Below are positions 1 through 64,000 of a DNA stretch of 64,000 nt, piece after piece. Numbering within the stretch: position 1 is the stretch's first letter; every line of letters starts with the position of its first letter. Made by a program: the position numbers and the translations under genes. Location: the NCBI GenBank assembly GCA_964187785.1, contig OZ076409.1, positions 6,512,001 through 6,576,000 of the forward strand. The letters are read 5' to 3'. The notes beneath the pieces are model-generated. The model worked only from the letters and a program-made list of their open reading frames with translations, was not told where the DNA came from and did not search any database. Origin of the DNA: Amphiscolops sp. MND2022 (taxonomy: Eukaryota).

Positions 1-2283
1 TAAGATTGCAGATTTCACGGTCGACGACTACGCGGCCCTCAAGCTGAACCATCCGCAAAGGGAAACTTGCTCTGTTCCGGACCCCACAGATATTCATGGT
101 TTTTCAACCTCGGAGTTTTTCGTCCACAAGGCTCTCATGTCCTTCTTCAACGGCTCTAGTGCAGAGTTGGATGGCATTTCGCCTCAAATTTGGAAGATTT
201 GACTGCCAAGTCGAACGGGCAAACGGGACTGAATTTTCTCAGAGCCTTAACAAATCTTGTGAACGTGATTCCTGGAGGAAAAGTACCTTTCGAACTTCGG
301 CCGTACTTCTTTGGTGAGAAACTAATTGCGCTGAAAACGCCTGATATAGGACTTCGTCCTATCGCTGTAGGCAATACTTTCCGTTGGTTATCCGCAAAAT
401 GCGCCGCATACCATGTCTTCGAATCACGTCAGGCAAGATACGGAAGCCGACAAGTAGGTGTTGTCACCAAAAGGGGCGCTGAATTGGCCTCACGTGTTTT
501 CCGTTGTTTGATAGAAAGCCCCCAGCCCAAAGAAAACGTAATTTTGAAAATTGACTTTGAAAACGCTTTCAAATCGATTAACCGACAATTCATGCTAGAG
601 AAATCTTTTGAAATACACCCTGAAGTACTCACACTCGGCGTACAGTCAACCAAGTTTTCTTTTTTACGGTGATTCAGAAATCAAATCTTGAGGTGAGGAG
701 GGGTCCAGCAAGGAGATCTTGAGTCTCGAGCTTTGTTTTCCTAATTCATTCAGGATCTAATTGACAGTTTGGAGTCAAAAATAAACTAATGGTACCTTGA
801 CGATGGAAATTTAAGTGATGATCTGTTTTGAAAGATCTCGAAGAAAATGTTGGAGCGGAAAAAACGCTAGGACTTAAAATTAAACCCACAAAATGCGAAT
901 TTTTTTCCTTGGGGACATCACTGAAAAACGCCGATCGACAATTTTAGCACCTTTCCAAAAAATTTTCCCCGGGATCAAAACACCAAAGAAAGATGAACTT
1001 ATCATTCTTGGTTCACCGCTCGGCCCAAATTCACAAGCAAATTTATTGAAATAGAAAATCAATGAACTGGGAAAAGTCAATGAAATTGTTGAAAAACTAG
1101 ATGCGCACTATGGTTTTTTTAAATTTGAAAAATAGCTTCAGTCTGCCAAAGTTGTTATACTTCCTGAGAGCCAGTACATGTTTTAATCACCCAGCTCTCT
1201 TGGAAAGGTATGACAAAATCGTGCGCGACAGGTTTTCCAAAATTTGTTGCGTGAATTTCGACGATATTTCGAGTACTCAGCTGGCTCTGCCCGCTGAATT
1301 GGGTAGTCTTGGGGTGTCATCCGCAATCAATATTAGCGATTCCCGCCTTTTTGGCCTCAGCTTTTGGTGCGAGTGACTTTCTCACGACGGTTTTCTCGAA
1401 AACATTCGTAGATGTTTCGTTTACAAAAGCGCTTGAGAAATGGTTGAGTTTGACGAATGAACAGGAAAGTCCTCTCGATAAAACCCAGAAAAATTGGACA
1501 CTACTTGTCTTCGTCAGAACCGCCCAAGAATTGATTTCTAGAATGGATGACAAACGTTCGAAAGTTTTCAACGCAAGGCAAATTCGGATCTCAAGGGCTG
1601 AACGTCGTTCCTTGTAAAACCTAGGCCTGAAACTTGATAATCAGAAACTTCGGATTTCAAATGGTCTACGTCTCGGAGCCAACATTTGCGTTGCGCATAC
1701 GTGCCACTGTGGTAAAAAAGTAGAACGGGACGGTTTACACGGTCTTTCTTGCACCGAGAGGGCTGGTCGCTTCTCACGTCATGCTACTCTCAATTCTCTC
1801 ATAAAGCAGATGTTGGGATCTCTCGACTTGCCTTCAATAATTGAATCGCGTGGACTGTACCGAACCGATGGCAAACGCCCAGACAGTGTTACCATGACTC
1901 CTTGGGAAATGGGTAAACCGCTGCTGTGGGATGTCACGGTTGTGGATGCTCTTGCACCCAGTCGCCTGAGTCAAGGCTTTTTATGCAACCCTGGAACCAC
2001 CACCACCGAGGCTGAAGTGCGTAAAATTGAGAAGTATCGCGAATTAATAGACAATGGATACATTTTTCAACCGGTGGCATTGGAAGTACAGTGTTCTTTA
2101 GGCAAGAGCAGTGAAATTTTCATCACTCGTCTCTGTAAAATGCTCTGTTGTTCGCACGACGATCAACGAGCTGTTAGCTTTTTGAAGCAGCGGATTTCAA
2201 TGGCTCTTCAGATCGGCAATGCGACCTGTGTTCTAGGAACTGTTAGTGACAGAGATGCGTTTGAAGAAATTTATTACATTTAG
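1..2283 (+). mobile_element. Decayed CRE-like non-LTR retrotransposon (RT plus restriction-like endonuclease), 5' part outside the window
   Basis: Frameshifted RT motifs LRPIAVGNTFR, KIDFENAF, GVQQGD and WYLDDG; CCHC knuckle CHCG..HGLSC; RLE motifs RH..LN, KRPD, WDVTVVD, K..KY. The stop at 2283 is followed by a T/A run. Confidence 0.88.
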
Positions 2284-2799
2284 TTTTTTTTTAAAAAAAA
2301 AACGTCTATATCATTGCAGCTTTAAAACTTTCTACCAGTCGACTGAGATAGTGGCTGGTATGAGTAGTTTTTTGATTGGTATTTTTGTTACTGGTCTACT
2401 GGGATAGTGGCTAGTGTGGGGTTCCCTACGTTCGTTGCAGACCACGGGTGTGTGTCTTCTCCCCCCAACTTGATGATACACATGGCACTTGATTGATGAC
2501 GAGCATCCATGATATCTGATAGAGCGAAAAAGAGAAAAAAAATTTCGGAGTTTAGCGACAGAATGGATGTTGAAAAATCCCAAAGGGTCCTCCCTTTCAG
2601 TTTTTTTGGCCTTGTGATTTTTTTTCATTGAAGGATCCCCAATTCACCAATACTTTGGCACTTTGAATTGCTTTTGCCATTTTTGAGCCTTTGATATGGC
2701 GTGAATTGTATATTCATTTTATTTGATAATGTTAATTTTATTCTCTGAAATCCATAGTGTATCAATCATTTTCCTGGAATTATTTCCTTCAAAACTAAC

Positions 2800-2947
2800 T
2801 TTGGGGTCCTTGGGTTTGATTGTGGAGTCTCTTCGGCTGAGTCTAGCAAACGTATGGAAGTACACTTTCTTTTCAATGTCTTGTGGCACTTGGCAAGTGA
2901 AGTACGCGTGAAGCAGTCGAAATAACTCTCCCGTTTGAGCCTGAAAC
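2800..2947 (-). CDS. Probable downstream exon of the carbohydrate-sulfotransferase-like gene
   Basis: Acceptor ttggtttcag and donor gttagt; joins the 5081 exon in phase 2 to give QFQAQTGELFRLLHAYFTCQ..., resembling the LL..LF.C segment that follows FEP in CHST-family enzymes. Confidence 0.55.
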
Positions 2948-3403
2948 CTGAAACCAAGAAAAACGCAAGGAGAATATTGTTTGAACCAATGTGCAAGTTT
3001 TTAGAAGCATGAGTATGAAAATTTGCAACCAAGAGAGAGTGAAGAATTCCAAAATTCACGTTTTTATCCATATTGAGTAAAAACACATTTTATAGTTTTC
3101 CCTGGAAGGGGACACAAACGTTTTGGAAGTGTGCTGAACAAGTAACAACACTCGGACATTTCGGTTCAAAAAATTTGAAACATTTGCCATAACGGTTTTT
3201 CCACGATTCGTTTTCAAAATAAAATTGATTAGCGTCGGCACAATTTGGGCATTCTTCAATTTCGAGAAGAAAAGATTATTTTCAAATCGCTTTATAAGCG
3301 CTTATTTCAAAATCGCTATTTGGCTGAAATACTTTTTCATCAAACTATGAAATGTTTGACCGTCATGTTTTCAAATTAACCGATAACTTTATTCGATTAC
3401 CAG

Positions 3404-4312
3404 AACTTTCCTCGTCAGAAACTTCGTCGCCAGAAACTTCGTCGTCGGAAATTTCGTCGTCAGAAACTTCGTCGCCAGAAATTTCGTCGTCGGAAATTAC
3501 GTTCTATTAAACGTCGCATTTTATCTAAGCTATTAGGAATTGTCCAATATTATTGATGTCTTAAAATTTATCGAGTCTTGATAATTAGCTGAATAACTAT
3601 CCGTAATTGTGAAATTATCGCTATTATGGACTTTTAGTAAAGGTTTTAACAGAAAAAATTTCAGAACATGTTCCTTATCCCTCACAGATAAACATTGTTT
3701 CTTATCCCCCTCCCAACACGAAGTTGTTTCGACACCTGAAGCAAAAATTCTCAGGAATTGTTGATATTTTTTTGACAAAAAAGCAAAAATTCACCTCCGG
3801 AACAAGCCTAAACTGTATAGTAAAGCTCCGAATACAATGCAAATTTTCTCCGCCATGAATTAAAGTGAGCAACAAAAGGAGCTCCATTTTGAATGATTGA
3901 CAAAAAATGAAACAATATCAGCGTTTTGTTTACAAATAGTGCAAATTTGAAAAGCAAAATTCTGACTAGTATGGTGTGAATACACTGGTAAAATGGTTCA
4001 GAATTGAAAATGTACCATTGCTCAATAAGCGTCTTGATGAATTGATTGAATGCAATTGACTTTTTGACTCAGTTTTGGTGTCAAAATGAAACTGTGAAGA
4101 TCTCATTTTGATGATTAAATAATTGAATAAATTAATTTATCTCTTTTCGCGAACGCTGTTATTTTTTATCAATACGACGAAATTTCAGAAGACGAAATTT
4201 CAGACGACGAAATTTCTGTAATTGCTAATACAACGAAATTTCCTACGACGAAACTTCTGACGACGAAGTTTTTGACGACGAAATTTCAGGCGACGAAATT
4301 TCCGCCTCCCCT
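3404..4312. repeat. Non-autonomous TIR element with inverted arrays of a 15-bp unit
   Basis: (GAAAYTTCGTCGYCA)n at about 3404-3498 and the reverse complement at about 4174-4303. Confidence 0.7.
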
Positions 4313-4740
4313 TTATTCAGCTTTTGCCAGAAAAAGACTAGAGTTTTTTTACTGTGTTTAACAAAGGTAACAGTTAGAATTTTTCGAAATTCATTTTGAA
4401 ACTTCGTGTATCCTCAGAAGAAACTTCGATTTGGGACAACCTATCAAATGCCGCTAATTTGAATTGCTAATATCTCTCTTAAAAGTTCTGCGCGGCCGCT
4501 AATTCGCTAAATCTGATTAGCGGTGTCAAAACTATGTCCGCTAGTGATGATAAAAAATTGCTGTTAACGACAGTCGAACTAAGTATTGGAAACGGAATGA
4601 CCAGCAAAACTGTATTCTTTAACGGTGTAGTTGTTTATGGCAAATTGTTATCTTTTGTCACTTCACTTCAATTCGGCAGATTGAGTAAATACGAATTTAA
4701 CCATTTTCACACATCAACTTTTCTCCAAGCATTTAAAGGG

Positions 4741-5029
4741 TACAGTCCTGTGATAAAAGAATGGAACCCCTAATTGATAATCATAAAAAGAACGCCTAAT
4801 TTTTCTGCCTATATCCCTGAAACTATTGATGTTCAAGAGAAATGCATTTGATAAAAGTTTCTCGAAATTTTATCTAGTTTACATTCGTGTTTGTTTGAAA
4901 CTTTTTTGACAAAAATTGGTGATATTTGCTCTCAATACCTCTGGAAGTTGTTGAGAAATTCGCAAACTCATTAGGCGTTCCAAACTTAATAAGCAAACAG
5001 GGGTTCTATTCTTTTATCACTGGACTGTA
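4741..5029. mobile_element. Tc1/mariner-type MITE
   Basis: About 30-bp TIRs TACAGTCCWGTGATAAAAGAATRGAACCCC with TA ends; internal sequence is shared with the MITE at 11712-12205. Confidence 0.75.
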
Positions 5030-5080
5030 TTCTAACTATCTAAGATTACATCACTTTACCCCAATCACGTAATTGCTTAC

Positions 5081-5341
5081 TGTCCTTGCGCAACAGATGG
5101 AGTGTATCTGTGGAATGGCTCGAACACGTAGTACGATCTATTGGACATCTGGCTGAGGTACATGCCAAAAACGGACGATCCAGACCTGCCCACCGTCGTT
5201 ATGAGCACTTTGGAGATGTTTGCCAGACTAGGGAAAACCTTGAAGGAGGAGGATGCCACATTTTCAACTTCCAAACTGGATATGTTGGCATTTCGGGTAG
5301 GAATAAGAAACGGGTAGAAGCAAACTGCTAGGAGAAAGGTA
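5081..5341 (-). CDS. Exon of a Golgi carbohydrate sulfotransferase-like gene (CHST/GlcNAc6ST type)
   Basis: Open frame with a hydrophobic anchor (TFLLAVCFYPFLIP), then LITTVGRSGSSVFG (5'-PSB PAPS-binding motif) and YYVFEP; acceptor ttgttgcag, donor CA|gtaagc. Confidence 0.75.
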
Positions 5342-6636
5342 CTGCAACAAAACAGATCAGAATTCAGAAAACTTATCGAATTGACCGAGTTTTGAATTCG
5401 AGTTCAGAATTGATCAGATATCTAAGTTTGGACCATGTTTTTCATATTCCCCAAAGAGGGGGGTCGTGGGGTGTTGGAACAAGGTACCGAATACCATTAT
5501 GTCGACATCATTTCCGTTGAAATTTCAGTCCAATAAAAGAACGGATATCGATATAATCCTATCTTTCACATTAATTCACCGTTAAACGTTGCTCATTGTA
5601 ATTTATAGCGGAGAAAATTTGCATTAGAATCGGGTTTTATTTATACAATTTGAGCTTGTTCAAGCGGCGGATTTTTGCTTTTTTTGTCAAAAATACTTTT
5701 AAAAATCCGGATAATTTTTTGCTTCAAGAGTCGAAACAACTACAAAGACAATCCTCCAAGTTTTTATAGTCATGTATTCTTTCATTAGCACAGGATATTT
5801 TTTTCTAGCATGAAAGCTGGTTTCATATAGGGGGGAAAGGTAAATAATAAACAAAGTGTATCTGGGGGGGGGGGGGTTGCATTTGATAAGAAACATGGTT
5901 CCCAAGTTTGAATTTCTTACAAATTATCAACTGGAATGTCATACAATGCAAATCATTACATGCACATACATTCGCCGATAAAAGTTTTGTGCTGGTTGAA
6001 TGAAAAACATTCAAAATATTTTGAAAGGACGTCCACAACTGTTTATTAGAATTATTGCCTAAAAGTTATTTCCTAAATTATTGCCCTAAATTATTTCCTC
6101 GAATAAACAACCATTTCAGAATCAAAGTTTGGTAGGGTATTCCGTGTAAAAATATCAATCGATGTTGTTGGTTTAATGTCTTTGATATAAATTCGGAGAA
6201 AAATAGTTGGAGTTTGAGTACCAAAAAATAACAAAACAGCTGAATGAAGTTTGCACGAAATGTATGCAGCTAAAAACTGGATACCTTTTGTTCGCAGTAT
6301 TAAAAAACTGTTTCTTCCCCACAAGCTATTTTATCATTCTCTACCTAGCAGTACATTAAAACATCTGTTCCTTGGGTTTTCTTGTGAATTGAAACCACTC
6401 CTACCGACGAAGTGAAAAACGAATAAAAACCCACAAACTCGAAATCAATTTTGCTCCGAATTTGCATTTTCGCACCCGTCTTTTAAATTCAAACCCCTCC
6501 GTTTTTTAAAGTGCCTACCACTGAAGCTGAAAGCAAAAACTACGCCCTACTTATTACTGGGAAAAATTAATTCGCGAAACAAGATTGAACAGAATACCGG
6601 GAAAAATGTTGAATGAGATCTACAGAATTGTGAGTG

Positions 6637-7131
6637 TTTTTAGTCGGCGCTTTTCTAGAAAAAAAAAGAGTCGACTATAGTCATGGCTTTTTGTCAGTGT
6701 TTTTTTGAAAAATTTTTAAATTTTTTTCGATACACCTGAAGTGACTACCAAAAGCTCTACAAAATATTAAGAAGACGCCAAATTGCCCGTTGGCGCAAGA
6801 ACTGAACCAAAAAGGCTTCCCGCGTAACATCCAATACCGGACGAGACCAAAGGGTCCGCCTATCAGCTTTTTTCGGCATTACGAGACTTTTTTTCGCAGA
6901 AAATTTTTCCCCCAAAGGGTTCCCCCCTCCAATTTTCCCAAGTTTTGCGACAGAATGGATATTGAAAAATCCCAAAGTGTCCCCACATTCATTTTTTTCG
7001 GCATTGTGAGACTTTTTTCAAAACAAAATTCATAACAGGATCCCCAATTCACCAATACTTTGGCACTTTGGAGTCCTTTTGCTAATTTGAGCCTTAGATA
7101 TGGCGCCGACTTGGGCCGGTCCCGGCTTGTT
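6637..7131 (+). mobile_element. Helentron-like non-autonomous element (HINE/DINE-1-like structure)
   Basis: 5' TTTTAGTCGGCGC plus a nearby partial inverted copy; 3' GCGCCGACT (subterminal IR), GCCG-loop-CGGC hairpin, then TTGTT. Confidence 0.7.
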
Positions 7132-7759
7132 TTAAGTTGAAACTAAAACTACTCGACTATTACAGTCACTTCTTTTCGATATCTGTTCAAAAAACCCAGA
7201 CAAAAAGCAACGAAAACTAGAAAAATCTAGTGATTTCTGTGTTGTCTTGAGACCCAAAAGGAGAGCCTTTGATTCCTTTTTCAAGTTCCAAATTTTTGAT
7301 ACAATTTCCTATGGATGAAAAGGCTGCATGAGACCGAAGCGTCTCCCTTTTGGCTTTGTTTCAGCTCTTTGCAGTTTTTGCATGAGCTTTTGAATTCACA
7401 GGAGAGCCCGCTATTTGATATATGGCATGTGTTCGTTTGAGAAAACGAACTGTAACAAAAAGGTTTTTTTTCGAATACTTGCCCGTACATAGGAATGCTT
7501 CAGGTCTCAATAACACCCCTAGTTCATTGAAAACATTTTGCACTGTCTGGACATTCTGCGTTTTCTGATGCGAGAAAATACAGAGCAAAAAGAGTAACCT
7601 ACGATGTACACAATTGCGTTCATAGTTTGATTATAAGCGCACAGGTTCGAGGCAAAGGGGCCCCAAAAGTCTTTTTACACTTTCAAGCATTCGCTGTTTT
7701 TTTCTACCGCTTTCGAGACTAAAAGAATCTCACAGGTTTAGCCAGAAATGTCATCCACT

Positions 7760-8322
7760 TTTTTAGTCGGCGCTTTATCCTTTTAAGGAAAAATGCCCGA
7801 CTATAGCAGTGACCTTTTTTTCTTTAGACTACAATCCTCACACTGATCGGTCCACTTTTCTTACAATTCTTACAATCTTAAAATCTTACAATTCTTTAAA
7901 AGCTTGCGAAGTAGTATTTTTACATCATCTAAGAAACTCAAAGGGACCAAAGGGTACTCCCTTAGAGTATTTTCGGCTCTGTGAGACTTTTTTTGAAAAA
8001 AAAATTCTCCAAAGGGTCCCCTTTAATTTTTTTGGAGTTTTCCGACAGAACGGATGCTGAAAAATCCCAAAGGGTCGCCCCTTTCTGTTTTTTCGGCATT
8101 GTGAGACTTTTTTCAAAATTTTTTTTTCACCAAAAGTGCCCCTCCTTCAATATGGATGACAGAATGGATGAGAAATTTCAAAGTGTCCCCTCTGGTGCGC
8201 GAATTCGGATCAACTTTTGGGTTTTTCCGGTGCCGTAGAAGAGAATACTTTGACACTTTGAAGTCTTTTTGCTGTTTTTGAGCCTTAGATATGGGGCCGA
8301 CTGGGGCCGTTCCCGGCTTGTT
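7760..8322 (+). mobile_element. Helentron-like non-autonomous element
   Basis: Same termini; internal TTTTTCGGCAYTGTGAGACTTTTT and AAAGGGTCCCC units. Confidence 0.7.
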
Positions 8323-9173
8323 TAACCTTATTTTTATGCTGTCGCTTCTGGAATAATGTTCAATTCAATCAAAGACAGTGATTTGATTATAGAAACAAAA
8401 AGTACTAACAAAATTGCAATCCATTTGAAGTTGATCGTGCGAGATATTCGCTGTATTTTCATTGTTGGTTTCTCGAGTTAACTGGTTCTCATTTAGACAA
8501 AAGATTATATGGCATCATTTTCAGATAACGCAGACAATGATTCTCCTTCTTGGTGTAACATTTTGAACTTTCCCAGCAGGCCCACAGAGATCTTGATTCG
8601 TATCACAAAGTTTTCTCCGTCATACTTGAATTGATTCCCATCAAAAATTTGAATTTAAAGTTGTATCGTGATTGTTTTCAGATGGATGTCTGTAACCATA
8701 TAAGCGTACCATCATTTTAGTCACAGATAATAAATTTGTGACAGACATCGATTTGTGTCACAATTTTTAGTCGGCGCTTTCGTAGAAAAAGCAGACTATA
8801 GTAGTGACTTTTTTAATTTTGAAAATTTTTTCCAGACCAACGAACTGAGAGAATAGTTCACCGAAATCTCTTCAACTTTGGCAAAGTCCCTTTTAGCCAA
8901 CTACATACTACATTTGAGCTGTAAAGGAGTTTCTTTTGACAATAACACAACCCATACCGGATTTAACGAATTCCGGATATAGTGTCCTTTTTGTATATTT
9001 AAAAAAACTTTACACTTTTTTGAATCTTGAGCGGGGCGCTGACTTGGGCCGATCCTGGTTTGTTTTTTATGTGCTTCGAAGTCTTTATCCAACTTGGTGA
9101 CTATTCAATTTATAGAATTTTCATATCGTAGAAAAAAAACTTTCGAAAAGCGTCGAAAAATTCCTGATCAGCG

Positions 9174-10178
9174 CCCGGGTTGACCCTCTTACTAGCATCT
9201 TGGCTGTCTTGGCAAGATCTTGCCAAATTCTTACTACATCTTGGCAACCATGGATCCCATGGCAGGATTCTTATTAAGATCTTACTAAGATAATACTTAT
9301 TCCAAGATCGTATCTTATCACGATGGGCAAAATTTTAATATTATAAAAAACACTATACCTTCGGTACAAGCAGCCAAGACTCAATCTAAAGGCTCATTTC
9401 ACCCAACAACGACTATTTCTACTCGTTTTCATAATCAAAATGCTTAAACCTGCTGAAAAAACTTTGCATGCAAAATGAGTGAAAAATTACGATAACGTAG
9501 TCTGGCTTCCGAACTTTTGACGACAATCCAAATAACTGCTCACCTGTTTAAGACTGAGAAATGCGAATGTACCAAATGAAAGGTCATTTCAAGGGCTTTC
9601 CAAAACTTGTAATTTATCACTCTTGTCGATTCCAGAGACGGAGAAATATGCTCTCAAACGTCCAGACTCACTATCGGAAAGTTACAAAGGAAAGATGTTA
9701 AAATCCGGAAATTTTTGATAAAATTCATATTTCCAGCTTTCTTTGAGCCTGTTTCAGCAGCCTCATTACTGCTAGAAACGGCGGTCATTGCACTAATTTG
9801 GGTAATGATTCAGCTCGAGGCTTTTCTGACGCCATTGTTGGCAACAGTTTTGCAATTGAAAGAACAATTTAACCAGCGTCTTCCCGAATAAATATCTCTT
9901 CAATCAAATTTTATACATTGCTAACAGAAGTTTTAATCTCTAACAAAATAAATCTGCAGAAATGTTGATTTTTGTTGACTTCCTTTCAGATTTTTTCTTT
10001 CCAAATAGGATTTTACAATAAAAGTTTTCTTGGAAACATGGCTCTCTTGATAAGATCTTACCATGGCATCTTGCAATTCTTGGCAATATCTTGTCACGAT
10101 CTTAGCTAAGATTTTTCCAAGATCTTGGCAAGATCTTGCCAAGATCTTACTAAGATATCCATGGAGGGTCGACCCGGG
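9174..10178. mobile_element. TIR element with CCC termini and AAGATCTT-rich subterminal repeats (CACTA/EnSpm-like)
   Basis: CCCGGGTTGACCCTC ... GAGGGTCGACCCGGG; flanking CG/CG is a possible 2-bp TSD. Confidence 0.6.
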
Positions 10179-10194
10179 CGATTATTTTCACATG

Positions 10195-10825
10195 GGTTTT
10201 ATGACTCGGTCCTTCGTGCTTCCGCGGCTTTTAGTGCCACTCCAGTTCGGCCAGTCAAAACCAGCCGCTGGTCAAGTAATGGTACGTTGCTTCGCTTAGC
10301 CTCGCGCCTGCATTTAGGGTACTATGGGTATGTGTGCATAGCTGATTACATTATCGTAATTAGTTCGCCGCTAGGTAGCACACAAATTCAATCAATTTCA
10401 TTTTTCATATTCAATTTTCAATCATTCACAAGTGTTTAATAATATCTTTTCGGTGCAATGAATAGGCTCTGAATGTTCGACTCGACGCTTTGAGAATCCG
10501 CTATCCAACTTGTGCTATTGCAATATTAATGGGGCAAATTCCCGAAATGTAAATCATTCTAAGCGTCGAATAATAATTATTAAACGTTTCTAATTGGTTG
10601 AAATTGAAATACGAAAGAATTAAACCCGTTGAATTGGTGTGTTACACAGCGGCGAATTAATTACGATAATGTAATCAGCTATGCTCACGTACATCTGGTG
10701 CCCTAAATGCATGAGCGAAGCCATGCGGAGCGACGTGCCATTACTTGACCAGCCGCAGGTTTTGACGAAAGGCGACCTGGAGTGGCGCGAAGCTACGCAG
10801 AAAGAGGAAGGCCGAGTCATACAAC
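10195..10825. repeat. Diverged inverted pair of a roughly 200-bp repeat
   Basis: About 10195-10395 versus the reverse complement at about 10630-10825; a related stretch lies at about 44295-44420. Confidence 0.65.
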
Positions 10826-11711
10826 CATTATTAAAATATTCGTTGGTATGGAATTCTTTCAACACTTTGAATAGTTTGAATGTTTTCGACGCTTTGATTA
10901 CTTTGAAAATTTTCGACTCTTTCAATAGTCTCCATTAATGGGATAAGGCAAAAAATGGTTAAAACTTATATAGTGGGCATATAAGCGTAAAACTAGCGGG
11001 AATACAAGCGTAGGATCATGTAAGCGTACGATGTAATAAATTGAAGCATGCTCCACTCTTTTTTGCCTCTTTTTAAAAAGGACTCAAACTGCAGATGCTT
11101 AATATGAAATGATTGAAAGAAATAACATCCAAAGAGAACTCTAATAACTCCAAAGACTTCACTGTTAAGACGTAATTTCGAGAAATAGAGTTCTAACATG
11201 AGATTAAAAAAAATCGGTCGAGTAGTTATTTGACACAAAGTACTTGCGTTTTTCAGGAGAAAAGAGAAAAAGTCTTTTGATTAAACTAAGTACACAGAAA
11301 TGACAAAATCAAAACAGCTGAAAATGCTTTTGAACATTTTTGGGGATTGAATAAATCAAAAAGAAACAACAACTGGAATGGAAAAAAATTGAGTGTAAAA
11401 AACCTTTTCCAGTCCGTTAGTTACTTTTATTTCAACCAAAATCACTTCAAAATGTCACCCCGTTAACCGAAAGTTTTCCTTCAGTTGTTTTGGACATGAA
11501 TAAATTTAACCAAAAATGGTTGAAACCATTTTCAGCTGTCTTCATGAAGTAATCTGTGCATACATAAACAAGCAAACATGAATGAATATTTTAACAATAT
11601 CAACTTCCGGTTTGCGCTCGCGTGAAAACTAATCATGTTTCCTTTCCTTATTCGTTATTTTTATCAAACGTCGCCACATGTAGCAGCTTAATGCATCGTG
11701 ATTCATGGATA

Positions 11712-12205
11712 TACAGTAGCGTTCTAAAATATCGCAACTCCATTGCTTAAAATTTCGATTTTCAAATCCAAATATCTTTAAAACTTTCACAAATACTAAA
11801 AATTGTCAGCTAGGAAAGTTTCTTAGAATTTTATCTAGTTTACAAAAATAGTTGTTTGAAATTTCTGCAACAAAAATTACAAAAATTCTCAATCAAAACA
11901 ATTCAGTAGGTTCGGGAGATTATAGGGAGTCTCCGAATGAAAAAACAATCCGAAAATTTCAATTCTAAGCTACTCAATTTTCGAGAAAACTCAAATTTCA
12001 ATTAAAATATACTAAAATTTGCATTCTATAACTTTTTCAGTATGGGTCGTAGAAATTTCAAACAAACATTTTTGTAAACTAGATAAAATTCTAAGTAACT
12101 TTCCTAGCTGGCAAATGTTTGTATTCGTGACAGTTTACGAGATATTTGGTTTTGAATTTTGCCATTTTATGCAATGAGGTTGCGATATTTTAGAACGCTA
12201 CTGTA
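11712..12205. mobile_element. Tc1/mariner-type MITE
   Basis: TA|CAGTAGCGTTCTAAAATATCGCAAC ... GTTGCGATATTTTAGAACGCTACTG|TA, with extended internal inverted arms. Confidence 0.85.
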
Positions 12206-12867
12206 CAATCGAACTGCATTTGAAAATATTGGTCATTCTTCGGCAGTAAATTGCCATAGATCCGAACGAAAAAATGTTACCGTGGCTAGGTAAGTTTCTT
12301 CTAGCGTAGCTATCAAAACATACAATGAGGAGCTGGCAAATTCACCGGTTTCAATTCTGATTAGATATGAAAGCCGTTCAATCGACATAAATAAACTCAG
12401 ACCCATTGTTATGATGAAGTTAATCAGCAATCACGCTATCATCACGAAACTCGCGTTAATCTTCGGCACATCTACATGAAAAAAGTTCTACAAGAGACAC
12501 AGTGGTACTGCGTTAATTTTCGTTTACACACAGCCCCTGTAAGGCTCCTTCCTTTAAAGAAACGTCGGACACCTTCCAGCATCAGTTTTTTGAAACTGAG
12601 GCAGAGATCATATCCACTTGGAACGACACCGGGCTGATCACAAAAAATTATGTGAAAAATGTGGCCGAAAAATCAATTGAATCCTCGAACACCAAAGACA
12701 CAGCTGATCATGCATGATTCAGGCTAGAGTATTGAAACTATGGTATACAAATGTTGTAATTAGATTCAACAGCTTCGTCAACAACGTACTATTCTTCAAC
12801 GTACTACAAAGAGATGTTCACCAAAGAATGCCAATGAATGAAGGGGTTCTCACGCTGCTCTTAAGTG

Positions 12868-13416
12868 TTTAGTCGGTGCTTTTTTTAATAAAAGAGCCCG
12901 ACTATTACACTCACTCATTTTTCTCTTTTTTAAAGACAGACTCGAAGCGACGAACGTTAACGTTCAACTAAAGGAAACTAAACGAATACCCGAGAAAAGG
13001 TCCCCCCTTTGGTTTTTTACTTTTTAAACGTAACCTACAAAACCTGACGGCACTAAAGGGTCCCCCTTTTCGATTTTTTTTCGGCACTGTGCGACTTTTT
13101 CTCGTTTACTTTTTCAAGGAAACCTACAAAACCGGACGTGCCTAAAAGGTCCCCCTTTTGTGTTATTTTCGGAACTGTGCGACTTTTTTTCGAAAGTTTT
13201 TTTAATGTCCCCAAAGGGTCCCCTTCGAGTTTTTTGATATTTTGCAACAGAATGTATGTTAATGAATACAGAGGGGTCCCCCTTTTACATTTTTCGGCAC
13301 TATGCGACATTTGTCGAAAGAAAAAACCTTCAAAAATTTTAAGTGTTTTTCCATAAAAATGGTTTGCGCTTTTTGAGCCTTAGATATAGCGCCCACTTTA
13401 GACGTTTTCGTCTTGT
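12868..13416 (+). mobile_element. Helentron-like non-autonomous element (variant 3' hairpin)
   Basis: TTTAGTCGGTGC at the 5' end; GAGCCTTAGATATAGCGCC..AGACG-loop-CGTCTTGTT at the 3' end. Confidence 0.65.
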
Positions 13417-14236
13417 TAGGAATTTCTCTCGCTAGGAAACAATGATTATTATTATCATTTGACGATAAATGCCTGAAAAATTTCAAAACCGTTACAGTTT
13501 CAATATTTCACGACAATAGAATGATTACATTAATAACATTGGAAGTCCAAACAAAGAGCTAGAATCATATTCGATTAAACAGTACACAAGTGTTCCAGCA
13601 ATGTAGGTTGTCATCCGAAAAGTTGGGTTGAATGATTATGTTGGTTTCCAACAAAGTGAAACCGAGTACTCGCTGTTACTTTCTCTAACGTTCTTGGGGT
13701 GAAAGCAATTGAATTCCAACAACTGTCTCGAATTTCTCAATTCCTCATGCGCGAACGAAATTGACCAGGTGTCCCAACGACGGTATCGAAGTCCTCGGGA
13801 CTTCTTGCAGGATTCATCCACTGATAAGTAGAGTACGTGAACAATGGCCTTGAAGTCTTCAACCTCTCACTTTCAAAAATCTTAAGATGGAGGTAAAGAG
13901 TTGTCTCAGTGTTTCAAAATTCATCATAGTTCCTTTCGCTATGAGTCTGACTAAATTGTGGATAACACTATTTTGCCCACTGTGGAACTTTTGTTTTCCT
14001 AAAAGTACATTTATACCTTCCCTTGTGGCCTCTAGGTATACCTTTCTATCAATCGTGATTATTCATTTTACTTCGTTTCCAATGAAAATTCAGGTGAAAC
14101 ACGAGTGATTCAATTTTGGCTACTTCGACTATCACGATTTTATTTCGGTTCTGTGCGTAACATTTGCTCTCTCTGCTGGGTCCAATCTTGTCACATGACG
14201 TAGCAGACCGCCCTTCAGAAAAATAGCAAGAACGAC

Positions 14237-14456
14237 TAAGCCATGACTTTCCTCTATCTGAAAAGGGGAAAATCGTCTTTTCTGGCACTCGTTAATTGGG
14301 CTACTATTGGGTCTCAACTCTGGTTGTTCCAGCTGGGAGGTTACTTCCTGAAGAGTGGAGGCCCAATAGTAGCCCAATTAACGAGTGCCAGAAAAGACGA
14401 TTTTTCGAAGCTTTGAGTTCACATTCCCTTTTCAGATAGAGGAAAGTCATGGCTTA
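14237..14456. repeat. Near-palindromic foldback/MITE
   Basis: TAAGCCATGACTTTCCTCTATCTGAAAAGGG...GGGCTACTATTGGG is mirrored by CCCAATAGTAGCCC...CCCTTTTCAGATAGAGGAAAGTCATGGCTTA. Confidence 0.8.
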
Positions 14457-15112
14457 TACACAGGTTTCAGCACTGACTAGTTCGTGCACGAATTAGCCAG
14501 TGTTGAAAATTGTGTATTTCTGCGAGAAAATGTTCCATTCAACTGTTTTCTTGTAAGGAAGAAACTGCTTCATCAAAGAACTATCGTGTCTGTTCTTCTC
14601 TTCCTACTCTTAACTTTTATTGCAACACCGGAAATACTTCGAAGTAAGATTTCGAAGTGGAACAACTCATCGACCGATTATGTTTCAGGTCTGCTCCAAC
14701 TACACTTCTTCCAATCTGCTATCAACTCCAGGGAACCGCAACTTTTTTGCAATTGTATTTGTTGCAAACTTGTTTGCAAGTGTAAATGATTTCGGACTTC
14801 TGCATTTACCCATATTTGTAAAAACAGATGGAATTCACTGCTATTACCGCATATATTTCAGTTTCGACGTTATTCATGTTTTTGGATGCAAATCAAAACA
14901 AATCAAATTTAAAAACAGTGCAATCAATTTTTCGAGAAATTTTCGGAAAACAATTCTGAAAAATTTTTGATGAAGCAGAGGAGACATACACTATGGTAGC
15001 AAAAAGCGACGTATAGCTGAAAATTAAATCTTATTCAGTTTGTGAAGAACTTTTCATTTTCATTCTCAACCGGAAGTGAAATCAATCACTCTTGAATTAA
15101 ACATTGTTGAAA

Positions 15113-16192
15113 ATGGTCAAACCTTTGGATTCATGCGTTGTTTGCAAAATCGTTACACTTCGCGATTAAACATCGCGAAATGGGTTTATCATACAAAAAA
15201 ATTAAAGAAAAGTTGGGTCTTAAATCTCGATCGACAACTCAAACAGCTTATCAGCGTTTTTTGAGAACGAACTCTTATGTGGCGAAAAAACCTCCAGGCC
15301 GGCCAGAAAAACTCAGCGAAAAAGAGCAAAGACTAATAGTTCGAAGAGTGCAAAAAGACACAAAAACAACATTAGAACGAGTAAGAGTACTGCAAAACTC
15401 TTTTTCAACGTCAAAGACAGTTTCTAAATGTACTATTCGAAGAATCCTGAAGAAGTACGGAATTGTTTCTAGAAAAGCCGCAAAAAAGTTCAACTTGAAC
15501 AAAAAACAAAGACTGATCAGAAAATGCTGGTGCTCGAGAATGTTGAAAAAGCCCCTTGGTTTTTATCCAGCGTCAATTTTCCACCGAAAATGGGAAAAGG
15601 TTTTTTAAAAGGCGCTATACCTAAGGCTCAAAAAGCGCAAAGTTGAGACCTCGAAACACCAAAATATCACAAAGTTTGAAAGCGGACCTTTTAGTCTCGT
15701 TCGGTTTCGTATGTTACGTTCAAAAAGGCGTAAATGAGAGGGGGGACCCTCTGCACTACCTCAGATGCATTTTCGCTGGCCAGATTTGGGTGGTATTGTA
15801 AGCTTGAAGAAGGTTGTTTTTGTTTCACTCGAACCTTTGCATTTTTGTTCTGAATTTTGGCTGGATGGAAACTAGGCTTCTGGGAAAACGTCGTATTCTC
15901 AGACGAAACCCGTGTGCGCTTGAATAATGATGGCGTTCTGCGAGTGTTCAGGAAAATTGGTCGTCGCTTTTGCCCCAAAAACACCCAAGGAATACGCAGG
16001 GACAAAAGATCTATGATGTTTTGGGGGGCCATCAGATCAGATGGTAGAAAAAAGCTAATTGAATGTCCCGCAACACTTAACAGTTACGGATATTTGGAGA
16101 TTTTAAAGCAATACGATCGACATTTGAATATACCGGATTTGGTGTTCCAGCAAGACAACGCCCCAGTACACAAAAGTGAAATTGTTCGCAAC
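15113..16192 (+). pseudogene. Tc1/mariner-family transposase, interrupted and 3'-truncated
   Basis: HTH region with GRP motif and TIRRILKKYG; W..VVFSDE, MFWGAI, FQQDNAPVH; roughly 320-bp insertion (about 15556-15872) with ATCCAGC/GCTGGAT inverted ends; third catalytic residue missing. Confidence 0.88.
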
Positions 16193-16376
16193 ACAGTTGA
16201 ATTCAGGAAAACTCAAGCAGCAATCAATTCTTGTAATTTCGCACGACGTCCTCAATAACAGCGTATCTTGCATCACTCCAACGGGAACAGCCCATTGAGC
16301 ACCTTTCAATTGATCGAAACTTGGGACAACACCGAGAACGAATTGCTGCACCGATCTATTGCCGAAAAACTGGTAC

Positions 16377-17797
16377 TGTCGCAGGCTGCCGCCTGTGGCG
16401 GCATTTTGTACCAAACTATGCCCCAGAACTGTCAAATTAACCCCGGACCTGGGTTACTACCATCATAGAAACTGAAACAACTCATTTACAGTGTTAATTA
16501 ACATTTACCATGTATCCGTTAATTTTAATTGCATTCAGTAAATGACCTGATCATGAAATCTGATATCCTACTGTTTGGACTTAAGGTCAAACTGACCGCA
16601 TCAACATATACATAATATTTATCTGATACCATGTTCTAGTCGCGTTGACGTGCTGTCTGCAGTTCTATTTAATCTCAAGTGCCATTAACATTCAGTACTG
16701 TACTATAGTCATTTTGACGTTTGGTCACAAACCGTCTATATTTGACAAACAGTACTAACTCAGTTATTTAGTGCAGTCAATCTGACACTAGGTCAACATG
16801 TTATTTCAGGCAATAATTTAGAATAGTTATCACGACGTAATGTAGTATTGCGTACATGTAACCACTAGTGCTACCAGTTATTGATTTAACCCATTCCAGT
16901 GCTATTTATAGTTAGTGATGTAATATGACGTCATGTCTACGCTTAGTTATTTATAGTATTATGACATCATGTGTATTTTGGGACCCTGACACCCCAAATA
17001 TTGATTGTCATGGTCCTCCAACACTATATACCAGGAGTCCGATGATTGAGGGATTCATTTTGTTGATACTGAAAACACGATATACAACTCTTTTCTTTTG
17101 ATCTAATTGATTGCAATATTCACTGTTAGAAACGTTCGATCTTCTTATCATGCCTTCTACTAGGAAGCAGAAAGCCAAGAAGAAGCGTTAAAGACAATCT
17201 GACGTAATGTCTGATAATGAAAATCTTGATGTAATGCTTGGAGCTTACTCAAGAATTGATTTAGTTGAGGAAGAGAATAATACTGAAACAGAAGTAGACT
17301 TAGAGTCAGATAGACTACAGCGGAGTGAAGGTCAAACTGAGAAAAACTTTTGGTCACTATTGAATACTAATCCAAGTGAAAACAGTGAGATTACTGTGGA
17401 AACTAACAGAAAAATCAATTCTGAATTTTCTTCCCAAATGTCTCGGAAACTAGAGGAATTGAAAACAGACCTAAATTCTCACATATTTGATGTAATTAAC
17501 TCTGCATTAGAGGAAAGAGTATTCCGAGCATTAAAAGTGCTCTAGAAACCAAGAATTCGGCTCAAAACACGAATTTGGACCTTCGGTCAGATGGACCGCA
17601 ATCGAGTAATTTTAGTCAAGAACGTGCCCAGAAGGACTTAAGGTCATATGGACGGCATCCGGAAAATTCCAGCCAAAGGTCTCAGGATGCTCAAAATGAC
17701 TTCCCCAGGTTAATAACAATGAATAATAACCGTACAAATCACTGTAGAAGAATTTCAATGAATTCCAACAATAGTGATGAAGATCATGGTTATGACA
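16377..17797 (+). repeat. 5' LTR (1421 bp)
   Basis: TGTCGCAGG...TTATGACA, direct repeat of 29995-31414. Confidence 0.95.
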
Positions 17798-18843
17798 TGG
17801 TGACAGGAGCCTACCTTACCCCACAAACGGTCCCTGAGTTCTGACCGGACGTCCCACGCAGTCTCGAAATACCAATCCCCATCAACAGTGCGTCAATGAC
17901 GACACGCTAGACACTACCTTACCGGCGCAACTACAGTCTGTCCCTATTAACAACTAGGGGCAACACTCTGAAACACCCCTAGACCCCATTAACCGTCTTG
18001 CAGACGTAATTATGGGAATGAACAACAAATCTTCCGCACAAACACTGATGGTACGCCCAGTCAATACCGCCACGCTGACATTTGATGGGAAATCCGAAAA
18101 GTTTGAACTGTTTGAAGTTGTTTGAAGATGATGAAGATCTTTCACACGATGATAAAGATGCAACCGGACATGACGGAAACAATGGAAATTAATCACTTCC
18201 ACTCACTGTTGCGCAAAAACGCGCTACAAACCTTCCGTAACACTAGTTCGGCAAACAGACAAACATTGGACGACATACTAGCCGTCTTTCGCCGAAAATA
18301 CGTCAAACCTGAATCTCAGGCTAGTGCCAAACACAAATGGCACAAACTTGTATTCAATCCAAATACAATGAAATTGCCTGATTTCCTCGAAGAACTCAAT
18401 CAGGCGCTGAAAAAGCCTTTGGAGAACACGCGCAAGCAATGATCGACAGTCTACTTTATGCCAAACCTCCACCAAAAATCAAACGTTCCGTCAACATGGC
18501 GCGATTAGAAAACGCTACCTATGAAGAGATCGTCACTCACCTAGAAGGTGAATTGGAATTAAATGGCCTTGAGGAAGGTGATGACATTCCCGTTCCCACA
18601 ATGTCCACAGCCCCAACAACGACACGTCCAGGACAAGGCCTCCTTTCGTCAGGAATTGACACAGGAACAACATGCAACTATTGCAAAAAACCTGGTCATG
18701 TCATAGACGAATGTCGCAAACTCAAAAAAAGGAGGAACAAAAACGTAATGAAGGCCAGAGTACCAAAAAAGAGTACCCAAAGTGCCCGACCTGTAACAAA
18801 ACAAACCACCCGGCGGAAAGGTGTTGGGAAGGCGCCATATTAA
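17150..18843 (+). pseudogene. gag-like ORF starting inside the 5' LTR, with stops and frameshifts
   Basis: MPSTRKQKAKKKR at 17150; capsid-like TFDGKSEKFE region; two CCHC knuckles CNYCKKPGHVIDEC and CPTCNKTNHPAERC. Confidence 0.8.
17798..17811 (+). promoter_or_regulatory. Primer-binding site, tRNA-Leu-like
   Basis: TGGTGACAGGAGCC directly after the LTR terminal CA; one mismatch to the common Leu PBS TGGTGTCAGGAG. Confidence 0.7.
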
Positions 18844-19299
18844 TGAAAAACTACGTGTCAGACAATACATAATATCTGACCCTTCCACTATATATTGTAC
18901 AGAATATTACGCTTCACTAAAAGAAAATTCATCTGCTGACTGGCAGCAGCAGGTGAAGAACACTCCTACTAATCTACTTGACTTGGACCACCAGTCCAAC
19001 AGACTCCACTGTAATACCAGTACTACCCGGCCCCTACCTCTTATAAATGACTATAACCCCTATTACCCTGACCCAGATTTTGGTTTTGATCCTTATTGGG
19101 ACATTCAGCTCTACAACCAACATCATCTTCACTTCTACAACAATTACCATACGAAACCCATGGCAATGGAACCTGATTCATATGACACTGACAGAAACCT
19201 CAACTTAACCCTGACCAAGGCTCTCGTAGACCTTTGGCAATATAAAAGGACCACCACAACTCTAGCAATTCCAGAACAACCAATAACCAAACCTTCCGA

Positions 19300-22200
19300 A
19301 GACGGACCTGTGGTCGCGCTGACTGCAGCCGTTGAAGAGCGCTTTGTGAACACGCTTATCTCAAGAGACGGTGAACCCGATTACGTCCCACTAACGACAA
19401 ATTTGGGACTCAAATACAAACGACGAAAGCTCTATTTTCCAATGGATTTCGGCGAACTTACATTAGATGGCCTTGTAGACACGCGAGCCCTATCGAGCAC
19501 GATCCCAGAAGCTGATCCACGTAAAATCCGACTATTAGCCCCTCAGTCAATAATCAAAGAGGGCCCAGCTCCTAACTTCCAAATTATGGTAGCTAATGGA
19601 CAGCTGGAAACTCCTAAGAGCACCGTCGAACTCAAATTCGAGGTTGGGATATCGACTTTCACGAGATTTTTGTAGTCATGGAAAAACTTACAAGTCCGTT
19701 AATTGGTCTCTCGTTCCTTCAACGGAAAAATACCATACTTGATATGAGAGAGGGAGTCCTAAATTTTCCGTTCTTTTCCATGCAATTGAAAACCGCCGAC
19801 CACAAGTACACTAATGTCATGGAACCTATTTGCGCTTGGGAGGACATAACTATTCCCCCCAATGATAGACATATGGTCTCCATGTGCTCACAAATGTATG
19901 AGGATACTAGCGTCACTGGAATTCTTCAACCGAGCACTGATTTTGCAGAAGATGGAGACATAACCTTCTGTGCTGCTCTAGTCACACTGACCCAAGGTCA
20001 GGTATCAATTCATGTGAATAACTTCGCGGATCAGCCTTACACCCTCAAACGAGGTTCGCACATTGCCAATTTCTCTGTCCTAACTCCAGAACAGTTGAAA
20101 TACGTTAAACCTATCGACCCAGTGACCACTTGGCATCTTCTACAGGATAATCCTGAAAATGCCGCCTACTATGCCAGCAGTCTAATTAAATCTCCGAAAG
20201 CTGAAGACACCACCAAAAACTATTGGTTTCCTACTCCAGAGCAACCAGGAGATCCTCAGACGCATACACCAATCCAACAAAGAAATCTCAGAGAATTGCA
20301 CAACCTGCAGGAACTAGAGAAACTCAACCCCCAGGATGACCCTGAGTCTAGGAAACAGTTTCTCGCCAACTTTGACTGGGCAGACTCGACGTTGAACCCA
20401 ACCGAAATTGCCCAAATCAAAGAGCTTCTTGTCGAATTCCACGACATTTTTGCACGACACCGCTTCGACATAGGAATGAATGAGAACTTCAAGGTAACAC
20501 TAACTCCTAAAGATGACTCCCCTGCCTACAGTCAAGGCTTACCTACACCGATCAATCTCAAGGAGGACATTCTCGTTGAATTAGCCCTTCTACACAGATA
20601 TGGGATCATAACAAGGCTCCCATTTTCCAAGTATGCAAGTCCCATCTTTGACCAGAAAAAACCAAATGGCAAATTACGACTCTTTGTCGATCTTTGCAAG
20701 ATCAATAATTTGATCTCTGATGATTATATCAATAACAATCATCCTGTGAGTACTTTAACGGACGCCGCACAGCACAAGGCACGCAAACGCCTGTTCTGCA
20801 TATTAGATTGTTTGCAGGCGTATCATTGTCTACAAATGGCGGACCAGAGGTCCATCGAGATGCTCGCATTCAACTTTGCTAGCAGGACATTCGCTTACCG
20901 CAGATTGGCGCAAGGTCTAAGAAGAGCTCTTTGTGCCTTCTCGAGTTTCATGCGTGAATATCTGGACAAGGTGATCAAAGCGGACCAATGCGCTCAGTAC
21001 GTAGATGATATTGGGATTGCTGCCAACAATGCTACGCAACTAATCAACAATTTGCGGGCTACCTTTGAATGCATTAGGACCCCAGGTCCCAAACTAACGA
21101 TGCATAAATGCCGTTTTGGAGCAAAGGATATTGACTTCCTGGGACGCACCATCAACCCTGAAGGATTGCGGCCACAACGACCCAGGGTCCAAAACTTCCT
21201 AGAAAAAACGAAATTCCCAAAATCCAAAAAAAGCACTCCAACGATACTTGGGCTTCCGAAACTATTATCGCAACTACATCCCAAGACTTTCAGAAAAACT
21301 GACCCTTTTTTCAAATGATTGAAAAATGATGCCAAAGTCCTGGTGACACCCGATCTGTTAGAACAATTCACCGAGATCAACAAAGCTCTTGACCGATGTT
21401 GTGAACTTGCACTCAAACAACCCCTGCCTAATAAACAAATAGCCCTAATGACAGACGCTAGTTTTTCGGCAGCAGGTTTCGCAGTTCTCATCGAGAATGA
21501 TCAAATGGAAAAATATTCATCAACGCGGAAAGCGTTCGCACCTGTAGCATATGGATCCAAGACCTTTATTCCCGCACAATTGAAAATGTCCATCTACGCC
21601 AAAGAGTTCTTAGCAATATTCTTTGCCTTCAAGGAATTTGGCCATATCTTTTGGGGGACTCCGAAACCGGTGATCATTCTGACAGACAACAAGTCGGTCA
21701 CTCGCTTTTTTCAAACTAAAACCATTCCACCAACCCTGTGGAACGCGTGTGACTACGTCATTCAGTTCAATTTCACAATCGCTCATATTCCTGGCAAAAA
21801 TAACACCGCCGCAGACTATCTGTCTTGTCTAGAAATTGGCCCTAAAGAGAAACTCATACTCCGCATACGGGAGGACATATCGACGACGCCCATCGAACTC
21901 AACGTCCAATCAGCTGGTGTCACTGAAGAGGACCAGATATTCTATACCGACGACGTTGAAGAAACTGAAGAACAGATCTGGCTGCGGAAGAAAAACGCCA
22001 AGTCACACCCGACAAACCAATTACCGGATATCACTCTAGGAAAACTCAGTGTCCACAACACTGTCTTCTCCCAACAGACAACTTTACAAAGACTATCAAA
22101 CTTCACCACCATGGCTATTGAACAACAAAATGATGTAGTTCTACATCAATTACGTCTCAAACTACAGAAAGAAGAATATTCTGAAACGATTTTACAGCAA

Positions 22201-23999
22201 GATCCCCGCTACCGTCATTACTGCAGTCAAATTGACCGTCTGTCCGTTCAGGATGACGTCATCACCAGAGATTATTATGACGAAACGGGAAGCGTTCAGT
22301 ACCGCCAGGCGATATTTTACCCAAACACCTCGTGTCAGATCTACTCCAATCACTACACGGAACAGCAAGCAAACATCCAGGGATTTCCAAGATGCTTTAC
22401 GAAATCCGTCAAAAATATTACTATCCTGGAATTGCAAAAATCGTCAAAAGTGGGTCCAAGGTACGAAATTTGTATCAAGGACAAAAGAATCAAAAACTCA
22501 TCAATCACACCAGAGCTACTCAATTTGCCTGAATGGGATCTTGGTCCAGAAGACGCTTTACAAATTGATCTGTTACCAAACCTCCCTCCGAGCGGGGGAT
22601 ATGAAAATATCATTACTGCTCTGGACGTCTTCTCCAGATACCTATTCGCCTACCCAGTAATTGATGCTTCGGCCTCAAGTACAGCAGAAGTACTTATTGA
22701 CATCATGACAAGACATGCCTACTTACCAACGACCCTCTTCACTGACAAAGGCACAGCATTTACGTCACGTCTGGGGGAAGGGATTGCCAAAAAATTGGGC
22801 ATCCAGATTAAATGCGCAACAACGAAACATCCTTAGACGATAGGCAAACTGGAGAGAAATCACGCTAGCCTTAAGGGCAACCTTAAAATGGCTTCCGGTG
22901 AATACTGTCGCCAATGGCACAAATATCTTTCATTGGCTGTCCTCAACTACAATACGACCTATCATTCGATTCTAGGATGCGAACCTTCCAGAATTTTCCA
23001 TGGAAGAGTACCGTACAACATTCTAGACTACCGGTCGGGCTCAAATCCCAACCCAAAATTCCCCCAACAACGGATTTTGCCGAGGAATCACAAAGACGTA
23101 CTCAAATTCTGATCGATAAAACGAAGAAAATATTCATCATGCAGTCGTACTTAAAGTACAAGGATTACTATGACCGCAAAACAAAGGCAGCCCGATTACA
23201 ACAGGGAGACTATTGTTTTATACTCCAGCCGCTAGCAGACCACCAGGTATCCAAAATTCCATTTCGAGAATTCCGGTGGATCGAGCCGTACGTCATTGAA
23301 AAAGGTTCACCAAACGAAAACTACATTGTCCGAAAACTCACCTCAAATAAAACGCAAATTTTACACCGGACACGTTTACGAAAATACACTCCGAATAAAG
23401 AATTACGTGACGTCCGCCCGGAAGGCAATTAGCAAGCTGATGATGAAATCGTCATACCACAAGACGATCTTTACATTATTTCTTGGGAAACGGAATTTGA
23501 TGATTTTCCTATGCATTCCGACCGAAAAAACACTTTCGATGATTCTCCAGTTGCTTCCGATCAACAGGATGCTATAATTACAGATTTGGACCTTCGGTCC
23601 ACTCGACGCGATCAAAATACTGACGACGCTATCACGGAGAAGCGTGAACAAGCAATCAACGATGCGGACCTTCGGTCCAATCGACTGCAGCAAGATACTA
23701 ATTCAGATGAGTCTGAGCAAATGGCTGAGCAGCCGGATGAAAATATGGATGACACGGACCTTAGGTCAAACCGACCGCAATCAACTACTGAGTCCGAAAT
23801 TGATGAAAAAACCTCCAAAAGCCCCTCAAAAGTGGGAAATTCCGACTTTTTGAATTCTAGAGGGAAGGATATAATCGTGCCCGATTTATCAGACAATGAA
23901 AGTGACGCAATGGTTGTAGAAAATGAAAGTCCCAGGGCAGGAAAAAAAATTCGACGTCCTAACCCTTCTCCAAACTTTACTGATGAGTTCAGATATTAG
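19300..23999 (+). pseudogene. pol: protease, RT, RNase H, integrase with GPY/F-like tail; disrupted
   Basis: LVDTRA (protease, mutated), YVDD, TDAS/KEFLA/TDNK/ADYLS, H..HPG..C zinc motif, IDLL/DVFSRY/TDKG/KLER, WIEPY; acidic C-terminal tail. Start coordinate approximate. Confidence 0.92.
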
Positions 24000-24139
24000 T
24001 CAGATATGTAAATTATGGCCTTTACTGAACTTTCTGATTATTTTATGGGCCCTGAACTGACTTTACGTTTTACGAAAAAACAGAAATGGCGCCAGAATTG
24101 TCCCAAACAACAAAACCGTAATACTGCAAGAAATAAACA

Positions 24140-27100
24140 AACAAATGTACTGCTAGTCGGATTGTCAGAATCAACTGATCCAAATTTCACGCTGGGTAAA
24201 ACAGGAAACGGCTCATCGAGGCACAGGCACGCCAAACGAAACAGCTTGTAGAGCAAAGGACAACTATGCAGGGTAGGCAATTCAACAAGGAATTTGACAG
24301 TGTCAGGAATCAGTAAAGTAGGCTGCGCCAAGTCAGAAAAAGTGCGTCTCACATCATCCAGGAATGACAAAAATTTTTCACCGCTTGCAGTTTCTTGATC
24401 TGTAGTAAAGTGGCCTCGCAGTCGGAAACTGGTAAACAATTGGGCATGACAGTAAGTCGCGTGCGCTATGGGTCCAAGCCAAAGGATTTCCGAATCGAAA
24501 CAACCGAAGCCTTTAACGAGGTCATTGGTGAGCCCCTTCAGTTCTTGGAACGAATTAAATAAAAAGGTGACGTAACTGCGTGCTGCCCTTCCAAACTCTT
24601 CTTTATTTTTACTGGACAGTGCGTCGATGGATAGTCCTGAGTTGCATTTTTCCAATTTGTCGTGTCCAGTTTTGATTTTGCAAGCCGCATCTAACTTAGA
24701 ACCAAACTTGGCCCGGGAAAGGAAATTTGAGACACTGAGTGCAGTTGTGGTACTCAAGTCCAAGTTGATGATTTCAGGCCAATTTTCTTCCAGAGGCAAA
24801 TCTTGTGGCGTGGAACATCGTCGCACAAGTTTGTAAAGAAACTGGCAGAGTTGTCGATAGGTATAAAATGATCTATCCCTCCGGCCAGTCAGACTGAGTG
24901 AAAAGGCATTAGCATCAAGACAAAACTAAGAGTCAGTTTGACGAAGTTAAATACTTATGAAACAAAGGAAAGGAAGACTAACAATCCCGTGCTAATCGTT
25001 GGAACAGTCCTAGTCGACAGGTGAAGAGCTCATCTCCAATATTCGACCATTCCAAGTTCTGCAGCTAGAAACGAGAGGTATTTGGTCACTGCGAAGGAAT
25101 TTGATTGTTTGACCAGAAGTCAGTTTGACCTTATCCCTACCTGGTTATGTACACCTTGCATCTGTTGCTTTGGCGAATGAGTAGTGAGGAACTCCACGAT
25201 TGACTTCCAATTCTTCAGCAATTCCTGACAGTTGGCATGTCCTGACAGCCTACAAACAATACAGTCATTTAGACCTATACTTAGTCATGAAAGCCCAAAA
25301 CGATGCAAGGCTCTAACCCTGGATAACTCAGGGGCAAGTAAGACGCACTCCATGTCCAGACTGCCGCCAAGGGAGACTATGAGGTACTTCAGTACAGAAA
25401 AGAAATCAATCCGCCCAAATACGGAATAACTGTCTTTGTGCATCAACTTGGCCAGAGACACCTCGTCAAATCGCTTGAAGCTTTGCACCCCAAATGTAAA
25501 CAAAGGACTCTCGTCCAATTCTTGAACGAACTCGAGCGAACATCCACTGGCACAAACTGGATTGGGACGTGCTGAAATAGCTCCCAAGAGGCTGGGGAAA
25601 AGATGTTTTTCAGCTTGGGTTTGTCCGACAGTCCGCCCTGTCCTTTTCAAGACGACACGGCATAGCTGATTGTCGCACCAGAATCGCAGGTGCATAAAGA
25701 GGAACAGGCCCCTTAACTCAAACTCCACAGCAAACTGCCCTTCAGCCACTATGTATTGTCCAAGGTCATCCAGCATTCGTACAAATATGTGATGGAACAG
25801 GACCTGAAAATACAAATCCGACATGCTAATAAGAAGATTTGAAACGTAACATAAAGTCAGAATGGCGATAGAACTAAGTGAAGCCTAATTTGTGAAGAGT
25901 ATCAATAAATCGAAGGATCATGTCTATTGGACGCAGAGTCGCAAACTGCTTTATGAGGACTTACTGAGAGGCGTTGAAGTCAGAGAACCCCAGTTGAAGT
26001 CAGAGAACAAGGCTTGGTGGTTGACGACGATTCCAATGTCCCTCCACAAGCTGCGCAAAGACATAATGTCACCAAAGTTAGGAAGGAAGTGTCCCAAGAT
26101 AGGATTTGTACTCGTACTCTGTTTTCAGACGAGGACGTCATGTGGGTATTTCCCGCCATAGCCTCATCGTAGAACGGTAGCTTCTCACCAATATCAACCA
26201 GAGCTACGTCTTTGAACTTTGGATACTCAAGTTCCAATTCGTGAGGTGTCAAGAGTTTACCTTTCTTGTCTCTGACGTTGTGACGGATCGTCTTTGTAAC
26301 TGGATCCTCGACCGACAGATGTTCGTAGCGCCACCGTTGATCCCTCCGGAGGTGACGCTCCATCCCGTGATGTCTGAGATTTTCCTTGGCACCCCTGCCA
26401 TAGATGGATACATTCCCCTTACAAATTTAGCAAAAAAAATTATAGTGGTTCCATCTAGGATTCGTTGGCCCTGACACGAAAGTTCGTGCCCAGCTCATTC
26501 TTTCAAATAGTTCCTCTCGCATCACCTTGTTAGAACTCCACACGGATTTCTTTTTCTTAGGTTTTGGACCATTGGGACGCTTGGAACCGCTCTTCCCTTT
26601 GTTTTTGTTTATTGCCGCTTCTCGTTTTAACTCAGCTAGAGTTTGAGCTCCTGGACTGTCTATGGTTTCTCCTAATGATTGAGACCGTGGGTCATTTCGA
26701 CTACAGCCGGGTACTGGAGGACTTGGGATATTGACCTCCGATGTTCGACTGGGAGTTTGCTCGTGAGAGTGATCAGTACTCCAAAAGTCACTTTGTCCAG
26801 AGAGGGTCCTGTGACGGAAAGTATATCGGTCAGTTTCTGAATCCGTACAAGTCGATTGAACCGATTTAGGCCGATGTATGTTTTTGGCGGAATAGGGGCT
26901 CTGGTTCAAACTAGGTTGGCTAGCCGTCAGAATGAGACTGTTCATCACCCCAAAAATTGACTTCGCCGTCTCGTCAGCTACCACTTTCAACATCTGGCAC
27001 ATCTGCTCCTGGTTAAACGCCACGGTCGGGTGCCCTTGTGGAAGACATATGGGGTTTGTTTCAGTGAAACATTTCCGAATTAATTCCCTGCTACTGATGG

Positions 27101-27672
27101 AAATGGGTGCCTCTCTGGTTGCCGCTATAGGTACCCGCACAGTTGACTCGTAGTCGGATTCATCGCTATTATAGATGATGTTCTGTCTGAGTCTGATGAG
27201 TCTGACCAATGGGACTACAACTAGGACGCGAAACCATTGGCTCGCTTTCACTCTGTTTGACCTCGCAATTAGATTTGGTTGTAACTTTAGGCTGCTCTGA
27301 TTTTTCCATCTCGCCTAGTTTCTTAGCCAGATATGCTTCGCAAGTTTCATCAGAGCCAGTACTGCCATTACTTGTGAATCCGCTCCTTCGGATTTCAGCG
27401 ACTAACTGTGCATCTTCAGATTCAGGTTCAGTTTTCACCGATACACCCAGAAGACGAGCAGGCTCGACGTCTGTATTCTCGGGACTGGATAAGCTGATCT
27501 CGATTACCTCAATTTCATCACTGGAAGTGCCTTCAATTCCTTCTCTGCGTGCCGAATTAGGAGAGCTCGTGTCCATGTTTTCGTCCGTTTCTTGAGCTGG
27601 TTGGCCGGTTGCTTCATTTTCTAAATGAAAAGAAATGAATAATCGCGGTTCGCTTCCTGCAAAAGTACCCAT
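24140..27672 (-). pseudogene. Antisense, spliced accessory gene of the LTR element encoding a BED-like zinc-finger protein
   Basis: Chain of minus-strand ORFs; C-x2-C-x16-H-x5-H near 26345-26432; GT-AG intron candidates at 27668-27621, 25964-25804 and 25140-25065. Confidence 0.7.
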
Positions 27673-29265
27673 CTTGCCGCATTCAAATAGCTTCCGGAAG
27701 TAGATTTAAAATTTCACACATCTTAGTATGTTTTCACGATGGAGGAAGAAACTTAGTTAAATGAAAGCCCTGATCAAGCTAAAATTTAACGCTTCAAAAG
27801 AACCAACCTGAGGATACTTCCATGACGGAAGGTCTGAATTCAGCTCTAAAACAGCAGTAAGATGTCGTATTGAATGGTCTCGATAGCTCCTCCCCGCAAA
27901 TATATTTGATGCGACCTTCAGTCGAATTGCTACATCAGAACCAGTGATAATCAAAGAATGGGTATTCTCAAAGCAAATGTTAGTTTTCAATTCAAAAGAA
28001 ACGGAATCAAAAAAGTATGGAAAACTGGTGAATGGGTTCAATATAAAGGCGAAGTTGACTTTAAATGATTTTCTTGTGGAAAACAAGGATTGAAGACAAT
28101 GACACTGCCCCAAGGTCAGAAAGACAGCATTAATTTCCTGATGGAAATTAATACAGCTTAAGTGATGCTACTCGGGAACTGCGTTCGATTACCGCTGTTA
28201 ATCTAAATAGTCAGACCAGACGTATTGTGAACATTTGGTAAAGACGGTCAATACACTACTGTATTCAAATGACGTAATGTAGGATGTATTATGTCGGTAG
28301 TGATTAGTGTTTACTTAGCCTGACTGTGCACACATTTATTATTTGCTTACTAGTACAATAGGTCCACTTGACCACAAACGCTTACATATACTCAGTTACC
28401 AGTGGAATGGGACCAGTAATAATACCAGCCTGCTTCCTTCCACATTGTGACGTCACTCATGATAAAAGACCACAGGTCATTCAGACTGCACTAAATTACT
28501 TACATGTACACCCTGTATTACTGAGACTAACTTTCTTCGACTGACAAAAATTAATCATAGCAACTCACTTTATTACCCGACATGCTGCGGAGTTACCTTC
28601 ATAAAGCAGCCCAACACCTCTAATGGAGTCTAATCAGTGAATACCATGCTCAACAAAGGTCCTAATTACGTTTGATTGAAGATTTGTAATTCAAATAAAA
28701 TTACAAAGAGAGAGCCGTGGCTGAAATTAAACTACTTAGAATGAAATTGTTCCTCAAATTTATGTCAATTGAAATTGGATTACCAACGTACATGAGTACT
28801 GAACCGGCCAGCGAAGTAATCCTATAGTGCACCATATTTGTAATTCAACCCTCCGACTATCGGTCAGATTAAGCTTACCACCTTATATATTCATCACATG
28901 CATCAATCAGGAAATCACTACATGAAAATTAGTTTTCATCATAATTCGCCATTTCACCTTATCAAATTTTCTCTTTATTTTATTTTTATCCAACTCATCT
29001 AATTGGTTAACATAACCACTGCTATTCTCCATGTTCTATTCAGTCTCCTTTGACTCCTATTCAGTCAAATCTACCTAATATAGGAAATTAAGGAAAATGG
29101 TGCGCGGGGTTACCCTTTCAGTTTTCCCGCGAATTCTGAGGTTAGACCTTAGGTCAAAGAGACCATGCCACTTCATTCTCACATATACTCAACTGAAAAT
29201 CAGTCTTGTCCAATCTATAAATCAAAATTGCCAAGAAACTTCTACTCAGCCGTTACAACGGGAGA

Positions 29266-30092
29266 ATGGCCCTCCAGTTCAACATGGAAGAACGCCCCAG
29301 ATCGCTAGTTAGCCTTGAATATGCTTCCTCTGATGAGGAAATGGAGGTAGACTCGGTCACATCAGTACAAGATTTGTTGGACAAAGAAGCGGAAGATGAT
29401 GGAATACAAGTGTTAGCTTGCTATTATGAAAATCCTCCGTTCCTTCCCTCCACAGCTGGCCGCAGGACGTGCCATGACAACAAATTTGACTGAAAATCTT
29501 AAGGACCTCAGCTTATCTGCAGAAACATTTCTAGATACAATTGACGATTTTACCGAACCTTCAGATGAATTAATTAACTGGGTCACCCTCCAGCCTTCTA
29601 CTGCGCTCAGAATGTAGATCATCACCCGATCGCGACGTGTAGTCAACTTGAGCCGGTTCCAGCAACCCCTGCTTCACCCCCACTAGCTGACCAAATGCCG
29701 TGCTACCAACTTGACAGCCAGCAACAGCACGAGCAATATACTGATCAATGGGTTCAGAACCCGCACATCACCGGACTAGCTATCTTCGTGAGTGGATACT
29801 GCGGGCAACCGAACGAGGCCTACACTCAGGATGTGTGGTCTGTGGAAAATCTTTCCTTGAAATCAGAGAGGAAATAACCCTTGGCTATCTAGAGGGATCA
29901 CATGTCAGTGGGGAAACATATGACCAGAGGATGGCCAGACGGGCTTTTCAAGCAGGAATGCGGGCAGGTTCATTTGTCTTAGTCCCCCGGGGAGTGTCGC
30001 AGGCAGCCGCCTGTGACGGCATTCTGTACCAAATTATGCCCCAGAACAGTCAAATTAACCCCGGACCTCGGTACTACCATTATAGAAACTGA
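29266..30092 (+). pseudogene. Extra sense ORF of the LTR element, ending inside the 3' LTR
   Basis: Overlapping ORF pieces from MALQFNMEE to GCVVCGK...VPRGVSQAAACDGILY, split by frameshifts. Confidence 0.5.
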
Positions 30093-31414
30093 AACAACTC
30101 ATTTACAGTGTTAATTAACATTTACATGTATCCGTTAATTTTAGTTGCATTTACTAAATGGCCTGATCATGAAATCTGATATCCTACTGTTTGGACTTAA
30201 GGTCAAACTGACCGCATCAACATATACATAATATTCATCTGATACCATGTTCTAGTCGTGTTGACGTGCTGTCTGCAGTTCTATTTAATCTCAAGTGCTA
30301 TTAACACTCAGTACTGTACTGTAGTCATTTTGACGTTTGGTCACAAACCGTCTATATTTAACAAACAGTACTAACTCAGTTATTTAGTGCAGTCAATCTG
30401 ACACTAGGTCAACATGTTATTTCATGCAATAATTTAAAATAGTTATCACGACGTAAGGTAGTATTGCGTACATGTAACCACTAGTTCTACCAGTTATTGA
30501 TTTAACCCATTCCAGTGCTATTTATAGTTAGTGATGTAATATGACGTCATGTCTGCGCTTAGTTATTTATAGTATTATGACATCATGTGTATTTTAGGAC
30601 CCTGACAACCCAAGTAATGATTGTCATGGTCCTCCAACTTTTAATACCAGGAGTCCGATGATTGAGGGATTCATTTTGTTGATACTGAAAACACGATATA
30701 CAACTCTTTTGTTTTGATCTAATTGATTGCAATATTCACTGTTAGAAACGTTCGATCTTCTTATCATGCCTTCTACTAGGAAGCAGAAAGCCAAGGAGAA
30801 GCGTTCAAGACAATCTGACGTAATGTCTGATAATGAAAATCTTGATGTAATGCTTGGAGCTTACTCAAGAATTGATTTAGTTGAGGAAGAGAATAATACT
30901 GAAACAGAAGTAGACTTAGAGTCAGATAGACTACAGCGGAGTGAAGGTCAAACTGAGAATAACTTTTGGTCACTATTGAATACTAATCCAAGTGAAAACA
31001 GTGAGATTACAGTGGAAACTAAGAGATTAATCAATTCTAAAATTTCTTCCCAAATGTCTCGGAAACTAGAGGAACTGAAAACAGACCTAAATTCTCACAT
31101 ATTTGATGTAATTAACTCTGCATTAGAGGAAAGAGTGCTTCCGAGCATTAAAAGTGCTCTAGAAACCAAGAACTCGGCTAAAAACGCGATTTTGGAGCTT
31201 CGGTTACATGGACCGCATTCGAGTAATTTTAGTCAAGAACGTGCCCAGAGGGACTTAAGGTCATATGGACGGCATCCGGAAAATTCCAGCCATAGGTTTC
31301 ACGATGCTCACAATGACTTCCCCAGGTTAGTAACAATGAATAAAAACCGTACGAATCACTGTAGAAGGATTTCAATGGATTCCAACAATAGTGATAAAGA
31401 TCATGGTTATGATA
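29995..31414 (+). repeat. 3' LTR (1420 bp)
   Basis: Preceded by the purine tract GGGGAG; TGTCGCAGG...TTATGATA (terminal CA>TA) followed by the TSD GGTAC. Confidence 0.95.
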
Positions 31415-31437
31415 GGTACGAACTGAGTGAAGTCTGA
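30766..31437 (+). CDS. Uninterrupted LTR-encoded ORF (216 codons inside the LTR, ending in the flank)
   Basis: MPSTRKQKAKEKRSRQSDVMSD...DHGYD is open in the 3' LTR; the 5' LTR copy has a stop and a frameshift. Expression unknown. Confidence 0.5.
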   Translation: MPSTRKQKAKEKRSRQSDVMSDNENLDVMLGAYSRIDLVEEENNTETEVDLESDRLQRSEGQTENNFWSLLNTNPSENSEITVETKRLINSKISSQMSRKLEELKTDLNSHIFDVINSALEERVLPSIKSALETKNSAKNAILELRLHGPHSSNFSQERAQRDLRSYGRHPENSSHRFHDAHNDFPRLVTMNKNRTNHCRRISMDSNNSDKDHGYDRYELSEV

Positions 31438-33450
31438 GATTCGCCAAACAGGCTTTTTAGTAATCAATGTCAATACGCACTTGTTTTTCAAGAGATGTCG
31501 GGTGGCATCCGCCGAAGACATACGACAGCTACACCCTTCAGTACTGTTGGACTCAGCTTTTTCTAACCATTCGAGCCAACTCAACTGATTTGTGTGAACT
31601 AGTCAGCAGAGGAGAGGGAAACGGGGCTGATCCAAGTTCAAGAACGCTCGTCGAAAGAGCTAACGTTCAGGTTTAGCATAGCACTGCTGATATTATATAG
31701 TGATTCTAGAGGGATTGAAATCCCCAGAGTCGTTTAGTTAAACAGAGTGGTGTTGTAACTTTTAGCGATGGTCACCAAAGATCCCTTGCCTTGTTTTTTC
31801 ATTAAACCGGAAAGACATCGACAGCTTTCATTTCATTTCCTCAAGCGGGAAACGAACAAAGCCTTGATATACTTTCTCTGCGTGTTACGGCAGGTTTCGT
31901 ATAGTTTGCAATTTCCCGGCAAAACAAGCCGACGAAGACGTTAGGGACGCGTTTTGCCAGGGATTTTTCTCAGATACGACTAAACAAACTGTTTGCCTGG
32001 CAATCGCCTCGGCCACACCGAAATCGAAGCCATTTTCCTTACCTAATGCAGTTACTGCAGTGGAAGTGAGAGGAGCCGCTCAACAAACCATTTCTTAAAC
32101 TCACGAAGTTGCAGTGGTTGCTGCTACGAATGAAGAAATTACAAAGGTTTTGATAAAACCGTCTGATGTCCAAAGTTCCGGATGCCAATGGTGCAAAACG
32201 AGTTTACAATCAGGGGAGGCGAGACGGCGGAATTACATAAATCTGGTGCCTTTTCCTATCGTAACGTTGCAGGAGAACACCAGCCCGATCCGTAGCCCGT
32301 CTCTGTTCCCAATTGAAGAAGAGCTAGAATTTGTTCGGAGTGAGATCAAAAATCTAGCTGAAGCCGGTGTCATAGAAAAGTCGCAATCTCCTTTGGCGGG
32401 CTCAGGTTGAAGTGTCGAACCGCTAATCACAAAAAAACGCAATTTCGTAAAAAAAATTCTACCACAGTGAAGCGGTACGTTCCAGACGCCTACCCCATGC
32501 TGGCCATTAAACAATCGTTGATGAAAACGAGCTCGTGTAAGTGATTCTTCTATATAGACCTGAAGTCTGCCTACCGCAAGCTTCGATTAGTGGAGTAAGA
32601 GAAATATCTGACCGCTTCTGCAGCGATTGGAGAATTGTGGCAGCTTACCCAATTTGTCGTAATTTTGATGTACCTCATCTGAAGCAAGAAGTCCAAGACT
32701 ACAGCTCGAAAAGCTCAGTCTCTCTAGAGATGAAACCCGGGTTCCTTAAACCACCCTAAGCTCTACTTTTCGGATCCAAATAACCTTGGGAGAGAATTAA
32801 GCTAGACTTCGTAGGTCTGAAGAAATGCACACCAGCAATAAACAACTACTTTTTAACAGTTGTCGGCAAATTAACAAGATTTCCGTCCGCATTTGCTGTC
32901 AAAAAAGCCAATACAACAAGCCTTATTTCTGCTTTATCGCAACTATTCTCGATCTTCTGTTATCCAGTGGCACTTCAAAGCGAGAGAAGAGGAGTGTTAC
33001 AAAGTACGGAAAGCAAATTCTTCCTAGATCGTTGGAACGTATGCAAAAAACGAACCTCTCTGTACAATCCAGCCGATAACAGCCAATGCAAGTGTCTGAA
33101 GGGAATAGTCTGGAAGACTGTGAAACTTCGACTGATGCAACTTCACAAACCAGCTGAGCTGTGAGACGAAGAAATTCTCAAGCTTTATGCAGTATTCCAT
33201 GTGTGTCGTCAAGAGCAATCAATTTCGAAAGTCGTCCGAACTGTTTGTTCGTATTCACAAGACGCCCCTCGCTGGACTAGAACCATAAAGTCTTCAGCAA
33301 GACCAACGTACCGTTTTCCGGATCCACTTTTACGCCCGAATGGATGTCTCAGAATTCAGCGGTAATCGTCAAGATCTTTACAAACAAGTCTAAAGACGAT
33401 TCACTAGTGCATCCTGCACGAATCCTGCGCCTAATATTATTGGACACTTC
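31420..33450 (+). mobile_element. Older, heavily decayed Gypsy-like remnant into which the 15-kb element inserted
   Basis: gag-like VRDAFCQG, RT-like EIKNLAEAGVIEKSQSP and IDLKSAY, integrase-like PWERIKLDFVG; boundaries approximate. Confidence 0.65.
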
Positions 33451-33592
33451 GCTTAAAGTCATTTGGCTAACTACATCTCGTCACTTCTGATTTTTTCAAG
33501 CTGAGTGTCTCGGTTAATGGCAACTTGTTTTGAAGTCATTCAGCTCAGAAACGCTAATTTGAAAATGCAAGGCAGATTTTCAATTCGTCAAT

Positions 33593-34131
33593 TTTTAGTC
33601 GGCGCTTTTCGAACAAAAACGCAGACTATAGTAGTGACTTCTTTTTTTTTAAGACCAACGAACTGACAGATTTTATAAATTTTATAAGTTGGTACTAAAC
33701 CGGCGCGAACACTAAACTGTGTCACGCTACTTCACTACCCCTTGGCCACTACGACTTTTTCGAGGTCTGACGAGCAGAATGACTTGGGTTCGAGTCCCGC
33801 CATGACCAAAATTTTTTTGTGCAAATTTGTTTTTTCAGCTTTGTGAGACTTTTTTCGCAAATATCTCCAAATGGTCCACCCTTCATTTTTTTGTCTATTT
33901 TGCAAAAGAATGGATGTTAAAAAACTTCCAAAGGGCCCCATTTTACATGTTTTGGCACTATGCGACTTACGGGAGACCAAAAAAATTTAAAAAATTTCAA
34001 AAAAAATCGGAATTTTTTTTTCAATTTTTCCTCAAACGGGTACTGTAGAAGAGAATACTTGACACTTTGAAGTCCTTTTGTTATTTTTGAGCCTTAGATA
34101 TGGCGCCGACTTGGGCCGTTCCCGGCTTGTT
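33593..34131 (+). mobile_element. Helentron-like non-autonomous element with an internal tRNA-like segment
   Basis: Both termini present; GGGTTCGAGTCCCGCCATGACCA near 33786-33808. Confidence 0.7.
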
Positions 34132-37100
34132 TTCCATTACGTGGTCAGCTATGTTCCAATTCTACGTGAAGCGACCGAGCCATACAACAAATATGTCAAA
34201 ATTTCGTAACATTGTCTGTTTTTTGAATATTTCGTTCAAAATTTCAGTGTTGGCCTTGAATATGTTGTTCTAAGCCATTGCTTGAGTAAGAATAAACTTG
34301 TCCTATATTAGTGGTCATTTGGCATAACAGTTTTAGGCCAAGTGTCTCGACAAAACATTTACGGCAAGTGACCTGTGACCACACAACCTAATGATTTGGT
34401 ACTCAGAGAAAAACCGGATCGACACTCGCCACAAAATTCATATCAATGGGACCAGACCCTCCTGGCCCTCCCAATCCTTCAAAGCATAACCTGACGGAAT
34501 TTGACACAATCTCACCTGATACCTCAAACAAATGCCCACCGTGGAGTTGCTTTATCGCTGTCAAGGCAGAAGAACGACATTAGGATGTTGATTTGAACGC
34601 ATTCTTAGCCAAACTGTCCATAGAAGAAACGTCATCTCCGCCACTAGGAAGAAATGGCCTACTCAGAAAACACTTGCTGGGAAAGTGTTGTGACTACGTG
34701 TGTTATTAACTTGTGTCTTACGTGTAACTAAAGTTTCATCGTCCGTTTGCTTTCCAGGGCGACCACACTAAGCTCGTTGCCAAAAATGATGATATATAAT
34801 ATATGTTACAATACATAATGAAGAAGTATAAATCAGTGTACACATCGTCCCTTTTCAAAAAGTTCCCATGACTACTTGCAAATGAAATCGTTAAATCTCG
34901 AGTTCGGTTTCCTGACATGTGGTGCCCTGTTAATCGGGACCTCGGGTGCATTGAAATCTCTCCAATCGAAGTTGTGTCTCTGCTAGAAGCGCAATTCAAA
35001 AATTGGTCCGCCACTCCTGTGGTCGTAGCAACTTCTGTAGTTGATCTAGTTGTCACTAGATCGATCAGGGGCAACGGTAGTTGGACAGGGAAAGATGGCA
35101 ATTTGGTTAGTGGTTGCTATAATTGTTCTCTCAGACCCAGCTGAAACATTGCCCTGTCGAACAACATAAATCGCCGGAAAAGGCGCAGTGTGAGGTCCAG
35201 CACGAAAGACCACACGCTCGATGATAGGATAATTGAGACAGCAGTGAGTCGCATTTGTTTCCCAAGGAGAACTTCCGAGGGAGTCTTCCCTCTCACTGAA
35301 GAAATTTTACGGTGTTTGAACAGAACTGGTTGCGGAAGTGCATGGAGAATGACACAGAGAGACGAGTTCCACTCCCTGTTTGCTTTCTTTACAGTGTGCA
35401 GAAAGCGCTTGGCGATCTTTGTTCCCGCTAGGGCTTTGCTCTTGTTCGACCTCCCTTAGTAAGATGAGAACATAAGCAGCGAAGGTCCGCGTGGCGCTAA
35501 ACGAAATGGGGACATATCCGGGGGGTGCTTGATATGAAATGTTCAAGTTTCAATTCGAACAATTCGACGCGTTTTCCGGTGAGCCATGCAGTTCGGTTCG
35601 ATTCTTCTGACCTGATTCCGAAACTTCAACACTTAGACTTGAGTACATCACTTGCTTCTCGATCAGTTTTTTCCAATCCGCATTCGCGCAGCCACAACTT
35701 TGTCAGTTATAAATTACTCAGCATTGTCGGAAACTAATGTGTTCGGGACCCCAACTCTCCCAAAAATGATTGAAGACAATGTATAATTTTTTCTGTGAGG
35801 TGATCGTCGCATATGAACCCTTCCATTCGACCAGAACCAGCGTCGACAACAATGAGAATGGTGTCTACTTCTTGGACCAAATGACTTGCGTCAATAGTGT
35901 CGAATTTTCTTTGACACTTCGAATCATTAGAGTCGAAGAACAACGTCGAATCTAGTCGAACAACCAATTTCGAACTATTGTCCAAATTATGTCGAATTTC
36001 AGTCGAAAAATTCCTGTTTGTATCAGATTAAAATGGCTGATAATACCGCTACTAACCCCACACCAAACAAGCCTTTCTCCACCTAAAATGAGGTCCTATA
36101 CGGTGTATGGACGCTGGAATTCAACGTCGCAAGAACCAGGTGCCACTACGATCGCTGTAACGGCTGCTTGCCCTTATACTGCGCTGAGGCTCGACAAGCT
36201 TTACACCGCCCTGATCCGTTGCTTAGTGTTGTGGACCGTTACTGAACAATTCCTGTTTTTCTTGTTTTAAAGGAATGTGTCATTTGGTTGCGATTCCGCT
36301 TTACACTGAATTGGATCCGATGTGATCCTGCACAAACTTCCCGCTCTGAATCTTTACGCGCTCCGGCTCTCCAATTATAAGAGTAGCTACTTATTCGCTC
36401 TTACTCTAGCGAAAAGTTGTAAAGATGTGGAAAGTTATTTAGTCTCGCGGTCCTGAGACCCAACTTGACTATAGCTATTCAGTTGTAAAAATCTCTATTT
36501 AAAAACGGTATACATTTCGTTTACAATTCTACAGTAAATATACATCAAAATATGTTGTATAAGTATATGACATTCAAAGCATAAAATGAAGGTTTTGGCT
36601 AAGTAAACCAACAAGGTGGTGGTTTTGGCATGTTGATTAGGTGGGCTAGAAAGTATGTTTAAACAATGTAAATTTCATTAATTTCAACCGAGTCACATTT
36701 CCTTCAAGGTCATATGAGAAAATAACATAATAGCTTGTTAGCACATTTGTGTTTTCATGGGATCCGACCGAGGTCACTTTGCGTGTTAACTGCTCCGAAC
36801 CCAGGGGAGATACAGGGTTGGGTGCTCTGAGTGAAAAGTTGAGTTAGCACCTTTAGTTCATACATGCTAAGTTTCAGGGTCATTCGACAAGTGCTTCTCA
36901 AAAAGGGGGTTGCCTAATTTTGGGATGCACTATTTCTGGTGAAACTTGTAAGATTTCCAACTAAAATCTTGACAACGAGTCGAAGTGTTTTGAATAATTA
37001 GTTTCGTGAGTCACGTTCAAAATTCAGTTTCTCGACTGGCAATTGACTGGCGCCAACAATCGCTTCGTGATCTTCGTTCTTGCTAAGTCTTTGCTTCTGT

Positions 37101-37289
37101 TCGACCTCGCTTAGCAAGAAGGGAGCATAAGCGGCCCCAAGGGGCCGCGGGCACCAGAGGAAAAAGGGGCATATCCGAGGCTAAAAAAGAGGCTAAAAGT
37201 ATTGTTATTTGTGACGCAAATGTTTTTTTGGTGTTTTACCATTTTGTATCGATGCAATTACTTCGACAGAAGTATTTCGACAATGGGAT

Positions 37290-39530
37290 TCCGACGCTAG
37301 GACGAAGTTTCAAACTCGTCAATAGGAATTCGACCGTATGATGGCACTCTAGATCGAATGTTTGTGGTAGTTTCAGATGTTTTTACAGCAGTATCAAAAC
37401 GAGCATTGATTTCAATTTCAAAACATATATATAAAGAATTTACGCCAAATGGTGAAGGAAATGCTGCCTGTAGTACAATTAAAAGAACGAAATGGGAAGA
37501 TAAATGTTTCGCCATTACTGCTGGTGGGTCCAATGGTATAGTTAAGAATGTCTTGAACTTCGGCAAGAGAGGCAGATACAAATAAATCAATGCGAGCATA
37601 AATTCTGTTCATTGAAGGTGTTGATAAAGTTATTCCACATGAGATGACGAATTTGGGCTTTAATTGAAATTTGTATATCTGGGTTTAGGAACTCCATGAT
37701 TTGGTGGGCGCGGTAGCAAGCACGATACCAAAAAATATCTCTGAGGGCTTCGCAAGCGTCGTAATTTGAATCGCGTGCCTTTTCTATTTGGGGCAATAAT
37801 GTTGGGAAAAATCCACATTGTATTCATTGCTGATAATATTAAAAAGTAGAAGAAGTTCTTTCAATTCTTGGTAATAGAGAATGGGCAGCAGTTCAAGTTG
37901 AAGTAAGCGTTCCTTGTAGTTTTCGACTGGCAAAATCCAGGAAAAGACCCTTTTGTTCATGGCATTTAATTGCCTCATATCAGAGCGAGATGGCCAGTAA
38001 CACTAGGATGCATAAAGCAGGGTAGGGATTAGCAATGACTTGTAGATGTTAACTTTTGATTCGATATTCACGCCGAGGGTGGCGTTTCGCCGAATCATTT
38101 TGAAAATTTTTATTGTTTTCATAGATCGACTTTCATTGCGGTTGGGCCATTTCAGATTTTCGTCCATGATCTGTGCATGTTTCTTTAATTTTAAGGCTGA
38201 CATCCGATATTACAAGCTGTGCATCTTTAATGCCCCTAACAGGCATGATGCTGCACTTTTTGGCATTGAGATAAAGGCGATTGACATCGCACCAGTTTTG
38301 TATTCTAGATATGTCTTCCTGTAATTTGCAGAGATCGCCTTTATTTCCGATGTTGAGAGCAGTGAGGTCATCTGCAAACATGTAGGCAGTGTCACTGAGA
38401 ACATTTGATGGTAGATCATTGACAAATATCAAGAATAAGCGGGGGCTAGGATTGACCCCTGAGGAACTGCAGCTCGAACAAAGACAGATTCAGAGGTAAT
38501 GTCCTCAAAAGTTACGGATTGGCTTCTTCCGGCGGTAAGATAACTTCGAAGAATATCGAAAAAGTTTTGGCGGATTCCAATTTGAGCAAGCCTCTTTAGA
38601 AGGATTTGTTGATCTATACTATCGAAAGCCTTTTGGAAGTCAAAAAGGATGAGGGATATACTTTCATGAGACCATAAATCATAAATTTCCGATGATGTTT
38701 TGAGGATCCATAGAACTGGAGACCGTCCAGGTCGAAATCCATATTGGCGGTCGCTGCAAAACTCAAGAAAGCGTCGAAATATAGTGTCATACATGATCTA
38801 CTCAAGAACTTTAGATCCGATGTTTAGAAGGCTGATCGGTCTATAATTTTGAACATCAGTTTTGAAACACTTTTTAAAGATAGGAATAACATTCGCATGT
38901 TTTTCCATATTCTAGGGAAGGTCCTGGTCCGGGCAATAGTTTTTTTTACAAATTCAGTAGTGAAGATATAATTCCTGGAAGAGAGTTCTTGAAAAATTGC
39001 AGCGGAAGTAAATCACTGCCTTCTTCCTTGCGGAGCTTTAGCGCAGTGAGGTGTTTGTGAATGTCTTCTTTACTGAAATGAAGGCGTACATTGTCAGCAG
39101 AAGGAATATGAACATTAGTTTCAGTGGAAAGTGAAGGCCAAATCGAGCTGAAATATTGGTTGAAAAAATTGGCTTTGTCGGCTGACGTTCTTGCTTTTTT
39201 GATTTCCAGTTTATTTCGCTTGCGGTTACTACTTTACCAAGCATTCTTAAATATACCAACAGTTCTTTAGTATCACAGTTGAAAAATATTCTGTTCTCAT
39301 AGCACGTTTTGTCTTCGGAGAGGGGCACGTTTAGTTTGGTCCTAATCAGATCAAATTTCTGTTTCTTTGCTTCATTGTAAGGAGATTTCTCCAGAAGTTT
39401 CTCTGCCGTGTTTAACTCTACATGAGATTTGAAGATTCTTGACTTACCCAAGGTGGGAGCGAATAACGGTGTTGGGTGCGTTTGGGGCAATGTTTTTCTA
39501 ACTTTTGTTGACCCAGTCGTACCATTCATC
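37290..39530 (-). mobile_element. Decayed CR1/L2-like LINE ORF2 (RT region)
   Basis: NYRPISLL, QYGFRPGRS, DFQKAFDSI, VPQGSIL, IFVNDLP, MFADD, LNAKKC, YKSLLIPTLLYAS, with many frameshifts. Confidence 0.85.
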
Positions 39531-39769
39531 CAACCTTTTATCTATGTTCGAATAACATTTGGGTAAAAAGGATCGTTAATGATGTCAGATATTACTTGCA
39601 GCAATATGGTCGAATTTTGATTCGTCGACTGAATAATGTAGATGAATAACGTCGAACGAATAGCGTGGTATTTAGTCGAACAGATTTCAGTCGAATTCAC
39701 GTCGAATTTGGTCGAATTAAAATCTTAGGTTTCAAAAATATGTTAGAAATTTTTCCCCATCTAATGTGG

Positions 39770-40702
39770 GGTCGGGGAAACGGAAATCGGACTAATGGAA
39801 ACGAAATTGAACTAATGGAAATAGGACTAACATGCTCAAAATTTCTGAAAAGTTCATGTGAAACAGAACTAACTTCATATTTTCTCAAACAGGAATTAGA
39901 ACTAATTTAATACGGGAATTGGAACTAAAAACAGGAATTAGAACTAATTTGTTACGGGAATTGGAACTGAAAAAGTGGGAAGAAGAACTAAAATGCGGAA
40001 TGAGACCCAAGGGGAGAACGGAATAGTTTCTAAAGGAAGAATATCTAAAGTTTTTCAAAGTACAAAACGTGCCTTTGATATTTCCCCATTTCCTCTAGTG
40101 CCCCGCGGCCCCTTGGGGCCGCTTATTTTCTCATCTTCCTAAGCGAGGTCGAACAGGAGCAAAGACCTACCGGGAACGGAGATCGCGAAGAGAAGATGCC
40201 CCGAATTTAGAAGGAGACGATTCTGAAAATTTTGTGAGACAATTACGAAAGAAAAAATTTTATTCTTGAATGAAATGATTTGAGATCTGACACTTTTATT
40301 AAATCAATGGAAGGAAAAAAATAATGATTGTATCAATTTTATGTTGACCAATTGTATTACGTTACTTTAGTACTACTTTCATTGAGGTATAAGTGTCATT
40401 TCCTACTTTCATGTTCCACGTTACCAATTTGAATTTTGTGCCATGTTTTTTTCCGCTTCTGCGTTTTTTTGTTGTACCACTTTTATGTTGGATGTTTACG
40501 TTTGAACATGTCGTGATTTTGTCAATTTGATCTACGTAATTGCAAATTTTCCGTGCCAAAAGTTGTTTTTAGTCCTATTTCAATCACTCCTGTTTCCATT
40601 AGTTCTAAGGCGGCACTAAAAAAGAATTAGTTCTATTGTCATTAGTCCTATTTCAGTATTGAATATTAGTCCTATTTCATTAGTCCGAATTCCTGTCTCC
40701 CT
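39770..40702. repeat. TIR element with GGAATTRGAACTAA subterminal repeats
   Basis: GGGGAAACGGAAATCGGACTAATG versus CATTAGTCCGAATTCCTGTCTCCC. Confidence 0.55.
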
Positions 40703-41089
40703 ATGGGGTCATATACTGTGTATGCACGCTCACCCTCACCGTCGCAAAGACCAGCTCCCACTACGATCGCTTCGGGATCTCCGTTCCCGTTAGGTCTTGG
40801 CTCCTGTTCGAGCCCGCTTAGCAAGATGGGAACATATGCGGCCCCAAGTGGCCGCTCGGCATCAGAGGAAATGGGGCATATCCGACGGCCAGAACATTGT
40901 TTGACCATTTTAGATTTGCTATGACATCGACGCAATTACTTCAATAAGTCCGTCGATGATGGTAATTCGACGCCGCTAGTTATACGGTTCAAGTTCGACT
41001 TTAGTCGTGCGACTTTTTTGCTGGACACTGTCAGATATCAAGGAAAAGAAATTGCATCGACAAAAGCTATAAGTTTTTGTGCAGTTATG

Positions 41090-41330
41090 CTAGGGAAGGT
41101 CCACGTCAAAGGAAATTGTCATTGAAATAGGACTGTGATTTGATTTAACTGTGGATGACTCAAAGTCTTCGTCTATTTGGATATTTCCGATTAGGTCTGG
41201 AGCAGTAGTTAATACGATGTCTAGAAAACTGTATTTCGTCGTGTTGAAATTCACAACTTGAGCGAGTTCCAAAATTGCGGACTGATAAGGGTCCTCGCAA
41301 GTTTGACTGTTCATGCTATGTATTTGTAAC
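41090..41330 (-). mobile_element. LINE apurinic endonuclease C-terminal fragment
   Basis: Q.V...T....LDIVLT..PDLI...SNHSPI resembles the APE LDL..T and SDH motifs. Confidence 0.6.
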
Positions 41331-41502
41331 AATTTCAGCATTGTTACAAATACCAATATCAAATTTTCAATTGCCTGTCTTTGATTAACTGATCAAAGCT
41401 GACATGATTCTGTCTTTGTCATATTCCTGATACGAAAAAATTGGCTGAAATACAATCTTACGGAACTACTCGTTCTGCAAACTTTTTTGAGGCGAATGAA
41501 AT

Positions 41503-43806
41503 ATCTTCGATCACGTCTCATCTTTTCAATGCTAGTTAAACATGCTAGCCTAGGAATTTAACACTGACAATTTGACAATTCGTATTGTTTTCGTCTTGAA
41601 TGTATATGTGCACCTGTATATGTGCATTCGCCTCACTTGCCTTCCTTCTGTGTCAATTCTATTGTACTATTTTCTTTGTTCTGGAATCAATGATAGAAAG
41701 TCATTTGTACTGCCACATCCCGAAGGTTAATTGATCTCTTCTTTTTAGTCGACGCTTTTCTAGTGAAAAGTGCCCGACACTTACAGTGGCTAGTTTTTTT
41801 TCGTCAGACTACAATCCCACTCTGATTGGGCCACTTTCCTCTTACAATCGAAACCATTAGGGTCGCCAATGGGCGCAAGTGGTCGTCGCGACCTGTTGAA
41901 CAAAAAAATGATTGAATTGCAAAAACTATCTGAAGTCGTTACGAAATTAGATGCCCACTATGGTTTCTTTTTGTTGAAGAACTGCTTTAGTCTACCTAAA
42001 CAACTATACTTTCTTCGTACAAGCCATTGCTTTGAAGAGGTGGACCTCCTACAGCAGTATGATTCCATTATCCGCAAATCATTGTCCAAAATCTGCAATG
42101 TGAATTTTGATGAAAGCAGCTATACTCAAGCGATTCTCCCAGTCTTCAAAGGGGGCATAGGCATTCCATCGGCTTCCCAGATTGCTCTTCCTGTTTTTTA
42201 GCTTCAGCAACGGGCGCCAAACGTGTTTTGTCGTGTATCCTCCACGAAGACTATGTTGATGCATCGTTTGAAAAGGCTCTGGATTTATGGTTGACGAGGG
42301 CGAACCTGACAGAAGCACCGTCGGACTCCATCCAAAAACATTGGACCTCTCCTCTGAGCGATGCTACTTTTGATCAACTTATTTTAGACCTTGATGCGGA
42401 AAATGTCAAAGGCTGAATGCTTATCAAGACCCCTTTGGTTCAGCTTGGCTGAATGTTGTACCAAGCAAAAATCTCGGTCTGAAGTTGACAGATCAGCAAC
42501 TGCGCATCTCCTTATCCCTCCGCCTGGGTTCGAAAATTTGCGAGAAACACACTTGCCGCTGTGGTAAACTTGTCGAAGAGCCCGGACATCATGGTCTTTC
42601 CTGTGCCAGAAGCGCGGGACGTTTCTCGAGGCACCACAACCTCAATACAACCTCAACATCTTCGATCACGTCTCATCTTTTCAATGCTAGTTAAACATGC
42701 TAGCCTAGGAATTTAACACTGACAATTTGACAATTCGTATTGTTTTCGTCTTGAATGTATATGTGCACCTGTATATGTGCATTCGCCTCACTTGCCTTCC
42801 TTCTGTGTCAATTCTATTGTACTATTTTCTTTGTTCTGGAATCAATGATAGAAAGTCATTTGTACTGCAACATCCCGAAGGTTAATTGATCTCTTCTTTT
42901 TAGTCGACGCTTCTCTAGTGAAAAGTGCCCGACATTTACAGTGGCTAGTTTTTTATTCGTCAGACTACAATCCCACTCTGATTGGGCCACTTTTCTCTTA
43001 CAATCGAAACCATTAGGGTTGCCAATGGGCGCAAGTGGTCGTCGCGACCTCTTGAACAAAAAAATGATTGAATTGCAAAAACTATCTGAAGTCGTTACGA
43101 AATTAGATGCCCACTATGGTTTCTACTTGTTGAAGAACTGCTTTAGTCTACCTAAACTACTATACTTTCTTCGTACAAGCCATTGCTTTGAAGAGGTGGA
43201 CCTCCTACAGCAGTATGATTCCATTATCCGCAAATCATTGTCCAAAATCTGCAATGTGAATTTTGATGAAAGCAGCTATACTCAAGCGATTCTCCCAGTC
43301 TTCAAAGGGGGCATAGGCATTCCATTGGCTTCCCAGATTGCTCTTCCTGCTTTTTTAGCTTCAGCAACGGGCGCCAAACGTGTTTTGTCGTGTATCCTCC
43401 CCGAAGACTATGTTGATGCATCGTTTGAAAAGGCTCTGGATTTATGGTTGACGAGGGCGAACCTGACAGAAGCACCGTCGGACTCCATCCAAAAACATTG
43501 GACCTCTCCTCTGAGCGATGCTACTTTTGATCAACTTATTTTAGACCTTGATGCGGAAAATGTCAAAAGGCTGAATGCTTATCAAGACCCCTTTGGTTCA
43601 GCTTGGCTGAATGTTGTACCAAGCAAAAATCTCGGTCTGAAGTTGACAGATCAGCAACTGCGCATCTCCTTATCCCTCCGCCTGGGTTCGAAAATTTGCG
43701 AGAAACACACTTGCCGCTGTGGTAAACTTGTCGAAGAGCCCGGACATCATGGTCTTTCCTGTGCCAGAAGCGCGGGACGTTTCTCGAGGCACCACAACCT
43801 CAATAC
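41503..43806 (+). repeat. Tandem duplication, period about 1155 bp
   Basis: 41503-42648 and 42658-43806 are near-identical, with a 9-nt filler AACCTCAAC. Confidence 0.92.
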
Positions 43807-44563
43807 TCACGTGAAACAGGCGCTGAGTTCCATCAAAGTTCCCTCAATTTTGGAACTATATGGTCTGACCCGAACAGATGGAAAGCGCCCAGATGGAATT
43901 ACCCTAGCGCCCTGGGAGGAAGGCAAGCAATTAGTCTGGGATGTTACTTGTGTCGATCTTCTCGCCCCCAGTAGAATAGAGAACGGGTCTGTTGCCAACC
44001 CAGGCACAGCAGCGGAGGATGCAGAGGAATTGAAAACGGCTAACTACGTTTGTTTGACTGACAAAGGATACATCTTCCAACCATTAGCCTTTGAAATTCA
44101 GGGAGGAGTCGGACCTTCCACGTCTACCTTCTTGAAAAACCTCTGTAAAAAATTGTGCGTGTGCAATCAAGAAAATAGAGGGGTGGGCGGAAATAGGTCG
44201 AAGGAACGGGATCGAAAATCAGAGTTAGTCCTCAGGTCGTTATACCAAATTTTTTGAATGGGATCGAAACAACTCGGATCGAAATTTTTAAAACGTAGTC
44301 AGATATGTTCACATACCCCTAGTGCCCTAAATGCAGGAGCGAAGCGAAGCGGAGCGACGTGCCATTATGGCCATGCCTCACTTTTGCTACTTGGCGAAGG
44401 GAGCGAAGCGACCGAGCCATACAACAAACACGATAAAATTCGACCGCATTCCATTCGATCCCAGCAATTCGATCAAAAGGTTCGACCTCTGTCCTTTCGA
44501 CCAGAAAAATTCGACCTGTTTACAGCCACCCAAAATAGAGCTGGGTCGTTTTTCAGGCAGAGA
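43008..44563 (+). mobile_element. 5'-truncated CRE-like element (second family), RT thumb plus RLE domain
   Basis: PKLLYFLR, GGIGI, CRCG..HGLSC, RH, KRPDG, WDVTCVD; interrupted by a MITE at 44181, resuming as AGSFFRQR. Confidence 0.88.
44181..44531. mobile_element. MITE with 9-bp TSD (Mutator-like)
   Basis: TSD AAAATAGAG at 44172-44180 and 44532-44540; imperfect TIRs GGGTGG...AGGTCGAA. Confidence 0.85.
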
Positions 44564-45588
44564 CCACTTAAGCGAACTTTACTACTTGAAATCCGCGTTT
44601 TAATGTCCGTTTTGTTTCATTAGGAAATATATGTCTTCTTTGCTTCGTAATCGTTACCATTTCACATGCCTCTTTGAGTTTCTGAATTGAGATTTCTCCT
44701 GGGTCCATTGAACTCTCTGGTTGCATGATCCTTTCCTTATTTTCTTTTATGTTTCCTATGTTGGTTGGATTTTTTTGTCTGCCGCCCGGGCTGGGGGCAC
44801 ATGATGAATACAGAAGCGTTTTTTAGGAAACGCTGATTGATGACGACGATCCAATTCTGATTGAGTATCGAAACTACTAAAACTACTACCATAAGGCCAA
44901 GTCCGGTCAGCGGAAATTAGTGCAAAAGGGTCCCCCTTTTATATTTTACTATTTTACCGTAGCCTACAAAACCGGACGAGACCAAAGGGTCCCCCCTTCC
45001 GATTTTTTTTCGGCATTGTGCGACTTTTTTTCAAAAATTTTTTAATGTATCAAAAGAGTCCCCCTTTCGAGTTTTTTGATATTTTGCAACAGAATATATT
45101 TTATTAAAGCCCAAAGGGTCCCCCCTTTTACATTTTTCGGCACTATGCGGCATTTTCTGAAAGAAAACAATTCAAAAATTTCAAATTAAAAAAAAATTTT
45201 GCGCTTTTTGAGCCTTAGATATAGCGCCGACTTTAGACGTTCCCGTCTTGTTAGGTCTTTGTTCAGCTGTTTGATTTTCATTTGCTATCATATTCATTTT
45301 CACATATTTTTGTTGATTGATTACGCGAGAAAATAGAAAACTATGGCAGAAACTGCATGTGATTGTGAAGACTCGAAACTTCTAGAAATCCCCAAAAAAT
45401 GATCAAGAATGGAGAAATCCCTCAGTATACCTGGGAATACAAAACCACAAGATGCGTTCAAAAGCAATTGTTTTTTTTTCGATTGAAATCTGATTGATTT
45501 TCTGTTTAATTCGATTTAAAATAGCTTCGCACTTTTTAAGAAACCACGATATTTGAAGTTATGCATTTTAGAATTTTTTTCAGTTGAG

Positions 45589-45967
45589 ATGCATCTGTAC
45601 AACATAACGTTGCAGAGACCAACAGCTATAAATCATGCGGTCCATGGAAGTCTCTCCGGAACTAAGCAACAGGAGATCGCCGTGAGCAGAGGTAGAATTT
45701 TGGACATCTTGAAACCCGACCCTCAAACTGGAAAAGTTTACACATTGCTTTCTGTTGAAGTTTTTGGAATAATCAGATCTCTTAAAACATTCCGCTTGAC
45801 TGGAAGCACGAAAGATTATTTAGTTGTAGGATCAGACTCTGGAAGAATTGTTATCCTAGAGTATCATGGTGGAAAAAATATTCTTACAAGAGTTCATCAG
45901 GAGACATTCGGAAAGAGCGGATGCAGAAGAATTGTTCCTGGGCAATATTTGGCAATAGACCCCAAAG
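45589..45967 (+). CDS. SF3B3: Splicing factor 3B subunit 3, coding exon 1
   Basis: MHLYNITLQRPT...GSDSGRIVILEY...HQETFGKSGCRRIVPGQYLAIDPKG; GC donor. Confidence 0.95.
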
Positions 45968-47175
45968 GCAGGATTGGAAAATAATAATGGTGTCATATCA
46001 CAATTTCAATCACTGGAATAAAATGAGGTAATGATCAAAATGGTATAGTGATTCCAGAAAGTTCCCGATTAACCTGGCGAATTCCTCGTGCAAAATCTTT
46101 CAAACAGATCACTCAGTTTGAAGACTACTCTATAATCATAGATGTTCATTACACTTGCGATAAGCAAGTGTTATGGGAAAGTGCGGTTGCTTTTTTTTCC
46201 TGTGCGTCAACTCTCATTTCACGCGACAAGTCGCACATTTCACGCGCTCGTGGTCTAGTGGTAAGATGTTTGTTTTTCAACCCAGAGGTTTCGTGTTCGA
46301 ACCCGTGGGTATGCGCTCATTTTCTTTACAAGTATTCCAAAGCAGAAGGTTCTCACTTTTTTGGGCACTATGAGATTTTTCGGCTTTGTGCGACTTTTTC
46401 GAAATTTTTGAAATGTCCCCAAAGAGTCCTCCTTTCAATTTTTTTTTGATAATTTGCAACAGAACGAGTATTAAAAATCGCAAAGGGTCCCTTTTTCAGA
46501 ATTTTCGGCACTATGAGACTGTTCAAAATTCTCATTTTTTGTTTTCGAAAATTTTTTAAAGACTCCCTTCTCATTTTTTTTCAAAAATTTTTAATGTCTA
46601 CAGAGGGTCCACCCTTCTCTTTGTTTGATATCTTGCAACAGAACGAATGTTGAAAAATCTCAAAGGGTCCCTTTTCCAGATTTTTCGGCACTATGAGACT
46701 GTCATTTAAATCTCATTTTTTGTGTTTTTTCGAAATTTTTTTATTAAAGACTCCAAAGAGTCCCCCTTCAATTTTTTGAAATTTTGCAACAGTTTCCGGC
46801 ATTGTGACATTTTTCCAAAGGGATAATTTTCGTGTTAAAATTAGGTTTTCTCAGGTCCGGCACGCTATATCCGATTTCTGTTGTTTTAAAAGACAGGTGT
46901 TTTTTCTATGCGACTTTTTTAAAAAATTTGTTTCACCGAAGCCCCTCCTCAACTTTTGCCAGAAACGAAACGTTTTGCGAGAGTTAAGGACTCCTCAATC
47001 TTTTCGGCACTATGCGACTTACTGGAAACCATCAAAAATATTTTCGAAAAATTTTTTTCTCAATTTTTTGTTTTTTAAAGGTTTTTGAGAAAGATGGGTT
47101 TTTTGCTGTTTTCAGTTGGGGAAGAATGGTTTTCGAGACTTATGCGTATCCTTTCGGGTATTTTTTGGTGCTGTA

Positions 47176-50100
47176 TATTGTTAAATTGATGAAATTTTAA
47201 TGTCCTTTTACCCTTGGTTCTCCTTATGATATTACTCATTTGGTTTTCTTCAAAAGTTCGCAAGTGTTTGCGAAGCACGGCTTCGCCTCTGTGTTGAACA
47301 ATTTCCGTGACTAGGCATTCCGTGCATTCTAGGCAAAATGCGAAGATAAGTATCAGAATAACCAATCGAAAACCACGCATTTGCCACAATATCGTAGCAG
47401 TATGGCATTGGCATAGGAATGGATTGGAAAATGGGTACAAAAACACCGAACAGTGAGTTTGCACAAACAGTAAGATGATTTTTGAACAACTCGGGATGTA
47501 ATTCTTTAGTACCTTTCTGTAGATTGGCATCAAAGCAACCACTGATTTTGTTGATTAGTCTAGACGGATTGCTCAAATATCGGTGCTGTAGTGTAATTAT
47601 CAGCATGGCAGGTCTCAACTTGGAAGAATAGGTTTGAATCCTTTCAGCACTAAATCTTTGCCTTAGTGTCGTAGTGGGTAGCTGTAGCATCCAGCTGAGC
47701 TACCTGAAATGTTTCTTTTTTGAAAACGTTTCTTTTTGAATAACAGAAAAGACCTCAAACAATTGGTAGAATATGAAATAATAAACTTATTGTAAAGAAA
47801 TCGAAATTAATGGAGAAAGAGAGAGAACACTATATTATTGTAAGGGCGATAGCTGGCAGCTTACCATATAATAAGTCTAAATGACTTATGCAAGCATAAG
47901 TAGTTGTTTCCAATTTCACAAACAAATTTGAAAAAGAAACAAGCCGAGACCGGCCCAAGTCGGCGCCATATCCAAGGCTCAAAAATAGCAAAAAGACTTC
48001 CAAGTGTCAAGTATTCGTTTACAGTAGTCGAAAATCGAAAATTTTTCGATTTTTTTTTTGAAAAAATTACATACTAAAAAAATGGACCGAGTGGCGCGCC
48101 GGGGCTCGCTACTGCGAGCCCCTGGCGCGCTAACGTCTCACAATGCCGAAAAACTGAAAGGGGGACCCTTTGAGGTTTTTCAACATCCATTCTGTCGCAA
48201 AACATGAAAAAATTGAAGAAAAATTTTTTTTTCATTTTCGGGATAAAATCTCACAATGCCGAAAAAAACTGAAAGGAGGAACCCTTTGGGATTTTCCAAC
48301 ATCCATTCTGTCGCAAAACATCAAAAAAATGCAGGGGGGACCCTTTGAGGAAAAAAAATTTCGAAAAAAAAATCCGGAAAAAAATGTCTCGCAGTGCCGA
48401 AAAAAATTGAAAGGGGGGACTCTTTGGTCTCGCCCGGTATGATATGTTACGCGGAAAAACAGGTAAAACCATTTTGATTCAGTTCGCTAGGCCAAATGGT
48501 GCTATTTGACACCATAAAATTTTGTAGAACTTTTAAGAACTATTTTGGTCAGTTCGTGTGGATAGAAAAAAAAAGAGTCACTATAATAGTCGCGTTTCAC
48601 TTCATGAAGCGCCGACTAAAAAGACACCGGTTTATTTGAAGCGGAAATCACGCCAGGTACTAGCTACTTGGATAGGAACTGCATTTGACTCTTTTTCCAG
48701 ATGAATTTTCAATCGACTTTTGAATACATGTAGGCTCACACTTTGATCTCGCATATGTAGCGGTAGTGAGTTCCACTTCAGTGAAGTACAACGATGAGCA
48801 AGTATTGTTAAATTGATGAAATTTTAATGTCCTTTTACCCTTGGTTCTCCTTATGATATTACTCATTTGGTTTTCTTCAAAAGTTCGCAAGTGTTTGCGA
48901 AGCACGGCTTCGCCTCTGTGTTGAACAATTTCCGTGACTAGGCATTCCGTGCATTCTAGGCAAAATGCGAAGATAAGTATCAGAATAACCAATCGAAAAC
49001 CACGCATTTGCCACAATATCGTAGCAGTATGGCATTGGCATAGGAATGGATTGGAAAATGGGTACAAAAACACCGAACAGTGAGTTTGCACAAACAGTAA
49101 GATGATTTTTGAACAACTCGGGATGTAATTCTTTAGTACCTTTCTGTAGATTGGCATCAAAGCAACCACTGATTTTGTTGATTAGTCTAGACGGATTGCT
49201 CAAATATCGGTGCTGTAGTGTAATTATCAGCATGGCAGGTCTCAACTTGGAAGAATAGGTTTGAATCCTTTCAGCACTAAATCTTTGCCTTAGTGTCGTG
49301 TAGTGGGTAGCTGTAGCATCCAGCTGAGCTACCTGAAACGTTTCTTTTTTGAAAACGTTTCTTTTTGAATAACAGAAAAGACCTCAAACAATTGGTAGAA
49401 TATGAAATAATAAACTTATTGTAAAGAAATCGAAATTAATGGAGAAAGAGAGAGAACACTATATTATTGTAAGGGCGATAGCTGGCAGCTTACCATATAA
49501 TAAGTGTAAATGACTTATGCAAGCATAAGTAGTTGTTTCCAATTTCACAAACAAATTTGAAAAAGAAACAAGCCGAGACCGGCCCAAGTCGGCGCCATAT
49601 CCAAGGCTCAAAAATAGCAAAAAGACTTCCAAGTGTCAAGTATTCGTTTACAGTAGTCGAAAATCGAAAATTTTTCGAATTTTTTTTTGAAAAAATTACA
49701 TACTAAAAAAATGGACCGAGTGGCGCGCCGGGGCTCGCTACCGCGAGCCCCTGGCGCGCTAACGTCTCACAATGCCGAAAAACTGAAAGGGGGGACCCTT
49801 TGAGGTTTTTCAACATCCATTCTGTCGCAAAACATGAAAAAATTGAAGAAAAAATTTTTTTTCATTTTCGGGATAAAATCTCACAATGCCGAAAAAAACT
49901 GAAAGGAGGAACCCTTTGGGATTTTCCAACATCCATTCTGTCGCAAAACATCAAAAAAAATGCAGGGGGGACCCTTTGAGGAAAAAAAAATTCGAAAAAA
50001 AAATCCGAAAAAAAATGTCTCGCAGTGCCGAAAAAAATTGAAAGGGGGGACTCTTTCGTCTCGCCCGGTATGATATGTTACGCGGAAAAACAGGTAAAAC

Positions 50101-50433
50101 CATTTTGATTCAGTTCGCTAGGCCAAATGGTGCTATTTGACACCATAATATTTTGTAGAACTTTTAAGAACTATTTTGGTCAGTTCGTGTGGATAGAAAA
50201 AAAAAGAGTCACTATAATAGTCGCGTTTCACTTCATGAAGCGCCGACTAAAAAGACACCGGTTTATTTGAAGCGGAAATCACGCCAGGTACTAGCTACTT
50301 GGATAGGAACTGCATTTGACTCTTTTTCCAGATGAATTTTCAATCGACTTTTGAATACATGTAGGCTCACACTTTGATCTCGCATATGTAGCGGTAGTGA
50401 GTTCCACTTCAGTGAAGTACAACGATGAGCAAG
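47176..50433 (+). repeat. Tandem duplication, period about 1627 bp, inside SF3B3 intron 1
   Basis: 47176-48802 and 48803-50433 are near-identical; each carries a minus-strand Helentron-like copy (about 47938-48622 and 49567-50252). Confidence 0.93.
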
Positions 50434-50615
50434 AAGTTGAAACAGATGAAAAATTACCCATATAGATAACTTGATTCATAAAAACGATGAAAGAATTGTT
50501 AAAAATGAAACAGCAACTTTTGCCAATGATTATTTTCTTGCATAAGTTTTTCACCTGCATAATGTTTTGAAAAGATTGTATCGATTCCAATCCTGGTCGT
50601 CTAATTGGCGTGAAG

Positions 50616-50806
50616 GTCGTGCAATAATGGTGAGTGCAGTAGAAAAACAGAAGCTATGTTACATCATGAACAGAGACGCGGAAGCCAGACTTACCATCTC
50701 TTCTCCTTTGGAGGCCCACAAGGCCAATACTTACACGTACTACACCATAGGCGTCGATGTCGGCTTTGACAACCCTCTTTTCGCCTGTCTCGAAATGGAC
50801 TACGAG
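50616..50806 (+). CDS. SF3B3: SF3B3 coding exon 2
   Basis: RAIMVSAVEKQKLCYIMNRD...ISSPLEAHK...DVGFDNPLFACLEMDYE; AAG acceptor, GC donor. Confidence 0.92.
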
Positions 50807-51282
50807 GCACAGACCGCTTTTCGTTGCCCACTAATCAAATTGCTCAAAATTTAAGTGTTCTTGAGAAAATGAACCAGTACTTTCAAATGACAAAAGATGC
50901 TTGAAATTTCCCTGTTTTTCATGATCCAGGGCAAGATTTTACCGAAGATCTATTAGAAAGCGCCCAGTTTTTTGTCTTTATTTTCAACTTCATATTAACC
51001 AGTGATGTTGTCAAATCTTTTCAACAGAAAGAAGAAAATAGTTTTAAAAAAGTAAATACTAAAAAAATTGTTAAATAAATGGTTCAAATGAACATCACTG
51101 ATATTAAGCTATTTTTCCCCTATTGCAAAATCGATTGCAAATCAAAAGTTATTTCATTATCGGGTTTTCCTGAGTGATACCAAATTTGTCTGAGCTCCCA
51201 AAAAATTGAGTTTTAAAAAATCAAAGTGATGTTGGACATGAATTTTTGACGTTGCCCAGCGAAATTGCGTCTGTGGTTCAAG

Positions 51283-51415
51283 GAAACAGACTCAAGTGCC
51301 GCTGCCGAAGCTCCTTCGCAGTTCCTCACTTATTACGAGTTGGACCTGGGACTTAACCACGTGGTGAGGAAGTACAATGAAGCTTTGGACGATACTGCCA
51401 ACATGCTCATCGCAG
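51283..51415 (+). CDS. SF3B3: SF3B3 coding exon 3
   Basis: ETDSS...LTYYELDLGLNHVVRKY...NMLIA; AAG acceptor, GT donor. Confidence 0.9.
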
Positions 51416-52725
51416 GTTGGTGCAAGTTTGTACTACTTAGTACAGTCGAACTCGGATGAAAGAAACACGGATAAAGGAAACATTTGGATATAAGAAACGT
51501 TTTCACTCACCCGCTTTTATGCGAGACAAACATTCTATGCTAATAGGACAACTGATAAAAGAAACTATGGATAAAAGAAACTTAGAGAGTTTCTTATATC
51601 CGAGTTTGACTAAGTTGCTAGCTTTATTACACCCTCGGTCATCATGCTTATTGTCTCGTGTTCATTCAAGTGTCAAAGTTACGCTTAGATGTTAAAATAT
51701 GATTTCGTAACGACGCAAACTTTTTTAGTTGATTATGAGAAACGTACAAAGGTATCAAAACTCAAGAGACACTCGATTTGTTTAACGAAAACTCTCAAAG
51801 CGCAGGGTCTTTTGAAATGCAGTTGAATCGGCCTAATTCGTATCGCTAAGGGCCGAATAAAATAATACGAATGATGAGAATTAACGCATGATATTCCTTT
51901 GGTTTTTGCAAAATGGGGGTCTCGGATACATACGAATTAAACGAAGAATTCGAATTAACAGGAGTTGACTGTATTCAAAGTTTCAATAGTTTCCAAGTCT
52001 AATCAAGGTATATACGGTATTTTATATGAAAAAATAGGCGCAGTGTTTCAACTGGTACTTTTTGTTTGATTTCAAAAATAATACCTTGTAATTCTGATCG
52101 AAATTTGAAAAGTTTTCCTCCTGGGACTTTTGTTTGAATTAATTTTGTTGAAATTTATTGCGATTCAAATTTTTGTCAGTGAAATCGAATGTCTTTAGGT
52201 TTTAGGTACCATACTGTAATTCCTCTGAAATTTTTGATTTCTTGTTCAGACGCAAGCTCTTGAACTGATAACGACAGGGTTGTCATGTTTTAAAAAGTTT
52301 CAAAACAGCATCGTAAAAAACTTTTAAAACATGCGAAAATGTTTTTTTTATATTATGAACTCCTCTCAAATTCAACATTGACACATTTTCATGAGTGAAC
52401 TTACATAAGAGAATAAAAAAGTCTTCTAGCGGACTTGAGCGGCAATTCTCGGTTGGAATGAACTATGGGAATCTCCGATCCCATCTTGGAGTTCAAAAGG
52501 CCGGCAAACTGGCGTTTCTTTATATGCAGTTTAATCTTTATTTTTTATAACTTCAAGAAGTTAACTCTTAAAGTTTTTTTTAAATTTTCATTTAGATTTT
52601 TGTGAAAAAATGAAACGAAAAAAATTTTTCAGAAAAAAGGTCTTTTATCCCCAACCCAGGATAGCGGATTCTGTGAAACGTTTATACCATTTCTTTCCTC
52701 AACTCTCACGGCTGGTTTGTTTCAG

Positions 52726-52934
52726 TTCCCGGTGGAAACGATGGCCCCAGTGGGGTTCTAGTCTGCTCGGAGAATTACATCACGTACAAGAACCTGGGAG
52801 ACCAGCCAGACATCAGAGTTCCCATCCCCAGACGAAGGAATGACCTGGACGACCCGGAGAGGGGACTGCTAATTGTGTGCTCGGCCACCCACAAAACCAG
52901 ATCCATGTTTTTCTTTCTTGTCCAAACTGAACAG
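52726..52934 (+). CDS. SF3B3: SF3B3 coding exon 4
   Basis: VPGGNDGPSGVLVCSENYITYKN...PIPRRRNDLDDPER...FFFLVQTEQ; AG/GT boundaries. Confidence 0.95.
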
Positions 52935-54737
52935 GTGATATTTCCACTTCCCAATTACACAGCATGTGAAGTGTGCAATCATGTTTCTAAGACATTCGTG
53001 ATTTGCGCGCATGGAATAGTTCGTCATTGTTTCTGTGTGATTTGAAATAATACTGAAGCATTTTCATAAAAATCACATGGTTTTTCTGTTTTTGTTGAAA
53101 ATGGCAAAAATTGAAGTGGTGCGATGTAAATCTGGGCAGTTGAAGACATGTCACTATAGCTTGGTTATTCTACACAAGAAGACAAGCCTCGAACGGCCCA
53201 AGAAGGCACCCTGTTCAAGGTTCAAAAAGCGCAAAGAATCTCCACCAAACAAAAAATCAGTAGAACGTTTGTTGAAATTGAAAATTTTCAAAAGGTTGCA
53301 CAGTGCCGAAAAAAGGTAGAAGGACCCTTTGCTACATTCTAGCCTTGCAATAATATACTAGATACAATTTCGATTTGCTTCACGATGATATGGCTTCACT
53401 GGCAAAGTTGAACAAATTGAACTTGAAAGTGGACATTCTGAGGCTGAAAAAAAGCTAGTCACTCTTTAGCTAGCCGTCTTTTTTAGTCGGCGTTTTCGTT
53501 AGTTTTCAAAAGTTTCACCCTTTCTGTTTTTCTTTTGAATTTAATCAAATTGTACCCCCTTCACTTTTTCTGAAGTTTTCGGTTCGGAAGAAGCCTTTTG
53601 CGAACCTAAAGGGTCCCCTTCTGGATGTTTCGGCGCAATGATTTTTCCAAAAAATTATTTTTGAAGTTTTTTCCCAAAAATTTGGTTTTTTTCAGGTTCC
53701 GCTTCAGGAAAAAGCGGTTTTCGATTCTCAAGTGTACTCCAATTAGCACTGTGTGATAATTGAAAAGTTTCAAATAGTTGTCCTTTGATTATTTAAAGCA
53801 TTTTGCCGTTTTTGAACTAGGGATGTCAAAAATCTGTTTATTGAGAAAAATTATCGAAAAGTTTTTTTTGTATTTCATGTTTTTATTTCAGAATGATTCA
53901 AACAAATGTATAGGTATCAAATTTTACGAAAACGAGTTGAACAGTATGCAAATGTCTATAGACAAAAGCCATATTCTGCCCTCTTTGGACCCATTTTGAT
54001 CTGAAAAAGGAAATTGTTTTGAAACATGACTTTTTTGCCTGTTTTAAAACATGACAACCCTGTTTTGAACCTTTTTCTTGCGCCGATTAAAAACTACTGT
54101 AAGATCTGACTTTCCTAACAGATATGTAGAAAAGGGGGGCCCTTTGGCTTCAAGTGATTTTGTATCAACTCCAAATGTCCTAAAAAATTTAAAGAATTGA
54201 AAGGGGGACCTTTTTGAAACATTGAAAAATTCTATTCATTATATCTTGTGTAGGTTGTGTTATTGTCGAAGGGGACTCCTTAGCACTTTTTACAGCTCCA
54301 ATGTAGTATGTAAATTGTCGAAATTGAATAACTTTCGGTAGAACTATTTTGGAAAGTTCGAGTGTTTCGAAAAAACTGACGAAAAGCTATGACTATAGTC
54401 GACTCTTTTCTTGAGAAAAGCGGCGACTAAAAAGGGGGGAAGTCTCATAGTGCCGAAAAAAGTTGAAATGGAGTACCCTTGTGCTTTGGAATGGTTTTGT
54501 ATTTTATGTTAGTGGCTTTGGATGCGTTCAAAATCAGGTACCAAGTATTTATGGTAAAAGTGCACAGAGTGCACAAAAAGTGGACCATTCAGAGTGAGGC
54601 TGACAAAAATAGAGTCGCTGTAATAGTCTTCTGTTTTTCGAAAAGCGCCGATTAAAAACTACTTTGGGACATTGCAACAAAAGTGTTCATTTCAGCGCCA
54701 CGGACACAACTTACAATACAACTTTTTCGGTGTTTAG

Positions 54738-55007
54738 GGCGATGTGTTCAAAATCACGTTGGAAGTAGACGAAGATATGGTGACAGAGCTGAAACTGAAG
54801 TATTTCGACACAGTTCCCGTGGCTGCCAGTATGGTTGTGCTCAAAAGCGGCTTCCTGTTCGTGGCGTCAGAGTTCGGCAACCACTACTTGTACCAGATCG
54901 CCTACCTCGGCAACAACGACGACGAGATGGAATTCTCCAGTCAGATGCCTCTAGAGGAAGGAGAAACGTTCTTCTTCGCACCCAGGGGGCTGAAAAATCT
55001 TGTGCAG
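54738..55007 (+). CDS. SF3B3: SF3B3 coding exon 5
   Basis: GDVFKITL...LKYFDTVP...GFLFVASEFGNHYLYQI...LKNLVQ. Confidence 0.95.
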
Positions 55008-56383
55008 GTCGGTTAGCTGCTGATGGTTCAATTTCTGATTGATTTTGAGTCGAATCAGCATGAAATTTAGATACTGTAAATCTTTGGATATAAGTTGCCC
55101 CGAATATAAGCCGCACTCGATTAGAAGCCGCATTAAGCCTGAAGATTATATCCGAAAAGCCATAGCTTACCGTATTTGTTGGAATATAAAAGCGCGAAAT
55201 CAACTACCGAAAAAGTTACAAGCCGCGGCTTGTTTTCGAAGAAATACAGTGTATTATCGATTATGAACTAGTGAATTCCCACCTGGTATGGTTTTCTTCA
55301 ATGGATAGTGTTTTAGATGGTTCAATGGATAGTAGCACAGTGTTTTGCAAAAATTCCGCGGATAAAAGCAAAATAAAAAGAGCAACGGTGAGCAGTCAGG
55401 CCTTTGTGACATTGAGCAAGTCACTTTGAAACCACTGCTTCAAGTCCACCATTGCTTGACCATGTGGCTGCAAATGTGGTACCATAGCTTGCTATGGGGA
55501 GATAGTATCAGAAAGGGCGCCGACTTAGAAAAGCAGAGCTGCCTATTCGGTGTCCACTCCGCGGTAATGGGGAAGTTAACTTCTCTCTCTTGTTCAATTA
55601 TTGTTTGATTTTATAGTTAGAGTTGAATTAGCATGAAATTTAAATAGCGTATTTCTTCGAATACAGGCCGCGGCTTGTAAATTTTTTCCGTGGTGATTTT
55701 GCGGCCTGTATTCGAAGAAATACGGTAAGCTATGGTTTTTAGGATTAAATTTTCAGGCTTAATGCCCTTCTAATCGGATGTGACCTGTATTCGGGGTCGA
55801 CTTCTACCCGAAGAAATACGGTATTCGTTATGATCGCTGAATTTCGACAACATTCTCAGAATCTCATTAAAAGTCCCTATGTGGTGCATATTGCAAAGTG
55901 TGAAATTTTTGTTGTTTCGTCATGTAGTTGTGGTTTTTGTTTTGACAGATCAATTATGACTATACTTGGGATCAGGTCATTTTTTGCTTTCGATTTGTAA
56001 CAAGACGCCCGCTAAGCACCGGGATATTTTCCGCCCTGCCCGCCTTCACAAACTGAGCCATAGCTATTTTGGGAGGGGGGAATAAGATCTAAAACATAGT
56101 GATTTCAGATCTTATTCCCTTTAGATATTATTCCCATTTTTACTTTGAGAGAGAGAGAAGACTTGAATTATGTTCATCAAGTCAAGTAATAGTCAAGTAA
56201 TCAAAAGGTGGAGATTTGGCAAAATTTGGAAAAAAAACGCATCACAGATCATGATTTTCCTCCCCCATTTGTAAAATGTGGGGATGGAAAATAACGATCA
56301 TGGATTTGCATTATCCAAATTTAGAGCTGGTCAATATTTTCGGGAGCACTTGGAAGCAAAGCACTGTGGTTTCATGGTTTCAG

Positions 56384-56513
56384 GTTGAGGAGATAGACTC
56401 GCTGTCTCCCATCATCAATTGTCAGATTGCGGAACTGTCCAATGACGACACGCCCCAGATCTACGCTGCTTGTGGCCGCGGTGCCAGGTCTTCCTTCCGC
56501 ATCCTCAAACATG
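56384..56513 (+). CDS. SF3B3: SF3B3 coding exon 6
   Basis: VEEIDSLSPI...TPQIYAACGRGARSSFRILKHG. Confidence 0.95.
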
Positions 56514-57613
56514 GTAAGAGCTAACCTAATCGAAGGATGTATTGAATTTTTAGTCTGCGCTTCATGGGCGTTCCCGGCTTGCTTAACATATGGAAGTAGA
56601 AAACCCTTCATGAGTATACCCTTCATTTATTTCAAAGTTTTTCGATTGAAACGTACCAACTTTAACCGCTATTACTGATTTACTGATAGGCGTAATTGTA
56701 TCCTGGTATTACTTCTGGCCCTAACATACTTTGGTGTTTCTGTTAGCCGGAAATATTAACGACATGTTTCTGTTTGAATAATTAATGGGCGCTTCATGAA
56801 GTGAAACGCGACTATTATAGTAACTTTATTTGTAATCCACTCGAACTGACCAAAATAGTTCTATAAAGTTCTACGAAATTTTATGATGTCAAATTGAATC
56901 ATTTGGCCTAGCGAACTGAACCAAAAAAAAGGTTTTTCCTCTTTTTTCGCGTAACATACCATACTGGGAGAGACTAAAGGGCACTAAAGGCCCGTCTTTC
57001 ATTTTTTGATGTTTTGCGACAGAAATGTTGAAAAATCCGAAAAGGTTCCCCCTTTTAGCGCGCAAATTCGGTCCAACTTTTGGGTTTTTTGGGTACTGTA
57101 AAAATACTTCACACTTTTGAACCATTTAGGAAACTCAGCCAAAAACGTTTTTGTTTTTTTTTCCGCCTGACGATCTAATCGAAGGATGTTTTGTGCGGTG
57201 ATTTCGAGAATTGATATTGGTATAGTAGTTGTAGCCTGGATAATTCAACACCTTGTGGTGCTCATTTCTTTTCCCTATTGTTTAGATTTTGAGTTCTCAC
57301 TTGCACTTTTATATAATAATAATTCAATTTATCAGAGGGCATAAATAACAGACAATTAAATTAAACAACGAATTTACAAAAAAGCCCCTGAAAAGGACCC
57401 CTAAAAGCACTAGGTTTTTCAAGAGGGATCCTTATTATTGGAACAAAGATAATTGTTTTTTTTTGTGTATGTGGTAGAGATTTCACATCTAGTACTCAAT
57501 TTTTATTCACATGTAATTGATTAGTTCTTTTTAGTCGGAGAATCAGATTTTGAAATTTCACGAACGGTTCTACTAACAATATTAAACGTCTAATTTTCTC
57601 TATGTAGAGCCTA

Positions 57614-57971
57614 TTTTTAGTCGGCGCATTTCATCAAAATGAGCCCGACTATTAAAGTGGCAAGTTTTTTTTCCTTTTTTTTCGTCAGACAACAATGTAT
57701 GCGTAGTGGACACTTTTTACAGAACTACTAAACTACTGGACCGGCAAGCGGGAACGCATCTAAGATACAAAACCGAGTCCCCCCTTTGAATTTTTTCGGC
57801 ACTGTGCGACTTTTTTTCGAAATTTTCGACTTTCCCCCGTCAAGTTTTTTGATATTTTGCAGCAAACTGAAGTTTCAAAAAGCCCAAAAGGTCCCCCCTT
57901 TTACAATTTTAAAAACTTTGCGCTTTTTGAGCCGTAGATATAGCGCCGACTTTAGACGTTCCCGTCTTGTT
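57614..57971 (+). mobile_element. Helentron-like non-autonomous element
   Basis: TTTTTAGTCGGCGC ... GCGCCGACTTTAGACGTTCCCGTCTTGTT. Confidence 0.7.
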
Positions 57972-59262
57972 TGCGTCTAAAGTAGTTTGAGATCGAGTTC
58001 TTGTTAACAAGAACCGGTAGCTTATTGGCTGCAATGGAGATGTAAAAATTAGTTCACAAATTTTTTCAGAGGTTCCGTCGAACCCTTTCATAGTCAGCAA
58101 AAAATTAACGAGCCTTTTTTTGAAAAATTGGATCTTGTGATAAAGTAAACGATCCCCAGAGTTGTTAGACTTTTAGTGTAATTACTCTTTGATGATTAGT
58201 CTTTTAGATTTCTGATGATCACATTGATTGTCGAAAACGTTTAATGAAGTCTAAAGAAACTCAGGCGTAATTTTTCAAAATCATCTAAAGCTAGCGCAGA
58301 ATTGTAATAATCCGATCTTTTAATCCCGTTATTTTCGAAAATAAAGCGAAATGTTGAAATTCGGCTCCACTTAATTTAATCTTAAGGCAATTATCCTTGG
58401 TTTGAGATCAAGGATAATTAGACCACCGTATGAGCTAACTGAAGGATGTATTGAATTTTTAGTAGAAGAAGGTATATCCATACGTGAGTTTTTCTCTTCA
58501 TTTACTTCAGTATTCACTTGTCTTCAACTACGTCGCCAGTAGACTAGGGGTAATTCATAGAAACAGTTTCTGTCGCTTCTAGGTTCGGTCTCTAAGTTTT
58601 TTAAAGTAACTCCGCTTATTTTTTCTCTGGCTCCTCTGCAACATAAGAAACTAGGATCATTTAGGAAAAATAGTTTAAAAAGCATATTAGGATTAAGTCA
58701 TTTCAATTGCGTCTAAGAAGGCTTCTGTCTTTTCTGTTGATTTTGTGTTATGTATTTTTCATTGGAATTGTTTGTATATATTATTCAACAGAAAAATTAT
58801 ATTAGGATGTTGATTAATATAGTGTTATCTGTACATTACGACGCCAAACAGGGAAGTTTTTTTTTCAAGAATTGAGGAGGTAAACTGGCTTTTGCGACTA
58901 CCAAAATGTGTTTTCTAGAAATGAGGAAAAAGTGAACTTCAAATTGCCGCCAATTTGACCGAAGAATTCAGACAAAAATATTAGTAGTTCAAAAATGAAA
59001 TTTTCAAGAAATGAACAGGGGGATGGGTGAGGTATTTGATACATTCTATTTGAACGCTCCTGGAGTCGTTCTAAAATTAACTTCTCCTTACACGTGATGT
59101 GAAGTTTTTTGAAATTGACAAACATGGGGGGTGTTTGATACATTTTATTTGAGCGCTCCTGGAGTTGTTTCAAAATTAACTGTTTCATTACACATGATAT
59201 GAATGGTTGAATCAGTAGCATTTGATTGGTTGAGAAGACTGGGTGGTTGCCTGTCTCTCTAG

Positions 59263-59475
59263 GTCTGGAAGTGTCGGAGATGGCGGTGTCGGAACTGCCT
59301 GGCTCCCCCAACGCCGTGTGGACTGTGAAGAAGAAGGCGGACGATGACTATGACTCCTACATCATCGTGTCTTTCGTCAACGCCACTCTCGTTCTGTCCA
59401 TCGGAGAAACTGTCGAAGAAGTCACCGATTCCGGCTTCCTTGGAACCACGCCCACTCTCTCCTGCTCTCTCATTG
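59263..59475 (+). CDS. SF3B3: SF3B3 coding exon 7
   Basis: [22 protein letters not shown]...[34 protein letters not shown]. Confidence 0.96.
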
Positions 59476-59531
59476 GTTGGTTTTGATTGGCCAAAGAGAA
59501 TGAATTTGATACACACTCTGTTACGGCTTTG

Positions 59532-59917
59532 TTTTTTAGTCGGCGCTTTTCTCGTGAAAAGTGCCCGACTCTTACAGTGGCTAGTTTTTTTTCGTCAGTT
59601 CAACGCGTAACGTCCACTTTTTGTGCATTAATGCAATTAATGCACATTTACCAACTTTTACCATATGTACTTAGTACTTCATTTTCAACGCATCCAAAGC
59701 GTCTAACATGAGATAAAAAGCGTCCCCCCTTTTACATTTTTCGGCACTATGCGACTTACCGGAAACTTCGAAAAAAATTTCAAAAAAAAATCGGATTTTT
59801 TTTTCTCAATTTTTAGTTTTTTTGAGAGCTTTTGCTGTCTCCAGTTGTAGAAAAAGTGGTTTTCGAATCTTTTTGAGCCTTAGATATGGCGCCGACTTGG
59901 GCCGTTCCCGGCTTGTT
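59532..59917 (+). mobile_element. Helentron-like element, closely similar to 62979-63337
   Basis: Both termini present; internal sequence shared with the copy at 62979. Confidence 0.75.
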
Positions 59918-61162
59918 TCTTTTTTTTGCTTGAAACGTTTGGGTTTCTGTAGAGTCCTGTTTTTTTCTAAAGGCGTCTGGAGTGCCTTTTTGATGTAAAC
60001 TCAATTTGTTTCCTGTTCCTTGTGTTGTCAGAATCTATACCATCGATACTTGGTCACTTGTTGAGCAGAACCAGGATTTATTTATTTACAGTCTGTTGTG
60101 GCAAAATTGACTACATTTTTCAAATCAAGTTTTAAGAACAACAAATGACTGAACATGAGCTTTTTACACCAATCGGAAGCTCTGATTTTCAGAAACTTGA
60201 TCTATGTAAGTATGTTGGTGTTTGTACATAATTTCTGTTGATTAAGATTTAGCCGTGTTGTTGGTCTCTTGTAGAATGTTTAGAAAATCAGTTTGTTGTG
60301 TTGGTAAAACGTAATAAAAGTTTACAAATGGCTGTCAATTTTGCCTTACCGGACTGTAATCCATAAGCGCCTATTCATAAATTTAGTCCCAATGCGCTAG
60401 AAAAATGCTCTAAATTTTGAAACTTCTTTTCCGCCCACATTTCCCAAATTTGTGGAAATACTGAAATTTGGTGTTGAACTGTAGTTTGAATTTGTTACGT
60501 CATCAAAATAGCGTTCTGTCAGATTGCAGATCTGTCCAATGACGATTATTGTTTTCATGTTTTTCATGAGGTTTGTTTGTTTATTTAGTTCTTTGAAAGT
60601 TTTACGGGGAGGGAAGGACCGTGTTTACTGACACCCAGTTCATATTGAAAAAAAAGACAGTCTAAGGAGCCCATGTTGCATTGATGGCATGTCTGGGAAA
60701 ACTAGGATATCATACGCTGCAAGCAGCCAATCCTTTTGCAGTGTGAGAAGCGGGCCATAAAAATTAATGAATCCTTGGCAACTGGAATGCAACCAAATCA
60801 CAATGTAACACATTGGTTTCATTTTGTTGCAAACTCTAGCAAAGAAGACTGGGAGAGAAGGAAAAAGAGATAATTCGAAAATATTGCGCTTTATCCGAAC
60901 TTTTAACGTTATATACGAAGTAAATTGCGTTTTACTAAGGAGGAGGCGGAGGTTAGAAATTATTGCGCTATATCCGACTTTTTGACGTTATATCCGAACT
61001 ATATTGCATCATACTAAGGAGGAGACAGAGGTTCGAAAACAAGCCATCGCTTTTGCAGGTGGAAAATGTCCCGGTGCACAGCGGGCGTCTTGTTATAAAT
61101 TATAATCTTTTATGACATCTGAAAAAATTAACTTTTTTTACTGGGCTGCTGTTGTGTTGCAG

Positions 61163-61342
61163 GCGAGGATGCACTTCTGCAGGTGTACCCCAACGGCATC
61201 CGCCACATCCGGGCAGACAGACGGGTGAACGAGTGGAAGACGCCCGGCAAGCGCAGCATCATCGCCTGTGCGGTCAATCAGAGACAGGTGTGCATCGCCC
61301 TCTACGGCGGGGAACTCGTCTACTTCGAAATGGACCCCAGTG
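61163..61342 (+). CDS. SF3B3: SF3B3 coding exon 8
   Basis: [29 protein letters not shown]...[22 protein letters not shown]. Confidence 0.96.
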
Positions 61343-62298
61343 GTAAGTAGTGAGTCACTTACTCACACAAACCTTTTTCGGCACTATGAGACTTTTTTGA
61401 AATTTTTCTTCATCTCCAAAGAGTCCCCTTCATTATTTTGACATTTTGCAACTGAATGGATGTTGAAAAAGCCCAAATGGTCCCCACTTTCACATTTTTC
61501 GGCACTATGCGATTTACCGGAGACTTCAAAAAAAATTCGAAAAAAACACACCACCCCGCCCCCATTTGATTACCTTCGTACATCGAGTAGTTCGCATCCA
61601 AATTCGGTCTCAGACTACTATCAGTTAAGGTCGAGCTACTCAGGAGTTGATCGAACGTCCAGGTAGGCGAGTTCCGAGCTAGAGTTGAACTAACCGAAGT
61701 GAACTAAGTTGTGACCTCTGAGTCCAGCAAGTTAGATTGATCACCTTCCCACCCCACCCCACCTACGTAACTCGTCTACTTCGAAATGGACCCCAGTGGT
61801 AAGCAGTAAGTCACACGCTCACACACCAACTACCACCCTTTTTTGGAATTGAATAAGTTAATTCAAAACAGCATCTTCGTCAATATTCCAGAAAGAATGA
61901 TTATAGGCAACAAGTTTTTCCGATAAGCATTTCCGGCAGAACTGAATAACCTTTTTATATTATCAAATGTTGGCAAAATAAAATTTGGAAATATACATAC
62001 AGCTAATACATAGATTTTATACGTAAATACTTAAAATTTGTCAGTTTCTGGTATTTGGTTTTGCTAAAACGTAATTGCAATTTAATTGCATTCAGATCAA
62101 TCAATTTTTAAAATGCCTAAATAGATACAATTAAGTTTTAAACCAATTTAATTGCAATTAATTTGAAATCAAATAATTTTTGAAAGCCCCTGGTCGCCTC
62201 TTCAAAATGGGACGAACTGTCACCCAACCCTGTATTTCCCAACTATATAATATACCCCTGTGGTGTGTGTTTGAAATGAATAATAATGATAATTTCAG

Positions 62299-62406
62299 GC
62301 CAACTGAACGAGTACACGGAGCGGAAGGATCTACAGACTGACGTCATCTGCATGTGTTTGCCCACAGTGCCAGAAGGAGAGACCAGATCCAGGTTCCTTT
62401 CAGTCG
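62299..62406 (+). CDS. SF3B3: SF3B3 coding exon 9 (gene continues beyond the window)
   Basis: GQLNEYTERK...VPEGETRSRFLSVG; phases are consistent across all nine exons (1813 nt). Confidence 0.93.
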
Positions 62407-62431
62407 GTTAGTTAGAAGGTGTCAGTGTCAG

Positions 62432-62866
62432 AACATTTCGTCCTATACACTTTCAACCTATGCAATTTTAACCGTTGCCATTTCAACCGCTCACAACTTC
62501 AACCTATTGCATTTTCAACCGTCCGCAATGTCGACCTAAACTAATTTTGGCTATTTCGTCTTAATTCGTTTGAGCTATTATTTCATCATAATAGTTGGTA
62601 TTGACTAAAACAGCCTTAATTATTGGTAAATATTCATGAAAAAGCCAAAACGTATCAAACATGGTGTGAAAATTAGCAAGTTTAGATTTAGAAATGTTGA
62701 AAATGAAAAGTATCTCAAATGATTATATAACTAATAGGATCCATTAGCCAGAATTAGTATAGGTCGAAATTGCGGACGGTTGAAAATGCAATAGGTTGAA
62801 ATTGTGAGCGGTTGAAATGGCAACGGTTGAAATTGCATAGGTTGAAAGTGTATAGGACGAAATGTC
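62432..62866. mobile_element. MITE with roughly 105-bp inverted arms
   Basis: ACATTTCGTCCTATACACTTTCAACC... mirrored by ...GGTTGAAAGTGTATAGGACGAAATGT. Confidence 0.85.
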
Positions 62867-62978
62867 ATGTAACCAGATAGAGCTACCATCTCTTCATATA
62901 ATCTCCAATTAATCTAATAAAAACGAGTTCAAATATTCTTCAAGAGCTTGCATGGCATTTATGAGACCTTTGTCGCCA

Positions 62979-63337
62979 TTTTTAGTCAGCGTTTTCGAAG
63001 AAAATCCCGACTCTTACAGTGGCTAGTTTTTTTTCGTCAGTTCAACGCGTAACGTCCACTTTTTGTGCATTAATGCAATCAATGCACATTTACCAACTTT
63101 TACCATATGTACTTAGTACTTCATTTTCAACGCATTCAAGCGTCTAACATGAGATAAAAAGCGTCCCCCCTTTTACATTTTTCGGCACTATGCGACTTAC
63201 CGGAAACTTATTCGGAAATTTTTTTCTCAATTTTTAGTTTTTTGAGAGTTTTTGTTGTCTCCAGTTGTAGAAAAAGTGGTTTTCGAGTCTTTTTGAGCCT
63301 TAGATATGGCGCCGACTTGGGTCGTTCCCGGCTTGTT
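62979..63337 (+). mobile_element. Helentron-like element
   Basis: Both termini present; sister of 59532-59917. Confidence 0.75.
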
Positions 63338-64000
63338 AATATTTCTGCGTAAGCTGGAATACACCCAGTTTTTTAAAGAACACTACCTGCAGATCGAGTC
63401 TCAATTGGTCCTAAATATCCGGCAATATGGGGCTCAAAAAGATATGTTGTTAAATTTTCGACAATTCGAGGCTCGAGGTGTTCTTAATTTCTTGAAATCG
63501 GAAGCTTTTCACTACCACATGAATTCGGATACGAGTGATCAGAATGTGGGCCGCTCTATTCGAGCTCTTTATGATTTTGGTTGGCCCTTTATGATTTTGG
63601 TTAGGAAAAATCACATCAGAATATCACCCTACAAGAATATAAAATTGACTACCAATATAACTCAATTGACTATATTAGTCCTTCTGAAATTGGAGGTGCT
63701 GATGTTTTTGTTGATGTAATTTAAGTTGTTTCCAACTGATTTTTAATTTGAGCCTCGGTGGTGTTTTTTAAAAACTGTTCGTAATTTTTTGACTTTCTGA
63801 GGATGGTGTTCCTATAACGGTGTTCTTATAAAACAGTTTATCATTGTAACGCGACCCGTCCTACCTTTTTTTCGTAACCAAAATATTGTTACTGTTTGTT
63901 TTTTAATATTTCTGCTTTAGCAGGAATGTTATTGTAACCTCAAAGTTGGTCCTTTTTTTTTTCAGTCGTCAAATTTCGTCCTACTGAATAATTCAGATAT

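Follow-up and report, generated by a model that had tools for sequence, protein, structure and literature searches.

We describe a Ty3/gypsy retrotransposon family in which gag appears to begin midway through a 1.4-kb long terminal repeat (LTR), and in which the cut-off gag frames carried by 3' LTRs would be passengers of the copying process, a reading to which we assign a probability of roughly 70%. A gag start within an LTR is known; what appears to be new, and is well supported by sequence comparison, is that about 200 Gag codons under selection lie in the LTR of a large Ty3/gypsy family. The copy analyzed here is a dead element of ~15 kb in the window (the whole 64-kb stretch of DNA that was analyzed), recognized by LTR comparison and domain matches.

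Repeat comparison and LTR alignment place the 5' LTR at positions 16377..17797 (1421 nt, TGTC...GACA) and the 3' LTR at 29995..31414 (1420 nt), both on the plus strand, and the alignment identifies the target-site duplication GGTAC on the left (16372..16376, +) and on the right (31415..31419, +). The LTRs are direct repeats with TG...CA termini inside this 5-bp duplication, the one exception being the 3' LTR of the window copy, which begins TGTC and ends TGATA, that is, in TA. A putative primer-binding site, TGG-led, directly follows the 5' LTR (17798..17809, +), lies within the gag frame and codes for MVTG; no tRNA genes were found in the 64-kb window. The purine run CCCCCGGGGAG stands before the 3' LTR (29984..29994, +), where a polypurine tract is expected. 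Between the two LTRs the pairwise alignment shows 62 substitutions and 3 gap columns, its 66 differing columns in all including one that sits one base past the LTR end. From this divergence and from frameshifts in gag and pol we conclude that the window copy is old and dead.

The remainder of gag (17798..18869, +) encodes a linker, a capsid-like domain and zinc knuckles, and in the window copy it carries several frameshifts, with at least three further shifts past the primer site (five tblastn pieces on the 5' side). The fragmented pol region (19160..23999, +) comprises a protease-like stretch without a Pfam match, dUTPase, reverse transcriptase (RT), RNase H, an integrase core and an acidic tail, with Pfam matches in the order RVT_1 (3.6e-17), RT_RNaseH (3.1e-14) and rve (3.9e-10). 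Matches in the PDB were generic (foamy RT 5.6e-15, Ty3 RT 9.4e-8). The dUTPase domain between protease and RT (19678-21315; E 0.00013, just above the Pfam cut-off) is a rare trait among Ty3/gypsy elements.

Five antisense frames of 148-295 codons also lie within the element (24041..27705, -) and have no significant Pfam match; an ESM Atlas search with the frame at 24041-24925 gave no usable match. From their sequence, the five are perhaps pieces of one broken gene of more than 1000 codons with a Cys/His motif near 26430, and could represent either a fragmented accessory gene or a nested insert. Ahead of them, an AT-rich stretch (28100-28700) has 33 8-mers in common with the non-coding half of the LTR, including TGACGT and TACATGTA; the mean is 19.5 and 7 of 194 other stretches reach 33, making the stretch perhaps a weak candidate for an internal antisense promoter. 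A Tc1/mariner-type transposase fragment (15180-15608, +; HTH_Tnp_Tc3_2 1.2e-8) adjoins the element on its left. Elsewhere in the window we observed a 410-codon frame at 43025-44257 and tandem duplications at 41500-43800 and 47170-50250, with periods of ~1156 and 1629 nt and 98-100% identity, which are either young duplications or assembly artefacts.

The gag frame within the LTR starts at an ATG that is present, as the initial annotation had it, in both copies, at 17150 (LTR base 774) in the 5' LTR and at 30766 (LTR base 772) in the 3' LTR. The start had been placed about 650 nt into the LTR; it actually lies 773 nt from the LTR start, and 648 nt is the distance to the LTR end. In the 3' LTR the frame (30766..31437, +; its product is P0001) is indeed open for 216 codons through the LTR end, and then acquires seven flank-coded residues before a stop. 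Its 5' counterpart, encoding the Gag N-terminus (17150..17797, +), covers 648 of 1421 nt (46%), in keeping with the claim that nearly half of the LTR is coding, and is interrupted twice, at codon 14 by a stop and near 17520 by a one-base gap. The junction of the LTR (TGACA) with the primer site (TGGTGACAGGAG) was said to create an ATG of its own, and does so: the LTR's final base joins the first two of the primer site to form an ATG at 17797..17799 (+) that is in frame with Gag and corresponds to Met 218 of the intact relative P0121. Uninterrupted reading from LTR through primer site into gag had been claimed for the 5' copy, where the stop, the gap and the later shifts preclude it; it is found in natural relatives. 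P0001 has no Pfam match above cut-off. In base shuffles, 216 codons remained open in 0 of 20,000.

A protein search with P0001 returned 415 proteins of 122-391 aa and 74 longer ones. The longer matches are Gags of ~560-600 aa that start MPSTRKQ and run through GYD/MVTGA into the capsid region; the nearest long Gag, P0121 (599 aa, 41 members), is 84% identical to P0001. Pfam matches to its Gag domains are weak but consistent (DUF1759 1.7e-5, Retrotrans_gag 0.019, zf-CCHC 0.043), and in the relative P0368 zf-CCHC scores above the cut-off alongside Ty3_capsid (0.0075). The cut-off frames form clusters of 37, 57, 24, 23, 22, 22 and 21 members. A search with the Gag core only, a query that does not select for the LTR part, gave 3056 matches; of the best 120, 84 have an MPST-like start and are open as far as the junction, 26 begin further on in the LTR part, 5 begin at the junction Met and 5 escaped the motif. 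Across relatives the LTR-coded part of Gag measures 183-218 codons (303 in one case), with the gag start codon within the LTR and the primer site within gag, a Ty1-like layout. No confirmed locus related to P0121 was found in metagenome, genome or viral contigs.

We looked among these relatives for a family whose Gag begins at the junction ATG and saw none. Of 17 Gag frames whose called start lies at the junction or further on, 15 share 91-99.6% identity past the junction with a full-length relative, which marks them as damaged copies; the other two are without a close relative in the set compared. No subfamily without the LTR extension was seen among the 17.

The position of the LTR end can be checked from proteins, since an LTR ending ...GAC A dictates an A as first base of the first flank codon and a C as last base of the codon preceding the junction Met. 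Of 119 matches, 17 read into MVTGA, 19 ended early, and all of the remaining 83 carried a tail residue of the A-first type (83/83; background 0.42). A set of 165 cluster members, 28 of which are also among the 119 matches, comprised 33 that ended early, 4 that continued into MVTG and 128 with tails, of which 126 fit; in the two exceptions the script had placed the cut two residues too early. Directly before the junction Met stands D, N or Y in 110 of 110 cases, and each of these residues has a codon ending in C. Five cut-off forms from groups at ~41-46% identity also fit the LTR end by eye, and a script count for distant cut-off forms gave 8 of 9, with two rows misregistered. In the five most distant Gags (P0192, P0351, P0354, P0361 and P0368) the LTR end is a presumed one, placed by the MVTG peptide only. 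The fit of 83/83 and 126/128 tails bears out the proposal that 3' LTRs carry an open, cut-off gag frame entering host DNA.

The distant Gags P0354, P0432 and P0366 contain two or three MVTG-like peptides in tandem, a pattern that duplication of the primer-site region within gag would leave; these peptides may record the LTR border moving along the gene.

Several observations indicate that the LTR-coded part is under selection as protein. The 128 full-length Gags include 14 groups with less than 70% identity in the LTR part, all of them open at 183-217 codons (one at 303), so that changes in length have preserved the frame. Of 4000 simulated trials of unconstrained substitution, 6 left the frame open at 56% identity, and at 44% none of 4000 did, figures to be read knowing that protein searches detect open frames only and that the relatives were compared as protein sequences. 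P0001 consists of a basic head (residues 1-32), an acidic linker, a helix at about 75-138 and a second linker, and identity by block across 21 representatives was 0.65 for the head, 0.40 for the helix, 0.20 and 0.20 for the linkers and 0.79 for the capsid. The share of changes that are conservative was 17/23 for the head and 70/161 for the helix, compared with 98/477 for the linkers (p 1.5e-7 for the head and 5e-8 for the helix). Measured against the single-base expectation the head was significant (p 0.0006) and the helix borderline (70/161 versus 0.37, p 0.053). Conservation is thus patchy in these sequences, as in a protein, with head and helix kept and linkers not; part of the head conservation could reflect DNA or RNA signals near the start site. 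Relatives' frames, LTR-end fit and block conservation together uphold the initial view of the LTR frame as the coding N-terminus of Gag and indicate selection on it.

AlphaFold predicts one helix at residues 4-29 (pLDDT 55-64) and another at 75-138 (pLDDT 74-92 over 81-130), with linkers at ~30 and disorder elsewhere. The basic N-terminus proposed from the window sequence is conserved, as is the long predicted helix; the hydrophobic period of the helix is 3.86, not 3.5, and a plain heptad coiled coil is therefore not supported. The predicted helix is nonetheless likely a coiled coil, though not of the plain heptad kind. Complex prediction for three copies of P0121 residues 64-142 scored 0.02 and 0.07 and weighs neither way. 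Residues 1-217, the LTR-coded part, gave no usable match in the ESM Atlas, and a Foldseek search with the whole low-confidence model (mean pLDDT 46.6) gave no match at E 0.001.

If the gag ATG is used, the 5' half of the LTR (16377..17149, +) must hold the promoter. This half is non-coding, with 15-24 stops in each of the six frames and 15 ATGs before the gag ATG; such a load of upstream ATGs (15-16 in the LTR) suggests that the RNA probably starts near the gag ATG, or that its leader is spliced. Positions 17095-17149 contain a pyrimidine run and CTAAT with an AG ~20 nt before the gag ATG; the sequence resembles an acceptor for splicing or trans-splicing, or else a start-site motif. Eleven relatives have an open stretch upstream, and similar short peptides recur in most of them (by eye); these peptides appear to be one DNA motif read in different frames and so would fit a non-coding signal. 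Neither LTR has a splice-donor match to two strict patterns, AATAAA is absent from the 5' LTR and occurs once in the 3' LTR, and RNA folding of 30730-30900 showed nothing special (z -0.72).

We propose that transcription begins upstream of the gag ATG, within the 5' half of the LTR, and that ribosomes would read the 183-218 LTR codons and pass the LTR end and primer site to make a Gag of ~560-600 aa. The LTR part would give Gag a basic head and a long amphipathic helix, each followed by a floppy linker, before the capsid domain begins. RNA, membrane or an importin is the probable binding partner of the head, and the helix probably mediates oligomerisation. In reverse transcription the minus strand, begun at the primer site, copies the 5' end of the RNA, and this segment lands in both LTRs. 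At each new insertion the 3' LTR would thus receive a duplicate of the open frame for free, and the segment past the poly(A) site would never be transmitted from the 3' copy. The 3'-LTR frame would enter flanking DNA, end after about a dozen codons and then decay without selection. Copying alone accounts for open 3'-LTR frames, and selection is not needed.

Whether the spare frames are used bears on two claims of the initial annotation, copy-number control and gene birth from 3' or solo LTRs. The first part of this, an open frame in 3' LTRs, stands; solo LTRs are not needed to explain the counts. In the P0121 group, the Gag cluster has 41 members and the main cut-off cluster 37. Of 15 cut-off members listed, 6 match the 15 listed Gag members in contig size, where complete pairing would predict 5.5 (by eye). 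In the P0143 group, 116 Gags face 57+21+24+15 cut-off members, and 8 of 15 listed Gag members were matched among 60 listed cut-off members (7.7 expected; by eye). By these pairing counts, a rough proxy, most cut-off forms look like 3' LTRs rather than solos. Taken with the decay and tail data below, the sequence evidence leans toward spare frames that go unused.

Two related readings would give the fragment a function. In one, which we consider unlikely, an oligomerisation module of Gag has moved into the LTR and each 3' LTR makes a capsid-less decoy that tunes or poisons assembly; if so, copy-number feedback would be built into LTR duplication itself, in contrast to Ty1 p22, and host DNA would supply every insertion with a new C-terminal tail to try out. 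In the other, to which we give slightly less credence, the cut-off N-terminal protein from 3' or solo LTRs would bind full Gag through the shared helix and dampen assembly as copy number rises. Hundreds of open cut-off frames (the 415 matches of 122-391 aa) retain the confidently predicted 60-residue helix, their dose would scale with copy number, and in the available text of PMC5408680 Ty1 p22 offers the precedent of a Gag fragment restricting its own element. However, the LTR part spans residues 1-217 and capsid-like matches begin at 313, leaving the fragment without the C-terminal capsid half of Gag that control of the p22 type employs. The family is also very large, as the 3056 Gag-core matches attest, and open 3' frames call for no selection: the LTR pair in the window, from one old element, differs by 6 silent and 25 replacement changes (pN/pS 1.07, neutral), and in 25% of trials a frame stays open through decay of this extent. 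The suggestion of copy-number control was not borne out by these results, and passenger frames remain the reading we prefer.

We regard it as very unlikely that the LTR serves as a ready promoter, start codon and N-terminal domain seeding host genes by fusion to the flank. Every 3'-LTR frame does read into its flank, and an LTR-supplied AUG is described as having started the mouse gene D6Ertd527e in the portion of PMC5538554 available to us. The tails, however, are at or below the length expected of random flanks (median 12 residues versus 15; Mann-Whitney p 0.03, shorter), those of at least 50 aa number 9 of 128 versus 10.7% expected, and in another set they number 5 of 83, the longest 130. 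No related tails were found among 45 and 50 tails of at least 15 aa, the fusion frame is neither longer nor more conserved than chance, and the lack of a strict splice-donor match in either LTR also counts against seeding. With tails mutually unrelated and no longer than chance, the gene-birth claim finds no support here; rare single fusions of an LTR to a host gene may occur.

A further reading, to our minds just as improbable as gene seeding, would keep the long frame under selection and yet derive most Gag from the junction ATG or an inner Met, giving long and short Gag as murine leukaemia virus has glyco-Gag and Gag. All 19 aligned Gags have the junction Met, the peptide after it is kept at 0.68, and the short form would retain capsid and zinc knuckles. 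A scanning ribosome, though, would meet several in-frame ATGs earlier, the short frames described above yield no subfamily without the extension, and the junction Met needs no other cause, being forced by the terminal CA of the LTR and the TGG of the primer site. From the broken 5' copy and the lack of a Pfam match for P0001 one might argue that the frame arose by chance in non-coding LTR sequence, or that the repeat is no LTR, but this idea, hardly credible, is refuted by the target duplication, TG..CA termini, primer site, purine run, base shuffles (0/20,000) and 14 diverged groups that all stay open.

If gag is read as we propose, with the LTR-coded segment as its selected start and the 3' frames as passengers, the usual division between regulatory LTR and coding interior is stretched: ~650 nt of selected Gag sequence would sit in the first-copied part of the LTR, so that the first strong-stop DNA would be at least as long and the primer site would be translated. 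Annotation that seeks gag after the primer site would miss a third of the protein, and gene callers would report hundreds of orphan "genes" of 215-260 aa that are 3' LTRs (415 such matches). The family is, besides, a large natural series in which to ask whether any spare LTR frames get expressed or co-opted.

The domain order resembles that of the rotifer elements Juno, Vesta and TelKA, the planarian Burro and basidiomycete elements, in which dUTPase also lies between protease and RT according to the available portions of PMC5408684 and PMC6431247. Those portions mention no gag start in the LTR for dUTPase-bearing Ty3/gypsy elements, and such a layout is likewise unmentioned in the available text on plant extra ORFs (PMC6317226). 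In the available literature on acoel LTR elements, including what could be seen of PMC9911081, neither LTR nor gag structure is described. A literature search for gag genes that begin far within an LTR, whose sources were available in part, and whose range lay outside supplements and outside Repbase and most older subscription papers, where such layouts may be recorded, gave Ty1 only.

Mouse ERVL/MaLR LTRs give host genes a promoter, an AUG and a splice donor, as the available part of PMC5538554 describes, and share with this family an LTR start codon able to lead into the flank. As far as that part goes, theirs is a short first exon with a splice donor, mostly from solo LTRs and expressed, whereas the LTR here holds a long piece of Gag that appears selected, and solos seem scarce.

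The Ty1 p22 protein consists of a capsid-like region of Gag, in the text available from PMC4599808. Copy-number control by p22/p18 and the present case are alike in that the element itself encodes a cut-off Gag; here the predicted fragment is an N-terminal extension without capsid. Long coding sequence within an LTR is a likeness to the retroviral case as well. The retroviral genes MMTV sag, HIV nef and foamy bel2 lie in U3 and are separate genes expressed from the 3' LTR, whereas the frame described here is the beginning of Gag and lies in the LTR's 3' half.

In Ty1, ~14 gag codons lie within a 334-nt LTR and the primer site falls inside gag. That gag of Ty1, a Ty1/copia element of Saccharomyces cerevisiae, begins in the 5' LTR is also stated in the accessible text of PMC3522557. 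Both systems therefore have their gag start in the LTR, but here 183-218 codons with a predicted folded helix take up 46% of a 1.42-kb LTR in another superfamily. The layout is a much enlarged Ty1-like arrangement.

Follow-up and report, generated by a model that had tools for sequence, protein, structure and literature searches.

Introns with paired ends and non-canonical borders in an SF3B3 gene, probably derived from lineage-specific insertions

Four introns of the SF3B3 gene of Amphiscolops sp. MND2022 (introns 1, 2, 12 and 13) have ends that are complementary to each other, and the data support regarding them as a distinct kind of intron in this gene: paired ends are found in 4/5 non-GT introns and in 0/11 GT-AG introns (Fisher P=0.0027), two of the four paired introns lying outside the window (the whole stretch of 64,000 nucleotides that was analyzed). 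All four are probably lineage-specific insertions with inverted-repeat ends, which would have entered coding sequence at AG|G-type sites and would be spliced out together with one copy of a short flanking repeat. The first-pass annotation had proposed a class of non-canonical paired introns; this stands for SF3B3, and it does not extend to a common genome-wide class, because clathrin heavy chain, the only further gene sampled, shows no intron of the paired-end type in a stretch of 17. With both genes pooled, paired ends occur in 4/6 non-GT versus 0/27 GT-AG introns (P=0.0004), and the two GC donors without end pairing (SF3B3 intron 11 and clathrin heavy-chain intron 17) both read AG|GCTA... 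and have a normal acceptor.

Gene structure and anatomy of the paired-end introns

Exons were mapped by tblastn with an annelid SF3B3 (P0055) and by a junction scan, and the locus, all of it on the forward strand, was followed 60 kb beyond the window; it comprises 17 exons and 16 introns and encodes an intact 1207-aa product ending ...RTRFAF*. A search of the whole assembly (1.07 Gb) found this to be the sole full SF3B3 locus, and since its reading frame is intact with these junctions, precise removal of the intron segments is required. Exon 1 (45589..45967; 99% identity to P0001) runs from the ATG at 45589 to ...CCC AAA G, exon 2 (50616..50806) from GT CGT GCA ATA ATG to GAC TAC GAG, and exon 3, placed by the junction scan, occupies 51283..51415. 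Intron 3 (51416..52725) is canonical (cag|GTTGGT...TTTCAG), as are the GT-AG introns 4-8 lying between exons 4-9 (52726..62406; exons at 52726-52934, 54738-55007, 56384-56513, 59263-59475, 61163-61342 and 62299-62406) and intron 9, of which only the start is in the window (62407..64000). The gene runs on to G000:C1:~6607165, with introns 12 and 13 past the window at G000:C1:6581915-6584494 and G000:C1:6584812-6602367.

Intron 1 (45968..50615; 4648 nt, phase 1 in Gly127) reads aaag|GCAGGA...GTGAAG|gtc, and intron 2 (50807..51282; 476 nt, phase 0 after ...MDYE) reads gag|GCACAG...TTCAAG|gaa. Because AAGG and AGG, respectively, are repeated at both ends, several junction placements are equivalent (seven for intron 1 and four for intron 2, all giving the same protein); GC..AG is the sole placement with known splice dinucleotides in either intron, which together with protein continuity upholds the positions first proposed. 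The sequence likewise reads as originally described in having weak GC donors that are off consensus and AAG acceptors and in lacking a pyrimidine tract. Two more contigs (P0243 and P0244, both ending ...DPKGRIGK) also read GGC AGG at the donor of intron 1, so that an assembly error there is unlikely.

The first bases of both introns pair with a segment 7-20 nt upstream of the 3' junction. In intron 1 the 5' arm CAGGATTGGAA (45969..45979; +2 to +12 of the intron) and TTCCAATCCTG (50585..50595) are exact reverse complements of each other; the latter ends 20 nt short of the junction, and the intervening tail contains CTAAT (50601..50605), a branch-point-like motif whose second A is 11 nt from the junction and which recurs in the tail of intron 13. 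In intron 2 both arms are composite: the 5' arm (50808..50826) consists of CACAGAC, a bulged C, GC, one U and TTTCGTTG, and the 3' arm (51257..51275), ending 7 nt short of the junction, of CAGCGAAA, TT, GC and GTCTGTG. CACAGAC (50808-50814) pairs with GTCTGTG (51269-51275) as an outer helix and TTTCGTTG (50819-50826) with CAGCGAAA (51257-51264), including one G.U, as an inner helix, with a GC/GC pair between them; this stem is predicted in both the minimum free energy (MFE) and the centroid structure of the whole intron. The pairings claimed for introns 1 and 2 in the first-pass annotation were thus read again as given.

The four introns share one layout: aaag|G-CAGGATTGGAA...TTCCAATCCTG-20 nt-AAG|gtc in intron 1, gag|G-CACAGAC...GTCTGTG-7 nt-AAG|gaa in intron 2, acag|GGATTATTAA...TTAATAATCC-14 nt-CAG|ttt in intron 12 (GG..CAG borders, 10-nt pairing), and aaag|G-CAGAGTTGTTACGATT...AATCGTAACAACTCTG-15 nt-AAG|gtc in intron 13 (GC..AAG borders, 16-nt perfect pairing). 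Direct repeats of 3-4 nt flank them (AAGG, AGG, ACAG and AAGG in introns 1, 2, 12 and 13), and removal of the insert with one repeat copy restores the reading frame exactly in every case. The 3' arm is subterminal, followed by a tail of 7-20 nt, an arrangement that a simple element bounded by terminal inverted repeats (TIRs) leaves unexplained.

Chance levels and copy number

Pairing between the first and last 40 nt of each intron was compared with 3745 random intronic 40-mer pairs. For intron 1 the dG is -18.2 (P=0.040) and the longest perfect run is 11 (P=0.0016); for intron 2 the corresponding values are -25.6 (P=0.003) and 7 (P=0.13). The GT-AG introns 3-8 pair more weakly, as had been noted, with dG of -6.7 to -11.9 and runs of 4-6; the exception among GT-AG introns is intron 10, at a dG of -21.5 (P=0.012), yet its longest run is just 6. 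With the 5' arm fixed at +1/+2, the expected numbers of exact matches are ~1.4e-5 for intron 1 (11 nt), 1e-8 for intron 13 (16 nt) and 6e-5 for intron 12 (10 nt). Junction repeats of 2-5 nt also accompany GT-AG introns, so that a repeat alone is not distinctive, and as the 3-4 nt repeats of the paired-end introns are no longer than these, the argument for target-site duplication is carried by the comparison of filled with empty sites alone.

The paired ends of introns 1 and 2 each occur only once in the 1.07-Gb genome: in DNA searches of the genome against itself, intron 2 and the 5' and 3' cores of intron 1 (45968..46140 and 50478..50615) match only themselves. The part of intron 1 between its cores (46143..50477) is later repeat accretion, comprising a repeat family from ~46143 (1176 first-look candidates; 39 other copies scored, at 90-94% identity), a tandem duplication of ~1.63 kb period at ~47.1-50.3 kb and a second repeat reaching to ~50480 (270 candidates), with tRNA-like Rfam matches at 47582-47652 and 49209-49279. 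High-copy nested repeats start at +176 in intron 1, +25 in intron 12 and +48 in intron 13, which, taken with the unique ends, indicates that the original inserts were small. None of the scored repeat copies shares the outer ends of introns 12 and 13. The 16-nt arm of intron 13 has three exact copies in the genome, two of them its own arms, and no partner arm was found beside it at 7 other loci; the 3' pattern shared by introns 1 and 13 has 35 hits in the genome against 35 in the control, near chance. A repeated introner/TIR or MITE family was accordingly rejected, since the many copies that define one are missing. Intron 1 is not brand new, for its boundary with exon 1 recurs, at 88% identity, in a fragment at G000:C1:~4.58 Mb.

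Occupied and empty sites in related genomes

Introns 1 and 2 are absent, and canonical intron 3 is kept, in three related genomes, represented by two uninterrupted ORFs (P0001, P0002) and one DNA contig (L070). The ENA gene calls are plain ORF calls: 3/18 window ORFs looked up were matched exactly, and the calls include a wrong-frame GTG ORF and ORFs reading into or inside intron 1. P0001 and P0002 are therefore single ORFs that cross both sites and end just past exon 3. In L070 the empty sites are read directly, as CCTAAAG|GACGAGC (intron 1) and TATGAA|GAGACAG (intron 2), and intron 3 is a GT intron (gcag|GTAATAG). Over residues 118-235, identity to the window SF3B3 is 114/118 for P0001, the closest, and 105/118 for both P0002 and L070 (each ~89% identical to the window and ~90% to each other); third codon positions of L070 are saturated (46/117 identical). 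The alternative junctions for intron 2 that would add 13 aa are argued against by P0001 and L070, in which ...DPKGRAIMV... and ...MDYEETDSS... run on without extra residues.

Compared with other SF3B3 genes, the two positions behave differently. No intron was found at the Gly127 site in 7 other eukaryotic loci, the ORF fragments P0141 and P0155 or vertebrate models, whereas vertebrates and P0141 do carry an intron at the intron 2 position (phase 0 after MDYE), which favors its retention here and loss in the relatives unless it was gained in parallel. The introner or TIR origin suggested at first thus survives as insertion, which fits the absence of introns 1 and 2 from three relatives, and not as membership in a repeat family.

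Origin and removal of the introns

If the four introns are insertions, each would have begun as a short insert of roughly 60-480 bp with inverted-repeat ends in coding sequence, and the odd splice dinucleotides would be by-products of insertion: the donor G would be the last base of the left repeat, the C the first base of an insert beginning CA(G/C), and the AAG acceptor the right-hand copy of the exon's own AAG. Introns 1 and 13 would later have grown to 4.6 and 17.5 kb by nested repeats. These introns were probably gained rather than lost, and their removal from pre-mRNA would most likely be by the ordinary U2-type spliceosome, tolerant of GC donors in this genome. Whatever the intron length, the helix would keep the 5' junction 7-20 nt from the 3' junction, in introns 1 and 13 beside CTAAT; end pairing may aid removal and might conceivably substitute for splice signals. 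However, U1 is canonical here (4/6 sampled copies), and a helix from +2 covers the site that U1 must read and should hinder access of U1 and U6. The case for insertion is also weakened by the lack of a repeat family, the presence of the intron 2 site in vertebrates, the boundary fragment and the 0/17 result in clathrin heavy chain.

Transposon-derived introns with TIRs, in which the 3' AG comes from the target-site duplication and a 'gc or gt' donor from the element, provide a precedent (PMC11282704). Introners of Micromonas, Aureococcus, Polarella and others are described as resembling the SF3B3 introns in coding insertion, inverted-repeat ends, short flanking duplication, the sources of donor and acceptor and restoration of frame (PMC11282704, PMC9860276); they differ in forming many near-identical copies, whereas the SF3B3 ends are single-copy with a subterminal 3' arm. 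The survey reported in PMC9860276 covered 835 animal and land-plant genomes and detected introners in just two groups of animals. The larvacean Fritillaria borealis is an animal in which, according to 10.1101/2025.08.15.670264 and PMC11282704, non-GT/AG sites coincide with TIRs of inserted DNA, canonical introns occupy conserved and odd ones lineage-specific positions, and the U1 5' end is unchanged. By those accounts >90% of its introns are non-canonical, mostly AG-AC or AG-AT, and stem from repeated non-autonomous transposons; in contrast, 27/33 introns examined here are GT-AG and the odd ones are GC/GG..AG, with unique sequences.

A less probable history, with appreciable weight of its own, is that old introns were kept here and lost in the relatives (e.g. 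by cDNA-mediated conversion taking adjacent introns 1 and 2), their signals having decayed and their pairing being compensatory. Neighboring introns are known to be lost together in a single event, vertebrates and P0141 share the intron 2 site, and perfect stems persist while the nested repeats are 85-94% identical to genomic copies; the probability that the 74 arm bases of introns 1, 12 and 13 stayed unchanged by neutral chance at 4-7% divergence is 0.05-0.005. Against this, the relationships of P0001, P0002 and L070 would demand that both introns were lost independently two or three times, no other locus compared has an intron at the intron 1 site, and point mutation is an unlikely source of a perfect 16-nt complement. 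The position of intron 2 is explicable under insertion by parallel gain, which is frequent in Daphnia pulex (43/90 at the same site; PMC4202315). The gained introns of that species, attributed to double-strand-break repair, are similarly lineage-patchy with short direct repeats, and the model differs in having no end pairing, the main text of PMC4202315 containing none of the terms 'inverted repeat', 'secondary structure' and 'GC-AG'.

It is rather unlikely that introns 1 and 13 are copies of each other, made when an excised intron reverse-spliced into another AAAG|GTC site in the transcript it came from, with diverged interiors and ends kept by compensatory changes. They do share this 7-nt target, the GCAG start, CTAAT followed by AAG in the tail, 15/18 matching positions upstream of the 3' arm (shuffle P=0.04) and a 3' pattern otherwise at genome chance, and their arms are identical at 7/11 positions, the remaining 4 each being balanced by a change in the opposite arm (P=0.0076). 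Beyond the ends, however, their likeness is marginal (P=0.22 for the 5' ends), a pair of related transposon copies would give the same picture, and introns 2 and 12 are off the pattern.

More doubtful still is non-spliceosomal excision by recognition of the helix, as proposed for euglenid nonconventional introns. Those introns resemble the SF3B3 ones in variable non-canonical borders, lack of a pyrimidine tract, junction repeats, a near-end helix joining the junctions (often CAG/CTG), unique sequences and very different lengths, and differ in kingdom, in pairing at +4..+6 and -8..-6 and in circular products (as described in PMC11282704, PMC3935182 and PMC4770533). Here the borders are non-canonical or ambiguous, pairing starts from +1/+2, and the first pairs of introns 1 and 13 are CAG/CTG; nevertheless, G(C/G)..AG borders can be assigned to all four introns, their 3' arms end 7-20 nt before the junction, CTAAT occurs in the tails of introns 1 and 13, and the host is an animal whose examined introns are mostly ordinary GT-AG. 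No pathway of helix-recognizing, non-spliceosomal intron removal is known in animals.

It is very improbable that the segments are internal eliminated sequences bounded by short direct repeats and excised with precision from the DNA itself, with P0001 as the processed form. They do recall the eliminated sequences of ciliates in their inverted-repeat ends and in a short direct repeat retained as a single copy, and interrupted (P0243, P0244) and uninterrupted (P0001) forms both occur among ENA contigs; but P0001 is 4/235 residues off the window and L070 is saturated at third positions, so that these are other lineages and not processed copies, and precise DNA elimination within genes is not known in animals. 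That these are ordinary GC-AG introns with coincidental complementarity is hardly credible: unpaired GC donors do exist, but exact runs of 11, 16 and 10 nt are anchored at +1/+2 and four paired-end introns fall in one gene with none among 27 GT-AG introns.

As to the autoregulation suggested as possible in the first-pass annotation, weak introns in the transcript of SF3B3 itself would mean positive, not homeostatic, feedback.

Splice junctions and end pairing in SF3B3

A tblastn search with an annelid SF3B3 protein (P0055) placed the first nine SF3B3 exons from 45589 to the window's end on the + strand, and extension of the mapping 60 kb past the window gave a whole gene of 17 exons and 16 introns, 11 of them GT-AG, four GC-AG and one GG-AG. 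The 17 joined exons encode an intact protein of 1207 aa (ending ...RTRFAF*), and no second full copy was found in the 1.07 Gb Amphiscolops assembly (G000), which holds only one stop-containing fragment at ~4.58 Mb of sequence C1. The intact reading frame and the single locus lend indirect support to removal of the introns from the mRNA at the predicted junctions. In the ~45 kb upstream of SF3B3 (window 1-45500) no other host gene was recognised, only scattered long ORFs; these are numerous on both strands (e.g., 566 aa at 19618-21315, 505 aa at 21319-22833 and 455 aa at 42890-44254) and look like mobile-element remnants.

Introns 1 (45968-50615) and 2 (50807-51282) had been described in the first-pass annotation as GC-AAG introns with complementary ends, and every element of that description is present in the sequence. 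The donors are weak (AAG|GCAGGA in intron 1, GAG|GCACAG in intron 2), both acceptors are AAG, and neither intron has a pyrimidine tract. A junction scan yielded the same protein from seven placements of the intron 1 junctions and four of the intron 2 junctions, because AAGG (intron 1) or AGG (intron 2) stands at both ends; GC..AG is the sole placement with known splice dinucleotides. Paired ends are found in two further introns beyond the window: intron 13 (G000:C1:6584812-6602367, 17.5 kb), which reads aaag|GCAGAGTTGTTACGATT...AATCGTAACAACTCTG-AACCTAATCGTCAAG|gtc, and intron 12 (C1:6581915-6584494), which reads acag|GGATTATTAA...TTAATAATCC-CCGAATGCCGACAG|ttt and can be written only as GG..AG or AG..AC. 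The GC introns with paired ends have the donors GCAGGA, GCACAG and GCAGAG and the acceptors GAAG, CAAG and CAAG, and pyrimidines make up a fraction of 0.53-0.60 of their bases between -33 and -4 ahead of the junction. U2-type GC-AG introns otherwise carry a strong 5' consensus (AG|GCAAGT), a pyrimidine tract and a YAG acceptor, signals that these introns lack. U12-type (minor) introns have the 5' consensus /RTATCCTT, which is not matched by the intron starts GCAGGATT, GCACAGAC, GGATTATT and GCAGAGTT.

Measured against a background of 3745 random intronic 40-nt pairs, the first and last 40 nt of intron 1 pair with a dG of -18.2 (P=0.040) and share a perfect run of 11 nt (P=0.0016), and those of intron 2 pair with a dG of -25.6 (P=0.003). 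Folding of the entire intron 2 recovers its stem in the MFE and centroid structures alike, although the overall folding is no better than that of shuffles (z=-1.2). Intron 13 repeats the layout of intron 1, with a 16-nt perfect complement from +2, then CTAAT, then AAG|GTC. The terminal inverted repeats comprise perfect runs of 11, 16 and 10 nt and, in intron 2, a composite stem of 17 bp; the 5' arm begins at +1/+2, and the 3' arm stops 7-20 nt short of the 3' end. The contrast with canonical introns that was first noticed within the window extends across the whole gene, where ends are paired in 4/5 non-GT introns vs 0/11 GT-AG introns (P=0.0027); the terminal-pairing observation is real, and stronger than first reported. 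Two introns blur the clean split: intron 11 (G000:C1:6580999-6581680), a GC-AG intron whose TTTTGCAG acceptor is normal and whose ends do not pair, and GT-AG intron 10 (G000:C1:6577694-6580858), whose end duplex has a dG of -21.5 (P=0.012) with a longest perfect run of 6. The intron 10 duplex is built from short G.U-rich runs (AACACC/GGTGTT).

Relatives, site positions and age

The search collection's ENA proteins consist of plain ORF calls, and three of 18 window ORFs were matched exactly. One is a GTG-start ORF over exon 5 in the wrong frame, one lies inside intron 1, and one reads from exon 1 into intron 1 (...DPKGRIGK). The latter two also occur on contigs of 223,723 and 399,463 bases, so that two further contigs, from the same genome or one very close to it, confirm intron 1 with its GC donor; assembly error, raised at the outset as a possible source of the GC positions, is therefore unlikely at intron 1. 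A search of gene calls with the exon 6 ORF returned four matches, none of them close.

Two related SF3B3 proteins from ENA and one related metagenome contig lack introns 1 and 2, so that for these two introns presence and absence are both found among close relatives. The protein P0001 has four differences in 235 residues and is a single ORF across both intron sites, with a stop just after exon 3; P0002 (86% identical to P0001) is likewise a single ORF across both sites that stops shortly past exon 3; and the contig L070, identical at 105/118 residues and at 46/117 third codon positions, has the empty sites CCTAAAG|GACGAGC and TATGAA|GAGACAG, followed by canonical intron 3. These three are the only close group of the window's SF3B3 protein, which has a best identity of 72% and which a quick tree puts outside the arthropods, unresolved among other animals, on a long branch of 0.68 changes per site. 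P0001 is the closest relative of the window, and L070 and P0002 are about equidistant from the window and from each other; gain on the window branch counts two events, and loss counts two or three double losses.

The two sites differ in their wider distribution. No intron was found at the intron 1 site (phase 1, Gly127) in seven other eukaryotic loci, in the SF3B3 ORF fragments P0141 and P0155, or in vertebrate models, the last of which suggest an intron ~17 nt downstream. By contrast, vertebrates do have an intron at the intron 2 site (phase 0 after MDYE), as shown by exon-skipping isoforms of parrots, a read-through in trout and a sturgeon model, and so does P0141; this is the strongest point in favor of retention of an old intron here. 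The alternative for intron 2 is parallel gain at an AG|G site, and in Daphnia, according to the available text of PMC4202315, parallel gain at the same site is frequent (43/90 new introns). Vertebrate exon boundaries taken from shortened isoforms are too noisy for placing introns 12 and 13.

Intron 1 itself is not very recent, as its boundary with exon 1 has been copied elsewhere on the chromosome at 88% identity. The copy, at ~1481-1740 of a locus 2 Mb upstream of the gene (L031, G000:C1:4578995-4582171), comprises the 3' half of exon 1 and the start of intron 1 (AAAGGCAGCATTGG...) and contains indels and stop codons. The perfect arms of the hairpin-ended introns have persisted while the repeats nested within these introns have drifted to 85-94% identity with their copies, a point in favor of a possible helper role of the helix; the joint neutral chance that the arms would remain unchanged is 0.05-0.005 (at 4-7% divergence).

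Origin of the hairpin-ended introns

A distinct kind of intron is present in SF3B3 and is probably insertion-derived. In the simplest account an insert with inverted-repeat ends would have entered an AG|G site, with a short duplication flanking it. The G of the GC donor would then close the left repeat and the C would open an insert starting CA, the AAG acceptor would be a copy of the exon's own AAG, and splicing out the insert together with one repeat copy would restore the frame. The same logic of insertion, duplication and frame-restoring splicing is followed by transposon-derived introns, as described in the available text of PMC11282704. The empty sites of L070 have one AAAGG and one GAAGAG, and the filled sites have AAGG twice and AGG twice. 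The insertion account has three misfits: there is no family, a tail of 7-20 nt follows the 3' arm, and short junction repeats (2-5 nt) occur at GT-AG introns too. As for function, the helix would place the 5' junction beside CTAAT and the acceptor at any intron length; against such a helper role, a helix from +2 covers bases needed for recognition by U1 and U6.

Introns 1 and 13 look related, although this concerns one pair only. They have in common the AAAG|GTC target, the GCAG start, and CTAAT then AAG in their tails; their arms are identical at 7/11 positions and compensated at the other four (P=0.0076), and 15/18 positions agree in a stretch preceding the 3' arm (P=0.04). The two could be copies of one rare element, or could reflect spread within the transcript via reverse splicing. 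A more ambitious version of the latter, in which a small hairpin-ended class has its junctions set by the end helix rather than by U1/U2AF, spreads by RNA re-insertion at AAAG|GTC in the same transcript, and keeps its stems by compensatory change, is considered improbable; if it were true, introns 1 and 13 would be sister copies in an animal with otherwise ordinary splicing.

A repeated introner or MITE family is rejected, as the ends are single-copy and both the intron 13 arm and the 3' pattern common to introns 1 and 13 occur at near-chance frequency. The first-pass proposal of a structure-assisted class, introner/TIR-derived or compensatory, thus survives as a distinct, probably insertion-derived kind of intron and fails as a repeated introner family; the hairpin-ended introns are not members of a repeat family. 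In a search of their own genome, intron 2 as a whole and, in intron 1, the first 173 nt and the last 138 nt match nothing but themselves. The remainder of intron 1 consists of repeats, one from a family with 1176 first-look candidates and a second with 270, and at 47100-50260 it carries a tandem duplication (period ~1.63 kb, 99-100% identical over most of its length). Each tandem copy includes a tRNA-like stretch (Rfam tRNA, 36 bits; 47582-47652 and 49209-49279); ARAGORN called no tRNA genes, these stretches included, and the only other matches to known RNA families in 45900-51500 are two below threshold. A repeat with ~2000 candidates begins at +25 in intron 12 and another repeat at +48 in intron 13, and the outer 24 nt and 47 nt, respectively, are not common to the scored repeat copies; with repeat-free ends and repeats nested inside, the original inserts would therefore have been short. 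The 16-nt arm of intron 13 has three exact genomic copies, namely its own two arms and one other. With up to one mismatch there are 61 matches vs 12 for the control, of which 38 represent one variant, located mostly in a few tandem-like clusters, and no partner arm was found in seven loci inspected. The 3' pattern common to introns 1 and 13 occurs 35 times vs 35 for the control.

Duplication of exon sequence into the intron was set aside. The 10-mer AATAATGGTG is present both close to the start of intron 1 (45983-45992) and at the start of exon 2 (50623-50632; background P=0.007), where it reads ATG|GTGAGT, a perfect donor-like sequence near the position of the downstream vertebrate-model intron; in intron 2 and exon 3, ACAGAC stands at matching offsets, a non-significant 6-mer. 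A hAT-type element is rejected, the 8-bp duplication being absent beside the arms.

Known systems, frequency and U1

The birth of new spliceosomal introns in animals is poorly documented. Transposon-derived introns were found in two animal groups only, according to the available portion of one survey (PMC9860276). Introners and MITE-derived introns share terminal inverted repeats with the SF3B3 introns, though the SF3B3 3' arm is subterminal, and they exist as many similar copies, whereas the SF3B3 ends are single-copy. The closest animal case is that of Fritillaria borealis, to go by the accessible part of a preprint (10.1101/2025.08.15.670264); most Fritillaria introns are non-GT/AG, unlike those of Amphiscolops, where 27/33 in two genes are GT-AG. 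Paired ends, non-canonical borders and the lack of a pyrimidine tract are found here as in euglenid nonconventional introns, but the pairing positions differ from the euglenid consensus. Like the repair-derived introns of Daphnia, SF3B3 introns 1 and 2 are absent from relatives and bounded by short direct repeats; their inverted repeats go beyond the class description in the available text of PMC4202315.

For two introns of SF3B3, an essential single-copy gene, both filled and empty sites are available, and four introns of one architecture stand beside twelve ordinary ones as internal controls. The locus is suited to testing directly whether an end-to-end helix permits splicing of weak GC..AAG junctions over 0.5-17 kb. 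If the pairing is needed, a normal animal spliceosome can accept structure in place of splice signals; were the pairing a relic only, the introns would still record how exon insertions become harmless.

A second gene, clathrin heavy chain, was sampled over 23.7 kb (reference residues ~268-1579), and its 17 introns comprise 16 GT-AG and one GC-AG (aag|GCTAGA...CTGCAG); none of the 17 has a terminal perfect complement longer than 6. Hairpin-ended introns thus number 4/16 in SF3B3 vs 0/17 in clathrin heavy chain (P=0.044), so that the class is not a common one, with a possible enrichment in SF3B3. The usual share of non-GT donors in animals is ~1%, and in this animal such donors are frequent, far above that level (6/33 introns, two genes). 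An altered U1 was rejected, since most sampled copies are canonical: U1 snRNA gave 21 matches above the family cut-off, and 4/6 sampled copies begin ATACTTACCTG, the other two (L092, G000:C13:49602042-49602081, and L093, G000:C7:41249350-41249389) having the variant 5' ends ATATTTAAACCTG and ATACTTACTTG. A second kind of GC-AG intron is represented by SF3B3 intron 11 and clathrin heavy-chain intron 17 (G000:C8:23672763-23675441), which have AG|GCTA donors and pyrimidine-rich CAG acceptors and no end pairing.
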